In this document: positions 1 to 64,000 of the stretch, in pieces | Numbering within the stretch: position 1 is the stretch's first letter | Layout: each line of letters begins with the position of its first letter | IMG/VR virus record: IMGVR_UViG_3300034073_002120 | DNA: 64,000 nucleotides | Direction: 5' to 3' (one strand) | DNA from: a virus | Taxonomy: Duplodnaviria > Caudoviricetes | Program-made: the position numbers and the translations under genes | The notes under the pieces: generated by a model | What the model was told of the DNA's origin: nothing | Seen by the model: the letters and a program-made list of their open reading frames with translations, nothing else | Database searches by the model: none

Positions 1-925
1 CGTTGTATAATAAGTATTGGTTTTTACCTTCGTATGCAACACCTGTATATAAAGATGCACCACTTACTGAACCACTATCTTTTGATGTTCCAATTGTATT
101 ATGAATTGCAGTTGGATTAAGAATAATCAAACCTTGGTCTGGATAAAATAATCCAAAACCTTGTCCATTAGATGAATAGTTACTTGAAACTGTAGCAGCT
201 GCATCTTGTCCTAAGTTTAATGAACCACTTGCAACATAGAATACTCTACCTGCTTTACCGACCGTGTCAGAGAATTTCTTACCACTATCATCGATGAACG
301 TAGATACACCATTAGAACCACTTAATGATAATTGCCAGTTTCCAGCATCCATAGTTTCTTTGTATCTGGCACGTGATACGTTAATAACATAGATGTCTGA
401 TGAATCTAAAAGGTTTTCACCCGATGCGGAATCAAAAGTAAAGAATTGGTCATCTTGTTCTAACAATAAAGAACGATATTGTGCATATGTTGCTTTTGTT
501 GCTAAAGTAGATGTATCTGAATTTCCTAAACTAATTGAACCACTTGCATATTTGTGTCCGTATGCAATTGCAAATTGAACAGATGATGTTGTTGCAGTAT
601 CATATACATTTACATAATAGTTTGAACTATCTGCTGCTGCTTGCGTTGATGATGTGTAGAAAGTTGTTAAACTTCCAGTATCACCACTCCAAAGACCAGT
701 TGTTACAACTTCTACCTTACCTGTAATTTGGTCGAATTCACCAAATCTTTTGTAAATACCCGTTGTAATAGAACCACCTTGTGCTGCTAATTTATCACCA
801 CCAGTTAAGTATTGGTTAATAAGGTTTGTCAATTGTTCCGTAGTAACATTACCATTACTAGCTTGTAAATACGCTGCTAATTCTGATGTTAAATTTACTC
901 CGGCTTGTCCTGTAATTTGTGCCAT
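1..925 (-). CDS. Virion structural protein (tail/baseplate region), runs off the window start
   Basis: Open frame from ATG at 925 (MAQITGQAGVNLTSELAAYLQ...) to the window edge; Ser/Thr/Gly-rich; absent from the ORF track because truncated. Confidence 0.7.
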   Translation of the reverse strand, partial: MAQITGQAGVNLTSELAAYLQASNGNVTTEQLTNLINQYLTGGDKLAAQGGSITTGIYKRFGEFDQITGKVEVVTTGLWSGDTGSLTTFYTSSTQAAADSSNYYVNVYDTATTSSVQFAIAYGHKYASGSISLGNSDTSTLATKATYAQYRSLLLEQDDQFFTFDSASGENLLDSSDIYVINVSRARYKETMDAGNWQLSLSGSNGVSTFIDDSGKKFSDTVGKAGRVFYVASGSLNLGQDAAATVSSNYSSNGQGFGLFYPDQGLIILNPTAIHNTIGTSKDSGSVSGASLYTGVAYEGKNQYLLYN

Positions 926-942
926 ATTTTAATTTCTCCGTT

Positions 943-1566
943 TTATGCTACATATGTTACGGTCACTGGGATAGTTTGAGAACCACCTGTTTCGTTTCCA
1001 TAAACTGTTATAGTTGTCTTAATAGTTTGTGTGATATTTGGGTTAGGAATGAATGAGAATGTTAATCCTCTTTCTACTGCTGCAGTTGTTGTGATTTCAT
1101 CACCTAAGAATACCGGAATAGTACCAGTACCTGCTGCTAAACCACTACCAACAATTGAACCAGCATTTTTATTAGCTAACACAATTGTGTAACCACTTTG
1201 TGTATTACCACTTGGTGAAGTAGTTGGAGTTAAAGAAACTTGACCACTTCTTTGGTTTACTGAAATAGATGGAACACCAAATTCAACTTTTGGTATTTTT
1301 GTAGTTCCTTTTGGTAAAGTAACTAATTTGTATTTTAATACTTGTGTTTCATCTGGAGATGCTTCCGTTACGGGAATTGCTCTAATTGCTGCATCATAAT
1401 ATGCAGAACCTTTTGGATGAGCTGGTTCGTAAAGTGTATAATCGATTTCATCATCACCCAAAGCGAACTTTGTGATGTTTAATCCTTCACCTGATGCTAA
1501 TTTCTCTCTACCTTTTTTTGTAAGAATCGCATCGACCGTAATTTCGGTATTATCTAAATATGCCAT
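943..1566 (-). CDS. Tail-collar/tail-fibre-associated structural protein (DUF3751-like N-terminus)
   Basis: DAILTKKGREKLA...ITKFALGDD resembles the tail-collar fibre N-terminal motif; Ig-like C-terminus. Confidence 0.55.
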   Translation of the reverse strand: MAYLDNTEITVDAILTKKGREKLASGEGLNITKFALGDDEIDYTLYEPAHPKGSAYYDAAIRAIPVTEASPDETQVLKYKLVTLPKGTTKIPKVEFGVPSISVNQRSGQVSLTPTTSPSGNTQSGYTIVLANKNAGSIVGSGLAAGTGTIPVFLGDEITTTAAVERGLTFSFIPNPNITQTIKTTITVYGNETGGSQTIPVTVTYVA

Positions 1567-1590
1567 AATTTAATTTCCTTTTATTTCCTA

Positions 1591-1599
1591 TATAAATAT
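1591..1599 (-). promoter_or_regulatory. Putative late promoter ATATTTATA
   Basis: Same 9-mer on the coding strand upstream of genes at 1591, 6602, 13655, 17484, 32785(+), 34123(+), 48602, 52668, 54535, 56744, 58628. Confidence 0.55.
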
Positions 1600-1618
1600 A
1601 AGTATTCTATAATTTTAA

Positions 1619-4600
1619 TTAATCAACCTCTAAAATTGGTTCGCCACTTCCTCTACCAGTATCAGAAACTCTTAATACATTTGGATTAGTTGTGAATATT
1701 TGAACCGGTGAACCACCTAAAATATTGGTAGTTGCAGTTTGTTTTGAACCATTAAAGTAACTATTTTGTAAACCAGTTGTTAAATCACCAGTGTTTCTAT
1801 AATGTGTTGGAAAGTATCCATTTAATGGTGAAACTTCTACAATATTACCACCAACAATTGGTGCAGATGATTCATTACCATCAGAACCAGTAAATGGTAA
1901 AATCGTAACCTTATGTCTATATTTTGTAACCGATTGTAATTCAGTTCCCAAACTCTTATCTTGGTCATTTATATTAATCGGTGTTTTTTCAGTATAACTT
2001 TCTTTTATTAAATATACTTTACTTCTTTCTTTAATACGATTTCCAAATGAATCTATATAATTTCTTATTGTATTTCCGTTTTCGCCATATAATCCAAATC
2101 CAGCAACACCCATAGAGTTTCTATCTAATCCTACTTGTGTAAATTCTACATTATCATATGCACCTTTTACTGAACCTGTTATTTGAGCATCGATTGTTGA
2201 TGTAATCGTATCATATGTTGATTCAATTAGGGTTTCGGTTGTAGTATCTATCTCACCTTCATATGTTATATATTCCGCAGAAGCAGTAGAAACCAATTCC
2301 GTATTTATTTCTGCAATATAGTTTGAATTTACAGCACTCAATACAACGGATTCAGTAGTAGAAAGCGTTGTTGCAAAATTATTATAAGTTGCAGTAGTTA
2401 AAGTAGTTTCGTTTGTATCAATCGTAGTTTCATATTGATTTAATGAACCAGTTGGTTTGTTCCACTTAACTTTACTTCTTTCTAAAATATGTGGTTCAAT
2501 CAAAAGACCCGATGAAACTTTTGCTCTAGCAGGAACTAATGATTCTAACGTATCAAATAATGATTTATCAATATAACGAACTAATTGAATATACTCATGA
2601 GTATTCAAATTGTAACGTTGGAAATAATAATTTCTCAATTGTGTTAAATCTGAATATGAATCATTATATTCATCTGCAGGATTTCCAATATAATCATCTA
2701 TGTTAAATTCACCCAACGAACGAAGAATATCCATATTGATTTCTTTCATTGGCGAGAAGAATAATCCTAATTTATCCGAATCTATTGCACTTTGGTCATA
2801 TGATTTTTTCGTTGCACGAGATTTATAATTCAAATCACCTGTCAAAGTTTGTGATTCAAAACGGAATTTATTACCATACGTTAAACCAGATGATGGAACG
2901 TTTGCAGTTACACTTCTTTCATATGGAATATAATTATAAGGATATGTCGTATCACTAAAACCAACCGCATGTGCAGATGATGTATAATCCGTAATAATTG
3001 CAACGTTATTTATACTACCGGTTTGACTTAAATCTTTTGGATATTCAAAATCTAAACGGAATAATAAATCAACCGAAGATGCAGAAATATGTGAACCATC
3101 AATCGCATCAGGTAATAAAGTATGATTATTAATACGTGATTCTGAAAGTGGTGCTCTCCATAAACGGAACTCATCAATAGAACCGGTTAAAGTTTGACCA
3201 ATATATAATGTAGAACCACTTCCCCAACTTGTACTTCCGGTAATGTATGAAATAGATGAACTTGCTTGATTTCTAATTCTACCATCAAATCCTTCCTTAA
3301 AATAAACCTCAAATGTTTCGGATGTTGAACCGGTTCTTCTATTTACAACTACGTTAGCATAATCATCTTTGTAGAATGGTATATAATCAGTAGAAGATGC
3401 TGTAATATATCCACCATTTTGAATTTTGAATTCTACTTTAGCTAATGAACCAGTTCCAGGAACTAAATTTAATTCCCAACCACTACCACTAATTAATGAT
3501 TGTGTTGCTTCATTATTTACTGCTGTTAAACGGAATTCAACTGCGTTTGGATAATATCCATTATATGTTTGGAATGGAACTTTTAAGTATGATGATGAAT
3601 CAAACGCCAATGCACAAGTTCTATCATCAAACGTAAATTGAGTAGTTGCAGAACTAGCAGGGTCTTGCGGTCCGCCATACTCCATAATTGTTAATAATGA
3701 AACAGGAATACCATAACAAGCCATTGCTGCATGTAATGCTCTTTTCGTTCCTTTGTGTTTTAACAAATATGGTAAGTTGTTTAGAATTCTTCTCCATATT
3801 TGATGTTGTCTTGCTTTTCCACTCATCGATGTATGAGTAGTACCATCAGTATCTTTACCAAATGCATACTCCCATAGGAATTGTGATTGAACTCCCATAT
3901 CAGCATCCCAACCAAGAGATTCTAACATATGATATATCAATTCATTTCCAATACCATCTTCGTATTTATGTTCTAATTTTTTAGATTGAGAAATGTTTTT
4001 AATATGTGCCCACAAAATATCAAAGTGTTGACCCATCATCGTTAAGAAAAGGGTAAACTCTTCATTGTCTGCATCATTTGTGATATGTGCAGGAATATTA
4101 TTTGTTAATAAGTTTTTATTATTCGAATCATAGGTTTCCGTTTCATCAAGTATTCCATTATACCAACTAATTGCTTGAGAACTTGTTGGATTATATAAAC
4201 TACCAGTGTAATTTACTTTTGGATAGGTGTTTCCATTTTCAGATGAACTAACATATAACCATTTTTCAAATCCATCAAATCCATTTTTTAATTGTTGAAT
4301 TTGACCTTCATATGATTTGATTTCGTTTGAAGAGGCAATACTACCAGAAATAAATGAAGTAGATGAACTTACAAAGTTAATTTTGGTATTGTAACTTTCT
4401 ATTAACTGAATTTTGTAATAAAAGTTTCTAACGCGTTCTTCCGCAGATGAATATTTTACAAAATTTTCCCAATAAATTTCAGAACCGCTTTCGTATTGAA
4501 TATTTAAATTTTCTAATGAATAACCACTAGAACTTACAAATGTATTCACTAAATCAGTTGATGTGGCAGAACCACTTGCAATCAAATCATCTAATAATTG

Positions 4601-6583
4601 ATAGCCAATATCATCGGTTACACTAACATTAAAATTAGGACGTAATTGAGTACATTCACTCTTTAATTCATCAATAATAGTAACTTGTTCTATTATAGGA
4701 ATCGATTGAATTTTAGAAATCCATAATTGTTGGTTTGGTTCTATTTCACGTGGAAGTGGTTCGTATAATTTAAGAACTAATGCTCTTTCTTCTCTACTTT
4801 TACTTCTATTACCAGTAGTTGGGTCTTCGGTATATGTTGAAAACGTTTCTCTATCGATTCCCCACGTTGCTATAAGTTTATTATCACCATCACCCATATG
4901 AATGTAGTGAGTTAAGAATTTAGAAACCTCTTCTCTTAAAATAGTTTCATCCCAACTTTGTTCGAATGCTTTACGAATATCAGCAACAACATTTCCACGC
5001 TGTAATTTAAGGTCACCCTTATCAAACAACATAGATATACGTTCTATCTTACCTTCCGTTAGTTCATCACCTTCTGCGTTAAATGGAATTAATAAGAATT
5101 CAAACTGAATCTTATCAGTATCTTCGTTAAATTGAAGTTTTGCTTTACGCAATACATCACTAACTTTGAATGTTGCTAAACCAGCTGGTGAAAATCTACC
5201 TAATGCATATTCTTTATCGTATTTTGAAACATAAATTTCAACATAGTTGGTATTAATTGATTGCCAACTAATATCGAAATCAACTTCAAATTCTTTGAAA
5301 TCTGCACCTTTAATATTTTGTGGGTAATAGATATTTGTAATATCTGGTCCTGGTAAATAATATTTGTTTACAACGTTAATTGTAACTTTTATCGTTTCAC
5401 CACTTCCTGCTCTATTACTACGAGGTTGTAAGTATAAAACATAATTACCAACTCCGTTATAAAAATCATTTTTATTTAATACAATAGAACCACTATTTGA
5501 AATAATACGTTGGGTAGAACCTAACGAAAATACAACTTCATCCGCGTTAAATGAATTGTATGGAATTTTCAAATCATCATTACCCGAAATATTAAATTCG
5601 AAAGTATTACCTTCGGTTCTTAATGTAGGTGATGATGGTAGTGGTACTGCTTGATTATTATTTTTACTTACAATAATATCTACAATAACATTATCATTAA
5701 CCAAATCAATCGTTTGATTTAACGTATTATTTGTAGTAATATTACCATTTTTATTTATTCTATATGTAACGGAATGTGTTTGAGAATCTAATCCCTTAGA
5801 TGTAAACTGAATATTATTTGCACCATTTGAATTTGGTGAAAAATCTAATTCAGTAGTTCCACGAGTTACTAACCCAACCCTACCATCGGTAGTTCTATAT
5901 TCAACTAAATCGTTTTGATATACATCACCATTTATTGTAATTTTACCTTTAGCAGTAGGTATTGGTTCTACATAAACCGGTGTTGATTTTATATCAAACG
6001 TAAGGTTTGTATTTAATGTAGCCTGTTTATCACCAACTTTAGATTCTAATTTATTTTGTTGAATATATTGGCCATCTATTAATTTTTCTACAATTAATTC
6101 ATAATATGGAAAATATACTACACTTGTATAAACTTTTGGACGTTCTACCTTTTCTCTAATTATAGCACCAGGATTGTTAGGGTCTTGTCTATATGTATAA
6201 TCAATCCTATCATCAAATGGTACAGGCTCTTCAATATCTTTTCTTAATTCTTTATATATTGTATATAATTTATATACATCACCAGATTGTGTACCAGATT
6301 TTTTTACTGAAATAGTTTTTGGTGTAAGTAATTCTTTTTCGGTAAATGTAATAGTAGATGGTGCTAGTTGATTTGTTTCATTACCATCTATAACAATCAT
6401 TCCATCTTTTGGAGTTGATGAAATTGCAACATTTACAAATAAACTTTGACTTTCAGATATAGGAGTTGTAGGGGGAACGTATACAGTTCCACCACCCCCA
6501 CCGCCACCAACATCATTAACGAAGTTGTCCAGGCCGTTCATATTTACATTACCATCTAATCTATTTATTTCTTCTATTGCCAT
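1619..6583 (-). CDS. Large baseplate wedge/tail protein with LamG-like domain
   Basis: 1654 aa; WRRILNNLPYLLKHKGT wedge-type motif; LamG-like GSIDEFRLW segment; structural context. Confidence 0.6.
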   Translation of the reverse strand: MAIEEINRLDGNVNMNGLDNFVNDVGGGGGGGTVYVPPTTPISESQSLFVNVAISSTPKDGMIVIDGNETNQLAPSTITFTEKELLTPKTISVKKSGTQSGDVYKLYTIYKELRKDIEEPVPFDDRIDYTYRQDPNNPGAIIREKVERPKVYTSVVYFPYYELIVEKLIDGQYIQQNKLESKVGDKQATLNTNLTFDIKSTPVYVEPIPTAKGKITINGDVYQNDLVEYRTTDGRVGLVTRGTTELDFSPNSNGANNIQFTSKGLDSQTHSVTYRINKNGNITTNNTLNQTIDLVNDNVIVDIIVSKNNNQAVPLPSSPTLRTEGNTFEFNISGNDDLKIPYNSFNADEVVFSLGSTQRIISNSGSIVLNKNDFYNGVGNYVLYLQPRSNRAGSGETIKVTINVVNKYYLPGPDITNIYYPQNIKGADFKEFEVDFDISWQSINTNYVEIYVSKYDKEYALGRFSPAGLATFKVSDVLRKAKLQFNEDTDKIQFEFLLIPFNAEGDELTEGKIERISMLFDKGDLKLQRGNVVADIRKAFEQSWDETILREEVSKFLTHYIHMGDGDNKLIATWGIDRETFSTYTEDPTTGNRSKSREERALVLKLYEPLPREIEPNQQLWISKIQSIPIIEQVTIIDELKSECTQLRPNFNVSVTDDIGYQLLDDLIASGSATSTDLVNTFVSSSGYSLENLNIQYESGSEIYWENFVKYSSAEERVRNFYYKIQLIESYNTKINFVSSSTSFISGSIASSNEIKSYEGQIQQLKNGFDGFEKWLYVSSSENGNTYPKVNYTGSLYNPTSSQAISWYNGILDETETYDSNNKNLLTNNIPAHITNDADNEEFTLFLTMMGQHFDILWAHIKNISQSKKLEHKYEDGIGNELIYHMLESLGWDADMGVQSQFLWEYAFGKDTDGTTHTSMSGKARQHQIWRRILNNLPYLLKHKGTKRALHAAMACYGIPVSLLTIMEYGGPQDPASSATTQFTFDDRTCALAFDSSSYLKVPFQTYNGYYPNAVEFRLTAVNNEATQSLISGSGWELNLVPGTGSLAKVEFKIQNGGYITASSTDYIPFYKDDYANVVVNRRTGSTSETFEVYFKEGFDGRIRNQASSSISYITGSTSWGSGSTLYIGQTLTGSIDEFRLWRAPLSESRINNHTLLPDAIDGSHISASSVDLLFRLDFEYPKDLSQTGSINNVAIITDYTSSAHAVGFSDTTYPYNYIPYERSVTANVPSSGLTYGNKFRFESQTLTGDLNYKSRATKKSYDQSAIDSDKLGLFFSPMKEINMDILRSLGEFNIDDYIGNPADEYNDSYSDLTQLRNYYFQRYNLNTHEYIQLVRYIDKSLFDTLESLVPARAKVSSGLLIEPHILERSKVKWNKPTGSLNQYETTIDTNETTLTTATYNNFATTLSTTESVVLSAVNSNYIAEINTELVSTASAEYITYEGEIDTTTETLIESTYDTITSTIDAQITGSVKGAYDNVEFTQVGLDRNSMGVAGFGLYGENGNTIRNYIDSFGNRIKERSKVYLIKESYTEKTPININDQDKSLGTELQSVTKYRHKVTILPFTGSDGNESSAPIVGGNIVEVSPLNGYFPTHYRNTGDLTTGLQNSYFNGSKQTATTNILGGSPVQIFTTNPNVLRVSDTGRGSGEPILEVD

Positions 6584-6601
6584 TTAATTATAATCCTCGT
6601 C

Positions 6602-6610
6602 TATAAATAT
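6602..6610 (-). promoter_or_regulatory. Putative late promoter ATATTTATA
   Basis: Motif just upstream of the 1654-aa gene. Confidence 0.55.
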
Positions 6611-6634
6611 AGCTTATTTAATATTGTTACTTTA

Positions 6635-8398
6635 CTACCTTATATTTTGGTATTGATTATCGTTAGTATCCATATAGTTTCCACCATATCCATAGTCTCT
6701 AAAATTATTTGCAGTTTCTCCACCTGAACTTCCACCACTACTTCCTCCATATGATACGGTCGGTTGATAATTTGTAGGAGCTCCACAATCACCAACTTTA
6801 GTAACTGTCCAATTTGGTCCACCGACCGTTATAGTTCCTTCGGCAGCACATAATGTAACGGAACGACCTGGTTCTAATGATGGACCAGTTTGTGGTTGAC
6901 CTGCTGAATTTTTATATTGGAATGAATTTGTAAATCCACTTCCGTATGATGCACCATTATAGTTTTGATTTTGATTTGCTTCATGCGAACCATTATAAAT
7001 TGTATATGAGAATAATTTTAATTCCACTTTTTGTTTTGGTACTTCTCTTACATCTCCACTAAATTCAGGTGTACCTTGATATGTGATAGTTAATGCATCA
7101 TATTCTCTACCAAATACATTTGTAGGTTTTTTACCATCTTTATCAGTAAATGTTATACCACCATTATCTGACCAAACATAGAATGTTTTAGTTGTTGTTT
7201 GTGGTTTATCCGCATATCTACAAGAACCATCATCCTCTGTTGCGTTTGGATTGTAGTTTAGTGAATTCGGGTCCATACATCCTCTAACCTTTTGAATTGG
7301 GTTTGCATCTTGTATAGGTCTATAAACACAACTACCATCATTCTCTACTGCAAGAGGGTTATAATTTAATGCATTAGGGTCAGTACAACCTCTAACTACA
7401 CCTTGTCTATTTCCAATTTCAGTTGAAACGTTTTGATTGTTACTAAGAATTGATTTTAATATTTGTTTAGTTTCATCTAATGTAATTTGTTCGTCTTTAG
7501 AAAGTATATTATCTTCTTGAATATTTCTTTTTGGTAAATAATATTCGATAATTTCTATCAAAGATTGTAATATCGTTTGTTTAATTCTTTCGATTGATAA
7601 TTCAACTGGCATTGGTGATGATAATGGTTTACCATAAGTTACTGATTTTATTGACCAATCCCTATTTTGAATATAATATTTTGTACTTTCAACTAATTTA
7701 GTTTTTATTACATTTATAAATTCTTCCCAATTTATAATATTAAATTCTTTTTGTATAAGTTTTACATAAGTTTCACCTTGCTGGATTGTTCCCTTTTGTG
7801 AAACAAACTTTTGTAAGATATTTTCTACTTTAAGACTTTCAATAAAAGGTTCTATGAAATAAACAGTATCATCTCTAAACTCACCTTCTTTTAAAAAAAT
7901 ATTTACACGAGTATCTAAATCATCAATTACTTTACCATCTTTATCTTTTAAAGGTAAGACACGAATTTCAGTACGAGATGGTGAAATTTCATGTATCCAT
8001 AACTTATCTTTATCTACACTCGCAGAACCTGCTCTTCTATTCAAAAGTGTAGTTTGAGTTTTGAATATACCATTTGCATATCCTGCATCTCTAACTAACT
8101 TTTCAGTATCTATTATATATTCTTTAGCACCATTTGTTTTTTTGTTAGATTTATTTTCACTAAAAATAAAATATTTTGAAATATTTACATCGTCCAAAAA
8201 TATGTATCTAACTTTATCTCCACTTTCACCTTGTGGCAATACATTATCACTTGCATCATATAATACAAATTCAATAGTATCTGCAGTTCCAAGTCCAAAG
8301 TAGGATTTTGCAACTTCTTGTTCAAAAATTGCTCTATCTTTACTATCAACTTTGTAGCCCTTTTTATCAACTACTTCTTTAAATTGAGTTATTGCCAT
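6635..8398 (-). CDS. Virion structural protein with two GCxDPxxxNYNPxAxxxDGSC repeats
   Basis: 587 aa; structural module context; two 21-aa Cys-bracketed repeats. Confidence 0.55.
   Translation of the reverse strand: MAITQFKEVVDKKGYKVDSKDRAIFEQEVAKSYFGLGTADTIEFVLYDASDNVLPQGESGDKVRYIFLDDVNISKYFIFSENKSNKKTNGAKEYIIDTEKLVRDAGYANGIFKTQTTLLNRRAGSASVDKDKLWIHEISPSRTEIRVLPLKDKDGKVIDDLDTRVNIFLKEGEFRDDTVYFIEPFIESLKVENILQKFVSQKGTIQQGETYVKLIQKEFNIINWEEFINVIKTKLVESTKYYIQNRDWSIKSVTYGKPLSSPMPVELSIERIKQTILQSLIEIIEYYLPKRNIQEDNILSKDEQITLDETKQILKSILSNNQNVSTEIGNRQGVVRGCTDPNALNYNPLAVENDGSCVYRPIQDANPIQKVRGCMDPNSLNYNPNATEDDGSCRYADKPQTTTKTFYVWSDNGGITFTDKDGKKPTNVFGREYDALTITYQGTPEFSGDVREVPKQKVELKLFSYTIYNGSHEANQNQNYNGASYGSGFTNSFQYKNSAGQPQTGPSLEPGRSVTLCAAEGTITVGGPNWTVTKVGDCGAPTNYQPTVSYGGSSGGSSGGETANNFRDYGYGGNYMDTNDNQYQNIR
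7220..7390 (-). repeat. Two 21-codon GC-D-P-N-Y-N-P-DGSC repeats
   Basis: GCTDPNALNYNPLAVENDGSC (7328-7390) and GCMDPNSLNYNPNATEDDGSC (7220-7282). Confidence 0.85.
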
Positions 8399-9480
8399 GC
8401 TACGTTTCTTTTACTCATCGTTTTATTATATACATAATAACAATATTGTTTACCAATATTGTGAATTATTTTACCCATCCAATTATCTTTTGGTAATTCA
8501 CCCATCTCATAAGCCATATGTTCTGTCCACGGTCTAACTACTTTGTAAATCCATTTTGTATGTTGTGGTTTTTGTTTCATAAACTTCACCACATTTTTAG
8601 CCCACATCATATATCCTAATACTAATTGAGGGTCTTTCTCCCACATCATATTACCATATCTCTCATCTGCATCCCATATGTGTTCTGGTAAATATCCTTG
8701 AATATATAATTCATTACAAATGATTTTCTTCTTTTTCGTATTAGCCAATTCTGCTTGAGTTTTTGCTGCCTGTGCTGCTGAAGCTGCTGCCTGTGCTTGT
8801 GAAGCCTCAATTTGTGCAGATGCTAATAATTGTTGAGCATTTGTTACTTGGTTTTGTAAATCAATTGTTCTTGTCAGTGCCGATTGTAATTGAGTTTCTA
8901 ATTGTTTTTGTAATTCAGTAAACGTTTGTTTCTCAGCCTGTAAACCTCTAAGTTGTGCTTCTAGTGAAACTCTTTCAATACCTTCTCTAATACCTTTACT
9001 CAATGCATTCTGAAAATCTTGTACTAAGGTTACATATTTTTCATTAGTAATATCTAATTCATTTTCAGCAGATGCACGTAATAAACGTTCAACATCAATT
9101 TGAGTTATTAGATTATTATTTTCAGTAGTTAAACGTTGTATCTCTGCAGTTGCATCACTTAACTCTTTATCTAAATTTCTAACTTGGCCTAAACTACCAC
9201 TATATAATCCTTCTAATCTATCGTATGTTTTTTGAGGAACTACTTTTGGTTGTTCTTTTGGTGTTTGTGGTATAAGTTCATCAACTACAACATCAACTGC
9301 TTTTTTCAGTTCTTCTTCGTTGTATTTTGGTTTTTCTACATAACCACTGGTTTCACCATCAAAATCTTCATTTATTGGTTTGGCATAAAAAGTATGATTA
9401 CCTGAACTATTTTGTGAGGTAATAACTGCAGAACCACTTGATATTAATTCTGATACTCTAAATTCGTTTTGTAATGACAT
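8389..9480 (-). CDS. Coiled-coil structural protein with C-terminal ICxELY...W domain
   Basis: Heptad-rich centre; C-terminal KIICNELYIQG...GYMMWAK domain. Confidence 0.5.
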   Translation of the reverse strand: MSLQNEFRVSELISSGSAVITSQNSSGNHTFYAKPINEDFDGETSGYVEKPKYNEEELKKAVDVVVDELIPQTPKEQPKVVPQKTYDRLEGLYSGSLGQVRNLDKELSDATAEIQRLTTENNNLITQIDVERLLRASAENELDITNEKYVTLVQDFQNALSKGIREGIERVSLEAQLRGLQAEKQTFTELQKQLETQLQSALTRTIDLQNQVTNAQQLLASAQIEASQAQAAASAAQAAKTQAELANTKKKKIICNELYIQGYLPEHIWDADERYGNMMWEKDPQLVLGYMMWAKNVVKFMKQKPQHTKWIYKVVRPWTEHMAYEMGELPKDNWMGKIIHNIGKQYCYYVYNKTMSKRNVAWQ

Positions 9481-9483
9481 ATA

Positions 9484-10548
9484 TTATTTTTCCACTAAAA
9501 AGGTTAAATCTTTATCTGAAAAATATTCGATTTCACCATCTCTATCAATTTTTATTTCGATGTAATATTCTCTATTAGTTTCCCAATTCGTTAAATTTAC
9601 CTTAAAGTAATTACCATTTGAATCACAACTAACTTTTGTGTAATCACCAAATGGAACAACCACTTCATCCGTAACTACATCTTTAATTTGATAATAAGTT
9701 GTAGCAGGTAAATACTTTACATCATTATATGAATAAAGATTGGTATATGTTTTAAGTGGATACTTTTCTCTTGCAAACACTCTTATCTCTGGTTTACTAT
9801 TTACTTTGTATCTAGCTTTTAATCTCTTAAATGTTACATGAATATCATCACTTGTCAATTCAGTTAGTGAACCAGTTGTAAATGTCGAATCATCCCATCC
9901 AATTCTTAGTTTTGGTTGATATATGGTATTTGTTTCTTTTGAAAAGAATTTTAATTGTCCATAATCTAACGTATCATTTTCTAATGAAGATGCATGTTTT
10001 AATATCATACCCTCATTTGGAAAACTACCACTTAACCAAGCTGAAACTAATGGAATAATATTCATCTCAATATCAGAACTTTGGTAATTAAACGATTGTG
10101 ATGCGTAAGAACCAGTGTACCAAACACCACCCTTTCCAGTCAATGAACCAGTTGTTTGTGGATTTAAACTACCAGAATTTTCTAACCAATCATTTTCCGT
10201 ACTTCTATAATTCCAAGTTACACCATCAATTGAAATATCATCAAAACGAGTTCCTATACCCATATCCCAACTTTGAGATATTGCGTATGCATAAATGGTA
10301 TAATCTATTGGTATTTCGTTTGATTCACATTCTTTCAATATCAAATCACATGAACTCATTGTCACATCACCGGATAGCAAAGATGCAGATAAAGCAGTTG
10401 TATCAAATTTAATTAAACTACGTGCAGTATCTTTTAGATTTCCATAATAAACTTTGGAAATTTCTAATATTTCATCCAACCCTGTGTTTTGTTTAGGTTG
10501 TTGTAAATAAATTGTTGCATCTTTTGATGCTGTTATGAATTGATACAT
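9484..10548 (-). CDS. Virion protein with DNRLRE/CBM96-like N-terminal domain
   Basis: ASKDATIY...PKQNTGLDEIL and RSLIKFD pattern; baseplate context. Confidence 0.5.
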   Translation of the reverse strand: MYQFITASKDATIYLQQPKQNTGLDEILEISKVYYGNLKDTARSLIKFDTTALSASLLSGDVTMSSCDLILKECESNEIPIDYTIYAYAISQSWDMGIGTRFDDISIDGVTWNYRSTENDWLENSGSLNPQTTGSLTGKGGVWYTGSYASQSFNYQSSDIEMNIIPLVSAWLSGSFPNEGMILKHASSLENDTLDYGQLKFFSKETNTIYQPKLRIGWDDSTFTTGSLTELTSDDIHVTFKRLKARYKVNSKPEIRVFAREKYPLKTYTNLYSYNDVKYLPATTYYQIKDVVTDEVVVPFGDYTKVSCDSNGNYFKVNLTNWETNREYYIEIKIDRDGEIEYFSDKDLTFLVEK

Positions 10549-12563
10549 TAAACAACCCTCCCTTTAATATCTTTCGCTGGATATTTCAATTCAAATACTG
10601 ATGGGTCTAATGATGGGTACACCATTTTACCTTTTGTTGCTTCAGCAATGTTATATGAATATTGCGAATATTGACCTAAACATTTGTTTACAATTTCACA
10701 CTTCGGAACAGATTGAACTCCTTCAACACCTGCAATCAACAATTCTAATTCACTTAGATTGATTGCCATATTAAATGTCCAATTATCTATATTAAAGTAA
10801 TTTGTAATTTCATCAATACATCTTACCAATACTTCTCTTTTATTATATCCACCATACACCATAATTTCAAAATCTACACCGATGTTGATAATAAAACCAT
10901 CTAAAAGATTTACACCATCAGTCAACATTCTATATTCATTTAGATATGTTTTAAGATTTTGTTTTAATGCCTGATTTGTTCCAATTTGTTGTAAGTTTTT
11001 ATTTGAATTATATCCTAACACATATAAGTTTATTGCAAAAGGATTATTTTTTTCATTCAAATTATTTTTCTTACCAACTAAAAATTTGTTTACACTATCT
11101 TTAATTTCCATTTCAGATTTACCTTGCATGGATTGAACTAATTGTGTAAATTCTGATAAAGTATCTGGGTTTGCAAGAATAGATGATGGTGAATTATTAT
11201 CCAACTCTCCATCTGGTGCACAATATGCTTTAGCAATTCCACCATACTTTGGAGGTAATGATAATGCTCTTACTTGATAATCTTTACGAGTTACTGCACG
11301 ATTTTGAGATGAGAAATTTGCAAGTGCATTCTCTCTAATTTCCTCAATTGTTTCGGCACCTCTACCACCAACTGCAGTTACTTCATTTTCTACTGCAATC
11401 GAACTTTTAGCAGTTCTATATAATCCTAATTCATTATCCGTAAATGAATTTGTATCTTCATCAAACGATATGTTTTCAATTCTTGTTAAATCCCCAATTG
11501 GTGTGTTTGATGCAATACCACCACCAACTAAATACGAAACTGTTATAGTTGTATTGTTTGGTGCTTGTCCATATGATTTTGTTTTTAAGAAATTTGCGGG
11601 GTCAAATGATGCACCTAATTTATCTATTGATGAATTTAACCCTAATCCTACATTTTTAAAATTAGGAATAAGTGTTTCATCCGATGATGTTGAATTACCA
11701 CCACCGAATACCAAACTTGTTGAATTATCTGCGTTTACTTTTGTTACAAATCTACGAGATGTTTTTAATACCTTTAATATATTTGATACTGAATCTTTGA
11801 ATTGAACTAAATCTTTATCTGTATATTCATTATTTGGGTAATCTACGAATACCATTTCTTGTGCAAGATATGGAACTTCATACCATTTATTTCCATTACT
11901 ATCTCTCACATCGTATATTTCGATTACATTATCATCTGCTATATCGATTGTAGAAAATTCTTCCGGACTACCAAATGTTTTTTCGATAGTCTTTAATTCT
12001 GCAGAAATAGCATTTACGTGTTTTTTAATTAAGTAAAAAGCAGGTTCATCTCCATTTTTAGAATAAATTGTTATTTCTCTATCATCATCTACATTAAAAT
12101 CTAATAATTCAGTTGTTCTAAAAAGAGTTCCGGTTGAGTTTGCTTGAACTACCATCCCTTCTTTAATTCTTAAATAATATTTTGAATCGGGTCTATTGTT
12201 TACACCGATTCCAACTGCAGGAACTAATTGATAAACTGTTAAACTAACTAATGCAGGAGAAGTTACTTTTGGTTTATATCCTAAATATTGTGCAAGGGCA
12301 AGAACGTTTTCTTTATCCTCTGCATATAACATTAAAGATTCTTTTAAAGTATCATCGATGTAATATCCCATAACATCACCAATATATGATGCCATTTCTA
12401 TAAACATCATACCTGGAGATGATTCATTAAAATCTGAATATGTTTTTGGGAAATATGTTTTAGCATACTCAATTAAATTTTGACGGAAACCCGCAAAATC
12501 TTTATTAAGATATTTTATATCTCTTCCCTGATTACTTTTTTTTGTTATACTATTTAACGCCAT
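10548..12563 (-). CDS. Baseplate wedge subunit (T4 gp6/baseplate J-like)
   Basis: DFAGFRQNLIEYAKTYFP...SDF...GMMFIEM; GGRGAETIEEIRENA...QNRAVTRKDY. Confidence 0.85.
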   Translation of the reverse strand: MALNSITKKSNQGRDIKYLNKDFAGFRQNLIEYAKTYFPKTYSDFNESSPGMMFIEMASYIGDVMGYYIDDTLKESLMLYAEDKENVLALAQYLGYKPKVTSPALVSLTVYQLVPAVGIGVNNRPDSKYYLRIKEGMVVQANSTGTLFRTTELLDFNVDDDREITIYSKNGDEPAFYLIKKHVNAISAELKTIEKTFGSPEEFSTIDIADDNVIEIYDVRDSNGNKWYEVPYLAQEMVFVDYPNNEYTDKDLVQFKDSVSNILKVLKTSRRFVTKVNADNSTSLVFGGGNSTSSDETLIPNFKNVGLGLNSSIDKLGASFDPANFLKTKSYGQAPNNTTITVSYLVGGGIASNTPIGDLTRIENISFDEDTNSFTDNELGLYRTAKSSIAVENEVTAVGGRGAETIEEIRENALANFSSQNRAVTRKDYQVRALSLPPKYGGIAKAYCAPDGELDNNSPSSILANPDTLSEFTQLVQSMQGKSEMEIKDSVNKFLVGKKNNLNEKNNPFAINLYVLGYNSNKNLQQIGTNQALKQNLKTYLNEYRMLTDGVNLLDGFIINIGVDFEIMVYGGYNKREVLVRCIDEITNYFNIDNWTFNMAINLSELELLIAGVEGVQSVPKCEIVNKCLGQYSQYSYNIAEATKGKMVYPSLDPSVFELKYPAKDIKGRVV

Positions 12564-12570
12564 TTTTTTA

Positions 12571-13002
12571 TTATCCCCTAACTGTAAAAGTTATTTCTTG
12601 TAATTCAATTTGATTACCGACCGTAAACTGAACTTTCATATGTGCTATATGTCTATCCTTCATATCATCAGTCATTTCTATATCAATTTCTTCTATGTTT
12701 ATGTAAGGTAGCCAATAATTTACTGTCTGTGTAATTACATTGGTCAATTTACTTTCAAATTCACTATCCATCGGTTCAAATAATAATGCTTCTAATCCAG
12801 TTCCGAATTCAGGTTGCATTACTCTTTCACCTTGTTTAGTTAGGAGTAAATTTTTTAAGTTTGATTTAGCTTGTTCAAAGGAAGTAAAAGCCTGTTCAAA
12901 ATACCCATTACCTCCCCTTTTTATTGGTAAGGTAATTCCATACGCATATGAATCGTATTCTTTTGTATCTTTTACAATTTTATTTCCTAAAACGTATGCC
13001 AT
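12571..13002 (-). CDS. Baseplate wedge subunit gp25 (GPW/gp25 family)
   Basis: NLKNLLLTKQGERVMQPEFGT motif. Confidence 0.9.
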   Translation of the reverse strand: MAYVLGNKIVKDTKEYDSYAYGITLPIKRGGNGYFEQAFTSFEQAKSNLKNLLLTKQGERVMQPEFGTGLEALLFEPMDSEFESKLTNVITQTVNYWLPYINIEEIDIEMTDDMKDRHIAHMKVQFTVGNQIELQEITFTVRG

Positions 13003-13631
13003 TATTTTTTAAACCTCTTAACCAATTCTGAATTATCTCTATTTAAAATTCTATCTAAACCCGCCAAACCAGTTGATACACCTAAACCACCTTTGTTTCC
13101 ACCAACATTCATATCACCATAACCCATCTTCTCAGCCATTTGTGCTCTCATAGATTGAATACCTCCCATTGCTCCACCACTATATGAAATAGTTTCATCA
13201 ATATCTGGTTCAGCATCCATATAATTTGGAATATGTGAATTTGTATAACCTTCGTTAATAGGTTCAGATTGGAAATTATCTAAAATAGATGAACCACCAC
13301 CTACACCACCTTCTGCTCTTTGTGCTGAACTAAATGGTTTAGTTTGATTTAAAATATCGTTGATTGTTGGGTTTTTTGAAAATTGTCTAATAGGTTGTTT
13401 TGGTTGTACCGATTCTTTTTGAATCTTTGGCTGCACTCTTTCCTTATCTAACAATTGATTTGCAAGTTCAAATGGGTCTACATCTTCCAATATATCCTTT
13501 TTCTTAGGAGTTGGTTTTGTAGTTTCATTTAATAACTTACCAACTTCCTCTTTAATCATTTGGGGAAGTTGTTTTTTAATTTCTTGTTCTACTACTAATT
13601 TAATTAGTTGTGCTAATTTTTTAGAATCCAT
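13002..13631 (-). CDS. Conserved hypothetical phage protein
   Basis: 209-aa ORF coupled to gp25. Confidence 0.6.
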   Translation of the reverse strand: MDSKKLAQLIKLVVEQEIKKQLPQMIKEEVGKLLNETTKPTPKKKDILEDVDPFELANQLLDKERVQPKIQKESVQPKQPIRQFSKNPTINDILNQTKPFSSAQRAEGGVGGGSSILDNFQSEPINEGYTNSHIPNYMDAEPDIDETISYSGGAMGGIQSMRAQMAEKMGYGDMNVGGNKGGLGVSTGLAGLDRILNRDNSELVKRFKK

Positions 13632-13654
13632 TTTGAAAATATTTGTTTACTTCA

Positions 13655-13663
13655 TATAAATAT
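13655..13663 (-). promoter_or_regulatory. Putative late promoter ATATTTATA
   Basis: Motif upstream of 13631 start. Confidence 0.55.
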
Positions 13664-13685
13664 ATCTTCGTTAGATTTTGAATTC

Positions 13686-14672
13686 TTATGAGTATAAATT
13701 GGGGTTTTCTTTTAATTTTTTCCAATAAGCACAGAATTTCTTCTTTCTATCATCCAATCCATTATATCCACCATTTATTCGTTTTGTAATAAACTTTAAT
13801 GTTCCAATTGTATCATCTACTGCTGCTTCGTTTAATTTACGGGTTCTCCAAAACCAACATGCAGTTTCTGCAACATATTTTTTTTCAACTAAGGTAGAAT
13901 TAGCAACAACATCATCGGTTACTCCTTTTCTAAATTGTGCATAATTTGCTCTACCTGTAACTTGAATGTATCCTCTTCCTGCAAAACGAAACCCATCGCC
14001 TGGTTGTGTATTACCTAAGTCTTTTCTACCTTCATAACGTTGTTGTGCTGCAGATGGACCCCATATTTCTTTTGTATAAATAAAATTACCACTTTCATGT
14101 GCACATTGAGCAAGGAAATGAGCTTTTTGTAATGGGGTTTTTATTCCCCATTTTCTCATAGCATCAATAACAACTTGTGGTGGTTCTTTGATTCTTACAT
14201 TTCCACATTCTGCGATTTTTTCGGATGGAGGTTGATTTGCCGTTTCAGAATCTGCTTGAGTATCTGATGAACCTCCACCACTATCTACATCGTTTGATTC
14301 ATCCGGTGAAAATTCTATGGTTTCTCCACTCAATCCTGCGGATGTAGAATCATTTATATCATATCCTGCCTCAGTTGCACTTTCAGCCAATGCTTCTTGT
14401 TCAGGAGTTAGAGTTATTGCTTCTTCAATTCTTTTTTGTTCATCGGTCAATTCTTCAGGAGTTGATTCTAATACATCACCACCACCTCCAGCACCTCTTC
14501 CTGCAGGCGGAATTGTATAACCAACAAAAGGTACTGCACCAGGACCAGGTGTCATTAAAGGAGGATATAATGATGTTGTAAGATATGTTCCTTTAATGGT
14601 GGGCAAGTGAGATTGAATTGATGCAATCAATTGGTCTAAAAATACTTCACTGCTATCGGTTGGTTTTGCCAT
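13686..14672 (-). CDS. Baseplate-associated GH19 (chitinase/lysozyme-like) peptidoglycan hydrolase
   Basis: AHFLAQCAHESG, GDGFRFAGRGYIQVTGRANY, KRINGGYNGLDDR. Confidence 0.85.
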   Translation of the reverse strand: MAKPTDSSEVFLDQLIASIQSHLPTIKGTYLTTSLYPPLMTPGPGAVPFVGYTIPPAGRGAGGGGDVLESTPEELTDEQKRIEEAITLTPEQEALAESATEAGYDINDSTSAGLSGETIEFSPDESNDVDSGGGSSDTQADSETANQPPSEKIAECGNVRIKEPPQVVIDAMRKWGIKTPLQKAHFLAQCAHESGNFIYTKEIWGPSAAQQRYEGRKDLGNTQPGDGFRFAGRGYIQVTGRANYAQFRKGVTDDVVANSTLVEKKYVAETACWFWRTRKLNEAAVDDTIGTLKFITKRINGGYNGLDDRKKKFCAYWKKLKENPNLYS

Positions 14673-14675
14673 ATA

Positions 14676-15824
14676 TTAATAATAACATTTAATTCCCGGT
14701 GAATATTTACCCTTTAACATTGTCAATAATTGTTTTCGTTGTGAACCACCTCGTTTACAACTTATATGTAACCAAATTGAATTACCATGTTCAAAAATCA
14801 TTTGGTCAAAAGGAAGTGTTCCAGCAATCCATTTTGCAATTGGTAGATATTCTTTTGGTGAAACCCCCACAAATTGTAAATCTACTGCCTCACCTTTTTG
14901 ATGTTGTGATACTCCACCAGGAATTGAAGGTGCACCTCTAAAAGCTGAATTTATTTTCATATTTGGATATTTTGCTTTTATCGGTTCTAAAATATTAATA
15001 GCTACATTTTTTAAATTACAAACAATATCTTCTGCACTTAATCCAACTTGTGCTTTAATTTTATGAGGAAATACTGTTGCAATGGATAAATGTTTTAATT
15101 TAAAATTTGGAGATAATTGAGTATTGTAATCTAATGTTCCACCACATGATATTGGTTTGGCATTAGCAGATGATGTAGTGATAGCAACCTCATCTGGTGT
15201 TTGGTTTTGTTCATATGGTGGATTATCTTCACCATATTCACTTTGTATCGATTCAATTTGAGAACCACCATCTTCACCACCATCAGTTAAAAGTTCAACT
15301 CCGGTTTCATTCATAGCCTCTTCTGCACCTTCTAATGTATTATTATCATCTGGTATTCTTTCTAATAATTCTTCGGTTGTAGGTTCACCCTCACCTTCGG
15401 ATGGTATAACCTCTAATGGAGTTAAACTTTGAATATCAGTTGGTTGCCAAATACCAGGGTCGGTGATAAAACTACTAACAGTTGCTACATTCACAACTGC
15501 ACCCGGTGATGGTATAATTGGTGGTGGAACTTGACTCATTGTAGCACCTGTCCAATATGCAATAAATGCAGGTCCCATATTTGTAATAATTGGGTGTTCG
15601 CCAGATGGTTGTTGTAATGCAGTATTTAAGATTCCAGTCAAAGTGGCTTCCATTAATTCGGTATTACCTTTTGCTATCGGAATACTATTGGTAGTATCAA
15701 ATCCTCGTTTCACAGCCATATCATACTCCATAGTAAGTTTCTTTGCAAAATCTCCATAGGAACTAATTCCTTGTTGGTTTTGCATATAACTCAACATATT
15801 TTGTTTGAATATTTCTAATGACAT
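14676..15824 (-). CDS. Baseplate-associated peptidase M15 (Zn D-Ala-D-Ala/endopeptidase) domain protein
   Basis: LSPNFKL, INSAFR, SQHQKGEAVD, WLHIS. Confidence 0.85.
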   Translation of the reverse strand: MSLEIFKQNMLSYMQNQQGISSYGDFAKKLTMEYDMAVKRGFDTTNSIPIAKGNTELMEATLTGILNTALQQPSGEHPIITNMGPAFIAYWTGATMSQVPPPIIPSPGAVVNVATVSSFITDPGIWQPTDIQSLTPLEVIPSEGEGEPTTEELLERIPDDNNTLEGAEEAMNETGVELLTDGGEDGGSQIESIQSEYGEDNPPYEQNQTPDEVAITTSSANAKPISCGGTLDYNTQLSPNFKLKHLSIATVFPHKIKAQVGLSAEDIVCNLKNVAINILEPIKAKYPNMKINSAFRGAPSIPGGVSQHQKGEAVDLQFVGVSPKEYLPIAKWIAGTLPFDQMIFEHGNSIWLHISCKRGGSQRKQLLTMLKGKYSPGIKCYY

Positions 15825-15825
15825 T

Positions 15826-17052
15826 TTATTCCGTATAATTTAAAGTTGATAAGAATTTATCTAATCTACCCTTAATATCATTAAATGTACTACGATTTTC
15901 AGGACCTGTTGCCGTTGGACCTGCAGGTGTTTTGAATACTTGATTATTAATTGCATCAATTAATTCTTCTAATAATCCTTTTAAAGTTTCTCCTCTTACC
16001 AAAGGTTCTTTATCACTTTCAGTATTTAAAAAGATATTACCTTTACCACCTAATATATAAGTGCTATTATCATTTGTAGTGATACGAACATCTCCGTGAA
16101 AATCTAAATCAGCACCAGCTTTTCCATTATCAATTGACATTTTACCATCTGATATAAATCCCCAATTTCCTTTTGAAAAGAAAATCATTTCTTGTGTTTT
16201 TGATGAAAGTATAATTCTTTCGGTGTTTACAAGAACTTGGTCATATCCTTTTAATTCTGATGGATAATTTGAAAATTTAGTTGGTTTTGTTTCTAATGAT
16301 GATTGAAAATCCAATTTATATACACCAGATGTAATTGCAATCGTAGTTCCATCTTTATTAACATCTTCTTCGGTTAATGAACCTTTTTTTAATTTACTTA
16401 AAGATTCATCACTTTGTCTATTACGAAGAATAATGGTAGGTGCGTATTTTTTATCTTGATTATTATATCCACTAAAACGAATGCTTTGTCCGAAACGGGA
16501 TTGGATGATTCTATCACCTTCATATAATTTAAGAGGATTTATTTGCTTTGGTTCAAAATATTCACCAATTTTCGTCTTTCGTTCCTCATCACCACTACCT
16601 CCACTTGGAGTTCCAGTTGCAGACACTGTTGAATATTCACTAGCAGGTGAACCGGGTTTTTCAGTTGCCTGAAAGTTTTTTATATCTACGTTTTCAATTG
16701 CGTTTCCGGTATTGATATTTGTAGATGCAATTCTTTTATAATGTAATTTACCACCTAATGAAAATAATTCTACCGTCTCACCAACTAATGGAATACCTTC
16801 ATCACTACTGAATGGTTTATATGCCTTTGCACCCGTTTTACTAGCAGATGGGTCATTTAATTTTCTAATAACAGCACTACCAATAATACTTGTATCTTTT
16901 GATTCAACTTCACTAAAATCATACGTTTCTACTTTTGGATGTTTATCATCCAAAATCACATCTAACACAACACCAGTCATTACACCAGTTGCACCACCGG
17001 TATTAGGATTTGTGGAATATGATGCGTTTGATATTTGGGTTCTTTGACTCAT
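15826..17052 (-). CDS. Baseplate hub/puncturing protein (gp5-like)
   Basis: PLVGETV OB-fold, EGDRIIQSRFGQSIRF, beta-helix-like region, C-terminal PLVRGETL...TPAGPT. Confidence 0.7.
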   Translation of the reverse strand: MSQRTQISNASYSTNPNTGGATGVMTGVVLDVILDDKHPKVETYDFSEVESKDTSIIGSAVIRKLNDPSASKTGAKAYKPFSSDEGIPLVGETVELFSLGGKLHYKRIASTNINTGNAIENVDIKNFQATEKPGSPASEYSTVSATGTPSGGSGDEERKTKIGEYFEPKQINPLKLYEGDRIIQSRFGQSIRFSGYNNQDKKYAPTIILRNRQSDESLSKLKKGSLTEEDVNKDGTTIAITSGVYKLDFQSSLETKPTKFSNYPSELKGYDQVLVNTERIILSSKTQEMIFFSKGNWGFISDGKMSIDNGKAGADLDFHGDVRITTNDNSTYILGGKGNIFLNTESDKEPLVRGETLKGLLEELIDAINNQVFKTPAGPTATGPENRSTFNDIKGRLDKFLSTLNYTE

Positions 17053-17462
17053 TACTTACCAATCTTTTGTTTTAATTCTTCAACTTCGTTTGTCAATTCA
17101 TCTACCTTTGCATCTTGTTCATCTTTTACATCGTTGACAGTTACTTCAATTTCTTTCAATAATTGTTCTTTTTCAGCATCAGATAAGAATCCAACTTCAC
17201 CTTCGGATTTAGTGTTTGCAGTAACAATACGTTGTGCAATTGTTGCTAATTTAATTAACGCATCATCATTACGAACTGATACATCTACTAAATCTTTTAG
17301 AATTGGACCAATAACTGCCATATCACCTGCGTGACGAATTAACTTTCTCATTTCGGCTATTAATTCCGAAATTCTTGCTTTCTTATTTTGTTGATTATCG
17401 TAAATATCTTTAAATAATCCACTCAAACTTTTGCCAGGGAATATTTCAAATTCTGTGCTCAT
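17052..17462 (-). CDS. Conserved hypothetical helical protein
   Basis: 136-aa ORF coupled to the hub gene. Confidence 0.6.
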   Translation of the reverse strand: MSTEFEIFPGKSLSGLFKDIYDNQQNKKARISELIAEMRKLIRHAGDMAVIGPILKDLVDVSVRNDDALIKLATIAQRIVTANTKSEGEVGFLSDAEKEQLLKEIEVTVNDVKDEQDAKVDELTNEVEELKQKIGK

Positions 17463-17483
17463 ATTTATTAAATTGATTCAAGC

Positions 17484-17492
17484 TATAAATAT
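17484..17492 (-). promoter_or_regulatory. Putative late promoter ATATTTATA at the head of the baseplate operon
   Basis: Motif 22 nt upstream of 17462 start. Confidence 0.55.
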
Positions 17493-17499
17493 GATAAAT

Positions 17500-17528
17500 A
17501 AAAAAACCTCATTTTTAGTGAGGTTTTT
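17500..17528. terminator. Intrinsic terminator (bidirectional)
   Basis: aaaaacctca-tttttag-tgaggttttt flanked by A and T runs. Confidence 0.75.
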
Positions 17529-17531
17529 CAA

Positions 17532-17630
17532 TTAAGTGTGTTTTTTATAATTACCTTTTTTTTGTTGTTCGGTAATCGTTTTCTTAGCAATCTTCTTACG
17601 ATTTTTTTCTTTTTGTTGTCTTTTTGTCAT
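17532..17630 (-). CDS. 32-aa highly basic peptide
   Basis: MTKRQQKEKNRKKIAKKTITEQQKKGNYKKHT read manually. Confidence 0.45.
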   Translation of the reverse strand: MTKRQQKEKNRKKIAKKTITEQQKKGNYKKHT

Positions 17631-17639
17631 AGTAACCCC

Positions 17640-18449
17640 TTACAATTTTTTGATTTCAATTTTAATTTTTGGTTCATAACCTTTTGGTAAATTTACTTTA
17701 ACACCATGAAACTTATCAACTTTTTCATCAAAATAATTCAATTCAAAAATCAAATCGGTTAAATTTAATAAAACTTGTGATGATGTATTCATTTTATCAG
17801 TTTTACGTGCCATATTAAGATTTGATTTTTTACTGAACAAATCTTGTCTCAATGCATTTAAAACTCCTTGTGGGTCTTCTGCTTTTCCTGTCAATTTCTC
17901 TGCTGATGCTTTTCTTACTTTTGATGAAAGATAATCTGGTCCTTCGGTATATCCAGCATCCCAATGGTCATGTCCATGATTAGTTCTAACTACATGAGCA
18001 TCTGATTGGTGAATTGTGAAACGTGGATTGTGTTTTGATGTTGTTTCGATTGATACAACTTTATCTTCGGTTGATATAAAAGTATGGCCTTTAATACCAC
18101 CCATAAATTTAGCAGCAATTACGATTGTATCTTTTAGGGTTTTTTGTCCTAATGCTTCTCTGATTTTAATACCATCTTTGGATTTCTTACCTGTCTTTTT
18201 TACAAGTTGTTTTTCCTTTTCATCATAACCAACCATCAATGCAGTGTTTAACACACCAATACCATATTCGTTTATACCCTCACTCCAATCGGTGATTGTA
18301 TCGTGAAGATATACTACCTCTACTCCGTTTAATAATTCATGTACTACTTCCAATTCAGGTCTATACATTCTATCGCGGTTTTTAGCCATAACGACAGTAT
18401 CACCCATCTTTTTTCTAACTATAATACATTCATTCAATTTGGTGTCCAT
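17640..18449 (-). CDS. Ntn-hydrolase (C45/NRDE-like) with N-terminal Cys nucleophile
   Basis: CIIV...MAKNRD, GINEYGIGVLN, RTNH. Confidence 0.65.
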   Translation of the reverse strand: MDTKLNECIIVRKKMGDTVVMAKNRDRMYRPELEVVHELLNGVEVVYLHDTITDWSEGINEYGIGVLNTALMVGYDEKEKQLVKKTGKKSKDGIKIREALGQKTLKDTIVIAAKFMGGIKGHTFISTEDKVVSIETTSKHNPRFTIHQSDAHVVRTNHGHDHWDAGYTEGPDYLSSKVRKASAEKLTGKAEDPQGVLNALRQDLFSKKSNLNMARKTDKMNTSSQVLLNLTDLIFELNYFDEKVDKFHGVKVNLPKGYEPKIKIEIKKL

Positions 18450-18521
18450 TTCTTAGCCTGAAGAGATTGGTTAAATTCTCACGCTAATAAATATATTTTT
18501 ATTTCAAATTGATATAAAATA

Positions 18522-18752
18522 TTATTTCAATCGATACATGAACTGATAACCGCAATCATCATCGTAATCACAATCTTCAACTACTTCATTAAGATTACCC
18601 AATAATTCGTTCAATTTATTCACATCAACCTGTCTCCAGTATCCAAAACGAAAATACACATCGTTTGAACCACCCCAAACTTGTTTGATGTCAAAATCAC
18701 CAAATTCTAACTCAATTTTCTTTAATGTAGAAATATCTAATCCGTTTCTCAT
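18522..18752 (-). CDS. Hypothetical protein
   Basis: 76-aa ORF on the dominant strand. Confidence 0.55.
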   Translation of the reverse strand: MRNGLDISTLKKIELEFGDFDIKQVWGGSNDVYFRFGYWRQVDVNKLNELLGNLNEVVEDCDYDDDCGYQFMYRLK

Positions 18753-18764
18753 AATTTTTATATT

Positions 18765-18974
18765 TTAATATTCACCATAATGTGCAAACACCATATCACG
18801 TGTAACCAATTCCCACTTAGCTCTCTCATACATCTCCTCACTAATCAACATCTTCTCAAAGAAGATGTCTATATTCAACTCCTCAGCATCCACACCAGTA
18901 TGGATGGCTCTTAACTCAATAAAATCAACATACTCACTCACACTCATTTCAGAAAAATTTGGAAAAGAATTCAT
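18765..18974 (-). CDS. Hypothetical protein
   Basis: 69-aa ORF directly behind promoter 19011-19043. Confidence 0.55.
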   Translation of the reverse strand: MNSFPNFSEMSVSEYVDFIELRAIHTGVDAEELNIDIFFEKMLISEEMYERAKWELVTRDMVFAHYGEY

Positions 18975-19010
18975 ATTTTTATTGTTTTATGTTTAACTCT
19001 TATTACAAAG

Positions 19011-19043
19011 CTAACATACGAAGAATATTTTACAATTCCAAAT
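19011..19043 (-). promoter_or_regulatory. Bacteroidota sigmaA-type early promoter
   Basis: ATTTGGAA-spacer-TTCGTATGTTAG, 33-bp fixed span; resembles TTTG(-33)/TAnnTTTG(-7). Confidence 0.75.
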
Positions 19044-19064
19044 TTTTTGTAAAATATTTTCAAT

Positions 19065-19092
19065 AAAAAAGGGAAAACTTTCGCTTTCCCTT
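19065..19092 (-). terminator. Intrinsic terminator
   Basis: aagggaaa-gcgaaagt-tttccc followed by a T run on the minus strand. Confidence 0.7.
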
Positions 19093-19118
19093 AGTGAATA
19101 CCTTGTGATTATATTTGT

Positions 19119-19886
19119 TTAGAATTTAGTTCCGCAATGTGGACAGAACTTATGTGTATCTTTTTTTCTTTTAGCACCACACTCGCCACAATATAGAATA
19201 CCTAACTCTTCTTTGTGATATTGTTTATGTGATGTGGGTAAAATTCTCCACGCAACATTATGAAATGAATACGAATGGAAAGTTCTATCCGATGATGTAA
19301 ATTGTTGATTAGATGTATCACCTTTTTCAGTTGTACCGGTTTCTATCTTATTACTTCTAAGATTCGGACCTGAAAATGTATTTGATGTTAAACTTGCGTT
19401 GTTGTAATATGAGGTAGGGGTAGTTCCACTAATTCCTAATGTATTGGTAGTATATGTTGCACCACCTAACCAATTTCCACTACTACTCGTAGTGATTGTA
19501 CCATATCCACCATAGAAATGATTGGTAGTATTCTCATTAAAGAATTGTATTTCAACATATCCATTATTATCAATAGCACCTAAATTAACTGCCTCTTTTC
19601 CTACTTCATAGGTTCTGAATACAAATTTGTTATTTGAATCCAAGAAACGTTCTAAAAACACTCTCTCACCTGGTCTTAATACAATACCACCACCCGATAA
19701 GTAATCTTTATCGATTTTGATTTTTGCTAAGATGTGTTTTGGAGTTGGGTTGAATAATTCGATTTGGTATTCATCTCCATCATTAAGATAGACTTGACCA
19801 TCGAATTGTTTGATTCTTTGTTTACCTTTTGTGATAAACGCTTGCGGGTTTGACGGACTTCCGCTAGTCCAGATTGATTGTTTCAT
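19119..19886 (-). CDS. Hypothetical protein with C-terminal zinc ribbon
   Basis: YCGECG...FCPHCGTK. Confidence 0.65.
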   Translation of the reverse strand: MKQSIWTSGSPSNPQAFITKGKQRIKQFDGQVYLNDGDEYQIELFNPTPKHILAKIKIDKDYLSGGGIVLRPGERVFLERFLDSNNKFVFRTYEVGKEAVNLGAIDNNGYVEIQFFNENTTNHFYGGYGTITTSSSGNWLGGATYTTNTLGISGTTPTSYYNNASLTSNTFSGPNLRSNKIETGTTEKGDTSNQQFTSSDRTFHSYSFHNVAWRILPTSHKQYHKEELGILYCGECGAKRKKDTHKFCPHCGTKF

Positions 19887-19998
19887 TTTTTTCCTTTGTT
19901 TATTTGTTATTTAAAACTTCATTCGTTGGTATTTCTCCAACTCAACTGCCTCAAAGGACAGTGAAGGTTTAACCACAAGGTTTCGAATATAAGTATTA

Positions 19999-21729
19999 CT
20001 ATTTAATTTTTTTCTTAACGATATAATTTCCTAATACTAATGTATCCATTTCACAATCTAAAAAAGTTTCAATTGCATCCTTTGGTGAATTTACAATTGT
20101 TTTATCTTTTAAATTGAATGATGTGTTTAGGACAATCGGGTATCCATTATCTCTTTCTAATTGATTTAATAATGAATACATTCTTTTATGTTGTCTATTA
20201 TTTAAGGTTTGAATTCTTGCAGAACCATCTACGTGAGTAATTGCCGGTAAATTATCTATATGTTCTGAATTTACTTTTACCACTTGATTCATATAGGGAA
20301 CTAATAGTTTGTAATCAAAATATTTTAATCTATCCTCTTCTTTTACGATTGGAGCAAATGGTCTAAACCCTTCTCTTTTTTTGATTACTCTATTTACCCT
20401 ACTTTTCATTTGAGGGTCTCTTGGGTTAGCAAGTATAGAACGATTACCGAGTGCTCGAGAACCAAATTCCATTCTACCTTCGTACCAACCAATAACATTT
20501 CCATCTGTAATTTCCTTAGAAATAATTGGAATAAGTTCGGAGTGATTTTTGTATTCATACCATACATCGTTTGATTGTTTATCTAATTCTTCTTTAATTT
20601 CATCATTTGAATGCCATGGGCCTAAGTATGGATTCGTATTATCAACTCTACCAGCATTTTCAGTATGAGTATAATAATATTCTAAAGCACATCCAATTGC
20701 AGAACCGGCATCAGATGGTGCAGGTGGAATCCATAATTGTTTATATGGAGATTCTTTTGTTATTTTTCCGTTTGCAGTTCCATTATATGCACACCCACCA
20801 CTTAAACACAAACTATATGATGGATTAGTTGCAAACATTTTATTTATTAAACGGAAAAAGAAATATTCATATTGTGATTGAATTGTTGCTGCTAAATCCT
20901 TATGATGTTGTTCTATCTTATCTTCTGGTAATCGATTTGGAATACCTAATAATAATCCTAATTTTTCATTAAACATAGAATTGTTTGAATAATCATATGT
21001 GAAATAATCCATATTGATTTCAAACCCACCATCTTCGGTTTCTTTAATAAGTTCTTTAAAATGTTTTGTATAAACGTTCGGATTACCATATGGTGCAAGA
21101 CCCATTACCTTATACTCACCCTCATTTGGTTTAAATCCTAAGAATGCAGTAAATGCAGAATAAATCATTCCCAACGAATGTGGAAATTTAATATTCTGAA
21201 TTTTTGTGATTTTATTATTTTCTGCAAATGCTAAAACTGTGGTTTCCCATTCCCCAACACCATCTACTGAAATGATTGCTGAACGGTCAAATGGAGATGT
21301 GTAATAAGAATACGCAATGTGAGATAAATGATGGTCTCCGTATGATAAAATTATTTTATCGTTTGTGATTTCATAAATCTTACGTTCCGTTTCTTTATAT
21401 TTTTGTTTATTTTCTTTTAGAATAGCATTACGTTTGAAGTATTGTAATAACCCACCTCTCTTAGTGGTTTCTTCGATGCGTTCTAACTTTGTTGTTGGGT
21501 TTTCATAAAACGAAACTACCGATACATCCGCACCGGTAATTTTGAATTCGTTATATAACCAATTTATTGCATTAGTGGGAAAAGAAGAATCATGTTTAAT
21601 TCCCGTAAATCTTTCTTCTTCTACTGCTCCTAAAACTTTTCCATCTTTTAATAAACATGCTGCAGAATCATGATATCCACATGCTATTCCTAAAATATAT
21701 TTATTCTTCATCATAATCTTCATCACCAC
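19999..21729 (-). CDS. Carbamoyltransferase (NodU/CmcH family)
   Basis: LGIACGYHDSAAC, EEERFTGIKHD, HHLSH, VDGVGE, GEYKVMGLAPYG, EFGSRALGNRSIL, RPFAP, LNTSFN. Confidence 0.92.
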   Translation of the reverse strand: MVMKIMMKNKYILGIACGYHDSAACLLKDGKVLGAVEEERFTGIKHDSSFPTNAINWLYNEFKITGADVSVVSFYENPTTKLERIEETTKRGGLLQYFKRNAILKENKQKYKETERKIYEITNDKIILSYGDHHLSHIAYSYYTSPFDRSAIISVDGVGEWETTVLAFAENNKITKIQNIKFPHSLGMIYSAFTAFLGFKPNEGEYKVMGLAPYGNPNVYTKHFKELIKETEDGGFEINMDYFTYDYSNNSMFNEKLGLLLGIPNRLPEDKIEQHHKDLAATIQSQYEYFFFRLINKMFATNPSYSLCLSGGCAYNGTANGKITKESPYKQLWIPPAPSDAGSAIGCALEYYYTHTENAGRVDNTNPYLGPWHSNDEIKEELDKQSNDVWYEYKNHSELIPIISKEITDGNVIGWYEGRMEFGSRALGNRSILANPRDPQMKSRVNRVIKKREGFRPFAPIVKEEDRLKYFDYKLLVPYMNQVVKVNSEHIDNLPAITHVDGSARIQTLNNRQHKRMYSLLNQLERDNGYPIVLNTSFNLKDKTIVNSPKDAIETFLDCEMDTLVLGNYIVKKKIK

Positions 21730-22459
21730 TTATTGAATCTGGCGATACCCAAAAAGGTTCATCTCTTACTGAAAAATCACCTTCTTCTAAATAATCGTTT
21801 AACATTTTTTTCTGATGTTGTTTCATTATATTTACCACTTTTGTGATATAATGAGTCTTGCAATCAGTCATTTCTCTAATAAGTAGATATAAATGTTTTT
21901 TGTTAAAATTTTCTATATAATCACTTCTACGGAATAATTCCAATACCGCATCTGCAATTTGTATATCTCTTTTTTTATTAAATATGGTTGTTAAATGTTT
22001 ATCCCAATAGGCTAACATTATATCTTTAAATTCTCTGAATTCAGTTCCTTCTTCGGTTTCGTAAAAATCATTCTCAGGATTCCAACTTTCAGGCATTTCA
22101 GAAATTAAAGCATTTTGTTTCCAACGTTTGTAGTTTCCGTTGTTTTTTAGAATCAAATGATTCTTTGCAATGATGGTAAAATAAGAGAATGCTCTACCCT
22201 TACCTTCTTTATACATATGCATTTTTTCTACCATAGTAGAAACTACTTCCATTTGTATATCCTTTTTAGATACATCAAAATATGAAAACTTAAATGTATT
22301 TAATACGTTTTCTGCTAACTTTTCAAAAGGATATTTAATTCTTTCTTCGTAAATTTTAGAACGTTTTACGGGGTCTTTACATTTATTGTATTCTACTATT
22401 GCATCTTGTGCAGGTGTTCCAAAATATACTTTATCTTTTGGTTTTCTTGTTTTTGCCAT
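21701..22459 (-). CDS. RNA polymerase sigma factor, T4 gp55-like (late transcription)
   Basis: GRAFSYFTIIAKN region-2-like motif; C-terminal HTH-like segment. Confidence 0.7.
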   Translation of the reverse strand: MAKTRKPKDKVYFGTPAQDAIVEYNKCKDPVKRSKIYEERIKYPFEKLAENVLNTFKFSYFDVSKKDIQMEVVSTMVEKMHMYKEGKGRAFSYFTIIAKNHLILKNNGNYKRWKQNALISEMPESWNPENDFYETEEGTEFREFKDIMLAYWDKHLTTIFNKKRDIQIADAVLELFRRSDYIENFNKKHLYLLIREMTDCKTHYITKVVNIMKQHQKKMLNDYLEEGDFSVRDEPFWVSPDSISGDEDYDEE

Positions 22460-22460
22460 A

Positions 22461-22718
22461 TTAAATTATTTCATTTAGATTTTCAACAACATCTTTGATT
22501 TCTTTGAAAACCACTCCAACTTCATCATCGGATTCAAATGAACCTTTTAAATCTGCATCTCTCAATGCTTCTAATGCAGTTTCTACTTTTGTTTTAACAT
22601 CTCTAAGAGTTTCGGTAAGTGTATCTTCTAACTCTTCATTTTGATTCAGTAAATTTCTTACTCCTACAATAAGTGCAATATTTAGAATTGCAGATATTGA
22701 TAATATTATATAAATCAT
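22461..22718 (-). CDS. Small membrane-anchored coiled-coil protein
   Basis: N-terminal hydrophobic helix. Confidence 0.55.
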   Translation of the reverse strand: MIYIILSISAILNIALIVGVRNLLNQNEELEDTLTETLRDVKTKVETALEALRDADLKGSFESDDEVGVVFKEIKDVVENLNEII

Positions 22719-22730
22719 ATTTTTTGATTT

Positions 22731-22985
22731 TTATGCTTCACCCATCGGTCCGAAATAATTCATCATAGGTGTTTCATCTTCGGATGGTGGATTCATTTGG
22801 TTTTTTAATTGTTCTTCAATTATCTTCGCGTTTCTATCAATTTTACCTTTGATGTCATCAAAACTACAAACTCCATTTTCAATTAAAATATTGATTAGAG
22901 CATCAATTATAAAACTATGATTTACAATTGTTTGTTCTAACATTTTAATATGTTCTTTTTTAGATAGTTTCTTTTCTGAGCTCAT
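22731..22985 (-). CDS. Hypothetical protein
   Basis: 84-aa ORF in operon. Confidence 0.55.
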   Translation of the reverse strand: MSSEKKLSKKEHIKMLEQTIVNHSFIIDALINILIENGVCSFDDIKGKIDRNAKIIEEQLKNQMNPPSEDETPMMNYFGPMGEA

Positions 22986-23208
22986 TGATTAAATCTTCAA
23001 AGGTTTTACGCTCTTCATCGGTTTCGATAAAGGCTTTATTTATAGTTTCGTGATGATAGCCTAAAGCCGATGCCATTCTAATACATATCGTTTTGTATTC
23101 AAAAATTGTCATATCATCCGGCACTGTTAGTTCTATATTCGATGCCTCTCTATAATCATCTGCATCGATAGTAAATGTAAATTTAGCCATATTATACAAT
23201 CTCTGCAC
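22960..23208 (-). CDS. Hypothetical protein
   Basis: 82-aa ORF, likely start MAKFTF. Confidence 0.55.
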   Translation of the reverse strand: MQRLYNMAKFTFTIDADDYREASNIELTVPDDMTIFEYKTICIRMASALGYHHETINKAFIETDEERKTFEDLINELRKETI

Positions 23209-23809
23209 CTAACTCTAAGAATGGTTGTGCTTTTTTATATTTCATAAATTCGGTTTTCCCATCTGGTAATTTAACCATAACCATTTCATTTCTACCATAA
23301 GTTTTAGGAGCAATGTATGTAGTTGTATATCTACGTTCTGGGTTTGTAATAAGAATACCATCTAAGTGGTCGATTTCATGTTGTGCACATACACACTCCA
23401 TTAAACCAGCATCACCAAAGAATTCATCTGCATCTTTCCAATCGTTGAATTGATTATCTGCTTTAAATTCTACAACACCTAAGTTGTCGGTTTCTACTAA
23501 AATTCGTTTTGAACGAACTGTTTTAACTGGACTTTTTAATGTCTTATCGATTGATAAACATTGCTCTACATAGGCAACAGCATCTTCTGAGCGTTCTATG
23601 ATTGTTGGGTTGATTAAAACTAACGGCTCGATTACCTTAATTATACATGCACGAACATCCAAACCTAATTGATTAGCAGATAATCCAATACCACCGTGTT
23701 TTTCTAATTCAGTAGTAAGGGTTTCAGTAATCTTTTGAATTTCTTCAGCAGATAATTTTGAAGGTTTAATCGGTTTAGATAGTTTAAGTTTGTCTTTTAC
23801 AATTTGCAT
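23192..23809 (-). CDS. def: Peptide deformylase with C-terminal extension
   Basis: GIGLSANQLG, EQCLS, QHEIDHLDGIL. Confidence 0.9.
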   Translation of the reverse strand: MQIVKDKLKLSKPIKPSKLSAEEIQKITETLTTELEKHGGIGLSANQLGLDVRACIIKVIEPLVLINPTIIERSEDAVAYVEQCLSIDKTLKSPVKTVRSKRILVETDNLGVVEFKADNQFNDWKDADEFFGDAGLMECVCAQHEIDHLDGILITNPERRYTTTYIAPKTYGRNEMVMVKLPDGKTEFMKYKKAQPFLELGAEIV

Positions 23810-23819
23810 GATATTATTT

Positions 23820-24011
23820 TTATTTATTTGTATAAGGATTTATGTAATTCGGTTTAAAATATTCATCAGTATATTCCACATTATCTGGAAATATTGAATG
23901 GGTTTCTTTGATTTGTTCGTTGAAAATTCTTCTAATTTTTTCACCCAATTCCGCATTGTTAGGTGTATCTTTTATTAGTGATACGGGAATTGTTATTGTG
24001 TCATTACTCAT
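23820..24011 (-). CDS. Hypothetical protein
   Basis: 63-aa ORF behind promoter 24041. Confidence 0.5.
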   Translation of the reverse strand: MSNDTITIPVSLIKDTPNNAELGEKIRRIFNEQIKETHSIFPDNVEYTDEYFKPNYINPYTNK

Positions 24012-24040
24012 AAAATATTTATTATTTGGTTATTGTTATG

Positions 24041-24073
24041 TAAAGATACGAAAATATTTTCATAATTCCAAAT
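24041..24073 (-). promoter_or_regulatory. Bacteroidota-type early promoter
   Basis: ATTTGGAAT...TTCGTATCTTTA, 33-bp span. Confidence 0.75.
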
Positions 24074-25030
24074 TTATTTCCAATTAAAATTATTACCCAT
24101 ATGTCCCCATTTGGATGTTTCTGCGTAAGATATATTTCGTAAATCTAAAAAATCAATAATTCCATTTGGTGATAAGTCATATCCTTGTACCTCATACAAT
24201 CGAAGACCGGTTTCAACATTTATACCACTATCATTTCCTTTTATTCTTGCTTGAATAGGTTGTGTTTGGTTATTAGAATAACTTAATTCCACTAATGCGT
24301 ATTGTAATCCATATTGTTTCAAAGAATCAACAGCTATTCTTCTAGCCATATATCCTGCACATCTATCTAATTTAGTAGCATCTTTTCCACTATACGAACC
24401 ACCACCTAACGGAATTCTGGGACCATAATTATCAATTACATTTTGTTTACCTGATGCACCTACTCCATTTATCAACCCACCATTAGACCAATCACCATTT
24501 GAATTACAATATAATTTATTCAGATGAAAATTTGTAGTATCAAAATATTCTTTTATAATTGTTTCCAATTCTAATGTGGTAGTATTTTCAAACGATGCCA
24601 CAACATCTACCCAATCTCCATTTATTGTGATTTGAGTTTTACCTTCAAACGGAAATTGTGTATAAATAAATTTATTTAATTCACGAGTATAATGATATTC
24701 AAAAGGTAAGTAAGTTTCAGTCTCTTTGGTTGCGTAACCTATCGATATTCCAAATTTATTTATATGAGAAATTTTATTAATATTCTTTAATACAATATTA
24801 ACGTTTTCTATATTAGAAATGTTATAAACAATTTCAATTATTTCTGAATCAGATAAATGTCCATCACTTGCAACTTCTCCAATAATATTTAAAACACCAA
24901 ATCCACCACTCACTTGAATATTACATTGCGTGTACGGGTCTTGTTCTAAATATTTATCAAATATTGTGTCAGATATAATATCACACAATTTATCTGGATG
25001 TTTAGGTGATATGAATTCTGATGTTCTCAT
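24074..25030 (-). CDS. metK: S-adenosylmethionine synthetase homolog with degenerate active site
   Basis: HPDKLCD, GYATKET, GKTQIT, GGGSYSGKDATKLDR; GAGDQG motif absent. Confidence 0.8.
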   Translation of the reverse strand: MRTSEFISPKHPDKLCDIISDTIFDKYLEQDPYTQCNIQVSGGFGVLNIIGEVASDGHLSDSEIIEIVYNISNIENVNIVLKNINKISHINKFGISIGYATKETETYLPFEYHYTRELNKFIYTQFPFEGKTQITINGDWVDVVASFENTTTLELETIIKEYFDTTNFHLNKLYCNSNGDWSNGGLINGVGASGKQNVIDNYGPRIPLGGGSYSGKDATKLDRCAGYMARRIAVDSLKQYGLQYALVELSYSNNQTQPIQARIKGNDSGINVETGLRLYEVQGYDLSPNGIIDFLDLRNISYAETSKWGHMGNNFNWK

Positions 25031-25272
25031 TTAAATTTATTTAACGTTTTTTCGTTAGTTTTTGTTTTCGTTTTCTTTGCCTCTTTATTTTGTTTTTCTA
25101 TAACTTTCATTCTAGCAAAATAGGCTGGTTTCCATTTATACTCTACTGATATTGGACCATTTGGAAATTTCTTTTTATCATATTTCCAAATTGATATAGA
25201 TTCATCGTCTTCGTAGGTATATTCAAATTTGGTAGGTTTATCCTTCATCGAAGGTTCTGGTCTCTTTGCCAT
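25027..25272 (-). CDS. Hypothetical protein
   Basis: 81-aa ORF, ATGA overlap. Confidence 0.55.
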   Translation of the reverse strand: MAKRPEPSMKDKPTKFEYTYEDDESISIWKYDKKKFPNGPISVEYKWKPAYFARMKVIEKQNKEAKKTKTKTNEKTLNKFK

Positions 25273-25280
25273 AACTTAAA

Positions 25281-26456
25281 TTAAAATGAAAAAAATTTAT
25301 TTATTGTTTCCTTATCAACTCTACTCTCCTTTCGCATCTCATCAATTGGTTTTAGTAATTCATCATATCCATCTATTGGTTCACCAACATACTCATGACA
25401 ATATGATGCTCGTTGATACATTGTCTTATACACCTCTGAATGGTCATTATTATCGTTTCTAATCTTTCCGTTAAATAAAGTAGGTTTCCAACTTTCGGTA
25501 TGAATATTTCGATAAATACCCAACGCAGGATTGATAGTTTTAGTGTAATACTTTGCATGCATATTTTTAAGAATACCACCACTCCATTCAGATATTTTAC
25601 TACCAATACTCATTCCTTGATAATCTGGATGAACTACGATTCTACTTTCTCTGAATACTTTGAATCCACCATTCTTACCCAAATGTCTTCCAATTACATT
25701 TATTGCTACAGGTTTATCGTTCCATTCAAATAGAAGATAGATGTAGGTTTTGTTTGCGTTTTGTGTTAGATAATGATGTTCTTTGAAGAAGTCCCAAGCT
25801 TCAGGTTCAACCCTACTAACTGATAAAGTGATTTCCGGTCTCCCTTGCCGAAGATAGTCAGGTCTTTCGAACCCGCCTCCTTTTGATGGTGAATATATCC
25901 AATCCGGCATTATCCACTCCATAATATCAAAGTGACAGGATGCTAAGATAATCTTTTTTCCTTCCCTACGAATGTATTTTTGTAATGCGAAACTCATTGC
26001 CTTTGCAACATCTCTATCAACAACCGATGTGTATTCATCAATTAAAATAGTATCACCATCTTTTGCAGATGAAACTAAATATGCAAGATATGCACGATAT
26101 TGTTCTCCATTACTTAATAAACGAAACGGTCTTAACCAAGTGGGAACTGATGATAATCCTATCGATGTTAGGACTCTTGTTGCCTCTTCTGGTTCTAACC
26201 AATCAAAATTAGATATAAGTGGTTTATCTTCATCAAACTTAACATCTTTACTACCACCCAATTCTTTTAATATAGTTGATTTACCACTACCACTTCCGCC
26301 ATATATGACACCAATATTCCAATCAAACGAATTTAATCCATCTAAATTCATAGGAATTGTAACTTGTGTTTCTTCTCTATTTTGTATATCAAACGCATTA
26401 TACACATATTCGGTGTATTTATCGTTTTGTATTTTAGATGTAAGTGTGATATTCAT
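25281..26456 (-). CDS. ABC-type ATPase fused to GNAT acetyltransferase (COG2401-like)
   Basis: GGSGSGKST, LSNGE, IDEYTSVVDR, then SRIVVHPDYQGMSIG. Confidence 0.85.
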   Translation of the reverse strand: MNITLTSKIQNDKYTEYVYNAFDIQNREETQVTIPMNLDGLNSFDWNIGVIYGGSGSGKSTILKELGGSKDVKFDEDKPLISNFDWLEPEEATRVLTSIGLSSVPTWLRPFRLLSNGEQYRAYLAYLVSSAKDGDTILIDEYTSVVDRDVAKAMSFALQKYIRREGKKIILASCHFDIMEWIMPDWIYSPSKGGGFERPDYLRQGRPEITLSVSRVEPEAWDFFKEHHYLTQNANKTYIYLLFEWNDKPVAINVIGRHLGKNGGFKVFRESRIVVHPDYQGMSIGSKISEWSGGILKNMHAKYYTKTINPALGIYRNIHTESWKPTLFNGKIRNDNNDHSEVYKTMYQRASYCHEYVGEPIDGYDELLKPIDEMRKESRVDKETINKFFSF

Positions 26457-26457
26457 A

Positions 26458-27684
26458 TTAGTTACTTAGGGGTGCTTTAATTTTTGGATGTGAGGTATAT
26501 CCAACTAATTCAAAACAATCTGGTCTATAACTCATAATCTTTTCATCAAATGTTTTAGGACCTAAATGTTCTTTTACTTTGTGATGTAAATACCAATTTC
26601 GTTCGGTGATATTTACTGATGGTAATTCATAAGGTTCTCTTGTTCGTTTAGGTACTCCTGCCGAATCGAAATAGACCCCTTTAGCATAATCAGATTGTTC
26701 ATCAATATTATCACAAACATCACGATTCGGCTTATGATTTTCAAACCACCAATGCATTCGTTCTTCCAAAGTTAATTCTCTACCAATTTGTTCTTTAGCT
26801 TGTTCAATATGGTTTGAATACAAATGAACATCACCTAAATTACCAATCAACTCATCAGGTATCATATTTACCTCCTTTGCAATAATTTCTAATAACAAAC
26901 CATATGATGCAATATTGAATGGTAATCCTAAAAATGTATCTACACTTCGTTGATTCCACATTAGGGAGATTGCTCTTTTAGGAACTGGATATAATTCATC
27001 AATTTCTTCGTGGTCACCTCTATGAAAATCAAAAGGTTCAAATACTTTATAAGTTTTAGACGCTAACTCCAATCGTTCCTCAATACTTAACTCTCTCGTA
27101 TAAACTTGAAATCCATAATGACAAGGTGGAAGAACCATTGACTCTAATGCACCAACATTCCAAGCACTAACCATCAATCTTCTACTATCGGGATTTGTTT
27201 TTAAATCATTGATTAGGTTTGCAATTTGGTCAATTGGATTTGGGTTTAAATCCCAATCCCATCCTCTCCATTGTTTACCATAAATTGGACCTAAATCACC
27301 CCAACGTTGGGCAAACTTTTCATCGGTTTTGATTTGTTGAATGAACTCCGATTGTGACCAAATAGCCTTTGAAGGTACATATGGTGGTTCATCTCTAAAA
27401 TTTATTTCATAATTTTTATATGCATCACCATCCCAAATGTGACAATCGTAATCTAATAGGAATTTGATGTTAGTATCTCCTCTTAAAAACCATAGGAGTT
27501 CGGCAACCATAACATTCCACGCCATTTTTTTTGTGGTTAATAATGGAAATCCCTCACTCATTTTATGACGAATCTGTCTACCAAAAACAGAAATAGTGCC
27601 AGTTCCGGTTCTATCTCCTTTTTCTACTCCATTATCTAATATGTCTTGTAATAATGCTTGATATGATTTATCTAAGTTGTTCAT
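26458..27684 (-). CDS. thyA: Thymidylate synthase with two insertions
   Basis: DRTGTGT, ELLWFLRG, PDSRRLMVSAWN, LPPCH, QRSVDTFLGLPFN. Confidence 0.95.
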   Translation of the reverse strand: MNNLDKSYQALLQDILDNGVEKGDRTGTGTISVFGRQIRHKMSEGFPLLTTKKMAWNVMVAELLWFLRGDTNIKFLLDYDCHIWDGDAYKNYEINFRDEPPYVPSKAIWSQSEFIQQIKTDEKFAQRWGDLGPIYGKQWRGWDWDLNPNPIDQIANLINDLKTNPDSRRLMVSAWNVGALESMVLPPCHYGFQVYTRELSIEERLELASKTYKVFEPFDFHRGDHEEIDELYPVPKRAISLMWNQRSVDTFLGLPFNIASYGLLLEIIAKEVNMIPDELIGNLGDVHLYSNHIEQAKEQIGRELTLEERMHWWFENHKPNRDVCDNIDEQSDYAKGVYFDSAGVPKRTREPYELPSVNITERNWYLHHKVKEHLGPKTFDEKIMSYRPDCFELVGYTSHPKIKAPLSN

Positions 27685-28108
27685 ATGATTTTAATCTTTT
27701 TTGATTATCAATTTTATCTTCAACTGAATATCTTTCTTTGAATGCAATGATTCGGTGAAATTCTTTATACGCAGATGGATGGGTTTCTTTTAATCTATCT
27801 AACCCATATTCGTATTCAAAAAGAATATCTTCATATCTTTGTTCTTTATTAGAAAATCCCTTTTCTTGTGTTTCCAATTCCGATTGTAGTTCGTTGATTA
27901 CACTTTGTAAAGAATCTATTTTTTGTAATGATGACATATAACTACCTTCTGCCTTTGTTATATTTTCTTTATTGTGATTTATACTAAAACCAAGTGCTAA
28001 TAACAATATTGAAACAAATAATATTATTGGTGAATATCTTAAAAAATTATCCATATTATTTAACCGATAAAACTTTGTTAAAATTAAACATTCTCCAACC
28101 TTGCACAT
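27668..28108 (-). CDS. Membrane-anchored coiled-coil protein
   Basis: Hydrophobic helix then coiled coil; likely start MDNFLRY. Confidence 0.55.
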   Translation of the reverse strand: MCKVGECLILTKFYRLNNMDNFLRYSPIILFVSILLLALGFSINHNKENITKAEGSYMSSLQKIDSLQSVINELQSELETQEKGFSNKEQRYEDILFEYEYGLDRLKETHPSAYKEFHRIIAFKERYSVEDKIDNQKRLKSYEQLR

Positions 28109-28394
28109 CTAAATCCCAAACAGTAATATTATCATTTGATAATACATTACCATTTGCATCAGTTTGTGCAACTTTGTTTCCTTTTGGGTGATATTCTTCT
28201 GGAATACTTATCATCTTTTGGGTACAATTCATTACTCTTTCTTCACCATTTGCTTTGATAAATTTAACCTCAACTGATTCCAATTGTAATTTATCTACTA
28301 ATTCTTGTTTTGTAATTTGTAACATATTTTTTATTTTACGATTATGTATTCGGAATTTTTGTATTCTTTTTTTGCTATGTAATCTAAATCCCAA
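28056..28394 (-). CDS. WYL_2/DUF2693-like SH3-fold protein
   Basis: VKFIKANGEERVMNCT...VWDLDVQGWRMF. Confidence 0.7.
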   Translation of the reverse strand: MGFRLHSKKRIQKFRIHNRKIKNMLQITKQELVDKLQLESVEVKFIKANGEERVMNCTQKMISIPEEYHPKGNKVAQTDANGNVLSNDNITVWDLDVQGWRMFNFNKVLSVK

Positions 28395-28615
28395 TTATTG
28401 ATAATCTCTTCTGCTTGTGATTTATGTTGAAATGGAAATGCTCCACTTACCCATACTTTAATTGGTAAATAAAAATAGTTTGTTTTATACCAAACTTTTC
28501 GTTGTGGTAAGTAATAACGTGTTCCATTGTCTACCCAAGTCTCAATACGATATTTTGGTTTACCTTCTACTGTCATCACTCCCAATAACAATAGCACTAA
28601 TAATAGTTTTTTCAT
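28331..28615 (-). CDS. Secreted/membrane hypothetical protein
   Basis: Signal peptide MKKLLLVLLLLG. Confidence 0.55.
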   Translation of the reverse strand: MKKLLLVLLLLGVMTVEGKPKYRIETWVDNGTRYYLPQRKVWYKTNYFYLPIKVWVSGAFPFQHKSQAEEIINNWDLDYIAKKEYKNSEYIIVK

Positions 28616-28620
28616 TAAAT

Positions 28621-28653
28621 TAAAGATACGAATTATTTTCTATATTTCCAAAT
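28621..28653 (-). promoter_or_regulatory. Bacteroidota-type early promoter
   Basis: ATTTGGAAA...TTCGTATCTTTA. Confidence 0.75.
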
Positions 28654-30038
28654 TATTTTTTTAATTGTTCTAATCTGATTATTTCTTCTTTTATTTTTAC
28701 GTTATATGGATTCCAATTTATATTATCTAATAACCATTTTCTATAATAAGGTGGTATTGATGCAACTGGTTTGTTTTTGTATTTACCAAATGTCATATAA
28801 ACCTTTTGTATTTCACCTTCTTCGTTTCGTTGTTCTGATAAATTGATTCCACCTTCTAAATGAATACCAATTTCGTGCATTGGAATACCTGTGATTTTCT
28901 TTTTATTTTCACCATATAATTCCCAAATACCATCATCATCTTCTTTGTAATAAAGTGCTTCAACTTTACCGAACTTATCAACTGCACCTACGAAATCCAC
29001 AACTAAACAATCTTTTTTATTGTCATGAATACGAGTTCCTCTGCCAACAAACTGATACCACCATGAGATAGAAGCAGTTGGTCTACCTGTAATCAAACAA
29101 TCTAATTCTGGGTAATCGAATCCAACCGTCAATACATTCACTTGAACTATTACTCTAATTTTTTGTGAACGGAACTCTTCGATGATACGATTACGTTCTG
29201 CAGTTGGAGTTTCTCCATGTACTACTGCAGCAGATGGAATCTTACCTGCAAGTTGTGTTGCTTGTTCGATTGTTGGAACTGCAACTAATATTGATTTTCT
29301 ATTATGTAACTCGTGAACTTTTTTAACAATTTTATCTTGTAGATTTTGATTCTCATATGCTCTTGCAATGGAATCATTTGTATATTCAGCACCAGTTGAA
29401 TTATACACCAATGCTCCTGTATCGAAATCATATGATTGATATTCTAACGGAGTCCAAAATCCCATCTTCACTATATCTTGAATTTGGGAAACGTGAATTA
29501 TATGTTTGAAAAATGCACCATGTTTAGAACGATTAGTCAACATTACTAACTTAGAATATGGACCAGTTTCACCCATATTAGTTTGTAATTTTAATGGAGT
29601 AGCAGTTAATCCTAAGACGTGAGTTGCTTTAAGTGCATCAATAAACTTTCTTAATTGTCCATTTTTATCACGCGGGTATCTATCACACTCATCGATAATA
29701 ACTTTCGTTATACCCAATTGTTTGAATTTCCAAGCAATGTTGATAATAGAACCAATCGTTGCGTAAGTAATATCACCAATTTCTTTCTCACCCATAGATG
29801 CTGAATAAATTGATGCAGTACCTCCCAACGTAATAAGTTTGTTATAGTTTTGTTCTAATAATTCTTTTGATGGTTGTATCACTAATACTTTTTCCCCAAT
29901 ACCTTTTGCAATATGGGCAATAACAATCGATTTACCGAATGCGGTTGGTGCAACGATAATCGAAGGAGCCATTTTTGGTGTTTTAAAAAATTCAATACCA
30001 ACGGCAACTGGTTCTATCTGATAATCTCTTAATTTCAT
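28653..30038 (-). CDS. SF2 DNA helicase (UvsW/RadD-like) with DUF3820-like tail
   Basis: APTAFGKS, IIDECD, GLTATP, GFDYPELD, QFVGRGTR; MTFGKYKNK. Confidence 0.9.
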   Translation of the reverse strand: MKLRDYQIEPVAVGIEFFKTPKMAPSIIVAPTAFGKSIVIAHIAKGIGEKVLVIQPSKELLEQNYNKLITLGGTASIYSASMGEKEIGDITYATIGSIINIAWKFKQLGITKVIIDECDRYPRDKNGQLRKFIDALKATHVLGLTATPLKLQTNMGETGPYSKLVMLTNRSKHGAFFKHIIHVSQIQDIVKMGFWTPLEYQSYDFDTGALVYNSTGAEYTNDSIARAYENQNLQDKIVKKVHELHNRKSILVAVPTIEQATQLAGKIPSAAVVHGETPTAERNRIIEEFRSQKIRVIVQVNVLTVGFDYPELDCLITGRPTASISWWYQFVGRGTRIHDNKKDCLVVDFVGAVDKFGKVEALYYKEDDDGIWELYGENKKKITGIPMHEIGIHLEGGINLSEQRNEEGEIQKVYMTFGKYKNKPVASIPPYYRKWLLDNINWNPYNVKIKEEIIRLEQLKK

Positions 30039-30158
30039 TTAGAAAAATATCTCCATTAAAATGATTCCCAATAACGTGGTGATTCCACCAATTATTGCAA
30101 TTGATACTAAGTTTTCTGAATCTTCAATTTGTTGTTTTGTTTTTCCTTGATTTTCCAT
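30039..30158 (-). CDS. 39-aa membrane peptide
   Basis: MENQGKTKQQIEDSENLVSIAIIGGITTLLGIILMEIFF read manually. Confidence 0.5.
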   Translation of the reverse strand: MENQGKTKQQIEDSENLVSIAIIGGITTLLGIILMEIFF

Positions 30159-30159
30159 A

Positions 30160-31059
30160 TTATTTAATAAAAGGTAATATTGCTAATTCTTTTGCTTTGG
30201 CCTCTACCATACAATCCACATCCATTCCGTATGTATTAGGAAGCGAGTTAATGTAAAGTGAATGTGCCTGTGGTTTTTCTTTTGGATTATTTTCGTGTAA
30301 CGCTTTTGATTCCGAATAATGAACGATGGGTTTAATACCATCTGGCCAAGTTGATACTGCAAGTTTCAATGCTTGTTCTTCGGATAAATCACCTGTACAA
30401 AATTGGTGGTGATGATAATCAAATACAATCGGAATACCGATTTGCTCATGTACATACATAAGGTCTTTAACTGAATACATAGATGCCTTATCATCATTCT
30501 CTATTGTTAATCGTTTTTGAACCGATTCAGAGAGTCTTTTATAGTTGGTGATAAATCTATCTAACGCAGATTTTTTATCTCCGTAAACACCATTACAGTG
30601 GATATTAATCTTATTGTAAGGAGTTAAATCTAATCCTAATAAATCAAATACTTTACCATGTAATTCTAAATCTTTAATAGTATTATCAACTACGTTTGGA
30701 TTTGGTGAAACTAATACGTTAAACGGACCGGGATGTGATGTAAGACGTAATCCATTATTCTTAGCATAAGTACCACAACCTTTAAGGATGTTTGAGATTT
30801 TAGTATAATCTGGCATATCTTCTACGTTGTATTCGGAAGCCCACGGAAACATATCTGATGAAATACGGAATACTTTAATATTCTTAGAAACATTCCATTT
30901 GATAATCTCAAATAAATCACGAGAGTTTTGTAGGGCTAATTCGGAGGCGTAAGAAATACCTTTCTGATGAAACGTTTTCTTAACCATACTACGATTGGTA
31001 GTAATTTTAGGAGATTGTTCTCCTAATGTCATATTGATACACGCGTAACCTAAATTCAT
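30160..31059 (-). CDS. uvsE: UV damage repair endonuclease
   Basis: LGYACIN, FRISSDMFPW, HPGPF, IENDD, FDYHHH, HYSES, EAKAKE. Confidence 0.92.
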   Translation of the reverse strand: MNLGYACINMTLGEQSPKITTNRSMVKKTFHQKGISYASELALQNSRDLFEIIKWNVSKNIKVFRISSDMFPWASEYNVEDMPDYTKISNILKGCGTYAKNNGLRLTSHPGPFNVLVSPNPNVVDNTIKDLELHGKVFDLLGLDLTPYNKINIHCNGVYGDKKSALDRFITNYKRLSESVQKRLTIENDDKASMYSVKDLMYVHEQIGIPIVFDYHHHQFCTGDLSEEQALKLAVSTWPDGIKPIVHYSESKALHENNPKEKPQAHSLYINSLPNTYGMDVDCMVEAKAKELAILPFIK

Positions 31060-31085
31060 ATTGTATAGTTTTACATTTTATAAAG

Positions 31086-31118
31086 CTAATATACGAATAA
31101 TATCTCAAATTACCAAAT
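31086..31118 (-). promoter_or_regulatory. Bacteroidota-type early promoter
   Basis: ATTTGGTAA...TTCGTATATTAG. Confidence 0.7.
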
Positions 31119-31119
31119 A

Positions 31120-31443
31120 TTATAAGGAAAAACTTTCCCCACAACCACAAGTTCTACTTGCATTTGGGTTTATAAATTGGAAACCTTTACCATTTAAGCC
31201 ATCCGAAAAGTCCAATTGTGTACCAACAAGATATAATAAAGATTTATTATCTACTAATATTTTTACACCCATATCTTCGATTAAAGTATCGTTAGGAAGT
31301 GGGTCAGTATCAAAAGAAAGGTCATATGATAATCCACTACATCCACCGCCCTTAACACCAACTCTTAAATAGGGAGTTTTAAAATCAGTTTCCCCAATTA
31401 GGGATTGAACTCTTTTTGCTGCAGTATCTGACACTGTAATCAT
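31120..31443 (-). CDS. iscA: A-type Fe-S carrier (IscA/SufA/HesB family)
   Basis: GGGCSGLSY, NPNASRTCGCGESF. Confidence 0.93.
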   Translation of the reverse strand: MITVSDTAAKRVQSLIGETDFKTPYLRVGVKGGGCSGLSYDLSFDTDPLPNDTLIEDMGVKILVDNKSLLYLVGTQLDFSDGLNGKGFQFINPNASRTCGCGESFSL

Positions 31444-31449
31444 ATATGT

Positions 31450-32544
31450 TTATTTTTTAATTTCTTTTTTATATTGAATAACTGCATTTTGATTACCACC
31501 CATATGATTTAACCAATAATTGATTGCTTCTCTATCGTTAATCCAACGTTCTTTTTTATTCCAATCAAACCACGGGTGTAAATAATATGCCTTACCATCA
31601 TATGGGTCTTTCCAACCATCTTTCTCATACCATTCTCTACGTTCTTCTTCGGATACAACTCCATCTTTATTAGAATCTGCTTCATCAAATATTTGTTCTG
31701 ATGATAAATTATTTTCCACTATAATTTCAGATTCTTCTTCGATTGGTAAATTTTTTCCACTATCTTCGTAAATTTGATAATTTTTTTCCACTAAGGGTTC
31801 GGATTCACCATACATATTTTTCTTACCAATCAATCCATTAAACGCAATGATTAATGCAACTGCAAGGGGGTCAAATACAATTACGATAATAAAGATAAAG
31901 AACTTAACGACTGTATTTAAATCCAATCCAAATGCTTCTGCAACGAATCGGAATCCACCTACCTCTTTTTCTAATCCTAAATTATCAGTTTTGATTTTAT
32001 TAATTGCATCATTTTCCAAAGCATTATCTTCTTGCAATTTAGCAATCTTATCATTTAGTTTAGAAATTTGTTTATCTCTATTATCAATAGAACGAAGTAG
32101 ACGTGAGTTCACTTTACCACCATCGATAATTTTACCTTGATTAGAATTGAATTCAGAAATTTGAGTAGATAGTTGTTGAATTTGAGATTCATTTTGTTCT
32201 ATCTTTGTAGTGTGAACAAGAATTTCTCTATCTACTTGTTGTAATGCTAAATTTTGTTGTTGGAACGCATTTGATAAATAACCAAAAATACCTGCGGATG
32301 TAATCATCATAAGAATACCAACTGATATAGTTAAATACCATTTGTTGAATCCTTTGATTTCATCCCACGTTTGTTTTAAGTAAGTTGCAGCAACTAACTT
32401 AGCTAATTCTAATGAACTAGCCATAATCATTACCGATGTAGATGCTCCTGCGAATAAAACTCCTAAACCTGTAACCGAAAAATAAGCAGCACATCCGGCA
32501 ACAATTATCGCTGATAATCCTACCAAATATTTAAGCCAGTTCAT
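31450..32544 (-). CDS. Multi-pass membrane coiled-coil protein with EF-hand-like motif
   Basis: Four hydrophobic helices, coiled coil, DEADSNKDGVVSEEE. Confidence 0.6.
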   Translation of the reverse strand: MNWLKYLVGLSAIIVAGCAAYFSVTGLGVLFAGASTSVMIMASSLELAKLVAATYLKQTWDEIKGFNKWYLTISVGILMMITSAGIFGYLSNAFQQQNLALQQVDREILVHTTKIEQNESQIQQLSTQISEFNSNQGKIIDGGKVNSRLLRSIDNRDKQISKLNDKIAKLQEDNALENDAINKIKTDNLGLEKEVGGFRFVAEAFGLDLNTVVKFFIFIIVIVFDPLAVALIIAFNGLIGKKNMYGESEPLVEKNYQIYEDSGKNLPIEEESEIIVENNLSSEQIFDEADSNKDGVVSEEERREWYEKDGWKDPYDGKAYYLHPWFDWNKKERWINDREAINYWLNHMGGNQNAVIQYKKEIKK

Positions 32545-32545
32545 T

Positions 32546-32725
32546 TTATGATATTGAAATAAATTCGTCTATTTGTTCTAAACCTTTTTGAATTTCTCTG
32601 ATATATTGTTTAGCTTCTTGTGGGTTAGGTTCTTTTTGACCATCAATCATTTTATCGATTAATACCACTCTTCCTTGAATAGAATTTACTAAATCAACAA
32701 TCTTTTGCTTATACACGTCTTTCAT
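32546..32725 (-). CDS. 59-aa hypothetical protein
   Basis: MKDVYKQKIVDLVNSIQGRVVLIDKM... read manually. Confidence 0.5.
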   Translation of the reverse strand: MKDVYKQKIVDLVNSIQGRVVLIDKMIDGQKEPNPQEAKQYIREIQKGLEQIDEFISIS

Positions 32726-32784
32726 AATTATATATTTTGTTTGTTACTAATAAATATTACAATATCAAAAAAAGTAGTTTTTAT

Positions 32785-32793
32785 ATATTTATA
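32785..32793 (+). promoter_or_regulatory. Putative late promoter ATATTTATA for the plus-strand island
   Basis: Motif orientation flips with gene orientation. Confidence 0.55.
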
Positions 32794-32819
32794 TATGATT
32801 TTAAAACTAAAAATAACCG

Positions 32820-33524
32820 ATGATAATTTACACAAACGGATGTTCACATACGGCAGGTCATTGTATGAAACGTGATAAAACGTGGCCAATGATTGTTATG
32901 AAAAGTATTATAGGTTCTCAAGCATATTCGACAAATATTGTACCATCTATTATTAAAAAAGATTCGCACGTATTATACAATCAAGCAATGCATGGTGCAG
33001 GAAATGATTATATATTCCATAAAAGTTTAGAAACTATTTTGGCATTGATACATAGTGGTAATAAACCAGATTATGTAATCATTCAGTGGTCTGGTCCAAA
33101 TCGTAGAATGCACTCTGATGAAGATGGTAAGTATGTATTTGTAAACCCGTGGGATAATTCACATTTAGGAGTAAAATTTGAACCTATGGGTAGTCAACAT
33201 ACATTACATTATATGTTTGCGTTACAAGAAGTTTTAAAAAAACATAATATAGAATATTGGTTTTTTAATTATATGGAATTGTCAAAATTGGTTAAAAAAT
33301 CAAATGTATATAATGAAATGGATTTAACAAGAATATTAGATTTTAATTCAAATATTACTATGTTTGATGGGTTAATAGATTTTTTTAAATTAAATGAAAT
33401 GAATTGTGATGTGGGTGGTCATCCAAATGAACTTGGTAATTATTTTATAGGTAAACATATCGTTGATAAACTTGGATATGATTGTATAGATTATTCTAAA
33501 TTTTACAATACACTATTCATATAA
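32820..33524 (+). CDS. SGNH/GDSL-fold hydrolase or acyltransferase
   Basis: YTNGCSHTAG, GAGND, GGHPNELGN; ends NTLFI. Confidence 0.6.
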   Translation: MIIYTNGCSHTAGHCMKRDKTWPMIVMKSIIGSQAYSTNIVPSIIKKDSHVLYNQAMHGAGNDYIFHKSLETILALIHSGNKPDYVIIQWSGPNRRMHSDEDGKYVFVNPWDNSHLGVKFEPMGSQHTLHYMFALQEVLKKHNIEYWFFNYMELSKLVKKSNVYNEMDLTRILDFNSNITMFDGLIDFFKLNEMNCDVGGHPNELGNYFIGKHIVDKLGYDCIDYSKFYNTLFI

Positions 33525-34078
33525 TGGATATTAAATTATTTGATAATCGAATATTAGCACCTGCTAAATGTGGTACTAGACATTTACGAAAAATATTTAA
33601 AGATAAACGTTTTGATGTAAATAGCGATAATCTTAAACAAATAACACATATTGTTATACGAAACCCATATGAACATTTTGAATCTGCAATTCATACTGAA
33701 TATGTAAATTTTAAAAACACCCATAATTCAATTCAAAATATAGAACATATACTTCGTGGTACTATAAATGAAAATGGAATAGGTCATTGGAATCCTAAAA
33801 CTTATAGATTTTTGTATTCTATTTTTATACAAAATCCATCAATACAAATTATTGAATTATCAGATTTATCTAATTTTTTAGTATCAGAAGGATATTCAAT
33901 TCCACATAACAAATCAGAATATGATTGGTCTGAATTTGGGTTTAACATATCTAAAGAATTCGTTTTATTAGAATTCAAAAATAAGTTTAAACAAGAATTT
34001 GAAATGGTAAACAAAAAATTAGAAATTGAAATGATTTATTATACAAAATTATTAAATATGAGTATAGAAATACAATAA
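33524..34078 (+). CDS. Sulfotransferase-like protein
   Basis: PAKCGT (5'-PSB-like) and IRNPYEHFES (3'-PB-like). Confidence 0.55.
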   Translation: MDIKLFDNRILAPAKCGTRHLRKIFKDKRFDVNSDNLKQITHIVIRNPYEHFESAIHTEYVNFKNTHNSIQNIEHILRGTINENGIGHWNPKTYRFLYSIFIQNPSIQIIELSDLSNFLVSEGYSIPHNKSEYDWSEFGFNISKEFVLLEFKNKFKQEFEMVNKKLEIEMIYYTKLLNMSIEIQ

Positions 34079-34122
34079 TAAAACAACCTAGTGGAGTATC
34101 ACCACCTTTTTTCAGTTTACAT

Positions 34123-34131
34123 ATATTTATA
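34123..34131 (+). promoter_or_regulatory. Putative late promoter ATATTTATA
   Basis: 20 nt upstream of the Hint-domain gene. Confidence 0.55.
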
Positions 34132-34151
34132 GAGAAGAAATACTAAGACAT

Positions 34152-36419
34152 ATGAAGGGAACATTTTTTTCAGCAGATTTTATTAAAGATACTACTGGCA
34201 ATTTAAGATTAATGGAAGTAAATACTGATACCGGTTGTGTACCAAATGGACTTTCTTTTTTAGATTACACAAATTTTATAGAAATACTATCTGCTTCAGC
34301 TATAACTGAATTACATACAATTCACAAAGAAATTCATACAGATATTGTAGCAGAATTATCACAAAGTATATTTTCAAACGCACCATTTATAATATCGTTT
34401 GATTCTACAATTGAGGAAGCTGGTACTATTTATCCAACTGCAATAACTGATAGTTCTACAAAATTTATCTTACGTTTTGCGTATGATGAAGCATCCATTT
34501 TTGATTCCGAATATGCTAAAAGTGTATTAGGACCATTACAATTATTTACAGAAAATAATGATACTGCATCAATTGTAGAATATTCGTTTTCATCATCCGT
34601 ACAAGGATTTGAATTTGATAATTTACCAAAAGATTTTAATACTACAAACATACCAGATGTGGCAGTTAAAGATACATCTGCAAATACAACACATCCAATA
34701 TCATTTTATAAGATTGGTAAATCATCTGAAACAACGGATGATAGATGGAGTGAATTCACTGGTTCATTATCCGATGATAAATTAATTATTAAATTTTACG
34801 AAGATGCTTCGGAAACAAAAGTAACATCGGTTCGTTCATTTAATATTATTTATGGTAGTAATTTAGATTTAATAAACGTTGGAAATTATACAACAGAAGG
34901 ATTATTTGTAAAACCAACATCAATTGAATACGATGATACACAAATAGCAAATGAGATTGATGTAAAACACTATTATGAATTAACAACAAATTATCCAAAA
35001 TTTACAAATGTTTATAATTGGGGTGGTATATTCGAAGAAGAAGAAATTATTAAAGCAGATGGTACTACCATATTGATTGGAAGTGCATCAGTTGGAGATG
35101 AATTTAAATCTTATTTTATAAATGGAGCACCTGATACCGATGTGGTTTCTACTTTTATGGCGTGGTCACATGCTGGTTCAGAATTACCATCTGGTTCATA
35201 TGCTACTAGTTCTGTTTTAATCAATAAAATAGAACAACCCCTTTTATACAATCTGGCATTTCATTTAACTATGGAAGATGGTTCTGAATTTAGAGCATCT
35301 GGTGGAGTTCATTTGTTAGTACATGATATTGATTTAAATTGTATTCGTTATGAATCAATAGCAAAATTAGATGAAACTAAACATCAGTTAATTAATTTAA
35401 CAGGTGGATTAATCAATATTGATTCAATTGTAATAGAAATATTAGATGGTGATTATAAAACATATATTATTGATATGGAGACATCTGATACTTATTTCTT
35501 ATCAAATGGAGAATTAAGTGTTAAGATTGTTACACATAACTGCTTCCCTGCTGGAACTAAAATTACTTTAGCAGATGGTACTCAAAAGAATATTGAAGAT
35601 TTATTATTAACTGATAAAATCTTAACATATAACGAATTTACAGGTGAAAAAACAGAAGGTGTTATTGGGAATATCGTAAAGAAAAAAGAACATCTATTAA
35701 TCAGACACAAAACTGATGATGGTAATGAAGTTAAATCTACTGCATTACATAAGTTCTATGTTAAAGGTAAAGGATGGATTGCTGCACAAGATATTACATT
35801 AAATGATATTCTAATTAATAGAAATGGCAATGAAACTATTGTAACTGAAAAGGAAACGATTGTTGGTGAGGTTGAGGTTTATCATATTTTAGATGTTAAA
35901 GATAATCACACATATTATGCTGAAAACTTATTAGTTCATAACTTTAAATATAGTGGTGGTTCTTGCTTTGTTGCTGGAACTAAGGTAGTTATGGGAGATG
36001 GTTCTCAAAAGAATATTGAAGATGTAGTAATTGGTGATGAGGTACTTTCATTTAATGAATCAACTTTACAAAATGAAGTTAAAAAAGTAATTGGTTTAAA
36101 AACTCCAATTCACAACGATTTAGTTAAATACGAATTTGCAAATCAAACTTCAATAGTATGTACGTTTGACCATCCATTCTATGTTGGTGATTTAGAATTG
36201 GCATCTTATACTCCATTCTTAACAAACAAACGTTACGAATTAGATAAAGAAGTTAAACAAATCAAAACTGGTGATATGGTTTACTTATCAAATGGTGTAA
36301 GTAGAACTGCTATTAAAGATATAATAGAGTTAGATGAGAAAGATACTCAAACTTATATCATAACAGTCGAAGATAATCACAATTTTTACGCTAACCAAAT
36401 TTTAGTACATAATAAATAA
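34152..36419 (+). CDS. ATP-grasp-like N-terminal domain plus three tandem Hint (intein-like/BIL) domains
   Basis: ADFIKDTTGNLRLMEVNTDTG; Hint1 G292-N463, Hint2 C464-N597, Hint3 C605-N754. Confidence 0.8.
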   Translation: MKGTFFSADFIKDTTGNLRLMEVNTDTGCVPNGLSFLDYTNFIEILSASAITELHTIHKEIHTDIVAELSQSIFSNAPFIISFDSTIEEAGTIYPTAITDSSTKFILRFAYDEASIFDSEYAKSVLGPLQLFTENNDTASIVEYSFSSSVQGFEFDNLPKDFNTTNIPDVAVKDTSANTTHPISFYKIGKSSETTDDRWSEFTGSLSDDKLIIKFYEDASETKVTSVRSFNIIYGSNLDLINVGNYTTEGLFVKPTSIEYDDTQIANEIDVKHYYELTTNYPKFTNVYNWGGIFEEEEIIKADGTTILIGSASVGDEFKSYFINGAPDTDVVSTFMAWSHAGSELPSGSYATSSVLINKIEQPLLYNLAFHLTMEDGSEFRASGGVHLLVHDIDLNCIRYESIAKLDETKHQLINLTGGLINIDSIVIEILDGDYKTYIIDMETSDTYFLSNGELSVKIVTHNCFPAGTKITLADGTQKNIEDLLLTDKILTYNEFTGEKTEGVIGNIVKKKEHLLIRHKTDDGNEVKSTALHKFYVKGKGWIAAQDITLNDILINRNGNETIVTEKETIVGEVEVYHILDVKDNHTYYAENLLVHNFKYSGGSCFVAGTKVVMGDGSQKNIEDVVIGDEVLSFNESTLQNEVKKVIGLKTPIHNDLVKYEFANQTSIVCTFDHPFYVGDLELASYTPFLTNKRYELDKEVKQIKTGDMVYLSNGVSRTAIKDIIELDEKDTQTYIITVEDNHNFYANQILVHNK

Positions 36420-36429
36420 GGATTTCACT

Positions 36430-36567
36430 ATGGCACAAATATATAAAACATTTACTAAAAGTGATTTGGACAACAAACAAGTTGTAACAACTACACCAAC
36501 TATAAATCAACAAGTTAATGTCATTTTAACTAATTTTATCCAATACATTAAGGATAAACATATGTAA
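36430..36567 (+). CDS. 45-aa peptide
   Basis: MAQIYKTFTKSDLDNKQVVTTTPTINQQVNVILTNFIQYIKDKHM fills the gap between two genes. Confidence 0.6.
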   Translation: MAQIYKTFTKSDLDNKQVVTTTPTINQQVNVILTNFIQYIKDKHM

Positions 36568-36581
36568 TTAAACTTACTTAA

Positions 36582-37088
36582 ATGGTTATATTTTCTAAAG
36601 AAGAGTGTGAGTATATAAAGTCATTTTATTCATTATACGATGAAGTTGATGGTATGGATACTCACACTCTGAATGGCATTCAAATAAAATTCAGAAAAGG
36701 TAGTTCTGCCAAATTTGTAACAATTGATAATTCTGAACTAAAGAATTTTCTCTTACAAAAACTTACACCCTTAAAGGTAAAAAATATACCTACCATAAAA
36801 ATTATGAAATATGGTAAAGGTGGTAGTTTGGCTAAACATCAAGATTTTTCCAAATACGGAGTTGATATAATTTACAAAACTTTATTAGTTCAATTATCAG
36901 AATCATCTGATTATATAGGAGGTGATTTAATTGTAGAAAATACTCCGCAATCTAGAGTAATCGGTTCAATAACGTCTATATCACCTACTGCGGAACATGA
37001 AGTAACTATGTTAGAAGATGGTGAACGATATTCATTAGTTCTGTTTTTACATGAAAGTGATTTTGATATTTCAAAAAATATAATTTAA
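36582..37088 (+). CDS. 2OG-Fe(II) oxygenase
   Basis: HQD, GGDL, HEV...RYSLV; ends SKNII. Confidence 0.85.
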   Translation: MVIFSKEECEYIKSFYSLYDEVDGMDTHTLNGIQIKFRKGSSAKFVTIDNSELKNFLLQKLTPLKVKNIPTIKIMKYGKGGSLAKHQDFSKYGVDIIYKTLLVQLSESSDYIGGDLIVENTPQSRVIGSITSISPTAEHEVTMLEDGERYSLVLFLHESDFDISKNII

Positions 37089-37474
37089 TGTTTAAAAAAT
37101 ATAATTTTGAATCAAGAGGAATAGGAATTATTTCATCTACATCAATTACATCCAATACCTTTATTGGTAATTACTTTACAAAATCAGAAACTATATCGAC
37201 AGAAAGTAGACTCATTTACGAAGGATGGGTTGAAACTAACCCATTAGGTAGATATTTAAATCATAATAGAATTCCAAATTGTAATTTAGAATTAGATGGT
37301 GATGCTATTAAAATATATACTAATAGAGATATTAATCAATTTGAAGAATTAACTATAAATTATTTAGATATTATCAAAATAATAGAATTACCGATGCGAT
37401 TAATAAACAAATATGGAGTATTTGATTTTGATTATATTGAAGAAAAAGTAATTATAAAACAAAATTTAATATGA
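37088..37474 (+). CDS. SET-domain protein
   Basis: GRYLNHNRIPNC, RDINQFEELTINY; ends KQNLI. Confidence 0.8.
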   Translation: MFKKYNFESRGIGIISSTSITSNTFIGNYFTKSETISTESRLIYEGWVETNPLGRYLNHNRIPNCNLELDGDAIKIYTNRDINQFEELTINYLDIIKIIELPMRLINKYGVFDFDYIEEKVIIKQNLI

Positions 37475-38214
37475 AACTAATTTATAGTTACTCCACTAAA
37501 ATGGGTAATTACGATGATAATGATTGGATATTACTTTTATACAAAGGTGCAATTACTCGTTCAAAACAATTGGGATATACTATTAAATTATATGGTTGTG
37601 ATTTTACTTATCAAAAATTGAAGGATGTAGTAGATGAATATGTAGATATTACAAATGAAGAGTTTGTTCTTACTGATGATTTAAAATTATACATACATTC
37701 AAAAGAAGACTTAGATTGTGTTACAATCGATGGTGATATAATATTAGAATCTAAATTAAATTTGCCAACTAATTGTGATATGATATATGAAATAAAGGGA
37801 GTGGTTAAATCTAAAACACAAACTAAATTTCAAAGATATTTAAATATTTTTAAAGATTATGATATTACATCTAATATAGATTATTTTAACTATAATACAC
37901 TATACGCATGTAGTGTTGGTATTCTTAAATTCAATAATAAAGAAACAAAGGAATTATTTATATCCACTTATTATAAATTTAGAAAATACTTTATAGATAA
38001 TATTAAATCAGATAATCGTCTATTTAAAAAAGATGACCCTGCAATAATTGTATGTGAATATATGTTTGCATGTTTGTTAGAAGGCACCGAATATGTTGGT
38101 AAAGAATGTAATAATATAAATGATTATACTCATTATATGTCATTAACTAAATTTACACCTACCGCATGGAAACATGTTGATTCTATCTTAAATCCTACAA
38201 CTAAATTGTTATAA
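37471..38214 (+). CDS. GT-A-like nucleotidyl/glycosyltransferase-like protein
   Basis: TIDGDIIL DxD motif, YTHY; paralog of the next gene; ends TTKLL. Confidence 0.5.
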   Translation: MKLIYSYSTKMGNYDDNDWILLLYKGAITRSKQLGYTIKLYGCDFTYQKLKDVVDEYVDITNEEFVLTDDLKLYIHSKEDLDCVTIDGDIILESKLNLPTNCDMIYEIKGVVKSKTQTKFQRYLNIFKDYDITSNIDYFNYNTLYACSVGILKFNNKETKELFISTYYKFRKYFIDNIKSDNRLFKKDDPAIIVCEYMFACLLEGTEYVGKECNNINDYTHYMSLTKFTPTAWKHVDSILNPTTKLL

Positions 38215-38915
38215 TGAATTTAATATATACATTTGATAAAACTGTAAATACAGATTCACATAAAATAGATGTATTAAAATCGTATTATACGAATAGCATT
38301 AATTCTGCTAAACTATTAGGATATAAAACTGAATTATATTCTAATTGTGATTGGTTTGATGATTTAGTAGATATTAAACATATAATAACCGATGAATTTG
38401 TTTTTTGGGATGCATTCAAAACTATACCACTAAATAGAAATGATGATTATATATTAGTAGATGGTGATGTTATATTTCATAATAGATTACCAAAGTTAGA
38501 TGATTCAGTAGATGTATATTTTGATGGATGGGAGAGTTGGTTAAGTATTTATGATGATTGTGTAAATGAATTAGATGGGTTAGGTATATCGGATATAATA
38601 CCTGAATGGAAAGTCGAAAAACAAAGAGTTATGAACATAGGAACTCTTAAAATTAATAATAAAGAATTAAAAGAATTATATTTAGACAGATGGTTTAAAT
38701 TATATGAATTTTGTAAAGTTAGAAAAGATACTTTAAAAACATTTGATTTATGTTGTACCATAACATCTCAATATCTTTTAACGTTATTATCAAATCAATA
38801 TAATATTCATAATTTTTCGGATAGATTACGAGTACCAAATAGTTATTATACACATTATGTAGGTAAAGAGAAATATAATTTACCGATTCCGAAAATCAAT
38901 AAAACGCTGATATAG
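38214..38915 (+). CDS. GT-A-like nucleotidyl/glycosyltransferase-like protein
   Basis: LVDGDVIF DxD motif, MNIGTL, YTHYVG; ends NKTLI. Confidence 0.5.
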   Translation: MNLIYTFDKTVNTDSHKIDVLKSYYTNSINSAKLLGYKTELYSNCDWFDDLVDIKHIITDEFVFWDAFKTIPLNRNDDYILVDGDVIFHNRLPKLDDSVDVYFDGWESWLSIYDDCVNELDGLGISDIIPEWKVEKQRVMNIGTLKINNKELKELYLDRWFKLYEFCKVRKDTLKTFDLCCTITSQYLLTLLSNQYNIHNFSDRLRVPNSYYTHYVGKEKYNLPIPKINKTLI

Positions 38916-38917
38916 TT

Positions 38918-39334
38918 ATGATAAATTTAAAAGTAGCAACAAAGGTAGAAGTTAAAGAATCACCGATACATGGAATGGGTGTATTTGCTATTGAAGAAAT
39001 CAAAGCAGGTGAAGTGATTGAGGAATGTCATTTAATAACACTTCCATTTAAACCAGGCGAACAATCATTTTTTCTATATGATTATAAATTCAATTATCCG
39101 GCAGAAGGTAAGTTAGAAGAATATGTTTTACCATTAGGTAATGGGTGTATATATAATCATTCTGATACTAATAATGCATATTGGAGAAACCACCCACAAC
39201 ATAAGGCATTTCAGTTTGTTGCTATCAAAGATATAAAAGTAGGTGAAGAAATTTGTACTTATTATGGTGATGCTAATTATTGGAAATTAGTAGAAACATT
39301 TAAAACTAAAAATATCAAATTATCTATAATATGA
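38918..39334 (+). CDS. SET-domain protein-lysine methyltransferase
   Basis: SPIHGMGVFA, YNHSDTNNA, KDIKVGEEICTYY; ends KLSII. Confidence 0.9.
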   Translation: MINLKVATKVEVKESPIHGMGVFAIEEIKAGEVIEECHLITLPFKPGEQSFFLYDYKFNYPAEGKLEEYVLPLGNGCIYNHSDTNNAYWRNHPQHKAFQFVAIKDIKVGEEICTYYGDANYWKLVETFKTKNIKLSII

Positions 39335-40584
39335 AAATATATGTACACCACTATTATAGTAAAATACTTTTTTATAAATTAGCACATAATAGTAATAATA
39401 AATTTATTGAAGTTGATTTAAATACCAATATTGGTTCTGCATATTGTAATTATAATGGTGTAGATATTGAATTTTATTTTAATCCAGAAATAAATGATAA
39501 TACTGATGGGTTACATTTATTAGATTTTTTTTCAGCATTACTACAAAGATATACAGATTCTACCTATATGGAATTGAATATTGGTGATGTACAAGATACA
39601 CCAATAGTTAGTAAATTTGTAGAACTATTAGAAAATAAAAAAAATTGGATAATTACATTATTTAGAACTGAGCGTATTTTAACAAAAAGTGATTTAGATA
39701 CTACCATACACATAGATGAGTTAGAATCACAAATACAATTGTTAAAAAATCACAAAATAATATCTGATAATTTATTTATAAATGATAATATTAGATATAG
39801 ATTTCCAAACATTTATTTTGCATTTACAAATACAATATGGCAATGGAATGAAATAATTGGAATACGATGGTATTATGAATACAAACAAATATTTGAGAAA
39901 TTAAATTTTGATTATGATTTAATGTATTCAGTTCGTAATCATAAAAAATATAGATGTGATATATTAAAAGGTTTGGCTAAACTAAATAATAAAAAATTAT
40001 TATTACAAAGAACCAATTCAGCACCGGTAAGTAAATTTTATAACACATATGAAAATGAATTATCAGAAATAGATAATATTCATTTTAATTCAATTAATGG
40101 TACTACCGATTTTGAAAATATAACTTTAATACAATATCAAAGTGGATTGACTTGGGATTTATGGTTTAGAATGCTATCAAAAGCCAAAATTCAAATATTA
40201 GATGAAAGTTGGGCTCATTCTAAAGATGAATTTCAAAATCAATATTTTTCTGAAAAAACATTAGGATTAGTTCTTGCAAATATACCATTTGTATCTACTC
40301 ATTCATATCCATTAGAAATGTTACAAAAAGTATTAAACATTTCAGAACATCCGTTTTATAATGAAGCAAAATTATATAAAGGTAATGTAGATTTATTTGT
40401 ATCGTTTATTGATTCCTTTTTAAAAAATTTTGATGAGAACTATAAAAAAATAAAGGAATGGACAAATGAATGTCATATTGCGTTTGTTAAAAAAATAGAA
40501 TCGGAAAATACTATGTTAGATATGTTATTAGATGATTTTAAAACAGAAAATGATAAAATTAATTCAAATAAAAAGTTTTTGTAA
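39331..40584 (+). CDS. Putative glycosyltransferase-like protein (GT10-like FSEKT motif)
   Basis: QILDES...FSEKT...IPFV; ends NKKFL. Confidence 0.4.
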   Translation: MKIYVHHYYSKILFYKLAHNSNNKFIEVDLNTNIGSAYCNYNGVDIEFYFNPEINDNTDGLHLLDFFSALLQRYTDSTYMELNIGDVQDTPIVSKFVELLENKKNWIITLFRTERILTKSDLDTTIHIDELESQIQLLKNHKIISDNLFINDNIRYRFPNIYFAFTNTIWQWNEIIGIRWYYEYKQIFEKLNFDYDLMYSVRNHKKYRCDILKGLAKLNNKKLLLQRTNSAPVSKFYNTYENELSEIDNIHFNSINGTTDFENITLIQYQSGLTWDLWFRMLSKAKIQILDESWAHSKDEFQNQYFSEKTLGLVLANIPFVSTHSYPLEMLQKVLNISEHPFYNEAKLYKGNVDLFVSFIDSFLKNFDENYKKIKEWTNECHIAFVKKIESENTMLDMLLDDFKTENDKINSNKKFL

Positions 40585-41063
40585 TGAAATTATATAACGA
40601 TACTGAATTAAAATTTTTAAATTCATTTTGGGAAAATGTAGATTATCGAAAGTTTGATGATAGAAGTTATGAATTTGCTGTTATGATGAATAACGAGATG
40701 GATATAACTACTAAATTATTAGATTGGTTTGAAAATGAAAGTGGTGAAAAACTTATACATAAGAAATATAGTTTAATAATACACAAATATAATGTTGGTG
40801 ATTATTTCGATAAACACATAGATTCGGTTGAACGTAATTATAAAAATAGAGCATATGTTGTTGGGTTTCATATAAACGATGAATATGATGGTGGTGATTA
40901 TATATTATATAACCCAAACGAAATCATAGATAAAGGACCAGGCGTACCTTACTGTTTTAAATCAAATAGATTGCATGAAATAACAAAAATAACAAATGGT
41001 ATTAGAAAAAGTGCATTGATTTTTATCAATCACGAAGATTTAGTAAAAAAGAATTTATTATGA
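40584..41063 (+). CDS. 2OG-Fe(II) oxygenase
   Basis: HID, YDGGD, HEI...RKSA; ends KKNLL. Confidence 0.85.
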   Translation: MKLYNDTELKFLNSFWENVDYRKFDDRSYEFAVMMNNEMDITTKLLDWFENESGEKLIHKKYSLIIHKYNVGDYFDKHIDSVERNYKNRAYVVGFHINDEYDGGDYILYNPNEIIDKGPGVPYCFKSNRLHEITKITNGIRKSALIFINHEDLVKKNLL

Positions 41064-41539
41064 TAAATTTTGAATTAAATATTTCAGATTATAACCAAAT
41101 TGAAGAACTTAGTATATTAAGATATAATGAAGTATTATCCGATGATATTAAAAAACTAATATATTTTTTTAATGAAGAATATAAATGGGATGGTATGTTT
41201 ATATTTGATGATGTTCAAACTAGAATAAATAATGGTCATCATTTGTTTATTTTATATTATGGTAATAACGCAATTGGTTATGTGTTTTATGAACCAAAAG
41301 AGAATAACGAATTTTATTTATATAATTTGTATGTTACAAATTGTTACAAAAGACCAAATTATTCAGCACAATGGTTTGTAAATAAAACTATTGGAATGTT
41401 GCCAATACCTATTTCGAAAATATCATGTATATGTGAAGATTGGCATGTTGCAGCTCATAATGTATTTACTATAAATGGATTTGAAACAAAAAAAAAGAGT
41501 CACCAAACTGATGACTCTTTACAAAAAATGAGAGATTAA
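41060..41539 (+). CDS. GNAT-fold acetyltransferase-like protein
   Basis: AIGYVFY, YLYNLYV, WHVAAHNVFTINGF. Confidence 0.45.
   Translation: MINFELNISDYNQIEELSILRYNEVLSDDIKKLIYFFNEEYKWDGMFIFDDVQTRINNGHHLFILYYGNNAIGYVFYEPKENNEFYLYNLYVTNCYKRPNYSAQWFVNKTIGMLPIPISKISCICEDWHVAAHNVFTINGFETKKKSHQTDDSLQKMRD
41488..41520 (-). terminator. Intrinsic terminator for the sHSP transcript
   Basis: aaagagtca-tcagtttgg-tgactcttt plus T run. Confidence 0.75.
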
Positions 41540-41544
41540 AAAAA

Positions 41545-41967
41545 CTACTTTACTTTTACTGAAATTTTCTTTTGTTTTGCTTCTGCTTTCTTTGGAATAG
41601 TAATCAATAAAATACCATTCTCTACTTCTGCAGATGTTTGTGTAATATCGTAATTAGATGAAATACGAATGTTGTGCTCTAATGTTGAAACCAAATTATT
41701 TTGGATTGAACCTTCGGAGTATAAACTTTCTGCCTTAATTTTTAATAAGTTTCCATCAACATCAATTGAAATATTTTCTTTTGGATGTCCTACCACCTGA
41801 AACGCTAATTCGTATGAATCATCATTCTGTTTAGTATATCCAACCGCAGTATCTCGTAATGTTGTTGATGTTTTCCAAGTAGGTAAATCCTTCTCAAATA
41901 AATCTAATAAGTGTCCTAAATTTGCTGTGTACATAATCTTTTCTTTTTTAGTTAAACAATACATCAT
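41545..41967 (-). CDS. Small heat-shock protein (Hsp20)
   Basis: Alpha-crystallin pattern, AEVENGILLITIPK. Confidence 0.88.
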   Translation of the reverse strand: MMYCLTKKEKIMYTANLGHLLDLFEKDLPTWKTSTTLRDTAVGYTKQNDDSYELAFQVVGHPKENISIDVDGNLLKIKAESLYSEGSIQNNLVSTLEHNIRISSNYDITQTSAEVENGILLITIPKKAEAKQKKISVKVK

Positions 41968-42044
41968 ATATTACAAATCTCATACCATCAGATACTATAT
42001 GACATATTGTCAGTATTTTAAAAATCTATTTGACAACTTGTCAG

Positions 42045-42704
42045 TTAGAATGGTTGGGAATCTTCCCATTGCTTATTTTCTTGTCTACAAGACATATGGT
42101 CAGCCCAATGTAGAATGTACGGAAGGTCGGTTTTTAACCTCATTTCGGGGCGGAAACTAATAAAGTAAGGTTTAGTACCTTCGTTGTATAATCCATCTGC
42201 TAACATAATCCCAATCATCTCCTTTTCGGTATATTTGATTCCATATTGATTCAATAACCACAACGCCCTATGTGTTACATCCATATAATGATTCTCACCA
42301 TTTATCTTAAACATAGAACCCTGATTCTTCTTATGCCAATCGGATTCTTCCTCAATATAATGTGGTTTACCTTTTGTACCCAATTTACCTAAATCGTGAT
42401 GGAATGCTGCAAAGAATAATTCCTCATCGGTAAAATCAACTTTGATTCCACCTTCTTCATAAATCTTCTTCATTTTGTACGCATTACGGGCAACGTTCAT
42501 CACATGGTCTAAATAACCACCGGTATATGCCGAATGGTAATGTTCTTTACCACTCGCAGGTGCTAGAACTAATTCAGTTCCCAATTCTTCTTCGGAATAC
42601 ATGAATTTTAATTTTTCCAATCGTTCACCACTAAATACTTTACTCAATGCCTCTATGAATTTATCATAATTCTTTTGTAGGTCTTCTGCTGTGTAACTTT
42701 TCAT
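42045..42704 (-). CDS. HD-domain phosphohydrolase
   Basis: GGYLDHV, FHHDLGK, HWAD. Confidence 0.85.
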   Translation of the reverse strand: MKSYTAEDLQKNYDKFIEALSKVFSGERLEKLKFMYSEEELGTELVLAPASGKEHYHSAYTGGYLDHVMNVARNAYKMKKIYEEGGIKVDFTDEELFFAAFHHDLGKLGTKGKPHYIEEESDWHKKNQGSMFKINGENHYMDVTHRALWLLNQYGIKYTEKEMIGIMLADGLYNEGTKPYFISFRPEMRLKTDLPYILHWADHMSCRQENKQWEDSQPF

Positions 42705-42714
42705 AATTTATATT

Positions 42715-43044
42715 TTAATCATTTATTTCCATTCCTGTCAGAGCTCGGTAAAGAATTTCTAATTGTTCTTCACTTTCACAAAATCCTAATCCTAAAAAAT
42801 CCTCAATCTCAATAACATAACTACCTTCTGGTAATCCAATTTCTTTCCACTCATCATTCATAGATGAAATTAAAATTGGTGCATCATCAGATGGATTATC
42901 TTTGGGTAAAGGTAATATCCAATAATATCCACTCGGCCCTTCTGATTCATCTTCTTGTATCCTTTCCCAGCCTTGTCTTTCAAACGTTTCTTCGGTAATT
43001 AAACTCTCCGGAAACGCAATTGGTGTCATTTTTTGCTTACTCAC
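42715..43044 (-). CDS. Hypothetical protein
   Basis: 109-aa ORF in operon. Confidence 0.6.
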   Translation of the reverse strand: MSKQKMTPIAFPESLITEETFERQGWERIQEDESEGPSGYYWILPLPKDNPSDDAPILISSMNDEWKEIGLPEGSYVIEIEDFLGLGFCESEEQLEILYRALTGMEIND

Positions 43045-43625
43045 TCTAATACTATGTTTATTTGTTTTTTTACTTTATATTCTAAAATTGTACAAGTTAT
43101 TCGCATCGTATCACCTTTCATTTTGTAGATTGGTGCAATGACCGTATTTATTTCCCCGTTTGTGCCGGCATATGAAGATGTATTTATAGTTGGTACTAAC
43201 TCATCCTTCCAAGTAGTAATAGGGGGTAAATTAACGTAATTACGTGAACCATCGAGGGGATTGATATATAGTTTGGTTACGTTTGATATTGTATCACCTT
43301 TTAATAACCACCAAAATAAATTATTTTCCCATTCTACCTTTATTGGTTCAACTGAATTTTTAACATTACCAGTAATTCGATGTATTGTTTGTGTAGATGT
43401 TGAAATAAGTTGTAAATGATAATATCCGTTTTTATCTATTGGTAATCTACCATCCAATTCTAATGTTGGTGTTGGTTTGGTGGATGGGTTAGATAGCTGT
43501 GTAGTTTGTTGGGTTGGCCCCCATTGCGGTTCTCCAATATCCTCTTTACTACAAGCCGTAAATAGTAAACAGCCGAATACTAACCATTTAATTCTCATAA
43601 CAATTTGTTTAAGATTGCTTTCCAA
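43041..43625 (-). CDS. Putative lipoprotein
   Basis: Lipobox LFTA-C. Confidence 0.65.
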   Translation of the reverse strand: MESNLKQIVMRIKWLVFGCLLFTACSKEDIGEPQWGPTQQTTQLSNPSTKPTPTLELDGRLPIDKNGYYHLQLISTSTQTIHRITGNVKNSVEPIKVEWENNLFWWLLKGDTISNVTKLYINPLDGSRNYVNLPPITTWKDELVPTINTSSYAGTNGEINTVIAPIYKMKGDTMRITCTILEYKVKKQINIVLE

Positions 43626-44080
43626 TTCGGATACTCATTCCAAGTTTCGGTTTCATATGCCCAACCAAATCGTAACAACTCACCTCTAAACTCACCCGCT
43701 CCGTTTTTCAATCTATCATCGATTAAGTAATCACCACCTAAAAGGTCTTTTCGGTGAGTAACAATCATTTTCTTGTGGAATAAATCACCAAAGTATTCTT
43801 CAATCCAATAACGTTTATCAGAAGCAGAATCGGGATTTCCCCACGGGGCTGCGGTAGCGATGAATAATTCGTACTTACCACTTTCTGCCAATTTCTTAAC
43901 TGCCTCAATTGCCCCTTCGTATGGAGGAGGATTTCGGAATATACCAGGAATATGGTCAGGACATTTCTTATACTTTTCAATTAAATGTGGATGACGTTCG
44001 AACCATCTATCAAACTCTGCTTTCAAATCCACTAACACACCGTCCATATCGATGTAAACTATCTTTTTCTTTTCACTCAT
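43595..44080 (-). CDS. 5'(3')-deoxyribonucleotidase (HAD, NT5C family)
   Basis: VYIDMDGVLVD, ATAAPW, GDYLIDDR. Confidence 0.9.
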   Translation of the reverse strand: MSEKKKIVYIDMDGVLVDLKAEFDRWFERHPHLIEKYKKCPDHIPGIFRNPPPYEGAIEAVKKLAESGKYELFIATAAPWGNPDSASDKRYWIEEYFGDLFHKKMIVTHRKDLLGGDYLIDDRLKNGAGEFRGELLRFGWAYETETWNEYPNWKAILNKLL

Positions 44081-44116
44081 TATCTTTTTGTTTTATTATC
44101 TCTCAATCTTATACAG

Positions 44117-44149
44117 CTAATATACAACCTTTTTTTGTATTTTCCAAAT
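44117..44149 (-). promoter_or_regulatory. Bacteroidota-type early promoter
   Basis: ATTTGGAAA...TTGTATATTAG. Confidence 0.7.
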
Positions 44150-44193
44150 GTTTTTCAATATATTTTTTAATATAATACATAATTTATTGATTA

Positions 44194-45378
44194 TCAATAG
44201 AATATGGTTTTTACCCATTTTCCACCTATTTTCTTATATCCATTCCATTTAGAATCATGATAGTTCTCTGCAACCAACTCTACAATCCCATCCTTATCCA
44301 TATCATCTACTTTAAATGATGACCATCCGTATTTATCGGATTGACCAATTACACCCCCACCATCGATGGAATCATCAAAAAATGAAAGGTCTAATGAGTA
44401 TCCAGAGGATGTTTTTATGTAGGTGAATATCTTTGTTTGAATTTGAGATTTATCACCCCGCAATTCCACAATATCTAAAACCCCATCTCCATTCACATCC
44501 AAAAACTCAATATCCACACAAAATGGAAATTGTGAATTTTTAGGGAATTGGGTTGTAGTTGCTCCTATTAAAGTTTGGTTATTGTAAATAATCATAGTGT
44601 TTCCATATTCATCATTTCCACCTACAATAATATCATCTTTACCATCACCATCCATATCCAATATTTCATATACTAAAATAGCTTGGGTGTATTTATTTAG
44701 TTCTACATTTGATTTTGTAAAATTTCCAGTACCATCTCCATACCAAACAAACGTAGCAGTTATAACATCTACGTTTCCATCATTATTCAAATCACCACAT
44801 GCTCCATTATGAAACCAATATTTGTTTGGATTTGGAATTGTTAATAGATTAAATGTTTTTTGTGAAGTAGAAAGTAATACATTAAAATTTCCACTATAAT
44901 TACCTTGTATACGTTCATCCACCCCCAATAATATAAAATCTGGTTTACCATCTTTATTTATTTCGGTTTTTAAAATTTTATGTGCTGAGAGTCCAAATGT
45001 AGATGTATTTATATATGTAGTATCTGAAATGAATTGGGTATCATCTCCTTTATTTATATACCATACAATTCCATTATTAATTTTAGAAACTAAAATATCT
45101 TCCTTCCCATCTCCATTTACATCAGAATATGCATGACCACCATTGTATTCCATTCGTTCGTAATTATTTAAATTTGTTCTACTAGGATTATCTATTGTAG
45201 AGTAATTCCACGTAAAAGCAATGCCAGATATTTGATTACGATATGATTCCGAAAATATGGGTTTTAAAACAGGTGGGATTGGTTGTGGTGATGGTATATC
45301 TTCCTTAGAACAACTAGCAAGTAGTAGTAAAATAGGTAAGTAAAGCCAACTCTTTTTCTTTTTCAAATTTTTTAACAT
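44194..45378 (-). CDS. FG-GAP/VCBS-repeat lipoprotein
   Basis: Lipobox LLAS-C; repeated DxNxDGxxD motifs. Confidence 0.8.
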   Translation of the reverse strand: MLKNLKKKKSWLYLPILLLLASCSKEDIPSPQPIPPVLKPIFSESYRNQISGIAFTWNYSTIDNPSRTNLNNYERMEYNGGHAYSDVNGDGKEDILVSKINNGIVWYINKGDDTQFISDTTYINTSTFGLSAHKILKTEINKDGKPDFILLGVDERIQGNYSGNFNVLLSTSQKTFNLLTIPNPNKYWFHNGACGDLNNDGNVDVITATFVWYGDGTGNFTKSNVELNKYTQAILVYEILDMDGDGKDDIIVGGNDEYGNTMIIYNNQTLIGATTTQFPKNSQFPFCVDIEFLDVNGDGVLDIVELRGDKSQIQTKIFTYIKTSSGYSLDLSFFDDSIDGGGVIGQSDKYGWSSFKVDDMDKDGIVELVAENYHDSKWNGYKKIGGKWVKTIFY

Positions 45379-45736
45379 TTATTTTAAGATTTAATTTTTC
45401 AGCAATTTCCCAACCTCGATTCCAAGCATCTAATTCATTTAAGAATTGACCCATCATAAATTCCTTTGGATGTTCATCCGAATCAATATTTTTATATGCG
45501 TTTGAACCGATATTGGTTACCGGTTGTAATACGTGTCCACATTCATGTAGTAACGCAAACAATCCGTTTTCATTCAAATCATAATTGTGATGAATGAAAA
45601 TTTGTCGGTTGAAGTGTCCCATAAAACAAGTAGAATTAGAAAGTGAAACCTCAATGCCTTTTAGGTCATTGATATAATCAACTACTTTCTGAAACTTAAT
45701 TGGAAACTTACGATTTTTGAATTTATATTTACCCAT
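45314..45736 (-). CDS. Small HExxH metallopeptidase-like protein
   Basis: LLHECGH, ELDAW. Confidence 0.55.
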   Translation of the reverse strand: MGKYKFKNRKFPIKFQKVVDYINDLKGIEVSLSNSTCFMGHFNRQIFIHHNYDLNENGLFALLHECGHVLQPVTNIGSNAYKNIDSDEHPKEFMMGQFLNELDAWNRGWEIAEKLNLKINVKKFEKEKELALLTYFTTTC

Positions 45737-45756
45737 AGTGTGTTCTTATTACAAAG

Positions 45757-45789
45757 CTAACATACGAAATTATTTTCATATATCCTAAT
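45757..45789 (-). promoter_or_regulatory. Bacteroidota-type early promoter
   Basis: ATTAGGATA...TTCGTATGTTAG. Confidence 0.7.
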
Positions 45790-45794
45790 ATTTT

Positions 45795-46160
45795 TTAATA
45801 AAATTTTATTCCGTGTCTTTCTTCGAATTTTTCAATAACTAATTCAGCAGATTTTTTATATCCTTTACTATCCAACATTTTATATGCTAATCTATCTGCC
45901 TCGATTTCATCATTTGGATTATGTTCTTTCGAATGACCTAATTGGTAATGTGCAACTTCATGTGCTTCAATAAACTTATGAACGACTTTTCCTAATTTAC
46001 GTTCGCCATCTATTACGATTAAATTAAATGCGGGGATGATAAATCCAAACCCATATTCATCAAACATAGGTTTGATTACATTATAACGGAAATCATCCTT
46101 TCCCATAATTGCAACTTCTAACGCAGAATTGAATTCACTTTTGAATTGTTTTGTTTTCAT
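45795..46160 (-). CDS. Small HExxH metallopeptidase-like protein (ImmA/IrrE-like)
   Basis: HEVAH...EIEAD. Confidence 0.6.
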   Translation of the reverse strand: MKTKQFKSEFNSALEVAIMGKDDFRYNVIKPMFDEYGFGFIIPAFNLIVIDGERKLGKVVHKFIEAHEVAHYQLGHSKEHNPNDEIEADRLAYKMLDSKGYKKSAELVIEKFEERHGIKFY

Positions 46161-46597
46161 ATAAATAATTTATAATCGGTTTCACGTTCGTAGGCAATCG
46201 TTTCATATGGGTGATTACTATAATCATACCCCATTTTATAATATCGAGTCATCCAACTCGGTGATTGCAAATAATGTTGATATTCGTGGATTAGGGTTCT
46301 AACCAAATCTTCGGTATTTTTTATATTTTTCCAATATATTATCAATTCATTATTTAGGGAACAATACTCACCAATCAAATCTTTATCATCTGCATCGGAA
46401 TATGGTGAATCTTCAATTACCAACCAGGGGCTTTCCATTTGGAATTTAGATTCTCCATAATGGGTTATTATCTTATCAAAGTATTGGTTAATTAGGCGGG
46501 ATATATCTCTCTTATTCATATATGCTAATATACGAACATTTATTGGATTTTCCAAATAAAAAGGGTAGTTTTTCACTACCCTTTGATTATCAATCAC
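46157..46597 (-). CDS. Small HExxH metallopeptidase-like protein
   Basis: LIHEYQHYLQ...HPYE. Confidence 0.6.
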   Translation of the reverse strand: MIDNQRVVKNYPFYLENPINVRILAYMNKRDISRLINQYFDKIITHYGESKFQMESPWLVIEDSPYSDADDKDLIGEYCSLNNELIIYWKNIKNTEDLVRTLIHEYQHYLQSPSWMTRYYKMGYDYSNHPYETIAYERETDYKLFI

Positions 46598-47322
46598 TTA
46601 TGTTTTTTTTCTATTGTTTCGTTGAATTCGGTGTATGCATCTAATAAGGCATCTACCACAGGATGTCTATGATTGGTAAGTAAGGTTTGAGAATCCATAT
46701 CCTTAATTTTCCTTGCTGCTGATAAAAGGAATTTGAACCCAGAATCTTCTCTATATTTCAAATCCACTTGTTGTGTATCACCACAAATTACCATTTTACT
46801 ACGAATACCCAAACGAGATGTAATCATTTCCATTTGAGTGTTAGTGCAGTTTTGTGCTTCATCAACAATAATAAATGAATCTAAAAAGGTTCTACCTCTC
46901 ATAAACGCAAGAGGAACAATTTCAACTTGTCCACTTTCTAAAATCTTATCGATTTTTTCCTTATTATATAATTGGTAAAAATTAGAATATACCGGTTGCA
47001 TCCACGGCTCCATTTTCTCTCTCAAATCTCCTGGTAGGAAACCAATTTCTTCTTTACTAACTGTGGGGCGAGTAATTATGATTTTATTGATTTTCTTTTT
47101 GAATAACATATCAAGAGCAACCTGACATGCTAAAAGTGTTTTACCACTACCTGCTTTACCACTTAGGATAGTAATTGCATTATTGAGAATCTTTTCTTTC
47201 GCCTCTTTTTGTTCTTCGTTTAATTGTAACTGAAACTTAATTGGAGCCTTTGGTCTATTTGTTATTTCGTCTTTAATCTGGTCTGTCAATTGTTTGTGTT
47301 TTGTAGATTGATTCTCTGCCAT
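46594..47322 (-). CDS. phoH: PhoH-like ATPase
   Basis: GKAGSGKT, ITRP, IGFLPG, MRGRTF, DEAQN, GDTQQVD. Confidence 0.93.
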   Translation of the reverse strand: MAENQSTKHKQLTDQIKDEITNRPKAPIKFQLQLNEEQKEAKEKILNNAITILSGKAGSGKTLLACQVALDMLFKKKINKIIITRPTVSKEEIGFLPGDLREKMEPWMQPVYSNFYQLYNKEKIDKILESGQVEIVPLAFMRGRTFLDSFIIVDEAQNCTNTQMEMITSRLGIRSKMVICGDTQQVDLKYREDSGFKFLLSAARKIKDMDSQTLLTNHRHPVVDALLDAYTEFNETIEKKHK

Positions 47323-47337
47323 AAAATTGGAACTTGT

Positions 47338-47697
47338 TTAAATTAACTTTTTGGTTTCTCTTTTCTTCCTCGTGGGTTTCTTATAGTTAAGTATGTCTTC
47401 TTTATATTTTACAATTTTACCACACATCTCATATTCCTCTTTTTCTTTGAACCATTCTAAACAATGGTCTAAGGCTTCGATGTATTCTTCTTTTGGAACT
47501 AATGATATTGCCGATGCATTTGGATGAACTAAGATAGCAACTTCATCCCATCCTTTTAATCCGGCGTTGTGGATGTTTTGCGATACTTGATTCATTACAT
47601 CGAATCCTCGAGTTTCTAAAAACTTTTGAACTCTTTTATCATTAGTTGGTTCTAAATATTTTCGCCAATCGATTGTTGTAAAGGTTCTTCTTTTCAT
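47338..47697 (-). CDS. Hypothetical protein with EEYExC motif
   Basis: 119 aa; ends TKKLI. Confidence 0.55.
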   Translation of the reverse strand: MKRRTFTTIDWRKYLEPTNDKRVQKFLETRGFDVMNQVSQNIHNAGLKGWDEVAILVHPNASAISLVPKEEYIEALDHCLEWFKEKEEYEMCGKIVKYKEDILNYKKPTRKKRETKKLI

Positions 47698-47719
47698 AAG
47701 TATTCATATTGGGTTAATA

Positions 47720-48613
47720 TTAACGATAATTATATTCACCATTTCGGAAACGAATTACATCACTACCACCACTTATATCTTCTGGATAATATTGGTTATA
47801 TTTTGAATTATAATACACCGGTTGCTGTGGTGGTATATTTTTAGGGTTAGGTTCTTCGACCGGGAGTGGTGTTGGTTCTGCTTTAATCGGTAAACTCTTT
47901 TCAGATGGTTTCGTTTTTTTAATAACATCCGGTATTAAAGTATCACTTGTTGTCTCATCTGCGAAAACTTTATCTTCTAATGTTTGTTTTAAATACTTAT
48001 CCCAACCTACTCCAAAATCTCCAGTTGGATTATGTTTACTAACCCAACTACCGATTCCATCAATTGGATATTTTGGGTCATCAATTTTATTACCAACATT
48101 TGTACTTCGGAATTGGTCGGTGAATACACTCAGCCATTGAATATGTAATAGCATATCTTCAATAGTTGAAATGGTTTTGGTTACTTCAACTTCTGCATAT
48201 TTTTCACCTATTGCTAATTTATTCTTTCTATGGTGGTTCTTTAAATCACCATAATCAATTGGAATAACAGCAACTGTGAATTTATTAAAATAAGGATTTT
48301 TTTCTTTTTTGGCTTCTTCTAACAATTTTTTAAAAGGAGCAGATGTCCATTCTTCAACAAAGCCTTCTTTTTCATCATAAAACTGAACGATAAATGAAAA
48401 ATCAACATAAGGATATGTTACGGGGTCTAAGGTTTGTATTTTATCAATAGGATATGTAAATAGGTCTATATATGCATTATCTCTATCATTCCCATATCTA
48501 CGTGTGTATTCACCCTTATCTTCATAATAAGATGATACATCAGTATTTGATACTGCAGGATATGAGTTTCGTAAACTACTTAAACGTTTATAATTCATAC
48601 CTATAAATATCAA
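47720..48613 (-). CDS. Hypothetical protein
   Basis: 297-aa ORF; ATATTTATA motif at 48602 suggests start at MNYK. Confidence 0.6.
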   Translation of the reverse strand: MIFIGMNYKRLSSLRNSYPAVSNTDVSSYYEDKGEYTRRYGNDRDNAYIDLFTYPIDKIQTLDPVTYPYVDFSFIVQFYDEKEGFVEEWTSAPFKKLLEEAKKEKNPYFNKFTVAVIPIDYGDLKNHHRKNKLAIGEKYAEVEVTKTISTIEDMLLHIQWLSVFTDQFRSTNVGNKIDDPKYPIDGIGSWVSKHNPTGDFGVGWDKYLKQTLEDKVFADETTSDTLIPDVIKKTKPSEKSLPIKAEPTPLPVEEPNPKNIPPQQPVYYNSKYNQYYPEDISGGSDVIRFRNGEYNYR

Positions 48614-48622
48614 CCAATAAAA

Positions 48623-48832
48623 TTATGTGGTTTCTGGAAGAGGTTCAATATCCTCAATAGTTCTACAAAATAAATAAGAAGATGTATGATTACTTTTAAA
48701 CGCAACATCACATTCCAACCATTCCTTTATAGCGTTCACATCCTTAACGGATTCAAATCGATATTCTGCAATCACCTGATACAATTTATCATTTATACGT
48801 TGTATTGGGTAATTAAAACTACTATACCTCAT
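48623..48832 (-). CDS. Hypothetical protein
   Basis: 69-aa ORF. Confidence 0.55.
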   Translation of the reverse strand: MRYSSFNYPIQRINDKLYQVIAEYRFESVKDVNAIKEWLECDVAFKSNHTSSYLFCRTIEDIEPLPETT

Positions 48833-49010
48833 CGTTACGATTGTATTCTTTTATGGCACCTAAAATAAGAACACCAACCATAATACCACCAAATACTTCT
48901 AATATAGAACTATGATTGTAGGGATTTTTATAACTATCATAGACATAAACACAAAGTGTAACTACTACAATAGGTAATATACCTTTCATGTACTCATTTA
49001 AGTGATTCAT
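48822..49010 (-). CDS. Small membrane protein
   Basis: Two hydrophobic helices. Confidence 0.5.
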   Translation of the reverse strand: MNHLNEYMKGILPIVVVTLCVYVYDSYKNPYNHSSILEVFGGIMVGVLILGAIKEYNRNDEV

Positions 49011-49026
49011 AAATAATTAATTAAAT

Positions 49027-49103
49027 TGGTGGGCCAGATAGGAATCGAACCTATTACCTACTGATTATGAGTCAGTTGCTCTAACCGAATGAGCTACAAG
49101 CCC
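49027..49103 (-). tRNA. tRNA with CAT anticodon (probably Ile2/lysidine)
   Basis: GGGCTTG/TGGCCC acceptor, ACTGA-CTCATAA-TCAGT, encoded CCA. Confidence 0.9.
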
Positions 49104-49158
49104 TTAATCGTTTATATTAACGATAAAGTTGAATATCGTATGTTTCAACGATAAATAA

Positions 49159-49278
49159 GGTGCCGGTGGTAGGATTGGATACCTACACGATGTCCATTTC
49201 GGATACACCCCCTTACTAGTATTACAGGACGTCTAATAGTTTTATTCGAATTCAAACTATTCTTTCCGCCACACCGGC
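49159..49278 (-). ncRNA. tRNA-like RNA with hairpin inserted in D-loop and non-canonical anticodon and T loops
   Basis: Perfect GCCGGTG/CACCGGC acceptor, A73, long variable arm. Confidence 0.7.
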
Positions 49279-49283
49279 ATATG

Positions 49284-49357
49284 TGGAGATGATAGGAATC
49301 GAACCTACGACCCTCTGCGTGCAAGGCAGATGCTCTAGCCAACTGAGCTACATCCCC
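49284..49357 (-). tRNA. tRNA-Ala(TGC)
   Basis: Canonical cloverleaf, G3-U70. Confidence 0.95.
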
Positions 49358-49364
49358 AATATTG

Positions 49365-49449
49365 TACCTGAAGAGGGACTTGAACCCACACGCCCATTAC
49401 TGGACAACAGATTTTAAGTCTGTCTTGTCTACCATTCCAACATTCAGGC
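49365..49449 (-). tRNA. tRNA-Leu(TAA)
   Basis: Cloverleaf with long variable arm. Confidence 0.93.
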
Positions 49450-49454
49450 AAATT

Positions 49455-49862
49455 TTATTTTACTTTATAAACTTTCACTTTTGAAAGTTTTGTTTGTTTG
49501 TCTTTTGGGTTGATTAAAATATCAATACGTTTTTTGTATCTCTTATTCATCACATCCCTTACCACATATTCACCATTGTACTTACCGGCATTTCTCAAAC
49601 GAACTCTCTGGCCGAACTTTAACTTACGTTTTAAATCCCTACTTACTGCAATGATTCTATGTTTCTTAGGATTACGTTTACTAATCTTAAATCCACTTGC
49701 TGTAATGTTTGGTGTAGAATCGGTTTCTTCTGCTGTTGCTTTGTATGTTGTGACAGTTACTATTCCTAATTCTTCTAAATTACTTTCTTCTATTTCTACA
49801 TTTGTGGTTGTTACTTCTAATGGAAATAACAACATAATAAAACTTATGAAAAGTTGTTGCAT
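49455..49862 (-). CDS. 3D-domain (MltA-like) protein
   Basis: VTVTTY, TASG, IAVSRD, VVRD, RIDI. Confidence 0.8.
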   Translation of the reverse strand: MQQLFISFIMLLFPLEVTTTNVEIEESNLEELGIVTVTTYKATAEETDSTPNITASGFKISKRNPKKHRIIAVSRDLKRKLKFGQRVRLRNAGKYNGEYVVRDVMNKRYKKRIDILINPKDKQTKLSKVKVYKVK

Positions 49863-49910
49863 AATTTTTGGGTTTGGTTTATTTTAAGGTTTAAAGTTTT
49901 AACTTTTATG

Positions 49911-49982
49911 TAGCCCCACTAAGAATCGAACTTAGAAATCCTCTTTAGAAGAGAGGTGTTATATCCATTTAACTATGGAGCC
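49911..49982 (-). tRNA. tRNA-Arg(TCT)
   Basis: CCTCT-CTTCTAA-AGAGG. Confidence 0.92.
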
Positions 49983-49983
49983 A

Positions 49984-50060
49984 TGGCGGTGTATACGAGA
50001 TTCGAACTCGTGGTCTCTTCCGTGACAGGGAAGCATGTTGGGCCTCTACACCAATACACC
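49984..50060 (-). tRNA. tRNA-Asp(GTC)
   Basis: Cloverleaf, G73, CCA. Confidence 0.95.
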
Positions 50061-50064
50061 GATT

Positions 50065-50169
50065 GCAGGGGATGTTTCCATTCTAGTGGAACAACCCCCG
50101 ATTGGTTTTCATCAACTGATGAATCCACTCTATGGTTACTATCTGACTCTTTTCGAACTTTCGGGGCTC
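50065..50169 (-). ncRNA. Candidate structured RNA
   Basis: CCCCGA/TCGGGG pairing, TTCATC/GATGAA hairpin, terminal GGGG..TTCC/GGAA..CCCC hairpin. Confidence 0.4.
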
Positions 50170-50195
50170 GTATCATTCAATTTCAGTAATCATTG

Positions 50196-50268
50196 AGCCT
50201 CCTACCGGGTTCGAACCAGTGACATTCTCATTACAAATGAGATGCTCTACCAACTGAGCTAAGGAGGC
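50196..50268 (-). tRNA. tRNA-Thr(TGT)
   Basis: Canonical cloverleaf. Confidence 0.95.
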
Positions 50269-50273
50269 AATTT

Positions 50274-50458
50274 ATGTATCAGTTCCATACCGACCTATTA
50301 GGAACTATTAGGGTTTCTCGGACGAGGTGCACAACCCAAATCGGCTATAATGTGTTATCAGTTACTTGGCTTCCACCTTCGTTGGAATTATTAAACGGGA
50401 TTTGAACCCACCTCATTGATGTATGCCTACATCAACTTTCACTGCACATTTGATACAT
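50274..50458 (-). ncRNA. 185-nt multi-stem RNA with internal T-loop motif
   Basis: ATGTATCA/TGATACAT closing stem, TTGATGTA/TACATCAA hairpin, GGGTTCAAATCCC. Confidence 0.6.
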
Positions 50459-50460
50459 TG

Positions 50461-50532
50461 TACTCCCAACGGGATTCGAACCCGTGACTCATCCGTGAAA
50501 GGGACGTGACTTAACCGCTTGTCGATGGGAGC
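50461..50532 (-). tRNA. tRNA-Glu(TTC)
   Basis: Canonical cloverleaf. Confidence 0.95.
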
Positions 50533-50599
50533 AGTTTCCAATTTTGATGGGCTCTTCGATTAGAGTGTTTCATCTAACCAGCACTTGAGATTGGGAACT
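50533..50599 (-). ncRNA. Candidate closed-stem small RNA
   Basis: AGTTCCCAAT/ATTGGAAACT ends; GGTTAGA/TCTAATC internal hairpin. Confidence 0.45.
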
Positions 50600-50604
50600 C
50601 CTTG

Positions 50605-50727
50605 TTGTCAATACTGGATTCGAACCAGTGATAGTCTCCATCAGCACATTGATAAAGCAGAGACTCCGTTCTTCTGTCAGAAAGTTTGAATCAATGTTTC
50701 GGGGCGTGTTCCTCTCGCCTTTTGACA
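50605..50727 (-). ncRNA. tRNA-like RNA with expanded anticodon and variable arms
   Basis: TGTCAA/TTGACA acceptor, GGCG/CGCC D-arm, canonical ACTGG-TTCGAAT-CCAGT T-arm. Confidence 0.7.
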
Positions 50728-50735
50728 ATTTTATT

Positions 50736-50808
50736 GGGTGTAAGGACGGTATCGAACCGACTTCCCTGGCTCCACAAACCAGTACATCACCTTAATGCTT
50801 CAAACACC
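50736..50808 (-). tRNA. tRNA-His(GTG)
   Basis: G-1/C73, CTGGT-TTGTGGA-GCCAG. Confidence 0.88.
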
Positions 50809-50844
50809 ATATTGTTTTAATAACCATCATCTCAAAGAACATTG

Positions 50845-50877
50845 TAAAGATACGAAATTATTTTAACATTTCCTAAT
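50845..50877 (-). promoter_or_regulatory. Bacteroidota-type promoter followed by boxA-like GTTCTTTGAG
   Basis: ATTAGGAAA...TTCGTATCTTTA; boxA-like site at 50831-50840. Confidence 0.7.
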
Positions 50878-50896
50878 CTTTTTTAACATTTTTTTG

Positions 50897-50969
50897 TTGC
50901 GTAGGGTGGGAATCGAACCCACTTATTTTGGCTTATGAGACCAATGAAATACCTTACCTCCCCCTCGCG
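50897..50969 (-). tRNA. tRNA-Met(CAT), atypical acceptor
   Basis: TTGGT-CTCATAA-GCCAA, canonical T-arm. Confidence 0.8.
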
Positions 50970-51002
50970 ATGTATTAGGGAACGTTCTCCCTAATTGTTT
51001 AA

Positions 51003-51035
51003 CAAATATACGAATTTATTTTAATATATCCAAAT
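51003..51035 (-). promoter_or_regulatory. Bacteroidota-type promoter
   Basis: ATTTGGATA...TTCGTATATTTG. Confidence 0.75.
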
Positions 51036-51041
51036 AAATCT

Positions 51042-51500
51042 TTATTTATTTTTTACTAAATGGTCTGCACAATATGTTGCAATAGGACCTAATGATTTGT
51101 ATCTTACATTATATCCCATACCTTCAACCATACCAACTGCTTGTCTGAATACTTCGTTAGATTTGAAACGTGGGTCTGGATTTAAATCCACATCAATCCA
51201 CTTTGGTTTTTTAACACCATTCTCTTTTAAGTATTCAGCAGTTTCAATTGCGAACCAAACTTCTTGTAATAACCTTACTGAACGAACTCTTTCTCTTTCA
51301 GTATTCCATCTTCTATATAAAACGTGTCCTCCTTTACCTTGTCTATATAATGCAACTACAATTGCGTAAATAGTTTTAGTACCGGAGTTTTGTGAATCAC
51401 AACCAATTAAGATTTCAGCATCACTATACGTTTCCATATATTCTTTGATATATGTTACTAATTGAATTTCTTCGCCAGATTGTAATTTTTTAAAAACCAT
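51042..51500 (-). CDS. RNase H-like YkuK/DUF458 family protein
   Basis: ILIGCDSQ, RLLQEV, DVDLN, ADHL. Confidence 0.8.
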   Translation of the reverse strand: MVFKKLQSGEEIQLVTYIKEYMETYSDAEILIGCDSQNSGTKTIYAIVVALYRQGKGGHVLYRRWNTERERVRSVRLLQEVWFAIETAEYLKENGVKKPKWIDVDLNPDPRFKSNEVFRQAVGMVEGMGYNVRYKSLGPIATYCADHLVKNK

Positions 51501-51524
51501 TTTATTTCCTTTTTTAATAAGTAG

Positions 51525-51598
51525 TGTCCATAGTAGGATTCGAACCTACACAAACTGGTTTCTAAGACCAGTGCGGTTGCCAATTACGCCATACGGAC
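51525..51598 (-). tRNA. tRNA-Leu(TAG) lacking the long variable arm
   Basis: CTGGT-CTTAGAA-ACCAG; 5-nt variable loop. Confidence 0.8.
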
Positions 51599-51607
51599 AA
51601 TTTTCAG

Positions 51608-51693
51608 TAGAGAGTGAGAGGCTCGAACTCTCGCGACTTTCACATCCTACCTCGTTAGCAATGAGGCCCCTTCACCAACTTGGGTAACTCTCT
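51608..51693 (-). tRNA. tRNA-Ser(GCT)
   Basis: Class II cloverleaf. Confidence 0.9.
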
Positions 51694-51759
51694 ATGTTGT
51701 ATAATATATTATTCATTATATACCTTTTTAGGGGTTTTTGTATAATATATTATCCATCG

Positions 51760-51829
51760 TTGCGTGTTTGAGGTTCGAACTCAATTGACTTTCCTTATGA
51801 GAGAAAGTTCTTTTCCACTAAGTCACGCA
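51760..51829 (-). tRNA. tRNA-Met(CAT), degenerate (short D region, 7-bp anticodon stem)
   Basis: ACTTTCT-CTCATAA-GGAAAGT; TTGAG-TTCGAAC-CTCAA. Confidence 0.65.
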
Positions 51830-51888
51830 GTTTTGTGGAATTGAACCACACTCTCCTCGTCAGGCGATACGACCAGTATCCTTTATCG

Positions 51889-51960
51889 AGTCACGTATTG
51901 GATTCGAACCAATGTAAGAGGTTTTGCAGACCTCCGCCTAACCAACTCGGCCAACCTGAC
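51889..51960 (-). tRNA. tRNA-Cys(GCA)
   Basis: Cloverleaf, U73. Confidence 0.93.
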
Positions 51961-51968
51961 ATTTAATG

Positions 51969-52040
51969 TAGTTCTATTAGGATTCGAACCCAAACTTTTT
52001 CATCCGTAGTGAAAGGTGCTATCCGTTACACCATAGAACC
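51969..52040 (-). tRNA. tRNA-Arg(ACG)
   Basis: TTTCA-CTACGGA-TGAAA. Confidence 0.92.
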
Positions 52041-52044
52041 ATTA

Positions 52045-52242
52045 TTATTTCCATTGAGTCTTTCGGTTGTGTTTCCAACTTTTATACTCTCTGAACTTAT
52101 GTGAGTAAATTGGTTTACCATTTCCATGTCTACCCCAAATCTTTGAAGGTGCACAATCATAATACCAACTACCACATCTTTTAGAACAAATGAAACAATA
52201 GTTCCATTCCATTCTCATTCTCTTTACTCTTTCTTCTTTCAT
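52045..52242 (-). CDS. Small basic Cys-containing protein
   Basis: YCFICSKRCG; ends YKSWKHNRKTQWK. Confidence 0.55.
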   Translation of the reverse strand: MKEERVKRMRMEWNYCFICSKRCGSWYYDCAPSKIWGRHGNGKPIYSHKFREYKSWKHNRKTQWK

Positions 52243-52293
52243 TTTACATTAGGTTTGTTTACCTAATGTTTGTCAAATAATTGTTTCATAGTT

Positions 52294-52686
52294 TTACATT
52301 TTATTTTCCTCATAGTGATGTATTCTATGACAATTGGCACATAATACATCACACTTTTCTATTTCCTTTAAGAACTTTTCTTTGGATACTGATAATTTAG
52401 AACTAGCCAAAGTGAATTCTTTTTTAGATGAATCTCTATGATGAAAATCTAAAGCTGCAGGATGTGAAAATCCACATTTACTACATTTAAGGTTTGATTT
52501 ATATTCTACATACCATTCCTTAAATTCTTTTCTTCTTTGAGATTGTCTTATTTTAGCTTTCTCTCTTTCCACTTCTTTATTTCGTTCATACCATTCATTT
52601 CTATATGAACGCATCTTATCAGCGTTTTGTTCTTTCCATTCTTTTGTTGCCATAATATATTCTTTAATATAAATATAGTATCTCAA
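52294..52686 (-). CDS. HNH endonuclease
   Basis: CSKCG, LDFHH, LCANCHRIHH; likely start MATKEW at 52653. Confidence 0.85.
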   Translation of the reverse strand: MRYYIYIKEYIMATKEWKEQNADKMRSYRNEWYERNKEVEREKAKIRQSQRRKEFKEWYVEYKSNLKCSKCGFSHPAALDFHHRDSSKKEFTLASSKLSVSKEKFLKEIEKCDVLCANCHRIHHYEENKM

Positions 52687-52718
52687 ACAAAAAAGTTGTT
52701 TTGGAAACTTTTATTTAG

Positions 52719-52789
52719 CACGGGTAGTAGGATTCGAACCCACATCAAAGCTTTTGGAGAGCCGTATGCTACCATTGCACCATACCCAT
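52719..52789 (-). tRNA. tRNA-Trp(CCA)
   Basis: CTCCAAA loop, G73. Confidence 0.9.
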
Positions 52790-52796
52790 AATTAAT

Positions 52797-52858
52797 CAAG
52801 AAGATAGCCAGAAATTAGTGACGTCAAATCTCTTTAAGCTATATGAACTATCTTCTTG
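52797..52858 (-). ncRNA. Candidate closed-stem small RNA
   Basis: 11-bp perfect terminal stem CAAGAAGATAG/CTATCTTCTTG. Confidence 0.5.
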
Positions 52859-52887
52859 TTAGGATTGGTTAATTACTCCAATCTTCG

Positions 52888-52961
52888 TTGGTAGTGCGGG
52901 ATTCGAACCTGCCACCTTCTCGGTATCAGCGAGATGCTCTAACCAAATGAGCTAACTACCA
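52888..52961 (-). tRNA. tRNA-Ile(GAT)
   Basis: TCTCG-CTGATAC-CGAGA. Confidence 0.93.
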
Positions 52962-52990
52962 ATAAGTGGTGGATGTATGTTCATCACATA

Positions 52991-53533
52991 CTATTGGGTT
53001 TCCACCAAACCCCTTGTCATTTCAATGAACTTATTTCTATATTCATCTATTTTATCAATCACTTCATCTTTATATTTCGAATGAACATATTGATGATGTG
53101 TTGGACAAAGTGGTATAAGATTTTTAGGGTCATTGTTATAGTGATTTTCATCATAGTGATGAACTGCAACTATTTTACTTTCCCCACAAATTACACATTC
53201 CTTTGTATGATGTTCAAAACAAGTACTTCTATACGAATCATCTTTCCAATTTGGATTTTGTTTTCCACTTCTGAAAAATGTGTTTGAACATTTATAGGAA
53301 CAAGTAGTTTTTTCTCTCTTATTACCAATTTGTGTTTCAAATTCATTACCACATACTGGACAATTCTTTTTAATTGCTTCATATTTAGGTAATCTTACTT
53401 TAAGATGGTCTATGGATATATTCTTTTCAGAAACCATATCATAGAACTTCTTTTGTGTTTTGCCATTATAATATCCGTATAACTTTTTAATTGCTTCGGA
53501 TTTTGTTTTACATTCTTTTATTATATTTTCCAT
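52991..53533 (-). CDS. HNH endonuclease with zinc ribbon
   Basis: CPVCG...TCSYKC; CVICG, VHHYD, NLIPLCPTHH. Confidence 0.85.
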   Translation of the reverse strand: MENIIKECKTKSEAIKKLYGYYNGKTQKKFYDMVSEKNISIDHLKVRLPKYEAIKKNCPVCGNEFETQIGNKREKTTCSYKCSNTFFRSGKQNPNWKDDSYRSTCFEHHTKECVICGESKIVAVHHYDENHYNNDPKNLIPLCPTHHQYVHSKYKDEVIDKIDEYRNKFIEMTRGLVETQ

Positions 53534-53591
53534 ACTAATAAATATAACAAAATCGTAAAAACATAATTTGACAATGTAATCATTACGATTG

Positions 53592-53666
53592 TAGGGTAGA
53601 GAGGACTCGAACCTCCACGATGTCTTGCTCCCAAAGCAAGCGGCCTAGCCATTGGCCCACTACCCT
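53592..53666 (-). tRNA. tRNA-Pro(TGG)
   Basis: CTTGC-TTTGGGA-GCAAG. Confidence 0.92.
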
Positions 53667-53721
53667 ATGGTGGATGGATTATTTTTTTAAAGTAGAATTC
53701 GCCAACCTCAAAACTACTATG

Positions 53722-53795
53722 TGAACCCGAATGGATTCGAACCATTGACTCCCTCATTAAAAGTGAGGTGCTCTAACCAACTGAGCTACGGATTC
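53722..53795 (-). tRNA. tRNA-Lys(TTT)
   Basis: Canonical cloverleaf. Confidence 0.95.
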
Positions 53796-53800
53796 AATTG

Positions 53801-53873
53801 TGGGACCTCAAGGAATCGAACCTTGTCCTTCCGCTCTTCAGGCGGACGTACGCACCAGCTATACGAAAGTCCC
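53801..53873 (-). tRNA. tRNA-Phe(GAA)
   Basis: TCCGC-CTGAAGA-GCGGA. Confidence 0.92.
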
Positions 53874-53879
53874 ATTTTG

Positions 53880-53961
53880 TGCCGCCGGTAGGACTCGAAC
53901 CTACGAACTCCGAAGAGGAGGGATTTACAGTCCCTTGCAATTGCCACTATGCGACGTCGGC
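53880..53961 (-). tRNA. tRNA-Tyr(GTA)
   Basis: Class II cloverleaf. Confidence 0.93.
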
Positions 53962-53967
53962 GTTAAA

Positions 53968-54044
53968 TGGTAGGAGATATAGGATTCGAACCTATGACCC
54001 TTTGGATGTAAACCAAATGCTCTAACCAACTGAGCTAATCTCCT
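53968..54044 (-). tRNA. tRNA-Val(TAC)
   Basis: Canonical cloverleaf, CCA. Confidence 0.95.
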
Positions 54045-54050
54045 AAATTG

Positions 54051-54121
54051 TTACTCGAGCAGGATTCGAACCTACCCTAAATGCCCCAAAAACACTTGTG
54101 CTACCGCTACACCATCGAGCA
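54051..54121 (-). tRNA. tRNA-Gln(TTG)
   Basis: U1-A72, AGTGT-TTTTGGG-GCATT. Confidence 0.85.
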
Positions 54122-54136
54122 ATTTAAAATTTATTG

Positions 54137-54208
54137 AGCGAGTAGTCAGAATCGAACTGACATATCCTACTTGGAAGGAAGGCATAATAGCCGTTATACT
54201 ATACTCGC
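54137..54208 (-). tRNA. tRNA-Gly(TCC)
   Basis: GCG/CGC acceptor, U73. Confidence 0.92.
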
Positions 54209-54226
54209 GTTTCAAAGAACTAATTG

Positions 54227-54298
54227 AGGGTAGGGAGAATTTCGAAATCTCGACCTGATGATTAACAGTCATCTGCTCTGCCTCTGAGCTACCAACCC
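54227..54298 (-). tRNA. tRNA-Asn(GTT)
   Basis: GATGA-CTGTTAA-TCATC. Confidence 0.9.
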
Positions 54299-54303
54299 GT
54301 AAA

Positions 54304-54339
54304 TAAAAAAACCCTTAACTTTTTTATCAGTTAAGGGTT
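54304..54339 (-). terminator. Intrinsic terminator directly upstream of the Asn-Gly-Gln-Val-Tyr-Phe-Lys tRNA run
   Basis: aacccttaac-tgataaaaaa-gttaagggtt plus T run. Confidence 0.8.
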
Positions 54340-54371
54340 CTTCAAATATTTTCTATTTAAATCTTACATCA

Positions 54372-54530
54372 TTACCATCCAGATGCTTCCCTTAACGTTG
54401 TACTAATATAATCCACCTTGCCCAAATTGAACACTGCCGGAGTTGCTATCGTACTAAACATACGATTCCCTTGCCACTCACATCTTTGTGTAGGCAGTTG
54501 GTTGTTCATATGTAATGCTAAGTTTTTCAT
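54372..54530 (-). CDS. 52-aa putative leader peptide
   Basis: MKNLALHMNNQLPTQRCEWQGNRMFSTIATPAVFNLGKVDYISTTLREASGW behind ATATTTATA at 54535. Confidence 0.55.
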   Translation of the reverse strand: MKNLALHMNNQLPTQRCEWQGNRMFSTIATPAVFNLGKVDYISTTLREASGW

Positions 54531-54599
54531 CTTGTATAAATATCTAAAAATTATTTTTTCGTAACGTTTGTTTGTTTTTTATTATTAGCTAAATAAAAA

Positions 54600-54667
54600 A
54601 ACTAATCCATCTTCAAAATACACCTACAAGTCATGCTCTGGTTAATATCAGCCTCGAAGGATTAGTT
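54600..54667 (-). ncRNA. Candidate closed-stem small RNA
   Basis: AACTAATCC/GGATTAGTT terminal stem extended by CTTC/GAAG. Confidence 0.45.
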
Positions 54668-54677
54668 CGTTTAAAAA

Positions 54678-54802
54678 ATGAAAGATTTGTAGGGTGGTTC
54701 TTTCAAAAGGACTAGCTACATCCGTTGTTTACCATCAACACTAATTCGTATTGGTTGCGATTCTTTAAGGCAAAAATCCCCTACTGAAAACCATATCTTC
54801 AT
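54678..54802 (-). ncRNA. Candidate multi-stem RNA
   Basis: ATGAAGAT/ATCTTTCAT and GTAGGG/CCCTAC nested stems. Confidence 0.45.
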
Positions 54803-54884
54803 ACTATTTGTCTTTTTTATTTAAGTGGAATTTTCAGTTATTGGAGAGATACACCCAACCTGTCTGTCGTAAACCACTACGAAG

Positions 54885-54925
54885 CTATCTATATTGGAAT
54901 CGAACCAACTTTAACCATTTAGATA
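54885..54925 (-). ncRNA. Minimal tRNA mimic (acceptor stem plus T-arm, no anticodon arm)
   Basis: TATCTA/TAGATA, ATGGTTAAA linker, GTTGG-TTCGATT-CCAAT. Confidence 0.55.
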
Positions 54926-54932
54926 AAAATAT

Positions 54933-55766
54933 AAGGATGAGAATACTCCATATTGTGAACCAGCTTTATAAGGGTTATTAGTTGCCTTAATTTCCACTTC
55001 CTTTTGAGAAGTACCAATTCAATGTGGGTAAGTAATGCCTACCACTCATAAAGTTACAAACTACTCTCTCTTTACTCTACCTCTTCGAGTTTGCCAACCC
55101 GATTCACACCTCGCGATGCTAGAAGCTTTTCGAAAGAATCACATTTCCCTTGAGAGGATTTGTGGCAGGGAACATCTCCCTACTAAGTACACACCTTTCG
55201 TCTGCAACTGGTAACCACTTTCTCTTTATTTGTTTTTATAGTTTGCACCTAAAGCAAATTGAGTTTGGTTTGTAGATGGATTCAGGTAGTGGATTACCAC
55301 TAGCTCCGTTCCACTTTAAAGAACGGAATACTATACTACCCGATACGGCATCTCTACCGTCATACTTTAAGACTACTTCAATACCCACTCTTTGGTGAGA
55401 GGTAGGTAAGGATAATAACAACACCACTTGTACATCATCATACCTTTCGGTTTTAAGTAACCTTTAATATTGAATCACACAATAATAAGGAGAGATTAAG
55501 TCCTTACTTTTTGTATTAACTCTATGGATTATTTTTATTGGTGTTCCCACCTCAACTGAACTTCTACTTAGCCCAGTCATCAAACCATTTCGCTACGGAG
55601 TTACCCTCACTACTAAGGTCTAATGATATTCCACTTGCATACTTGAGTTCCATTTCTGAAACCGCAAACCGTCTAACCAAACGATTCACTTTATCCTTGT
55701 TTCCAAGTTTATTTAACCACCATATGCGGCGGGTATGCATTATGTAGAACGAGTCTACTATATGCA
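54933..55766 (-). ncRNA. Giant structured ncRNA, probably GOLLD
   Basis: ~830 nt, GC above background, dense GNRA-capped hairpins (cttggaaacaag, accgaaaggt), 3' GGTTCACAATATGGAGTATTCTCATCC; own promoter; inside a tRNA array. Family call from recall, needs cmsearch. Confidence 0.72.
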
Positions 55767-55818
55767 ATATTTTCAATAATTTTAAAGAACGTTTTTTGTA
55801 ATCCTTTTGATTACTTTG

Positions 55819-55851
55819 TAAAGATACGAAATGTTTTTCACATTTCCAAAT
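55819..55851 (-). promoter_or_regulatory. Promoter of the giant RNA, followed by hairpin and boxA-like GTTCTTTAAA
   Basis: ATTTGGAAA...TTCGTATCTTTA; gtaatc/gattac hairpin; boxA-like site at 55781-55790. Confidence 0.75.
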
Positions 55852-55861
55852 ATTTTTACAA

Positions 55862-56074
55862 TTATTTTTTAATTATTTTTTTCACATTTTCAACGTGGTC
55901 ATCAATTAACTTTGATAATCTTTGATTACTAAGTAAACTAAGATACAAATTGAAGAACAACATTGCTGAGATGAATGCATATGTATCGAATCTTTTTTCG
56001 ATTACACTTATTATACCACTTAATAATGACATAACACATCCAGTAATTAAAAGAACTTTTTGAAACTTTACCAT
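55862..56074 (-). CDS. Small membrane protein
   Basis: Two hydrophobic helices; behind promoter 56161. Confidence 0.55.
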   Translation of the reverse strand: MVKFQKVLLITGCVMSLLSGIISVIEKRFDTYAFISAMLFFNLYLSLLSNQRLSKLIDDHVENVKKIIKK

Positions 56075-56160
56075 AATTTATTTTTTTTTAAATTGAACAA
56101 TACTACTTTCGTTTTGTTGTTTGATTCATAGATTGCGTTTGGTTGGTTTCTTTTACTTTG

Positions 56161-56193
56161 TAAAGATACGAAAACTTTTTGATATTTCCAAAT
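56161..56193 (-). promoter_or_regulatory. Bacteroidota-type promoter
   Basis: ATTTGGAAA...TTCGTATCTTTA. Confidence 0.75.
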
Positions 56194-56214
56194 CTTTTTT
56201 AAAGTTTTTTTTTT

Positions 56215-56280
56215 GAGTAAGTTAGTATGACGTTTGGCTCTTCACCCAAAGGTTTAGATAACCGGTTCTCTTACTTACTC
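56215..56280 (-). ncRNA. Candidate closed-stem small RNA
   Basis: GAGTAAGT/ACTTACTC 8-bp terminal stem; TTTGG/CCAAA internal hairpin. Confidence 0.45.
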
Positions 56281-56284
56281 TTAG

Positions 56285-56356
56285 TTGCAGGGGAAGGATT
56301 CGAACCTCCGACCTATGGGTTATGAGCCCACCAAGCTACCACTGCTCTACCCTGCG
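56285..56356 (-). tRNA. Initiator tRNA-fMet(CAT)
   Basis: C1.A72 mismatch; GGG/CCC anticodon stem. Confidence 0.93.
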
Positions 56357-56458
56357 ATATAATATTTATTAATAATTGAAATGTTGTACATTTACGGACG
56401 TCTTATTTACGATTAGTCTACTATTCCACAATTATTATATTTCTCAAAGAACGTTTTT

Positions 56459-56534
56459 GTAATCAGATTCAACCATTTGGTATAGTAAACTTCGTCACTC
56501 TTACTTCAGGTACATTTTTACGATTTCTGATTAC
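56459..56534 (-). ncRNA. Candidate closed-stem leader RNA
   Basis: GTAATCAGA/TCTGATTAC 9-bp stem right after promoter; boxA-like site at 56444-56452. Confidence 0.45.
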
Positions 56535-56538
56535 TTTG

Positions 56539-56571
56539 TAAAGATACGAAATTAATTTCACAATTCCAAAT
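56539..56571 (-). promoter_or_regulatory. Bacteroidota-type promoter
   Basis: ATTTGGAAT...TTCGTATCTTTA. Confidence 0.75.
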
Positions 56572-56685
56572 CTTTTTTCATTTATTTTTTTTATTATTAA
56601 AATAATGGTATCCGGCTTTATTCCTTACGGGGTCACATAGTCGGTTTTATTACTATTGGCTTCAACCTTTATTTCAATAACAATA

Positions 56686-56718
56686 CAAAGATACGAAATG
56701 TTTTTGATATTTCCAAAT
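56686..56718 (-). promoter_or_regulatory. Bacteroidota-type promoter
   Basis: ATTTGGAAA...TTCGTATCTTTG. Confidence 0.78.
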
Positions 56719-56775
56719 CTTTTGTAAAGTTTTTTTTCGTATGTATAAATATATAAAAATATACAAAACGTAAAA

Positions 56776-57147
56776 TGGTGGAGATGGAGGGAGTCGAACC
56801 CTCGTCCAAAATATGGTTTAATAAACCTCATTCACAAGCTTAGTTAGTTTTTCTTAACTAACAAAATATATAAAGATTTATACATTCATTATCATTAATG
56901 TTTCCAATTCGATTTCGGGTTCAATTGGGTTTCCACCTGATTTCACATTCTATTTCAAGTCCCACGATGTGTGCGGGAGTAATTAGGCAGCTACTGCGTA
57001 ATCAGCACCAACGAATGCCATAGCATCTTCGAAGGTCATTGTAGATAATTCTACTGCGTTTATTGTTCGATAGGTGTTTAAGGATTTCCATCTAATCCTG
57101 CTTGCAATTATACTAACACTTCATACCTGTCAAAACCGGGCATCCCC
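56776..57147 (-). ncRNA. ssrA: tmRNA; tag AVELSTMTFEDAMAFVGADYAVAA* at 56983-57057
   Basis: 5' GGGGATG...TTTGACAG, 3' GGTTCGACTCCCTCCATCTCCACCA with G3-U70; internal frame ending YAVAA-stop. Confidence 0.93.
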
Positions 57148-57172
57148 ATATATTAAAGAACTTTTTACTTTT

Positions 57173-57344
57173 GCTGTAATGGGAGGATTCGAACACTCCA
57201 CGGTGCGATTCAGTTAGTAACACATTCTTGCAAGATGGTGGTCTACCCCATATTACTAACCTATTTCGTTCTCACCACCCTCGAGACAGGAGGGCTTGTC
57301 TGCCAGATTTGCACACGTACAAATCATTTTCCAACACACTACAA
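57173..57344 (-). ncRNA. 172-nt tRNA-like RNA (D-loop hairpin insert, CTGTCTC loop, very long variable arm)
   Basis: TTGTAGT/ATTACAG acceptor, CCCTC/GAGGG stem, GGTTAGTAA/TTACTAACT, TTCGAAT T-loop. Confidence 0.75.
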
Positions 57345-57353
57345 TTTAATTTG

Positions 57354-57439
57354 CGGAAGGGGTAGGATTCGAACCCACGGTACCTTGCAGTACACTTGAT
57401 TTCAAGTCAAGCGCGATAGACCAACTCTGCCACCCTTCC
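57354..57439 (-). tRNA. tRNA-Ser(TGA)
   Basis: Class II cloverleaf, G73. Confidence 0.95.
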
Positions 57440-57452
57440 ATTATAATATATA

Positions 57453-57683
57453 TTATATATTATGTTTTTCTACTCTACGTTTAGCTTCTTCTGCTTCCTT
57501 CACCATTTTAATCCATGTTATAGTTACATCGACTGGTGCTAAAATACCTGCCATAACTAATACCATTATTGAATCTAACTCTGGTGATGTTCCGTAATCT
57601 ACACCTCGTGTCTTATATTTTTTATTTAATTGATAAAAACAATAAATAATACAAAGAACGTAATAGGTAATAAACCAATTCAT
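57453..57683 (-). CDS. Small membrane protein (start reassigned to MNWFITYY)
   Basis: Two hydrophobic helices; the upstream part of the track ORF overlaps a structured region. Confidence 0.55.
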   Translation of the reverse strand: MNWFITYYVLCIIYCFYQLNKKYKTRGVDYGTSPELDSIMVLVMAGILAPVDVTITWIKMVKEAEEAKRRVEKHNI

Positions 57684-57710
57684 AATTTTATTTTTAGTGG
57701 TTAATAAGTT

Positions 57711-57912
57711 TGAGTTTGTGAGGAATGAATCCAATTAAATAGGTTATCCGAGTTTCAAAGAGGTTTGAGTGTTTTGAAATTACGCGACAAGTGACCCTAA
57801 TATTGTTGAAGTTTGTTAATTATTCATTATCTTATTCGTTCATCCGCTATTTGGTATCATAGTAGAATTGTAAGAATAAACTAATTAGTCAGTTTCAAAC
57901 CCCACTCACTCA
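57711..57912 (-). ncRNA. Candidate structured RNA downstream of the DIP1984-like gene
   Basis: TGAGT...ACTCA terminal pairing; repeated TTTGAAACT/TTTCAAA and ACTCAAAC motifs. Confidence 0.4.
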
Positions 57913-57918
57913 ATATTT

Positions 57919-58347
57919 TTAGATTTGGGTATTCGAATTATGAATATCCAATTCATTTTGCAACTCTTCAATTGTTTCACCCAACGTGTCCACTTTGTTT
58001 TGAATATCCACAACATTCAATTCCACTTCCTTTACTGAAACGACACTTCCGTATCTTTCATTTATTTTACCTTCTTCGGTTGGAACTTTCTTTAATTCCT
58101 TTACCAACCCTTTCAACTCTGCCAATGCAAAGATTTTATCATACACCGGTTGGTTTGCTTTATGAATTTTTGCTTTCAATTTAACTAATTCAAATTGCAA
58201 TGTGTCGATTTTATCCAATGTATCTTTCATTGAATATCTACGAGGGTTTCCTTCCTCAATCGAGTTATACTTTTTCAAAATCTCATATTGAGCTTTTAAA
58301 TCAGTAACTAATTTGTTTTTCTGTTTTAATGCTTGTTTTACGTTCAT
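57919..58347 (-). CDS. DIP1984/septicolysin-like helical protein
   Basis: MNVKQALKQKNKL...LVKLKAKIHKAN...ELQNELDIHN pattern. Confidence 0.5.
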   Translation of the reverse strand: MNVKQALKQKNKLVTDLKAQYEILKKYNSIEEGNPRRYSMKDTLDKIDTLQFELVKLKAKIHKANQPVYDKIFALAELKGLVKELKKVPTEEGKINERYGSVVSVKEVELNVVDIQNKVDTLGETIEELQNELDIHNSNTQI

Positions 58348-58372
58348 CTTTTATGATTTTATTTTTGTTTTA

Positions 58373-58405
58373 CAAATATACGAATAATTTTTTACATTTC
58401 CAAAT
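58373..58405 (-). promoter_or_regulatory. Bacteroidota-type promoter
   Basis: ATTTGGAAA...TTCGTATATTTG. Confidence 0.78.
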
Positions 58406-58605
58406 TAAAATGTAGAATTTTTTACATCTTGTAGAAAGTTTATCAATCTTTCCATTTTTTCTGATACACTTGTTGTTCCAGCGATTGGCTGTAATTCTTC
58501 AACTAAATCTGCTAGAGATGCTGCAGTAACAATTAATGCATCTTCTTTTGAACTCAAATAATTATCTGAAATTCTATACTTTCGTGAAATGTCTTGTAAT
58601 GTCAT
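58405..58605 (-). CDS. Hypothetical protein
   Basis: 66 aa; ATATTTATA motif at 58628. Confidence 0.55.
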   Translation of the reverse strand: MTLQDISRKYRISDNYLSSKEDALIVTAASLADLVEELQPIAGTTSVSEKMERLINFLQDVKNSTF

Positions 58606-58640
58606 AATATACCTTTATTTATTTATATATAAATATATGA

Positions 58641-59303
58641 TTATTTGGTTTCCGCTAATTCATCTTCGTACCAACTATTATACATTTCTCTGATTTCTAA
58701 TGGTACGCCTTTACCAAACGAATCAGATTCCCACCCATATTGTAGATATGCTTGAATCTCATCATCGATTACCGAATCAGTATAACCCATTTTAATTAGA
58801 TTCTTTTTGAATGTTTTATAATCTTTTTTTGAAATGTTTTTAGTTACACCATCTACAATTGATTTATAATTGGAATCGGTGTAATATAATCCATGACAAA
58901 CTTCATGGTGAAACGTATCACCTTCGGTATTTCCTGCACCAATAATATATCCATCAGCATCATCACCATTTAATTCATAAATCTGATGTACGATTGATTC
59001 CATCACATCATCATAATCGGTATATCTATCTCTTAACGTATCGTAACATGCATATGCAATTTCCAACGGAACATTAAATCCACTCCAATCTATCCCGTAT
59101 GTAAACCCCTTACCATATTCTTTACTATACCATTTCATATATTCGGTAAAACTAAAATGTATATTACCTCTGAATTGTGGATTTGGACATTCGTAGAACT
59201 CTTGTATTCGTAGAAAGGTCATTGCTCTATCATACGAATCTTCAATAAGAACTGCGAATATCTTTGGTTTTACTTTTTCTATTTTATATTTTATATCTAT
59301 CAT
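58641..59303 (-). CDS. HExxH metallopeptidase-like protein
   Basis: HHEVCHGLYY, DDEIQAY. Confidence 0.55.
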   Translation of the reverse strand: MIDIKYKIEKVKPKIFAVLIEDSYDRAMTFLRIQEFYECPNPQFRGNIHFSFTEYMKWYSKEYGKGFTYGIDWSGFNVPLEIAYACYDTLRDRYTDYDDVMESIVHQIYELNGDDADGYIIGAGNTEGDTFHHEVCHGLYYTDSNYKSIVDGVTKNISKKDYKTFKKNLIKMGYTDSVIDDEIQAYLQYGWESDSFGKGVPLEIREMYNSWYEDELAETK

Positions 59304-59572
59304 CTTTTAGCGTAATATTTTTTATCTATATTAATTTCGATTGTATCAATACCAACACTATCACAAATAGTTTCTGTTTCCATACCATAGTGATAATTCC
59401 ATTTACCATCTAACATATTATATCCATAATGATAGCCGTAGTTAGTTTCAGTATGCGATTTAACACATGGTTGTGAGAACATATACTCATTACCATTAGA
59501 ATCTACATAATCAGGTTTAATTGGGTCACACGCCGATAGTAATATAACTAATCCTAATAAAATCCGTTTCAT
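59300..59572 (-). CDS. Small lipoprotein
   Basis: Lipobox LLSA-C. Confidence 0.65.
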   Translation of the reverse strand: MKRILLGLVILLSACDPIKPDYVDSNGNEYMFSQPCVKSHTETNYGYHYGYNMLDGKWNYHYGMETETICDSVGIDTIEINIDKKYYAKR

Positions 59573-59596
59573 ATTTTATGTTTTAAATTTATAAGA

Positions 59597-59629
59597 CTAA
59601 ATTACGAAAAATAAATGAGATTTCCAAAT
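59597..59629 (-). promoter_or_regulatory. Bacteroidota-type promoter
   Basis: ATTTGGAAA...TTCGTAATTTAG. Confidence 0.7.
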
Positions 59630-59804
59630 TTATTTTATTGGATTTATAAGAGATTGATTATCAACATATTATGAATATTTAAAATGTTAATAACTTTCTT
59701 CAAAAAAAGTGTGCTAAAAATTCTGAAAAGCTAATAATTATAAAAGAGCTTTAAAACTAGAAGCTGATAAAGTTAAAAATAAAAGTATAAGTAAGAGCTT
59801 AAAG

Positions 59805-60056
59805 CTACTTAGCTTTCCAAACTCCCCCACTCTTAATCCAATCGTTTCTTAATTGGGCTAAAAGTTTTTGTTCCTCACTCCCATCTCTATACCAACCCTT
59901 CGAAAGTATTTCTGTCAAAAACACTCTTGCATTTGCAATTACTCCGATTTCTTGATATGATGTTTTATCTTTTGTCATCAAATCTCTCAACCAAGCATCT
60001 ATTAAATTGATTAATTGTATTTGTTTATCATCTATATGGATTACATTACCTTTCAT
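59805..60056 (-). CDS. Hypothetical protein
   Basis: 83-aa ORF. Confidence 0.55.
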   Translation of the reverse strand: MKGNVIHIDDKQIQLINLIDAWLRDLMTKDKTSYQEIGVIANARVFLTEILSKGWYRDGSEEQKLLAQLRNDWIKSGGVWKAK

Positions 60057-60077
60057 AACGATTTTGAGCGGGCAAGA

Positions 60078-60365
60078 TTAATGAGAAATTGGATTTCCAT
60101 ATATTGAGGTGTAAATACCAACAATACCAACTAATAACCAAAAGAAATTCAATAGGATATATGATTTGTTATTACGTTCCCATGCTGCATAAGTAAGAAT
60201 GATAGCATCAATAGTATTCCATATCCACATCCAAAGAAATGGAGTATCTTTACCTAAGATGGATAAAGTACCAAACGCCATAATTCGCATTATAACTCCA
60301 ATCCCTTCTAATAACTCTAAAACCTTTTCTGATTTAATTAATTTTCCGTTTGTTGGTTGATTCAT
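60078..60365 (-). CDS. Small membrane protein
   Basis: Three hydrophobic segments. Confidence 0.6.
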   Translation of the reverse strand: MNQPTNGKLIKSEKVLELLEGIGVIMRIMAFGTLSILGKDTPFLWMWIWNTIDAIILTYAAWERNNKSYILLNFFWLLVGIVGIYTSIYGNPISH

Positions 60366-60366
60366 A

Positions 60367-62085
60367 TTATATAAGATTTCTCTTTACAATTTCGGGTAAC
60401 GATATTAATATCGGCTCTGGTGTATCTTCTACCACCTCCGGTTCAATTATTTGGGTTTCTATTTCTTCTTTCAATTCTAAATACAATCCTCTATTATAAA
60501 CTGAATATGGTATTCCAATTTTTATAAAAAGTTCTTCGGCCCTATTTAATCTATCCAATCTATCCATCGGTGTATTGTATTTTGTTGAAAAATTTACACC
60601 ATTTATATATTCAATCCATTCTTGCTCAGTATCTCTCCATCGTATTAATAAAGGTTGATGTATTAGAAAAGCAGAACAAGTTAAAATTTCAGACATTACA
60701 TCATAATATTCTGCCACAAAATCTAATGTCTTTTGAAAATCTTCTTCACTTTCGTTTAAGTATCCGATAATTAATTGCATTGCAAACATCAACGGCCATT
60801 CATTTTCTTTATTTATTTGTCTTACGTTTTCAAATATCTCTCTAACACCTTCCATATTATTATACTTTTTCATATGGTCTAATACGGGTTCGGATGCAGA
60901 TTCAAAACCGGTAATCATTTTCATCAATCCAGCTTTACGATATAAACGCATTGTATCTAAATCTCGCATAGCAGATTGTAATCTCATATTACCACCCCAT
61001 GTGATATTGATATTTTTTTCTATTATTTTTTCACAAAATTCCTTCAACCATTTTGGATTACCATTAATGATTGAATCATGACAAAAGAAATTAGTATGAC
61101 CCTTAGCAACCCAGTGTTCGATTTCTTCAATAACATTATCAACGTTTCTATAACGAAACTCTGGTATAAAATCCGGCACTGAGCAGAATGAACATCTATA
61201 AGGACATCCTCTACTCATTACTAATGGAACATTATATTGATATATCGATTTATAATAGTAATTATCTTCTAATGAACTATAATCTGGATATGGAAGTGAA
61301 TCCATATTTACATTCTGACGAGGTCTATTATGAATAAATACCCCATTACATTGCCAAACCAATCCATTAATTTTCATTAAAGATTCTTCACTCCAATCCG
61401 ATTTAAGAATTTCAACGAATGTGATTTCACCATCTCCTCTAGAAATAGCATCTATGAATGTATAATTTTTTGTTACATAATTTGAATTAGGTAATTTACC
61501 AAAATCTAATACTTCAACTCCATTACCGCCCACTAATATTTTTACATGAGGGTATTTTTCTTTTATCAATTTAGCAATAGCAAGTGTTGCATCAACATTA
61601 CCATCGATAATACTAAATCCTAAAAATGCAGGATTAGCTTTTTCAATATATCTACCCACAAAACCATATGCAATATCAAATATCTCTTTATGATTATAAA
61701 GTAATTCGTATTGTCCTTGTTTTGAATAGGTGTTAAAAAGATTAAAAAACTCACCTTGTTTATCAGGTGGATTTAAGAAAAAATAATCAATTACAGGGTC
61801 TATAATTGCAACCCTTAAATCTGGATGAAATTTATCTATATAAGATTTTAATGCAACTATACCGGAATAGTAACCAGATTCATTAATGTTTGGGACTTGT
61901 AATAATAAACAATCTTGTTCTTCAATATCTTCAAAATGAAATTTATGTTGAATTTCAATTTTAGAATTTTTTGCAATATTATTTTGTCTGATGTATTGTA
62001 GTAAATCTACTTTTACATCAAAAATTTCAGTACCATTTTCTAGTTGGTCTTTTAATCTAATTTCAGTATTTGTAAGTTCTTGCAT
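60367..62085 (-). CDS. Cobalamin-binding radical SAM enzyme
   Basis: B12-binding-like region (LGFSII...ILVGG), SRGCPYRCSFC, GFES; ends KRNLI. Confidence 0.88.
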   Translation of the reverse strand: MQELTNTEIRLKDQLENGTEIFDVKVDLLQYIRQNNIAKNSKIEIQHKFHFEDIEEQDCLLLQVPNINESGYYSGIVALKSYIDKFHPDLRVAIIDPVIDYFFLNPPDKQGEFFNLFNTYSKQGQYELLYNHKEIFDIAYGFVGRYIEKANPAFLGFSIIDGNVDATLAIAKLIKEKYPHVKILVGGNGVEVLDFGKLPNSNYVTKNYTFIDAISRGDGEITFVEILKSDWSEESLMKINGLVWQCNGVFIHNRPRQNVNMDSLPYPDYSSLEDNYYYKSIYQYNVPLVMSRGCPYRCSFCSVPDFIPEFRYRNVDNVIEEIEHWVAKGHTNFFCHDSIINGNPKWLKEFCEKIIEKNINITWGGNMRLQSAMRDLDTMRLYRKAGLMKMITGFESASEPVLDHMKKYNNMEGVREIFENVRQINKENEWPLMFAMQLIIGYLNESEEDFQKTLDFVAEYYDVMSEILTCSAFLIHQPLLIRWRDTEQEWIEYINGVNFSTKYNTPMDRLDRLNRAEELFIKIGIPYSVYNRGLYLELKEEIETQIIEPEVVEDTPEPILISLPEIVKRNLI

Positions 62086-62088
62086 ATA

Positions 62089-62349
62089 TTACCACTTACC
62101 TAATGGACAGTGTGAACCTTTTGATAAAGTTTTTGCGGATATGTTACAACCACATCCTTTTGTTATTTGTTTCGTAACTTCATGAAATCCACTTCTACTT
62201 GTTGAACATGAGTTTCCATCTCTCATATGACATGAATCACAAAATGTTAATCGTTTAGATGCTAATTCTTGAGTATCCGAATCTAACATATCGAATTTAT
62301 CTCTAACATAATTTCCCCACCCTTCTAAGATGTGTATAACATTTGCCAT
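62089..62349 (-). CDS. Small Cys-rich zinc-finger-like protein
   Basis: CDSC, GCGC, CPLGKW. Confidence 0.65.
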   Translation of the reverse strand: MANVIHILEGWGNYVRDKFDMLDSDTQELASKRLTFCDSCHMRDGNSCSTSRSGFHEVTKQITKGCGCNISAKTLSKGSHCPLGKW

Positions 62350-62668
62350 AATTATTTTTTCTTATTTTTTCTACGTTGTGAATCTCGTTTCATTGCATCC
62401 ATTAACCAGACAGTTAAACCTCCAGCTAAGAATGCACCAACACTATTCACTATTTGATTTATATCCATAATAGTATATATAAGAAAAAATTATTTTATCC
62501 AATCTCCATAAGCCCAATGATATGATTCAACTTTATCATGTCCTTCATTGATATATTTTTGGGCAGTTTCTTCTACCTCAACTCGTAATCCCCAAGCTGA
62601 TGCTTCTAATAAAATCATTTCGATTTCTTGCAAATCTCCGATTGTTAATTCTGATGTCATATAATTTA

Positions 62669-62941
62669 TTATTTTCTTTGTCTAGTAACTTCAATTGTAA
62701 CTCTACTACCAACTGGAGTAGTATATAATTTCAATCCTCGTTCTTCTTCTATAAACCCATCATCTGTTTTAACAATAGTTACATATCTATTATGTCCGTG
62801 TCCATTCGCGGTTACAACGTGCTCATAAACAACACCACCAACCTCTTTTCTTTCGGTAGTTAAAGTAATTAGTAATACAAATCCAAGCATTACTAATGTT
62901 AGTAATACCCATCCCCAATTATATCTAATAAATTCTTTCAT
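62669..62941 (-). CDS. Membrane-anchored OB-fold-like protein
   Basis: N-terminal hydrophobic helix. Confidence 0.55.
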   Translation of the reverse strand: MKEFIRYNWGWVLLTLVMLGFVLLITLTTERKEVGGVVYEHVVTANGHGHNRYVTIVKTDDGFIEEERGLKLYTTPVGSRVTIEVTRQRK

Positions 62942-62948
62942 ATATTAA

Positions 62949-63302
62949 TTAGTTTTCGTATGCTTTAGGTGAAGGTAATCCACTATATTCACAATTTAAT
63001 TCTTCGCGTTGTTTTCTCAATTCAGCTTTTACATCTTCCGAAAAATAAATACCATCACTTTCCATATCAGCGATTGTTCTATTCATAGCTTTGTAGATTA
63101 ATTCTTTTTGTTTTGGTGATAATTTCTTATTAGATTCTTCATCGAAGAATCTACCTACAAAATTAACTAATCCAGCACGAGGACCTCTTTCTTTAGTATG
63201 AGTGTATCCTTCTCGTGACATAATATCAAATTCTCTATATGTTGCAATTCCAAATACAACAAATAATGTAACTACTACTGATGTTAATAAAACTATTTCC
63301 AT
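62949..63302 (-). CDS. Membrane-anchored hypothetical protein
   Basis: N-terminal helix; ends CEYSGLPSPKAYEN. Confidence 0.55.
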   Translation of the reverse strand: MEIVLLTSVVVTLFVVFGIATYREFDIMSREGYTHTKERGPRAGLVNFVGRFFDEESNKKLSPKQKELIYKAMNRTIADMESDGIYFSEDVKAELRKQREELNCEYSGLPSPKAYEN

Positions 63303-63604
63303 TATTTTTTTGTTTTAGAATTTACATAATTTAATAATCCCAAAATCGTTGGAGGCCACAATCCAATAAAGATTGCCTTATTTACATCGTTCTCAACTAA
63401 GTAGTGATATTCACTAACAAAGATTACTACGATTGTCATTACTAATATCAGAATTTCTGATGTCTTAAAGTTTTTCATTTTATTTTACGTTTTTAATTTC
63501 TTTACCCAATAAATAACACATACCACCTAACATTCCAAACAATATTCCTAAATGGATTGTATCTAATGCTACACCGATATAATCCCACATATCATAAACT
63601 CTCA

Positions 63605-63859
63605 TTACAAATAACAATTAGCGTTACACATAGTTAATAAAAAGATATTGTTTCTACAATCAGAATCTGCTCTATTCATTGCCAGATACAAATTGTTAGA
63701 AACTACTGCTTCTACAAATCCACCACCTGCATAAGATGATTTATCTCGCGTACACATAATAGAAACCATTATGTCGATTATATGCGAACTTACATTTGGG
63801 AATCCCCATTCATTAGCAAACTCAATTGCCTTTACTCTACATTTTTCTCTAATATCCAT
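63605..63859 (-). CDS. Hypothetical protein
   Basis: 84 aa behind promoter 63896. Confidence 0.55.
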   Translation of the reverse strand: MDIREKCRVKAIEFANEWGFPNVSSHIIDIMVSIMCTRDKSSYAGGGFVEAVVSNNLYLAMNRADSDCRNNIFLLTMCNANCYL

Positions 63860-63895
63860 ATTTTAAGTTTTATTTGTTTATCTCTTATTACAATG

Positions 63896-63928
63896 CTAAT
63901 ATACAACCTTTTTTTGAATTTTCCAAAT
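63896..63928 (-). promoter_or_regulatory. Bacteroidota-type early promoter
   Basis: ATTTGGAAA...TTGTATATTAG. Confidence 0.7.
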
Positions 63929-63938
63929 TTTTTCGCAT

Positions 63939-63966
63939 AAAAAAACCCCTATTTTTTGGGGTCTTT
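63939..63966 (-). terminator. Intrinsic terminator
   Basis: gacccc-aaaaaata-ggggt followed by a T run on the minus strand. Confidence 0.65.
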
Positions 63967-64000
63967 TCAATTTCATTTAGAAATCACCTTCGGTGTGAAC

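Follow-up and report, generated by a model that had tools for sequence, protein, structure and literature searches.

Introduction

Stable RNAs C and D of bacteriophage T4 (species 1 and 2) are small non-decoding RNAs in the T4 tRNA cluster that are released by tRNA-processing enzymes and whose function is unknown. To our knowledge, they have not been described as tRNA-Leu derivatives with palindromic loops. Other RNAs pair with one another through exposed loops. The HIV-1 dimerization initiation site (DIS) carries a 6-nt palindrome in an apical loop that can form a kissing dimer or an extended duplex (PMC7357161), and the prohead RNA (pRNA) of phi29 uses two mutually complementary, non-palindromic loops to build head-to-tail rings on the portal (PMC7357161). 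Symmetric kissing loops are found in GOLLD, ROOL and OLE, where the palindromes covary (GGCC to GAUC or AGCU) (bioRxiv 10.1101/2024.12.08.627333), and Kretsch et al. report that palindrome covariation at adjacent nucleotides supports the bridges between molecules that cryo-EM revealed in OLE and GOLLD (bioRxiv 10.1101/2024.12.08.627333).

Here we describe a tRNA-shaped RNA of 120 nt encoded in a stretch of 64,000 nucleotides (hereafter the window) from a virus of the Caudoviricetes (IMG/VR record IMGVR_UViG_3300034073_002120). It combines these two known kinds, the phage tRNA-like small RNA and the RNA that self-associates through palindromic loops, with the self-association being inferred. 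The gene is conserved, single-copy and stem-covarying, and keeps the acceptor/T minihelix, the discriminator A, the encoded CC and the long variable arm of a tRNA; the D-loop GG, the TΨC loop and a usable anticodon loop have been lost. The fuller reading, that this is a functional non-decoding RNA made from a tRNA-Leu whose copies pair with themselves via palindromic loops, is in our judgement as likely to be wrong as right, both the function and the dimers being inferred.

Class II tRNA-Leu (RF00005) resembles the family RNA in its 7-bp acceptor stem, A73, U8, GCGG..AGAC D arm, long paired variable arm and 5-bp T stem, and in its place inside a tRNA operon with 4–5 nt spacers. The family RNA differs in having a hairpin in place of G18G19, an 8-nt T loop without UUC, an anticodon stem of 2–3 pairs with no fixed 7-nt loop or U33, and a score below the Rfam threshold. 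The T4 RNAs share its position among phage tRNA genes, a likeness drawn from general background and not from a sequence comparison. One member (L157) carries GUGCAC, the hexamer cited for the HIV-1 DIS, although that site pairs genomes within viral genomic RNA, while the family RNA bears two loops on a tRNA-shaped RNA of a DNA phage. GOLLD, ROOL and OLE are likewise phage-associated, lie near tRNA islands and show the same evolutionary signature, and GOLLD is present in the same array; however, they are 400–800+ nt long and form oligomers observed by cryo-EM, whereas the family RNA is 108–123 nt long, derives from a tRNA and has no determined structure. They are unrelated to it in sequence and fold. 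The phi29 pRNA is also a small phage RNA that oligomerises through loop-loop pairing, which for the family RNA is only predicted. As each loop of the family RNA is self-complementary, unlike those of phi29 pRNA, alternating head-to-head and tail-to-tail contacts would be predicted.

Locus and anatomy of the 120-nt RNA

The RNA is read from the minus strand, from 49278 to 49159, including an invariant 3′ ACC. Its gene sits between tRNA-Ala(UGC) (49283–49357) and tRNA-Met(CAU) (49027–49103) in a minus-strand array of 25 tRNA genes, covering all 20 amino acids, together with a tmRNA and a GOLLD RNA. The whole gene (49159–49278, minus strand) is recognized by R1, the covariance model built from the family homologues, with 104.5 bits (E = 2e-24), and has 118 homologous loci.

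The 5′ strand of the acceptor stem, GCCGGUG (49272–49278, minus strand), pairs perfectly with CACCGGC (49168–49162) over 7 bp; the latter is followed by the discriminator A (49161) and by CC (49160–49159), so that the 3′ side of the acceptor occupies 49159–49168 (minus strand). None of the 80 distinct sequences of the family departs from this A and CC, and the base that follows varies. The D arm (49229–49269, minus strand) is of the Leu type (UG GCGG AAAG ... AGAC GU) and has a 3-bp stem, GCG with CGU, in which the G18G19 of the D loop is replaced by an inserted hairpin. This hairpin (49235–49261, minus strand; sequence reading and RNAfold) lies between GGCGGAAAG and AGAC and consists of an 8-bp stem, AAUAGUUU/AAACUAUU, closed by an 11-nt loop. 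No GG is present between the hairpin and AGAC in the 120-nt RNA. Within the loop is the palindrome AUUCGAAU (49244–49251, minus strand), the first proposed site of intermolecular pairing, with a computed self-duplex energy of −6.1 kcal/mol.

The arm in the anticodon position is degenerate (49210–49228, minus strand), with 3 bp (C-G, C-G and U·G) below a 13-nt loop; throughout the family only 2–3 basal pairs are kept. This loop holds the 8-nt palindrome UACUAGUA (49214–49221, minus strand), the second proposed pairing site, with a computed self-duplex energy of −7.4 kcal/mol. The long variable arm (49189–49209, minus strand) is built from GGUG/CAUC, an internal loop, CC/GG (or UCC/GGA) and a GAAAU loop, and the T arm (49169–49186, minus strand) from a 5-bp stem, GUAGG/CCUAC, and a non-canonical 8-nt loop, UAUCCAAU. 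The cloverleaf-like structure has an energy of −33.2 kcal/mol, against an unconstrained minimum of −35.1. The anatomical claims of the first-pass annotation, which had been made without database searches, all held: the perfect acceptor with A73, a hairpin inserted into the D loop, a three-pair anticodon arm containing a palindrome, a paired variable arm and an 8-nt T loop. It had noted one palindrome and missed the main pattern, which is that both loops are palindromic and covary as palindromes.

Several observations concern the 3′ side of the gene. Most tRNA genes of the array (49027–57439, minus strand) encode only N73-C-A after the acceptor stem, full CCA being encoded in three of them (Met 49027, Asp and Val); the 120-nt RNA gene encodes ACC and then U. 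The spacer between the RNA and tRNA-Met (49104–49158, minus strand) contains two A+U-rich hairpins, GUUGAA/UUCAAC and AUCGUU/AACGAU, and the motif UUAUUUAUCGUUGA, which lies immediately 3′ of ACC in the window spacer, recurs in many relatives. In some relatives the next tRNA begins only 4–8 nt 3′ of the RNA. A promoter and terminator scan gave no signal exceeding the shuffled background.

A conserved family of environmental phages

Searches of GenBank phages with blastn returned matches to the flanking tRNAs only, and no record with the RNA. Pattern scans of IMG/VR and metagenome contigs, with a piece of the variable arm as bait, gave 125 matches, 118 of which parse as full-length homologues from environmental phage contigs and represent 80 distinct sequences. 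A first scan with an exact 17-mer had found two true relatives and three chance or unrelated matches (L004, L008 and L005); the L005 match is an odd Leu-like tRNA. A pattern made from the D arm alone returned mostly chance matches, and bait-independent members among its loci emerged after the model search: R1 finds further members in loci fetched by this unrelated pattern. Members keep the fold of the variable arm with other sequences, such as GCAG/CUGC (L028) and GAUU/AAUC (L122 and L114), and since R1-found members do so, the variable arm is not an artefact of the bait.

The stems are maintained by compensatory change. Across the 80 sequences, 99.5% of cells in the acceptor are paired and 5 of its 7 pairs have changed on both sides, and 4 of the 5 T-stem pairs covary. 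The D stem is 100% paired and contains G·U in 72 of 80 sequences, which fixes the transcribed strand. RNAalifold, with no structure supplied, returns the same cloverleaf and recovers the D stem independently. The most invariant parts are elements of the tRNA body (U8, GGCGGAA, AGACG, A73 and CC). The T loop follows the consensus UA..CA[AG]N and is 8 nt long in most members and 7 nt in a few (UGAAAAU, UUAAAGC). The D insert occupies the same place on unrelated stems in relatives (AGGU/ACCU, AUAGU/ACUAU, CGGGU/GCCCU and AUGAC/GUCAU). As a fixed trait of the RNA, the D-loop hairpin proposed by the first-pass annotation must be qualified, as it is absent from one natural member, L207, and replaced by unrelated inserts in others.

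These data bear on the simplest alternative, that the locus is a decaying tRNA-Leu pseudogene or a mere processing spacer without function. In favour of this view, the gene is missing from the closest complete relative, and it is rejected by tRNA finders. Against it, 80 distinct sequences, which are not repeated assemblies of a single one, keep every stem by compensatory change; neither A73 nor CC ever varies; and the T loop, although non-canonical, is conserved. Because of the stem covariation decay is excluded, and we consider the pseudogene or spacer explanation to be all but ruled out. The first-pass annotation had inferred a selected architecture and not random decay, and had named an ordinary tRNA-Leu at this locus in relatives, with unconserved stems, as what would refute it. 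That inference held: none of the relatives has an ordinary tRNA-Leu here, the locus containing either the same odd RNA or nothing (L002). We regard it as very likely that this is a functional tRNA-Leu-derived RNA gene.

The gene is present in one copy per whole viral record. The closest complete relative (L002, a 287-kb record with 88% identity in a neighbouring protein) lacks it, and the gene is thus dispensable. When 185,579 prokaryotic species were scanned, each represented by a single genome, the sole match was a MAG contig of 558 bp, and on these grounds we assign the family to phages. No paper on the family was found in the literature searched, although the family may be among the roughly 10,000 candidate viral RNAs catalogued in 2023 (PMC10690425).

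Two further sequences were seen among these contigs. A truncated copy at L140:1948-2031 (minus strand) has the 3′ half only (variable arm, T arm, acceptor 3′ strand and ACC), joined to unrelated 5′ sequence. Directly 3′ of the RNA in six loci (L015, L137, L149, L229, L246 and L247), the tRNA-Met is replaced by a conserved sequence, GGGCUUUGGUGAUA(U/C)AGCCA(C/U)AAAGAGAG, which could possibly be another small structured RNA.

Descent from tRNA-Leu and operon setting

The family derives from class II tRNA-Leu, as shown by two cross-matches. R1 matches the tRNA-Leu(UAA) of the window (49363–49449) with 31.2 bits (E = 4e-5), and L207, the member without a hairpin, can be aligned over its full length to RF00005, scoring 26.4 bits, just below the gathering threshold. 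The features expected of Leu descent are met, namely a covarying long variable arm, an invariant A73, a D arm of the Leu type and similarity to a genuine tRNA-Leu.

The setting is that of a tRNA operon. A tRNA on the same strand, usually tRNA-Ala, ends 4–5 nt upstream in 72 of 109 loci, and a tRNA lies at most 90 nt downstream in 90 of 112 loci, 86 of these 90 being tRNA-Met(CAU). From this context we infer, without expression data, that the RNA is co-transcribed with the neighbouring tRNAs. Its excision by RNase P and the 3′ tRNA-processing enzymes, and the completion of ACC to ACCA, are likewise inferred and not supported by end-mapping data.

The D-loop hairpin and the 57173 RNA

A second tRNA-shaped RNA of the same array (57173–57344, minus strand) also has a hairpin in its D loop, and the first-pass annotation had proposed that the two share one architecture. 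This held in part: in both RNAs the hairpin enters between GGAAA and AGAC, at sites that agree to about 2 nt, but the similarity does not reflect common descent. The 57173 RNA carries a 6-bp hairpin after GGAAAA and before GGCAGAC. It differs from the 120-nt RNA in that its hairpin is followed by a retained GG and its T loop is canonical (UUCGAAU), and R1 gives no match to it at E ≤ 1; it is therefore a member of a different family. It also carries a self-complementary 10-nt palindrome, UCUUGCAAGA. The Leu-like 5′ part of the 57173–57344 RNA (UG UUGG AAAA, hairpin, GGCAGAC AAG) closely resembles the D arm of tRNA-Leu(UAA).

Other unusual genes were encountered in this and other arrays. The array of the window contains a full-length GOLLD RNA (RF02032, 264 bits) at 54934–55343 (minus strand). 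A link between GOLLD and the 120-nt RNA was considered and rejected, as arrays with and without the 120-nt RNA both have GOLLD (L007, L183, L206, L205, L009, L190 and L002). Two Leu-type tRNA-like genes on unrelated viral contigs, L005:3712-3819 (plus strand) and L093:13084-13258 (plus strand), have a normal D arm and T loop and an oversized region (about 50 and 115 nt, respectively) replacing the anticodon and variable arms; the L005 gene is not called by ARAGORN. In a related array (L006/L007, 2125–2209 and 7657–7741, minus strand), ARAGORN reports a tRNA-Ser with anticodon ACU, which is unusual for bacteria and phages.

Loss of the decoding features

An RNA can be counted as a canonical tRNA if it reaches the Rfam RF00005 gathering threshold of 29 bits or is called by a tRNA finder. 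ARAGORN calls the RNA in 0 of 118 loci, including the window copy and L207, and no Rfam 15 family matches the window RNA, with no RF00005 match even at E ≤ 10. No Rfam model for tmRNA, YrlA or other catalogued tRNA-like RNAs reaches its threshold on the window RNA. Of the overlapping matches, the best are tmRNA_permuted, with 20 bits against a threshold of 47, and Tymo_tRNA-like, with 11.9 bits against one of 40; the adjacent tRNA-Ala drives both, and the YrlA score of 17.2 bits (threshold 69) falls at 49298–49421, outside the RNA.

The anatomy agrees only in part with that of a canonical tRNA. The 7-bp acceptor stem and discriminator base are as required. The canonical elbow is not, as there is neither a D-loop G18G19 nor a 7-nt T loop (U54 U55 C56 R57 A58), and a 5-bp anticodon stem with a 7-nt loop and U33 is also missing, 2–3 basal pairs being conserved. 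U, A or C occupies position 33, which covaries with position 38. In many members CUA stands at the canonical anticodon position, directly followed by G; tRNAs that read codons starting with U carry A37. Instead of CUA, some members carry CCGG, UCGA or a 6-bp stem with a GUAA cap. We conclude that the RNA is likely non-decoding. The possibility that the D hairpin is an intron was rejected, as L207, which has no hairpin, is still without G18G19.

The CUA in the loop raises the alternative of an unusual decoding tRNA, an amber suppressor with anticodon CUA, that tRNA finders miss owing to the D insert. This is supported by the canonical placement of CUA in many members, some of which have a 7-nt UUCUAGA loop with U33, and by a tRNA-Leu-like body with ACC. 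Against it, TAG is a normal stop with no sign of recoding: of the 73 long ORFs in the window, 9 end in it, and read-through merges no genes and lengthens nothing important. Position 33 is variable, with position 38 complementary to it, A36 is followed by G at position 37, and members with CCGG, UCGA or a GUAA tetraloop exist. The window copy has an anticodon stem of 2–3 pairs and neither G18G19 nor a TΨC loop, and the absence of any ARAGORN call extends to the hairpin-less member. On stop-codon usage and loop anatomy, the amber-suppressor idea was rejected; we hold a decoding role to be very unlikely.

Palindromic loops and proposed intermolecular pairing

Both of the remodelled loops are palindromic, and while their sequences change, the palindromy stays. 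The anticodon-like loop is centred on the tetranucleotide CUAG, CCGG or UCGA, embedded in hexamers such as ACUAGU, UCUAGA, CCUAGG, UCCGGA and UUCGAA that are often extended to 8–10 nt. A perfect palindrome of 6–10 nt is present in 29 of 36 distinct anticodon-like arms, and the remaining 7 have the central CUAG only; imperfect hexamers (ACUAGA, ACUAGG) occur in few members. The 7-nt loop of the D hairpin carries UGUACA on at least four different covarying stems, and other D-hairpin loops carry GUGCAC, UGGCCA (on two unrelated stems), GUAC or, in the window, AUUCGAAU. Palindromes of 6 nt or more are present in the majority of D-hairpin loops. The rates expected by chance are 4.7% for a 6-nt palindrome in a random 7-nt loop of this composition and 2.6% for an 8-nt palindrome in an 11-nt loop.

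We scored the palindrome positions as pseudo-pairs and compared them with 500 shuffles. The three central pairs of the anticodon loop are complementary in 94.2% of cells, and all three have changed on both sides; the observed palindrome covariation was reached by 0 of 500 shuffles. The adjacent central bases (columns 77–78) are UA in 62 sequences and CG in 12, columns 76–79 are CG in 69, UA in 6 and UG in 5, and columns 75–81 are UA in 51, CG in 10 and AU in 8. Adjacent bases cannot pair within one loop, and the constraint on the palindrome therefore points to intermolecular pairing. The palindromes of the D loop are off-centre within 7-nt loops, where intra-hairpin pairing is impossible, and in the window AUUCGAAU and UACUAGUA are self-complementary sequences exposed apically in loops of 11 and 13 nt.

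CTAG is about 5-fold under-represented in the window, with 34 occurrences against about 183 expected from composition; given this avoidance, its retention in the anticodon-like loop is more telling. For the same expectation of about 183, the window contains 88 GTAC and 145 TCGA.

As for the partner of each loop, the two loops of a molecule are complementary neither to each other nor to the T loop, and pairing of these kinds was rejected; a second array RNA with the same palindromes was rejected because none exists within 48900–57500. UACUAGUA and AUUCGAAU are found nowhere else within that interval, and as both palindromes occur once in the array, the partner would be another copy of the same RNA. 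Estimated self-duplex energies range from −4.8 to −9.2 kcal/mol for palindromes of 6–10 nt and are about −4 kcal/mol for UUCGAA. The cofold dimer has −82.3 kcal/mol versus 2 × −35.1 kcal/mol for the monomers, a gain that is generic for any hairpin with a palindromic tip. On balance, we lean towards the view that the RNA self-associates through its loops, an inference that rests on sequence and thermodynamic estimates and not on physical data.

Some features of the family weaken this inference. Not every member has the palindromes: in L122 and L114 the anticodon-like stem is of 6 bp with a GUAA cap and the D insert is non-palindromic, and two further types of D insert, together with L207, are without a palindromic D loop. 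In one clade the anticodon-like arm can be folded as a 5-bp hairpin with a CUAG, CCGG or UCGA tetraloop, and therefore only the central dinucleotide argues there for intermolecular pairing. With only three types of central tetranucleotide there are few independent switches, and template-switch (“quasipalindrome”) mutation is able to make perfect palindromes without selection.

This last point leads to a rival explanation at the level of DNA, in which the palindromes result from template-switch correction of inverted repeats, or are DNA sites bound by a protein, and the RNA is monomeric, its arms merely terminating in small hairpin loops. It is supported by a clade whose entire anticodon-like arm reads as a near-perfect inverted repeat about its centre, reaching 14 nt if G·U pairs are counted, and by the D insert of L160, a perfect palindrome of 14 nt; quasipalindrome correction typically yields sequences of both kinds. 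However, the D-loop palindromes of the UGUACA type are off-centre with respect to their stems and would not be made by stem-templated correction, and in the window clade the 8-nt palindrome, set in a loop of 13 nt, has flanks that are mismatched. Each site accommodates five or more different hexamers, which a protein that binds DNA sequence-specifically would not accept, and CTAG is otherwise avoided in the genome. A purely mutational or DNA-level origin thus appears unlikely.

A model for assembly and the monomeric alternative

In the mechanism that we propose, a tRNA-processing “handle” composed of the acceptor/T minihelix, A73 and CC would deliver a stable small RNA. The anticodon tip and the extra arm at the elbow would each expose a self-complementary, sticky loop of 6–10 nt, and each loop would pair with the same loop of a second molecule, either as a kissing loop or as an extended duplex. 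One self-pairing site would give a homodimer. Two sites would make the RNA a bivalent tile that forms chains or closed rings with the acceptor ends outward; alternating contacts in chains or rings are expected because two different sites on an L-shaped body could hardly both be satisfied within one dimer. Such an assembly may sequester a host factor that binds tRNA, act as a scaffold or present charged ends.

A bolder reading, which we offer only as a possibility, is that, during infection, a CCA-tailed, tRNA-shaped “tile” assembles inside the cell into chains, rings or a condensate made of RNA alone, its acceptor ends facing outward. It may do so by means of two different self-complementary loops, perhaps aided by the GAAA-type loop of the variable arm, and the assembly could conceivably capture defence nucleases or host enzymes that bind tRNA, or display ends that are charged.

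The main competing view is that of a monomeric tRNA mimic, whose body of acceptor, T and variable arms binds a host or phage tRNA-binding protein as decoy, sponge or substrate, the loop palindromes being incidental or sites of protein contact. The partner might be a defence nuclease that cleaves tRNA, LeuRS, a modification enzyme or an aminoacyl-transferase that uses charged, non-ribosomal tRNA. In support, the elements of the tRNA body are the most invariant ones, and the members without palindromes (L122, L114 and L207) keep the body, as expected if it is the functional part. Identity of tRNA-Leu does not depend on the anticodon, and a Leu scaffold could remain chargeable after the anticodon is lost, charging by LeuRS or SerRS being conjectural. 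On the other side, the mimic leaves unexplained why two separate loops change and yet stay self-complementary, and an anticodon-nuclease decoy would be expected to reproduce a single anticodon loop, whereas the loops here are variable. E. coli LeuRS uses tertiary features that the loss of G18G19 removes. Pfam scans of 20 neighbouring ORFs returned PhoH, RNase H-like, HNH, radical SAM/B12, Hint and 2OG oxygenase domains, and no tRNA-dependent enzyme. We regard the monomeric mimic as unlikely and prefer the self-pairing RNA.

Implications for phage tRNA islands

With no family in Rfam 15, and with tRNA finders skipping the RNA, such genes are currently left unannotated in phage genomes. The family is an example of a tRNA gene put to a new use: the elements that excision and end maturation require are retained, and those required for decoding are swapped for what we read as interaction modules. 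Phage tRNA islands were recently shown to encode RNAs that assemble without protein (GOLLD and ROOL), whose function is unknown. If LeuRS still charges the RNA, it would be a dedicated, non-ribosomal aminoacyl carrier. If the proposed assembly is true, it would be the smallest natural RNA-only assembly of phage tRNA islands and the first on a tRNA fold. Small, abundant and easily transcribed, with two sites that can be mutated, the family would offer a tractable means of asking why phages make self-associating RNAs.

Follow-up and report, generated by a model that had tools for sequence, protein, structure and literature searches.

A full-length GOLLD RNA gene of the env-38 subtype within a phage tRNA array, with a putative rRNA-type leader and a predicted RNase P signal at its 3' end

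The locus described here raises the question of what a phage encodes in more than 800 nt of DNA set among its tRNA genes, and how a long untranslated RNA would be transcribed and released from such a place. The window, by which we mean the whole 64,000-nt stretch of viral DNA that was analyzed (Caudoviricetes; IMG/VR record IMGVR_UViG_3300034073_002120), holds, on the minus strand, 25 tRNA genes and a tmRNA in one array that extends over 49027-57439, covers all 20 amino acids (ARAGORN) and contains the region in question. A first-pass annotation had proposed that this region, 54933-55766, is a GOLLD-like giant RNA of ~830 nt, transcribed from its own promoter at 55819 past a boxA-like site. 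The tmRNA of the array (56776-57147, minus strand) encodes the tag peptide AVELSTMTFEDAMAFVGADYAVAA, and related GOLLD loci also carry tmRNAs, with different tags. Elsewhere in the window Pfam identifies a Hint/intein-domain protein (34152-36419, plus strand), a carbamoyltransferase (19999-21729, minus strand) and a B12-binding radical SAM protein (60367-62085, minus strand).

Identity and architecture of the RNA

Our findings identify the region as the gene for a full-length GOLLD RNA on the minus strand. This is an ordinary and unambiguous copy of an RNA already known, not a new kind, and any Rfam-based annotation of this window would find it. The Rfam GOLLD model RF02032, searched with Infernal as the first-pass annotation had proposed, matches 54934-55343 on the minus strand with 264.4 bits against a cut-off of 150 (E = 3e-74), and the alignment, which is not truncated, spans positions 1-416 of the 416 in the model with all of its helices aligned. 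ROOL and the other large Rfam RNAs gave no match at the gathering threshold, and a permissive Rfam search of 54300-56290 (E <= 1) returned, besides GOLLD, only chance-level matches and none to ROOL. RF02032 describes the conserved 3' half of GOLLD only, and the 5' domain lies outside the Rfam model. The 3' domain here is the matched segment, 54934-55343, and includes an A-rich linker at about 55283-55216 and a long-range pseudoknot. The 5' domain, which is delimited by our alignment of homologs (alignment A2) and by sequence blocks of the GOLLD env-38 RNA, occupies 55344-55738 on the minus strand, or reaches to 55766 when an extra hairpin is included. The predicted mature RNA is about 805-833 nt long, running from 55766 or 55738 to 54934 on the minus strand, with 395-423 nt of it upstream of the Rfam match. 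The boundaries drawn in the first-pass annotation agree well with this architecture, the one at 54933/54934 being the 3' end of the Rfam match and the one at 55766 the start of the hairpin just 5' of the core.

Both domains possess a conserved, covarying secondary structure. In the 5' domain (alignment A2, 34 distinct sequences) the consensus comprises 104 base pairs with 97.9% of cells paired, and 70 of the 104 pairs show compensatory changes; when the 3' partners were slid by 1-3 columns as a control, pairing fell to 37-41% and compensatory pairs to 15-28, and column shuffles gave at most 56 compensatory pairs against the 70 observed. The 3' domain (35 sequences) behaves in the same way, with 83 consensus pairs, 97.6% of cells paired and compensatory changes in 67 of the 83 (20-31 when slid), and its pseudoknot arms AGUUGCAGAC and GUUUGUAACU form 10 pairs. 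The covariation on homologs that had been suggested as a check is therefore strong in both halves of the molecule. The four hairpins picked out by eye in the first-pass annotation are all present on the minus strand. The two with GNRA caps, cttggaaacaag (55709-55698) and accgaaaggt (55452-55443), covary in homologs, for example from CTTG/CAAG to CCAC/GTGG to CTAC/GTAG, and the GAAA loops of both are invariant; the other two, ccgttc/gaacgg (55326-55321 with 55311-55306) and tagtgg/ccacta (55302-55297 with 55292-55287), belong to the first helix of the Rfam model.

The closest structural reference is GOLLD env-38, an 833-nt marine RNA encoded downstream of a tRNA-Met gene (JCVI_SCAF_1096627009515/1239-410) which, transcribed in vitro, forms a D7 14-mer cage 380 Å across as seen by cryo-EM (PDB 9MEE), with residues 1-420 (the 5' domain) as the caps, residues 421-833 as the rings and a disordered linker facing the interior (Kretsch et al. 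2025, PMC12286853). The start of the env-38 construct, the part of its sequence that was available for comparison, shares with the 5' domain here the blocks GGCCGC..TATGGTC, AAATAAA, CGAAAG, GGATAAAGTG, TGCGGTTTC and GAGCTTGAGTAGGCAAGTG.GATATC. The domains also agree in length, measuring 420 + 413 nt in env-38 and 423 + 410 nt here when counted from 55766 (395 + 410 nt from the first core helix). These shared blocks and matching dimensions place the window copy, as judged by sequence, in the env-38 subtype in both domains, and it is reasonable to expect from homology to this one RNA that the window copy would form a cage as well.

Alternative readings of the region itself differ greatly in their merit. 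That it encodes small proteins, or belongs to ROOL, a group I or II intron or an rRNA fragment, has a negligible chance of being correct. Open reading frames of 63-70 aa are present on either strand and would suit a coding function, but stops or frameshifts interrupt the longest of these (70 aa, 55564-55776, minus strand, within the 5' domain) in 32 of 34 homologs, leaving it intact in just the window and L018, a nearly identical relative. Substitutions track base-pairing and not codons, and GOLLD alone passes any Rfam threshold in the region. The protein-coding reading is rejected on the broken frame, and the earlier judgment that the region has no credible ORF stands. The GC content, 0.36-0.42 over 54900-55800 as compared to 0.23-0.28 in the flanking intergenic DNA at 55800-56250, likewise confirms an observation made at first pass. 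A more substantial alternative concerns the state of the RNA, namely that GOLLD in the cell is a monomer or a ribonucleoprotein, for instance bound to ribosomes, with the 14-mer cage arising only in vitro. Observations of the cage are limited to in-vitro-transcribed env-38, and pull-downs in which ribosomes bind GOLLD are cited in the same work (PMC12286853); against this, both domains that make the cage contacts are conserved and covarying here, and lengths and domain boundaries agree with env-38. We consider the monomer or ribonucleoprotein improbable, and favor the cage as the predicted assembly.

Relatives and presence in RNA libraries

Comparison with phage genomes by blastn returned two uncultured huge phages, LR745206 (634,780 bp) and LR756502 (642,428 bp), with matches confined to the 5' domain; Rfam locates a full GOLLD in each, of 287 and 275 bits respectively, beside tRNA genes. 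A 16-nt block of the 5' domain that is invariant in the window and these two genomes served as a probe for scanning IMG/VR, and identified 54 loci, of which about 46 align over the full length (nhmmer) and which lie on viral contigs of up to 483 kb. Location in phages and near tRNAs is thus seen among the homologs too, on viral contigs and beside the tRNAs of the 634-642 kb phage genomes. The closest relative, L018, has the same tRNA neighbors and a GOLLD of 268 bits; its record, a fragment of 45 kb with a completeness rating of 20%, points to a genome of ~225 kb. In contrast to these viral occurrences, a motif of the 5' domain with 20 specified bases had 0 matches in 185,579 representative bacterial and archaeal genomes, and GOLLD was absent from 14 control genomes. 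The presence of the subtype in at least 46 viral contigs and in none of the 185,579 prokaryote genomes suggests that env-38-type GOLLDs belong to phages that are not resident in host genomes. The carrier of the copy described here is most probably a large uncultivated aquatic phage with a host among the Bacteroidota. Of the earlier designation as a GOLLD member from a Bacteroidota phage, the GOLLD assignment and the viral setting of the relatives are borne out, and the host phylum, more tentatively, is suggested by the type of promoter and by a boxA that resembles those of 16S leaders together with its flanks. The ~46 relatives make a clean set for comparing env-38-type GOLLDs, in which the 5' domain missing from the Rfam model is also represented, and with a likely host phylum named, cultivable phage-host pairs for genetics might be found there.

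RNA libraries contain this RNA or close variants of it. Four metatranscriptome studies (sediment, two freshwater and seawater; one run per study, compared over 54200-56400) yielded contigs that fall on 54940-55757 and are 90-100% alike to the window. The summed depths of these contigs reach hundreds or thousands, though they were assembled from several strains and cannot reveal where a transcript starts or ends, from which strand it comes or how abundant it is. At most, the contig ends near 54940-54961 and 55712-55757 hint weakly at transcript ends, and the stretches that the RNA contigs leave uncovered (54200-54640, 54792-54865 and 55902-56271) should not be equated with silent ones. More broadly, a dozen studies of soil, subsurface, freshwater and aquatic samples have the element in their DNA libraries, and six RNA libraries contain part of it. 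The first-pass claim of a transcript is supported to this extent; that annotation had named the lack of a covariance-model match, of covariation and of a transcript as what would speak against GOLLD, and a match, covariation and RNA-library contigs were all found.

Promoter, leader and 3' tRNA-like element

Promoters in the Bacteroidota follow the consensus TTTG-N19-21-TAnnTTTG. The promoter reported at first pass at 55819 is confirmed as one of this type: it extends over 55819-55850 on the minus strand, consists of a -33 element TTTG (55850-55847), a 20-nt spacer and a -7 element TATCTTTA (55826-55819), and fits the consensus with one mismatch. Its 21-nt core, TTTCGTATCTTTACAAAG, occurs in 5 copies in the window, all on the minus strand and with 0 expected, and these precede groups of tRNA genes, one small ORF and GOLLD. 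Among the 34 GOLLD homologs, 20 have an upstream promoter of this kind. Transcription would start near 55813, some 45 nt upstream of 55766. A generic sigma-70 scan of 54200-56400, the model of which is not that of Bacteroidota promoters, found 7 promoter-like sites as against 8.5 in shuffled sequence, and a terminator scan of the same interval found none, with a loop limit that misses the hairpin at 54341-54302.

Several further elements on the minus strand accompany these signals. That hairpin is part of a strong hairpin with a U-tract (54296-54345, -19.3 kcal/mol, z = -5.1) that ends 3 nt before tRNA-Asn, follows a 52-aa ORF (54372-54530) and is a possible attenuator. A long closed hairpin followed by U7 lies at 54594-54672 (-18.8 kcal/mol, z = -2.5). 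In L017, L027 and L040 the inner part of this hairpin, ..GAGGCUGAUAUUAACCAGAGCAUGAC.., is found again downstream of GOLLD, and a single RNA-library contig falls nearby on 54674-54771; the hairpin may terminate the GOLLD unit or represent a small conserved RNA. Between tRNA-Met and GOLLD is a 70-aa ORF with two hydrophobic segments (55862-56074) and its own promoter copy (56173), and L018 is without the spacing that holds this ORF. A sequence of ~50 nt, ..AAAAUGUACCUGAAGUAAGAG..CCAAAUGG.., follows the promoter at 56551 (~56480-56530) and is also found within the tip of the GOLLD leader hairpin in L018 (~6410-6480) and L038, as a recurrent small insert.

Between the predicted start and the GOLLD core lies a leader in which a hairpin, a boxA and a second hairpin follow one another. 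The first hairpin, GUAAUC-AAAAG-GAUUAC (55798-55814, minus strand), takes the boxB position in a predicted fold of 55733-55815 (-13.9 kcal/mol, z = -3.1), and in homologs this place is taken by a hairpin whose sequence is unrelated. Behind it comes the boxA, GTTCTTTAAAA (55790-55780), which with the adjoining TTATTG occupies 55774-55790 on the minus strand, is single-stranded in the predicted fold and was delimited by its match to the consensus and by conservation among homologs. It agrees at every position with the boxA consensus GYTCTTTAANA as published (Baniulyte et al. 2017, PMC5725501). The second hairpin, UGCAU..GUAGA-loop-UCUAC..AUGCA (55736-55766, minus strand), is the extra hairpin counted above; it covaries with its counterparts in L018, L017 and L023, which have UGUAC/GUACA in place of UGCAU/AUGCA, and the first core helix follows it directly.

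The boxA that the first-pass annotation had noticed proves to be a general feature of these leaders, as the motif G[CT]TCTTT[AG]A occurs within 200 nt upstream of the core in 32 of 34 distinct GOLLD leaders and in 2.5% of background windows. It lies 15 to 74 nt from the core depending on the clade, and is kept even where a tRNA and not a promoter precedes the leader. For comparison with the presumed host phylum we fetched 120 loci with Bacteroidota-type 16S 5' ends, 101 of which had enough upstream sequence; the strict boxA motif is found in 51 of these 101 leaders, upstream of the 16S start at a median distance of 135 nt, and in 0 of 54 control stretches inside the 16S gene. Several of the 16S leaders read aacGTTCTTTGAAaatattgaaa, nearly identical to the aacGTTCTTTAAAattattgaaa of the window. 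The extended form, boxA plus [A/T]ATTG, is rarer (13 of 34 GOLLD leaders, 14 of 101 16S leaders), so only the core boxA can be called general. A literature search pairing GOLLD with boxA returned spurious matches only. By the criteria of sequence and fold the leader is of the rrn antitermination type, and would be expected to bind Nus factors. Motifs like boxA also occur at tRNA groups of the array, GTTCTTTGAA at 54211-54220 (minus strand) between tRNA-Asn and tRNA-Gly, and GTTCTTTGAG at 50828-50837 (minus strand) directly after a promoter at 50857 and ahead of tRNA-His, from which these groups seem to use the same signal.

At the opposite end of the RNA, 8 nt after the last base of the Rfam match, begins a 41-nt tRNA-like minihelix (54885-54925, minus strand) composed of an acceptor stem TATCTA/TAGATA, a 10-nt linker, a T-arm GTTGG-TTCGATT-CCAAT and the discriminator G. 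The acceptor stem has 6 bp and an A-A mismatch at the seventh position, the T-loop is canonical, and there is no encoded CCA, no D arm and no anticodon arm. Neither ARAGORN nor the Rfam tRNA model at E <= 1 called a tRNA at 54885-54925, and the element is tRNA-derived and not itself a tRNA. Its origin is visible in the relatives, where the same position, 5-11 nt after the GOLLD end, is taken by a genuine tRNA (Gly in L023, Glu in L040), by a full-size tRNA-like element with a defective anticodon arm (L019, L034, L002, L048, L031, L001, L036 and L004) or by the same minihelix (L018, L006 and L028), the acceptor stem of L028 being compensatory to that of the window (TTTTAC/GTAAAA versus TATCTA/TAGATA). 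In about half of the homologs the GOLLD 3' end is instead followed by a plain hairpin or an intrinsic terminator and by nothing tRNA-like, so the tRNA-like route is one of several and not universal. In a clade that includes L016 (6429-6480) and L022, the element after GOLLD resembles the minihelix but has a non-canonical T-loop (AGAGG-ATCGTTT-CCTCT, with CGCAA/TTGCG on its flanks) and may be a processing signal that has decayed further.

Bacterial RNase P is said, on the strength of work by McClain, Guerrier-Takada and Altman in 1987, to cleave minihelices made of an acceptor stem and a T-arm. Since the parts that survive here are those that RNase P needs in this model substrate, a cleavage signal is the likeliest role of the element, and a full tRNA at the same place in relatives likewise makes this a probable RNase P site. 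On these grounds the minihelix is probably an RNase P cleavage signal that would free the GOLLD 3' end, with a predicted cut at 54926/54925.

Each of the two flanking signals can also be read otherwise, and the evidence bears unequally on the two cases. The GTTCTTTRAA motif of the leader might not be a Nus site at all, and might instead form part of the GOLLD fold, serve as a site for RNase E/G or other processing, or be a DNA site for a phage regulator. One clade, in which no more than 15 nt separate the motif from the core and the TATTGG after the motif enters the first core helix, leans in this direction, as does the strict motif being found in only half of the sampled Bacteroidota 16S leaders; the motif nevertheless stays constant while its distance to the core varies, is left unpaired by the consensus fold, matches the published consensus exactly, agrees with Bacteroidota 16S leaders down to the flanking bases and follows a hairpin as in rRNA leaders, which makes a role other than Nus binding distinctly unlikely. 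The reading of the minihelix as an RNase P signal faces the stronger competitor, in which it is a decayed tRNA remnant without a role and the 3' end arises by read-through and exonuclease trimming or through another endonuclease. Its folding energy is no better than that of shuffled sequence (z = -0.68), it has neither CCA nor a perfect seventh acceptor pair, and many homologs manage with a hairpin or terminator, all as one would expect of a remnant. Decay without selection, however, accounts poorly for the loss of the D and anticodon arms alongside survival of just those parts that RNase P recognizes (acceptor stem, T-stem and TTCGATT loop), for compensatory substitution in the acceptor stem between the window and L028, or for a spacing of 5-11 nt that is kept across divergent clades by tRNAs, defective tRNAs and minihelices alike. 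We therefore retain the RNase P signal as the preferred reading and regard the remnant as unlikely, though deserving more weight than the alternatives considered for the leader or the cage.

Proposed production and parallels with known systems

Taken together, an env-38-type GOLLD gene with an rRNA-style leader, a 3' end released by RNase P and a cage predicted by homology make up an account that we hold with considerable confidence. In this account, host RNA polymerase would start near 55813 from the promoter of Bacteroidota sigma-A type, and the leader, copying the hairpin-then-boxA order of the host rRNA-operon leader, would recruit NusB/S10 and other Nus factors, allowing the long untranslated RNA to be transcribed without Rho termination and helping it to fold. 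RNase P would then cut on the 5' side of the minihelix, 8 nt downstream of GOLLD, and the released 3' end would be trimmed back to the terminal hairpin. The RNA would assemble, as env-38 does, into a D7 14-mer cage with the 5' domains as caps and the 3' domains as rings. This provides a concrete picture of how such an RNA may be produced, with transcription of the rRNA type in front and processing of the tRNA type behind, for an RNA that belongs to the handful of natural ones known to form a cage without protein.

We tentatively suggest a broader generalization, plausible but somewhat short of an even case, that jumbo phages of Bacteroidota make GOLLD as a miniature rRNA operon and that in several lineages the adjoining tRNA has been whittled down to a minimal RNase P substrate that is retained solely for processing of the 3' end. 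Of the observations made here, the stepwise reduction from tRNA to minihelix behind GOLLD is the most interesting new one; if the suggestion is true, the minihelix would be a phage counterpart of MALAT1-mascRNA with its evolutionary intermediates still visible. As for function, the constant linkage to tRNA arrays and a tmRNA and the reported binding to ribosomes (cited in PMC12286853) favor a role in translation, and with low confidence we propose that GOLLD takes part in reprogramming or takeover of host translation by the phage.

The known systems closest to this locus each share a part of its organization. Among GOLLDs, env-38 has the same 3' domain (RF02032) and, by shared sequence blocks in the accessible part of its construct, the same type of 5' domain as the window copy, and both have a short linker without a tRNA, an aquatic metagenome origin and a tRNA-Met gene upstream. 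The env-38 sequence differs, being roughly 70-80% alike to the window copy over the stretch available for comparison, and its construct, as far as the source presents it, begins at the first core helix, leaving promoter, leader hairpin, boxA, extra hairpin and 3' tRNA-like element outside. The GOLLDs of Lactobacillales prophages and tRNA arrays, which reportedly go back to Weinberg et al. in 2009, are more distant. Like the copy here, those of Lactobacillales prophages and Mycobacterium tRNA arrays have the conserved 3' domain and are linked to phages and tRNA arrays (Morgado et al. 2020, PMC7549688), but they lie in bacterial genomes or prophages, whereas the subtype here was found only in viral contigs, and their 5' domains are described as divergent (PMC12286853).

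For the way in which the RNA would be made, the bacterial rRNA operon, with its leader of boxB, boxA and boxC and its NusA/B/E/G-SuhB-S4 factors, offers the same order of a host-type promoter, a hairpin and a single-stranded boxA ahead of a long structured untranslated RNA, followed here by a tRNA-like element. The cargo in the present case, unlike that of the rRNA operon, is a phage RNA, and the long leader-trailer helix that encloses rRNA is not seen here. At the 3' end the nearest parallel is MALAT1/mascRNA, whose 3' end is said, following Wilusz et al. in 2008, to be generated by RNase P at a tRNA-like structure. The two share a tRNA-like element without a working anticodon arm directly behind a long non-coding RNA. 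MALAT1, however, is eukaryotic and nuclear with an end protected by a triple helix, and the element here is a predicted substrate reduced to an acceptor/T-arm minihelix which, unlike mascRNA, descends from genuine phage tRNA genes.

Follow-up and report, generated by a model that had tools for sequence, protein, structure and literature searches.

Allo-tRNAs are long-armed, non-canonical tRNAs of bacteria and phages that carry G73 and have GUC among their commonest anticodons (Mukai et al. 2017, PMC5389517; review PMC7609411). They fold with 8/4 or 9/3 helices and a variable arm of ordinary class-II length, and none has been reported from Bacteroidota; roles as missense suppressors or as regulatory RNAs have been proposed (PMC5389517; PMC7609411). 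The tRNA cluster of phage T4 contains the small stable RNAs C and D (species 1 and 2), whose role is unknown (PMC3014915), and the bacterial Y RNA YrlA, which is phage-borne too, is a Ro60-bound tRNA mimic with D and T arms (PMC4201824). The HIV-1 DIS is a GC-rich palindrome of at least 6 nt in an apical loop, flanked by purines, that keeps its self-complementarity as the sequence varies (PMC7357161).

Here, we describe a tRNA-like RNA gene with a giant variable arm in a viral window of 64,000 nt, which is the whole stretch of DNA that was analysed (IMG/VR virus record IMGVR_UViG_3300034073_002120, Caudoviricetes). In the full-text literature we found no description of a giant-armed tRNA-like RNA family, which apparently is undescribed. 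The element had first been seen as a phage oddity, a view that had to be given up: it is also a bacterial host gene, with an AsnC-family regulator. New here are viral copies that come without the regulator, most of which have, at the tip of the arm, a palindrome between purines that looks like a dimerisation site.

Results

Structure of the RNA in the window

The original prediction had read an acceptor stem, a hairpin in the D arm, an anticodon arm, a giant variable arm and a bulged T stem from the window, and all of these were recovered, with the RNA sense on the minus strand. The gene and its neighbours are made up as follows, in the direction of the RNA:

57353-57439, minus strand: tRNA-Ser(UGA), the upstream neighbour
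57173-57344, minus strand: tRNA-like RNA gene of 172 nt, including the -1 U and the G73-C74 end
57337-57343, minus strand: acceptor stem of 7 bp, 5' strand UGUAGUG, pairing with 57175-57181
57296-57334, minus strand: D arm with a 3-bp stem (UUG, 57332-57334; CAA, 57296-57298) and a class-II, Leu-type loop
57306-57325, minus strand: optional hairpin GAUUUGUA-CGUG-UGCAAAUC, inserted in the D loop
57299-57305, minus strand: conserved UGGCAGA motif of the D loop
57278-57294, minus strand: anticodon arm with a perfect CCCUC/GAGGG stem and the loop CUGUCUC (57283-57289), which holds GUC, U37 and C38
57202-57276, minus strand: variable arm of 75 nt, including the GGUUAGUAA/UUACUAACU stem
57237-57249, minus strand: conserved apical hairpin GGGGUAGACCACC (motif GGG-U-W-GACCAC)
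57226-57235, minus strand: perfect palindrome UCUUGCAAGA with A on either flank, virus-specific, the predicted self-pairing site
57182-57199, minus strand: T arm GGAG(U)G / UUCGAAU / CCUCC with a single bulged U and an invariant T loop
57175-57181, minus strand: acceptor stem, 3' strand CAUUACA, from covariation and the fold of the window copy
57173-57174, minus strand: discriminator G73 and C74, invariant in 109 sequences, CCA not encoded
56776-57147, minus strand: tmRNA, 25 nt downstream

The RNA folds as a cloverleaf, in which the acceptor stem has 7 bp, the anticodon stem has 5 bp and closes a loop of 7 nt, and the T stem has 5 bp below its T loop. It also has the marks of a class II tRNA, namely an arm longer than 10 nt, a 3-bp D stem and a Leu-type A15-U48 pair. 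From the base outwards, the arm is built of GGUG/CACC and CGA/UCG helices, an internal loop (AAUA on one strand, GAA opposite, with invariant A residues), a 12-bp helix and an apical domain. Arm length in the family ranges from 18 to 110 nt. The apical hairpin is nearly unchanged in about half of the aligned copies, viral and bacterial, while the D-loop hairpin has another sequence or is missing in relatives.

We considered an acceptor stem of 8 bp with C74 as discriminator, since a pyrimidine (U or C) occupies position -1 in 100 of 109 sequences. This pairing was rejected because one homologue (L111) encodes G-CCA and nearly all neighbouring tRNA genes end in N73-C74: among the 25 tRNA genes that ARAGORN called in the window, 22 have this end followed by a non-CCA trailer and three encode CCA.

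The gene is placed like the neighbouring tRNA genes, within the tRNA array and just after tRNA-Ser, and shares their N73-C74 end; a canonical tRNA-Asp is present in the window as well. Its position directly upstream of tmRNA, pointed out earlier, holds for the window but not as a conserved trait. The adjacency is limited to the window and two further loci (L001, L011), and a link to tmRNA was rejected. What is conserved is the neighbourhood of tRNA-Ser on the upstream side. Folding of the intergenic stretch 57745-57910 gave no structure signal (z = 0.0), and a scan for sigma-70 promoters and terminators stayed at shuffle level.

Existing tools do not recognise the window copy. ARAGORN, one of the checks that had been suggested, did not call it, and an Rfam search of this copy returned no match even at E<=10, RF00005 included, whose gathering score (29 bits) it does not reach. 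Likewise, permissive Rfam thresholds yielded no family for the window region and the bacterial copies. Short members of the family (about 91-98 nt) are called tRNA-Asp by ARAGORN and reach 39.3 bits on RF00005. Present genome annotation hence misses such genes or labels the short ones tRNA-Asp. BLAST of the element against GenBank phages gave no match, and a 5.5-kb query found only ordinary tRNAs and a stretch beside GOLLD. The single-sequence fold of the window copy was no better than that of shuffles (z = -1.1), and the structural support therefore rests on the comparison of homologues.

Homologues, covariation and expression

A covariance model (R1) was built from copies that lack the D-loop hairpin; this optional hairpin spoils the MAFFT alignment at the 5' ends. 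As proposed at the outset, homologues were sought with a covariance model, which found more than 100 in viruses and more than 100 in bacteria; matching contigs number at least 120 on the viral side and at least 120 on the bacterial side. The window copy scored 140 bits (E 1e-38) and homologues scored 60-177 bits, compared to at most 46 bits for ordinary tRNAs, the best of which was tRNA-Leu.

Pairing in the cloverleaf and arm base reached 93.2% among 109 distinct homologues versus 44-52% in slid controls, and both sides changed at 37 of 43 pairs, values that none of 500 shuffles attained, in an alignment fitted to our own proposed structure. In the acceptor stem all seven pairs showed changes on both sides, with 99.6% of cells paired among the 109 sequences. 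Covariation was likewise found at two of the three D-stem pairs (AU, GC and UA types), two pairs of the anticodon stem, four of the five T-stem pairs and all seven pairs of the two basal arm helices, which are paired at 100% and 96.6%. Conservation of U1-A72, G2-C71 and U3-A70 is about 98% in these 109 sequences, and UGGCAGA, U8, G9 and A14-A15 are invariant or nearly so. The anticodon loop is invariant at G34, U35, C36, U37 and C38; either pyrimidine occurs at position 32, and position 33 is U in 95 sequences, C in 13 and G in one; the window copy has U33. Comparison across homologues shows strong selection on the cloverleaf, on the nucleotides of the tRNA tertiary fold and on the basal part of the giant arm.

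The element is also covered in RNA libraries. One contig spans 57172-57348 and another bridges tRNA-Ser and the element; uncovered stretches in RNA contigs were not counted as absence. In four freshwater metatranscriptome runs the core had a depth of 500-4000, which comes mostly from relatives of the window phage or from hosts (T>C at 57281), whereas flanking ORFs were at about zero. RNA ends are not given by these contigs.

The original prediction had named two outcomes that would speak against it, a lack of compensatory changes, as in a decaying pseudogene, and a lack of expression. Neither applies, as compensatory changes are abundant and contigs from RNA libraries cover the element. A decaying tRNA pseudogene or a chance fold would fit the silence of ARAGORN and Rfam on the window copy and its shuffle-like single-sequence fold, but such a reading is contradicted by compensatory changes in every helix across more than 200 homologues, by the invariant loops and by the presence in RNA libraries. 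The R1 homologues and the covariation already refute it, and we regard its probability as close to nil.

Host copies and phage copies

The bacterial copies reside in Bacteroidota chromosomes, and in all three host genomes analysed for this a canonical tRNA-Asp exists alongside the giant-armed RNA. Carriers include the isolates Chitinophaga pinensis, Spirosoma luteum and Algoriphagus alkaliphilus. Among the matches listed, 84 of 120 bacterial loci have a divergent AsnC-like gene upstream of the RNA. The best NCBIfam match of this regulator is AsnC, with 160 bits and thus under the cut-off of 227. The regulators form a clade (support 100/99) that was found in RNA-bearing genomes alone, bar one in which the RNA was undetected, and that is present even where the regulator and RNA genes are unlinked. 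Two paralogous regulators, in RNA-less genomes, adjoin asnB. Bacterial copies follow host taxonomy, and the viral and bacterial labels switch 6 times on the tree versus 36 times when shuffled. Judged from gene order and phylogeny, hosts pass this gene on vertically, and an AsnC-family regulator is dedicated to it.

No AsnC-like regulator was found in any viral locus. We rejected the idea that the viral copies are misfiled host fragments, as their loci lack the AsnC-like gene and the flanking genes are those of phages. Viral copies differ in structure as well: the T-stem bulge is found in 28 of 50 viral versus one of 59 bacterial copies, and D loops of at least 20 nt in 16 of 50 versus one of 59. 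In many phages the giant-armed RNA is the only tRNA-like gene in the locus. One complete phage of 184 kb (G154) encodes six tRNAs, of which the giant-armed RNA is the sole one with an Asp anticodon. None of four complete relatives from the window's lineage encodes a class IIa or IIb synthetase, be it AspRS, AsnRS or SerRS.

A palindrome at the tip of the viral arm

A perfect palindrome of at least 6 nt at the arm tip was found in 82 of 91 viral copies (90%) versus 5 of 84 bacterial copies (6%), with 11% in shuffles. The viral palindromes are 6-12 nt long, comprise 32 distinct sequences and have a purine on the 5' side in 93% and on the 3' side in 88% of cases. The palindrome of the window forms no hairpin by itself (0.0 kcal/mol), and its self-duplex is estimated at -14.9 kcal/mol. 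Only the energies of the isolated palindrome were used; cofolding of the full-length dimer gave a domain-swapped structure, which we did not trust.

The viral arm tips therefore share with the HIV-1 DIS a self-complementary stretch of at least 6 nt, its apical position, its purine flanks and its maintenance through sequence change, and GUGCAC and GCGCGC are both among the phage palindromes. The setting is different, since here the palindrome sits in a tRNA-like RNA of a DNA phage and not in an RNA genome, and dimerisation is predicted only. The energy estimates and the pattern of conservation suggest that the viral palindrome probably pairs two molecules. It could instead act at the DNA level.

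Comparison with described RNAs

With canonical tRNA-Asp(GUC) (class I, RF00005) the family shares GUC, C38, G73, G2-C71, the 7/5 helix, the T loop and the G73-C74 end. It departs from it in having U37 rather than A37 and U1-A72 rather than G1-C72; its 3-bp D stem is of Leu type, its D loop is large, and its variable arm has 18-110 nt where that of tRNA-Asp has 5 nt. The features of class II tRNA-Leu that recur are U8, G9, the 3-bp D stem, a loop with GG and then AGAC, A15-U48 and the long arm. Unlike tRNA-Leu, the family has G73 and not A73, an Asp-like anticodon loop and an arm several times longer with conserved internal motifs. The family has neither a Leu, Ser or Tyr anticodon nor the A73 of tRNA-Leu; GUC and G73 are invariant.

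Allo-tRNAs are set apart by their helices. The family is 7/5, with both stems covarying, and not 8/4 or 9/3, and the G-CCA end of L111 fixes G73 as the discriminator. Arms of up to 110 nt, the invariant U37 and the linked AsnC-like regulator are further differences. We know of no host counterpart of T4 rnaC. This RNA has a tRNA-like T arm and paired ends, as does the family, but misses an anticodon arm of the family's type; homology was rejected, with an R1 score of 11.9 bits over part of the rnaC length. In YrlA the acceptor-like stem is closed, the ends lie in the Ro-binding stem and the gene adjoins rsr, whereas in the family the ends form the acceptor stem. Identity with YrlA or Y RNAs was rejected on topology, there was no Rfam match, and rsr was not among the flanking genes scanned in three bacterial loci.

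Discussion

The E. coli AspRS identity set consists of G34, U35, C36, C38, G73, G2-C71 and, as a minor element, G10. In the family all of these are present and (near-)invariant except position 10, which is A, G or U. We propose that the RNA would be cut by RNase P, receive CCA and be charged by a host synthetase, and AspRS would be the most likely enzyme because of the invariant G34-U35-C36, C38, G73 and G2-C71. AspRS is a class II enzyme and faces the variable-loop side of the tRNA; the 75-nt arm might hinder it.

The original prediction held that the RNA is unlikely to decode. This stays plausible, with U37 invariant, C33 in 13 of 109 sequences and arms of 18-110 nt, and is qualified by the short members that pass as tRNA-Asp and by phage G154 with its sole Asp-anticodon tRNA. 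To our knowledge, a purine at position 37 is near-universal in tRNAs. The combination of purine 37 and U33 expected of a decoding-competent loop does not occur in the window copy, which keeps U33 next to the invariant U37. Routine decoding seems improbable to us because of this U37, because C33 turns up at times, because of the size of the arm and, for viral copies, because the T stem is bulged and the D loop holds a hairpin. Most likely, as far as can be judged from sequence, we are dealing with a specialised tRNA-Asp-like RNA that is probably aminoacylated, is not used routinely and is tied to Asp/Asn status. In the host it would form part of a circuit that senses amino-acid (Asp/Asn) status, the conserved arm serving as a handle for a partner. 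The phage copy would be a regulator-free version, expressed from a tRNA operon, whose palindrome lets two molecules pair. Through it, the phage may supply or override what the RNA does for the host while infection proceeds, and the paired molecules may act as a bivalent mimic.

Several other readings have to be weighed. The RNA might be a genuine decoding tRNA-Asp isoacceptor with a class-II body that reads GAY, perhaps conditionally, and that phages carry like other tRNAs. The intact cloverleaf and tertiary-fold nucleotides, the 7-nt loop with invariant GUC, the G73-C74 end and the position inside tRNA arrays are as expected for such a molecule, as are the short members (39 bits on RF00005) and the sole Asp-anticodon tRNA among the six of G154; a strong C36-G pair might tolerate U37. 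However, U37 is invariant and C33 occurs in 13 of 109 sequences, arms reach 110 nt, viral copies have bulged T stems (56%) and D-loop hairpins (32%), and an additional isoacceptor would be redundant with the canonical tRNA-Asp of hosts and large arrays. tRNA genes do not usually have a dedicated regulator of amino-acid type, many phages have the RNA as the lone tRNA-like gene of the locus, and the palindromic tip has no role in decoding, so that we consider an isoacceptor on balance unlikely. Charging by SerRS through the long arm and G73, as in allo-tRNAs, for tRNA-dependent conversion or low-level Asp-to-Ser recoding, is improbable. In its favour, allo-tRNAs have GUC as one of their predominant anticodons (PMC5389517), 37 of the 54 viral copies with an upstream neighbour have tRNA-Ser there, and one phage carries a full serS (TIGR00414, 420 bits) whose end lies 3 nt ahead of the element. 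But the serS case stands alone among about 260 loci, the synteny with tRNA-Ser mostly reflects common descent, the core is of Leu type (A15-U48; best tRNA matches to tRNA-Leu), the acceptor and T helices are 7/5 and not 8/4 or 9/3, and the invariant anticodon loop including U37 and C38 would be left unexplained.

The link to an AsnC-like regulator, together with the two related regulators that adjoin asnB in RNA-less genomes, would also suit a platform for off-ribosome asparagine synthesis, on which AspRS charges the RNA, GatCAB amidates Asp to Asn and AsnC controls the gene. The (near-)invariant U1-A72, which GatCAB needs, as well as G73 and GUC agree with it. GatCAB also reads D-loop size, whereas the D loop here is large and variable, and phage copies and palindrome find no explanation; we give this reading a slim chance. 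The suggestion that the RNA is a decoy or shield against host tRNA-targeting nucleases or uncharged-tRNA sensors fares similarly and appears quite improbable. Y33-G34-U35 is the motif read by colicin-E5-type nucleases and is held by the anticodon loop, a great many Bacteroidota phages have the gene, frequently with no other tRNA-like gene in the locus, and viral copies have virus-specific changes. Yet host and phage copies do not differ in the anticodon loop, the loci examined contain no linked nuclease or defence gene, and mobile elements were not found to carry the host gene. No support was obtained for the decoy against anticodon nucleases that was originally envisaged, and the vertical inheritance of the host gene with its own AsnC-family regulator speaks against a dedicated one. 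A regulator that binds a synthetase or the ribosome, the other role considered in the original prediction, is a possible alternative.

With moderate confidence, we favour the reading that the element is a functional gene in a conserved, class-II-shaped and aspartate-marked tRNA-like RNA family of Bacteroidota and their phages, which would act in an Asp/Asn circuit and of which phages carry a palindromic version. A more far-reaching proposal, which we put forward tentatively and consider rather doubtful, is that phages turned an amino-acid-controlled host RNA into a self-pairing, bivalent mimic, in which a DIS-like kissing loop joins two bodies, a dimeric host partner, for instance alpha2 AspRS or SerRS or ribosome pairs, is engaged and the AsnC-governed circuit is taken over. 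If true, it would be the first example in nature of a tRNA-type RNA that functions as a programmed homodimer.

A pyrimidine that never varies at position 37, a structured arm of 75-110 nt and an amino-acid-type regulator of its own place the RNA outside every described tRNA class. Bacteroidota of soil and freshwater carry the family widely, metatranscriptomes contain it in abundance, and among the tRNA-type genes of Bacteroidota phages it is one of the commonest. With it, the recruitment of a tRNA paralogue to a non-standard task becomes open to direct testing, and the virus-specific palindrome shows that phages remodel such an RNA and provides a clean, falsifiable prediction of RNA homodimerisation.

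A tRNA-like RNA gene between tRNA-Ser(UGA) and tmRNA

The window is AT-rich and phage-like (about 30% GC) and holds 25 tRNA genes on its minus strand (49027-57439). The element, a tRNA-like RNA gene of 172 nt, sits between tRNA-Ser(UGA) and tmRNA. All features that the original prediction had listed for it were found in 57173-57344 when this segment was read on the minus strand.

Features of the element and its surroundings (window coordinates)
57353-57439, minus strand: tRNA-Ser(UGA)
57173-57344, minus strand: element, with the following parts
Minus strand: acceptor, 7 bp, UGUAGUG/CAUUACA
Minus strand: U8-G9, then a 3-bp D stem, UUG/CAA
57306-57325, minus strand: 20-nt hairpin in the large D loop, which also has the motif UGGCAGA
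Minus strand: anticodon arm, perfect 5-bp stem, loop CUGUCUC
57202-57276, minus strand: variable arm, 75 nt
57226-57235, minus strand: palindrome UCUUGCAAGA
Minus strand: T arm with a single bulged U
Minus strand: 3' end, G73-C74
56776-57147, minus strand: tmRNA
54934-55343, minus strand: GOLLD RNA (264 bits), within the tRNA region

The segment just upstream of GOLLD, 55511-55730, shares 72-74% identity with two huge uncultured phages (LR745206, LR756502); it may represent a GOLLD portion outside the coverage of the Rfam model. The tmRNA tag of the window is unusually long (24 residues, AVELSTMTFEDAMAFVGADYAVAA); tags of relatives are similar to it or short (GVNNYALAA).

ARAGORN made no call on the element, a comparison with Rfam gave zero matches even at E<=10, and its single-sequence fold was not above shuffles (z = -1.1). 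We therefore judged its reality from homologues.

Homologues and covariation

Using the neighbouring ORF 57919-58347 as bait, we obtained 24 related IMG/VR contigs. In 18 of these 24 loci (with two pattern-match loci on the same contigs), BLAST located the element on the downstream side of tRNA-Ser(UGA), mostly immediately after it. About 60 nt lie between the two genes in one viral relative (L015) and about 200 nt in three others (L001, L005 and L011). The latter carry an insertion of ~208 nt with a small ORF of about 65 aa (L001 6997-7211; joint at window 57349/57351), and the inserted form also occurs in RNA contigs from two metatranscriptome runs. Copies from the related loci are 72 to 99% identical to the element. 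Judged by eye, they carry compensatory changes in the acceptor, D, anticodon and arm helices, and their D-loop hairpin is swapped for different hairpins or missing.

A covariance model, R1, was built on our own structure from seven copies without the D-loop hairpin. A loose pattern of D loop and anticodon arm matched at least 120 viral and at least 120 bacterial contigs. R1 scored these copies at 60-177 bits (window copy, 140), the maximum for ordinary tRNAs being about 46-56 bits. In 109 distinct model-aligned sequences, an alignment fitted to our own structure, standard pairs occupy 93.2% of cells compared to 44-52% with partners slid by 1-3 columns. Both sides change in 37 of the 43 pairs, and none of 500 shuffles reached the observed values. 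A decaying pseudogene, for which homologues without compensatory changes would be expected, is hence excluded. Despite the fitted alignment, comparison with slid controls and the counts for each helix make the cloverleaf and both basal helices of the variable arm secure; the middle arm helix is less uniform (78% paired).

Conserved positions and 3' end

U8, G9, the G-C pair of the D stem, UGGCAGA, G34-U35-C36-U37-C38, the T loop, U48, G73 and C74 are invariant in 109/109 sequences, and U1-A72, G2-C71 and U3-A70 are about 98% conserved. At position 33, 95 sequences have U, 13 have C and one has G. Judging from A15-U48 and from tRNA-Leu as the ordinary tRNA scoring highest with R1, the body of the family is of Leu type and in this respect common with tRNA-Leu. 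The anticodon loop and identity marks are shared with tRNA-Asp; the loop of the element differs from that of the hosts' own canonical tRNA-Asp (CUGUCAC) solely by A37U.

Full CCA is seldom encoded by the window tRNA genes, C74 nearly always: 22 of the 25 have N73-C74 followed by a non-CCA trailer, as in the element, and the other three encode CCA. In a phage with CCA-encoding tRNA genes (L111), the copy of the element ends G-CCA. These ends indicate that G73 is the discriminator and that the gene is designed to have its 3' end matured as in tRNAs.

The family is present as RNA

Parts of the stretch are present in six freshwater metatranscriptome runs, of which the contigs of four were examined. 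These span tRNA-Met, tmRNA and the element and leave the flanking ORFs uncovered (depth about 0 at 57458-57753; near zero, at most about 3, at 57976-58345). A single RNA contig covers 57172-57348, and another joins tRNA-Ser and the element. Summed depth over the conserved core of the element was 500-4000, most of it from relatives with G for A at the position matching window 57281; such contigs give neither RNA ends nor levels. The family is clearly present as RNA. An intergenic stretch between two small ORFs (57754-57901) had an RNA-contig depth of 42-470 in three runs, the ORFs being at about 0. This stretch, whose fold gave no structure signal (z = 0.0), may represent a 5' UTR or a small RNA.

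A host gene family with a dedicated regulator

Bacterial matches listed are almost all Bacteroidota, isolates included, with carriers among Chitinophagaceae, Sphingobacteriaceae, Cytophagales, Cyclobacteriaceae, Saprospiraceae and a few Flavobacteriales. Of 151 genomes sampled evenly across the phylum, about 14-17 carry the RNA. Canonical class-I tRNA-Asp genes are present as well in three carrier genomes. Several bacteria have 2-5 tandem copies spaced by about 170-550 nt (L150, L231, L242, L253 and others). On a tree of conserved columns the bacterial copies cluster by host family, and the viral/bacterial label changes 6 times compared to 36 times when shuffled. The pattern points to vertical inheritance in hosts and to a small number of phage lineages that have kept the RNA for long.

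Of 120 bacterial loci among the matches listed, 84 have a gene of the Lrp/AsnC family divergently upstream, starting about 130-340 nt from the D-loop motif; several of the loci without it are truncated or chance matches from other phyla. In NCBIfam this regulator matches the AsnC equivalog best, at 160 bits and so under the cut-off of 227, with Lrp far lower (47 bits). In the 151-genome sample, close homologues of this regulator (53-66% identical) form a clade (100/99 support) that is confined to RNA-carrying genomes, except for one genome without detected RNA. In five genomes the regulator of this clade is unlinked to the RNA gene; four have the RNA elsewhere, and the fifth is the one in which none was detected. 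More distant paralogues, from genomes without the RNA, adjoin other genes. In two such Bacteroidota loci (L296 1498-3439 and L299 1462-3433), a paralogue that shares 43-46% identity with the RNA-linked regulator lies divergent from asparagine synthetase B. Our inference is that an amino-acid-responsive regulator, probably of an Asn- or Asp-related kind, acts on the RNA gene. The proposal that the RNA serves as a nuclease decoy found no support, since the family is a regulated host gene that appears to be vertically inherited.

Phage copies and the arm-tip palindrome

The regulator is absent from every viral locus scanned. The matches listed include 123 distinct viral copies, of which 69 lack a tRNA within 450 nt, and genes beside solitary copies are phage genes (endolysin, helicase, exonuclease, terminase, PhoH). 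Where a tRNA lies upstream, it is tRNA-Ser in 37 of 54, much of which is shared ancestry.

The T stem is bulged in 28 of 50 viral and 1 of 59 bacterial copies, and D-loop insertions of at least 20 nt occur in 16 of 50 and 1 of 59, respectively. Most striking of all, the arm tip carries a perfect palindrome of 6-12 nt, starting 2-3 nt past a conserved GACCAC motif, in 82 of 91 viral compared to 5 of 84 bacterial copies (shuffled segments, 11%). The palindromes come in 32 sequences with 16 central hexamers, are GC-rich (68%) and have purine flanks (93% on the 5' side, 88% on the 3' side). Several are only 6 nt long (GCGCGC, GCUAGC, GCAUGC, UGUACA, GUGCAC) and allow no hairpin; the conserved trait is therefore full self-complementarity through the centre and not a stem-loop. 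The window palindrome is unfolded alone (0.0 kcal/mol) and reaches -14.9 kcal/mol as a self-duplex. On these grounds, we predict that the phage RNAs form homodimers. The palindrome might possibly act at the DNA level, but this would need a protein co-evolving with each palindrome sequence, whereas RNA self-pairing needs none.

Relation to known RNAs and possible roles

No description of the family was found in Rfam 15 or in full-text searches of the literature, and a 2020 review of non-canonical tRNAs has no entry resembling it. Closest to it, besides tRNA-Asp and tRNA-Leu, are allo-tRNAs, likewise long-armed and often GUC but with 8/4 or 9/3 helices (PMC5389517), and two unexplained stable RNAs, C and D, from the tRNA cluster of T4 (PMC3014915). 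R1 did not recognise the T4 RNAs as family members (rnaC, 11.9 bits). In kind, the element is a tRNA or tRNA-like RNA.

Its Asp identity set suggests AspRS as the charging enzyme. SerRS is an alternative, in line with the long arm and G73 (PMC7609411). On a 183-kb phage contig (L271), a full-length serS (844-2103, plus strand; TIGR00414, 420 bits) ends 3 nt ahead of the element copy (about 2106-2266), with endolysin next; this is the single adjoining serS among about 260 loci listed. Class IIa/IIb synthetases are missing from four complete genomes related to the window's phage, so that any charging must rely on host enzymes. A special decoding isoacceptor is a serious rival, if a rather improbable one. 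It is kept in play by the short viral members (91-98 nt), which ARAGORN takes for tRNA-Asp, one of them scoring 39 bits on RF00005, and by the complete 184-kb phage G154, in which the family member is the sole Asp-anticodon tRNA of six tRNAs. G154 also has a further long-armed tRNA, a 95-nt tRNA-Ile(UAU) (L111 3590-3684, minus strand) with a variable arm of about 20 nt, a class-I-like D arm and an anticodon among those common in allo-tRNAs.

We conclude that the element is a real, expressed, tRNA-shaped RNA gene of a large host and phage family, built for tRNA-like maturation. A non-routine role for this RNA is what we consider most likely, with slightly more than even confidence. It is favoured by the invariant U37, the occasional C33 and the giant conserved arm, by the virus-specific bulge, hairpin and palindrome, and by the fact that the RNA has a dedicated regulator and would duplicate canonical tRNA-Asp.
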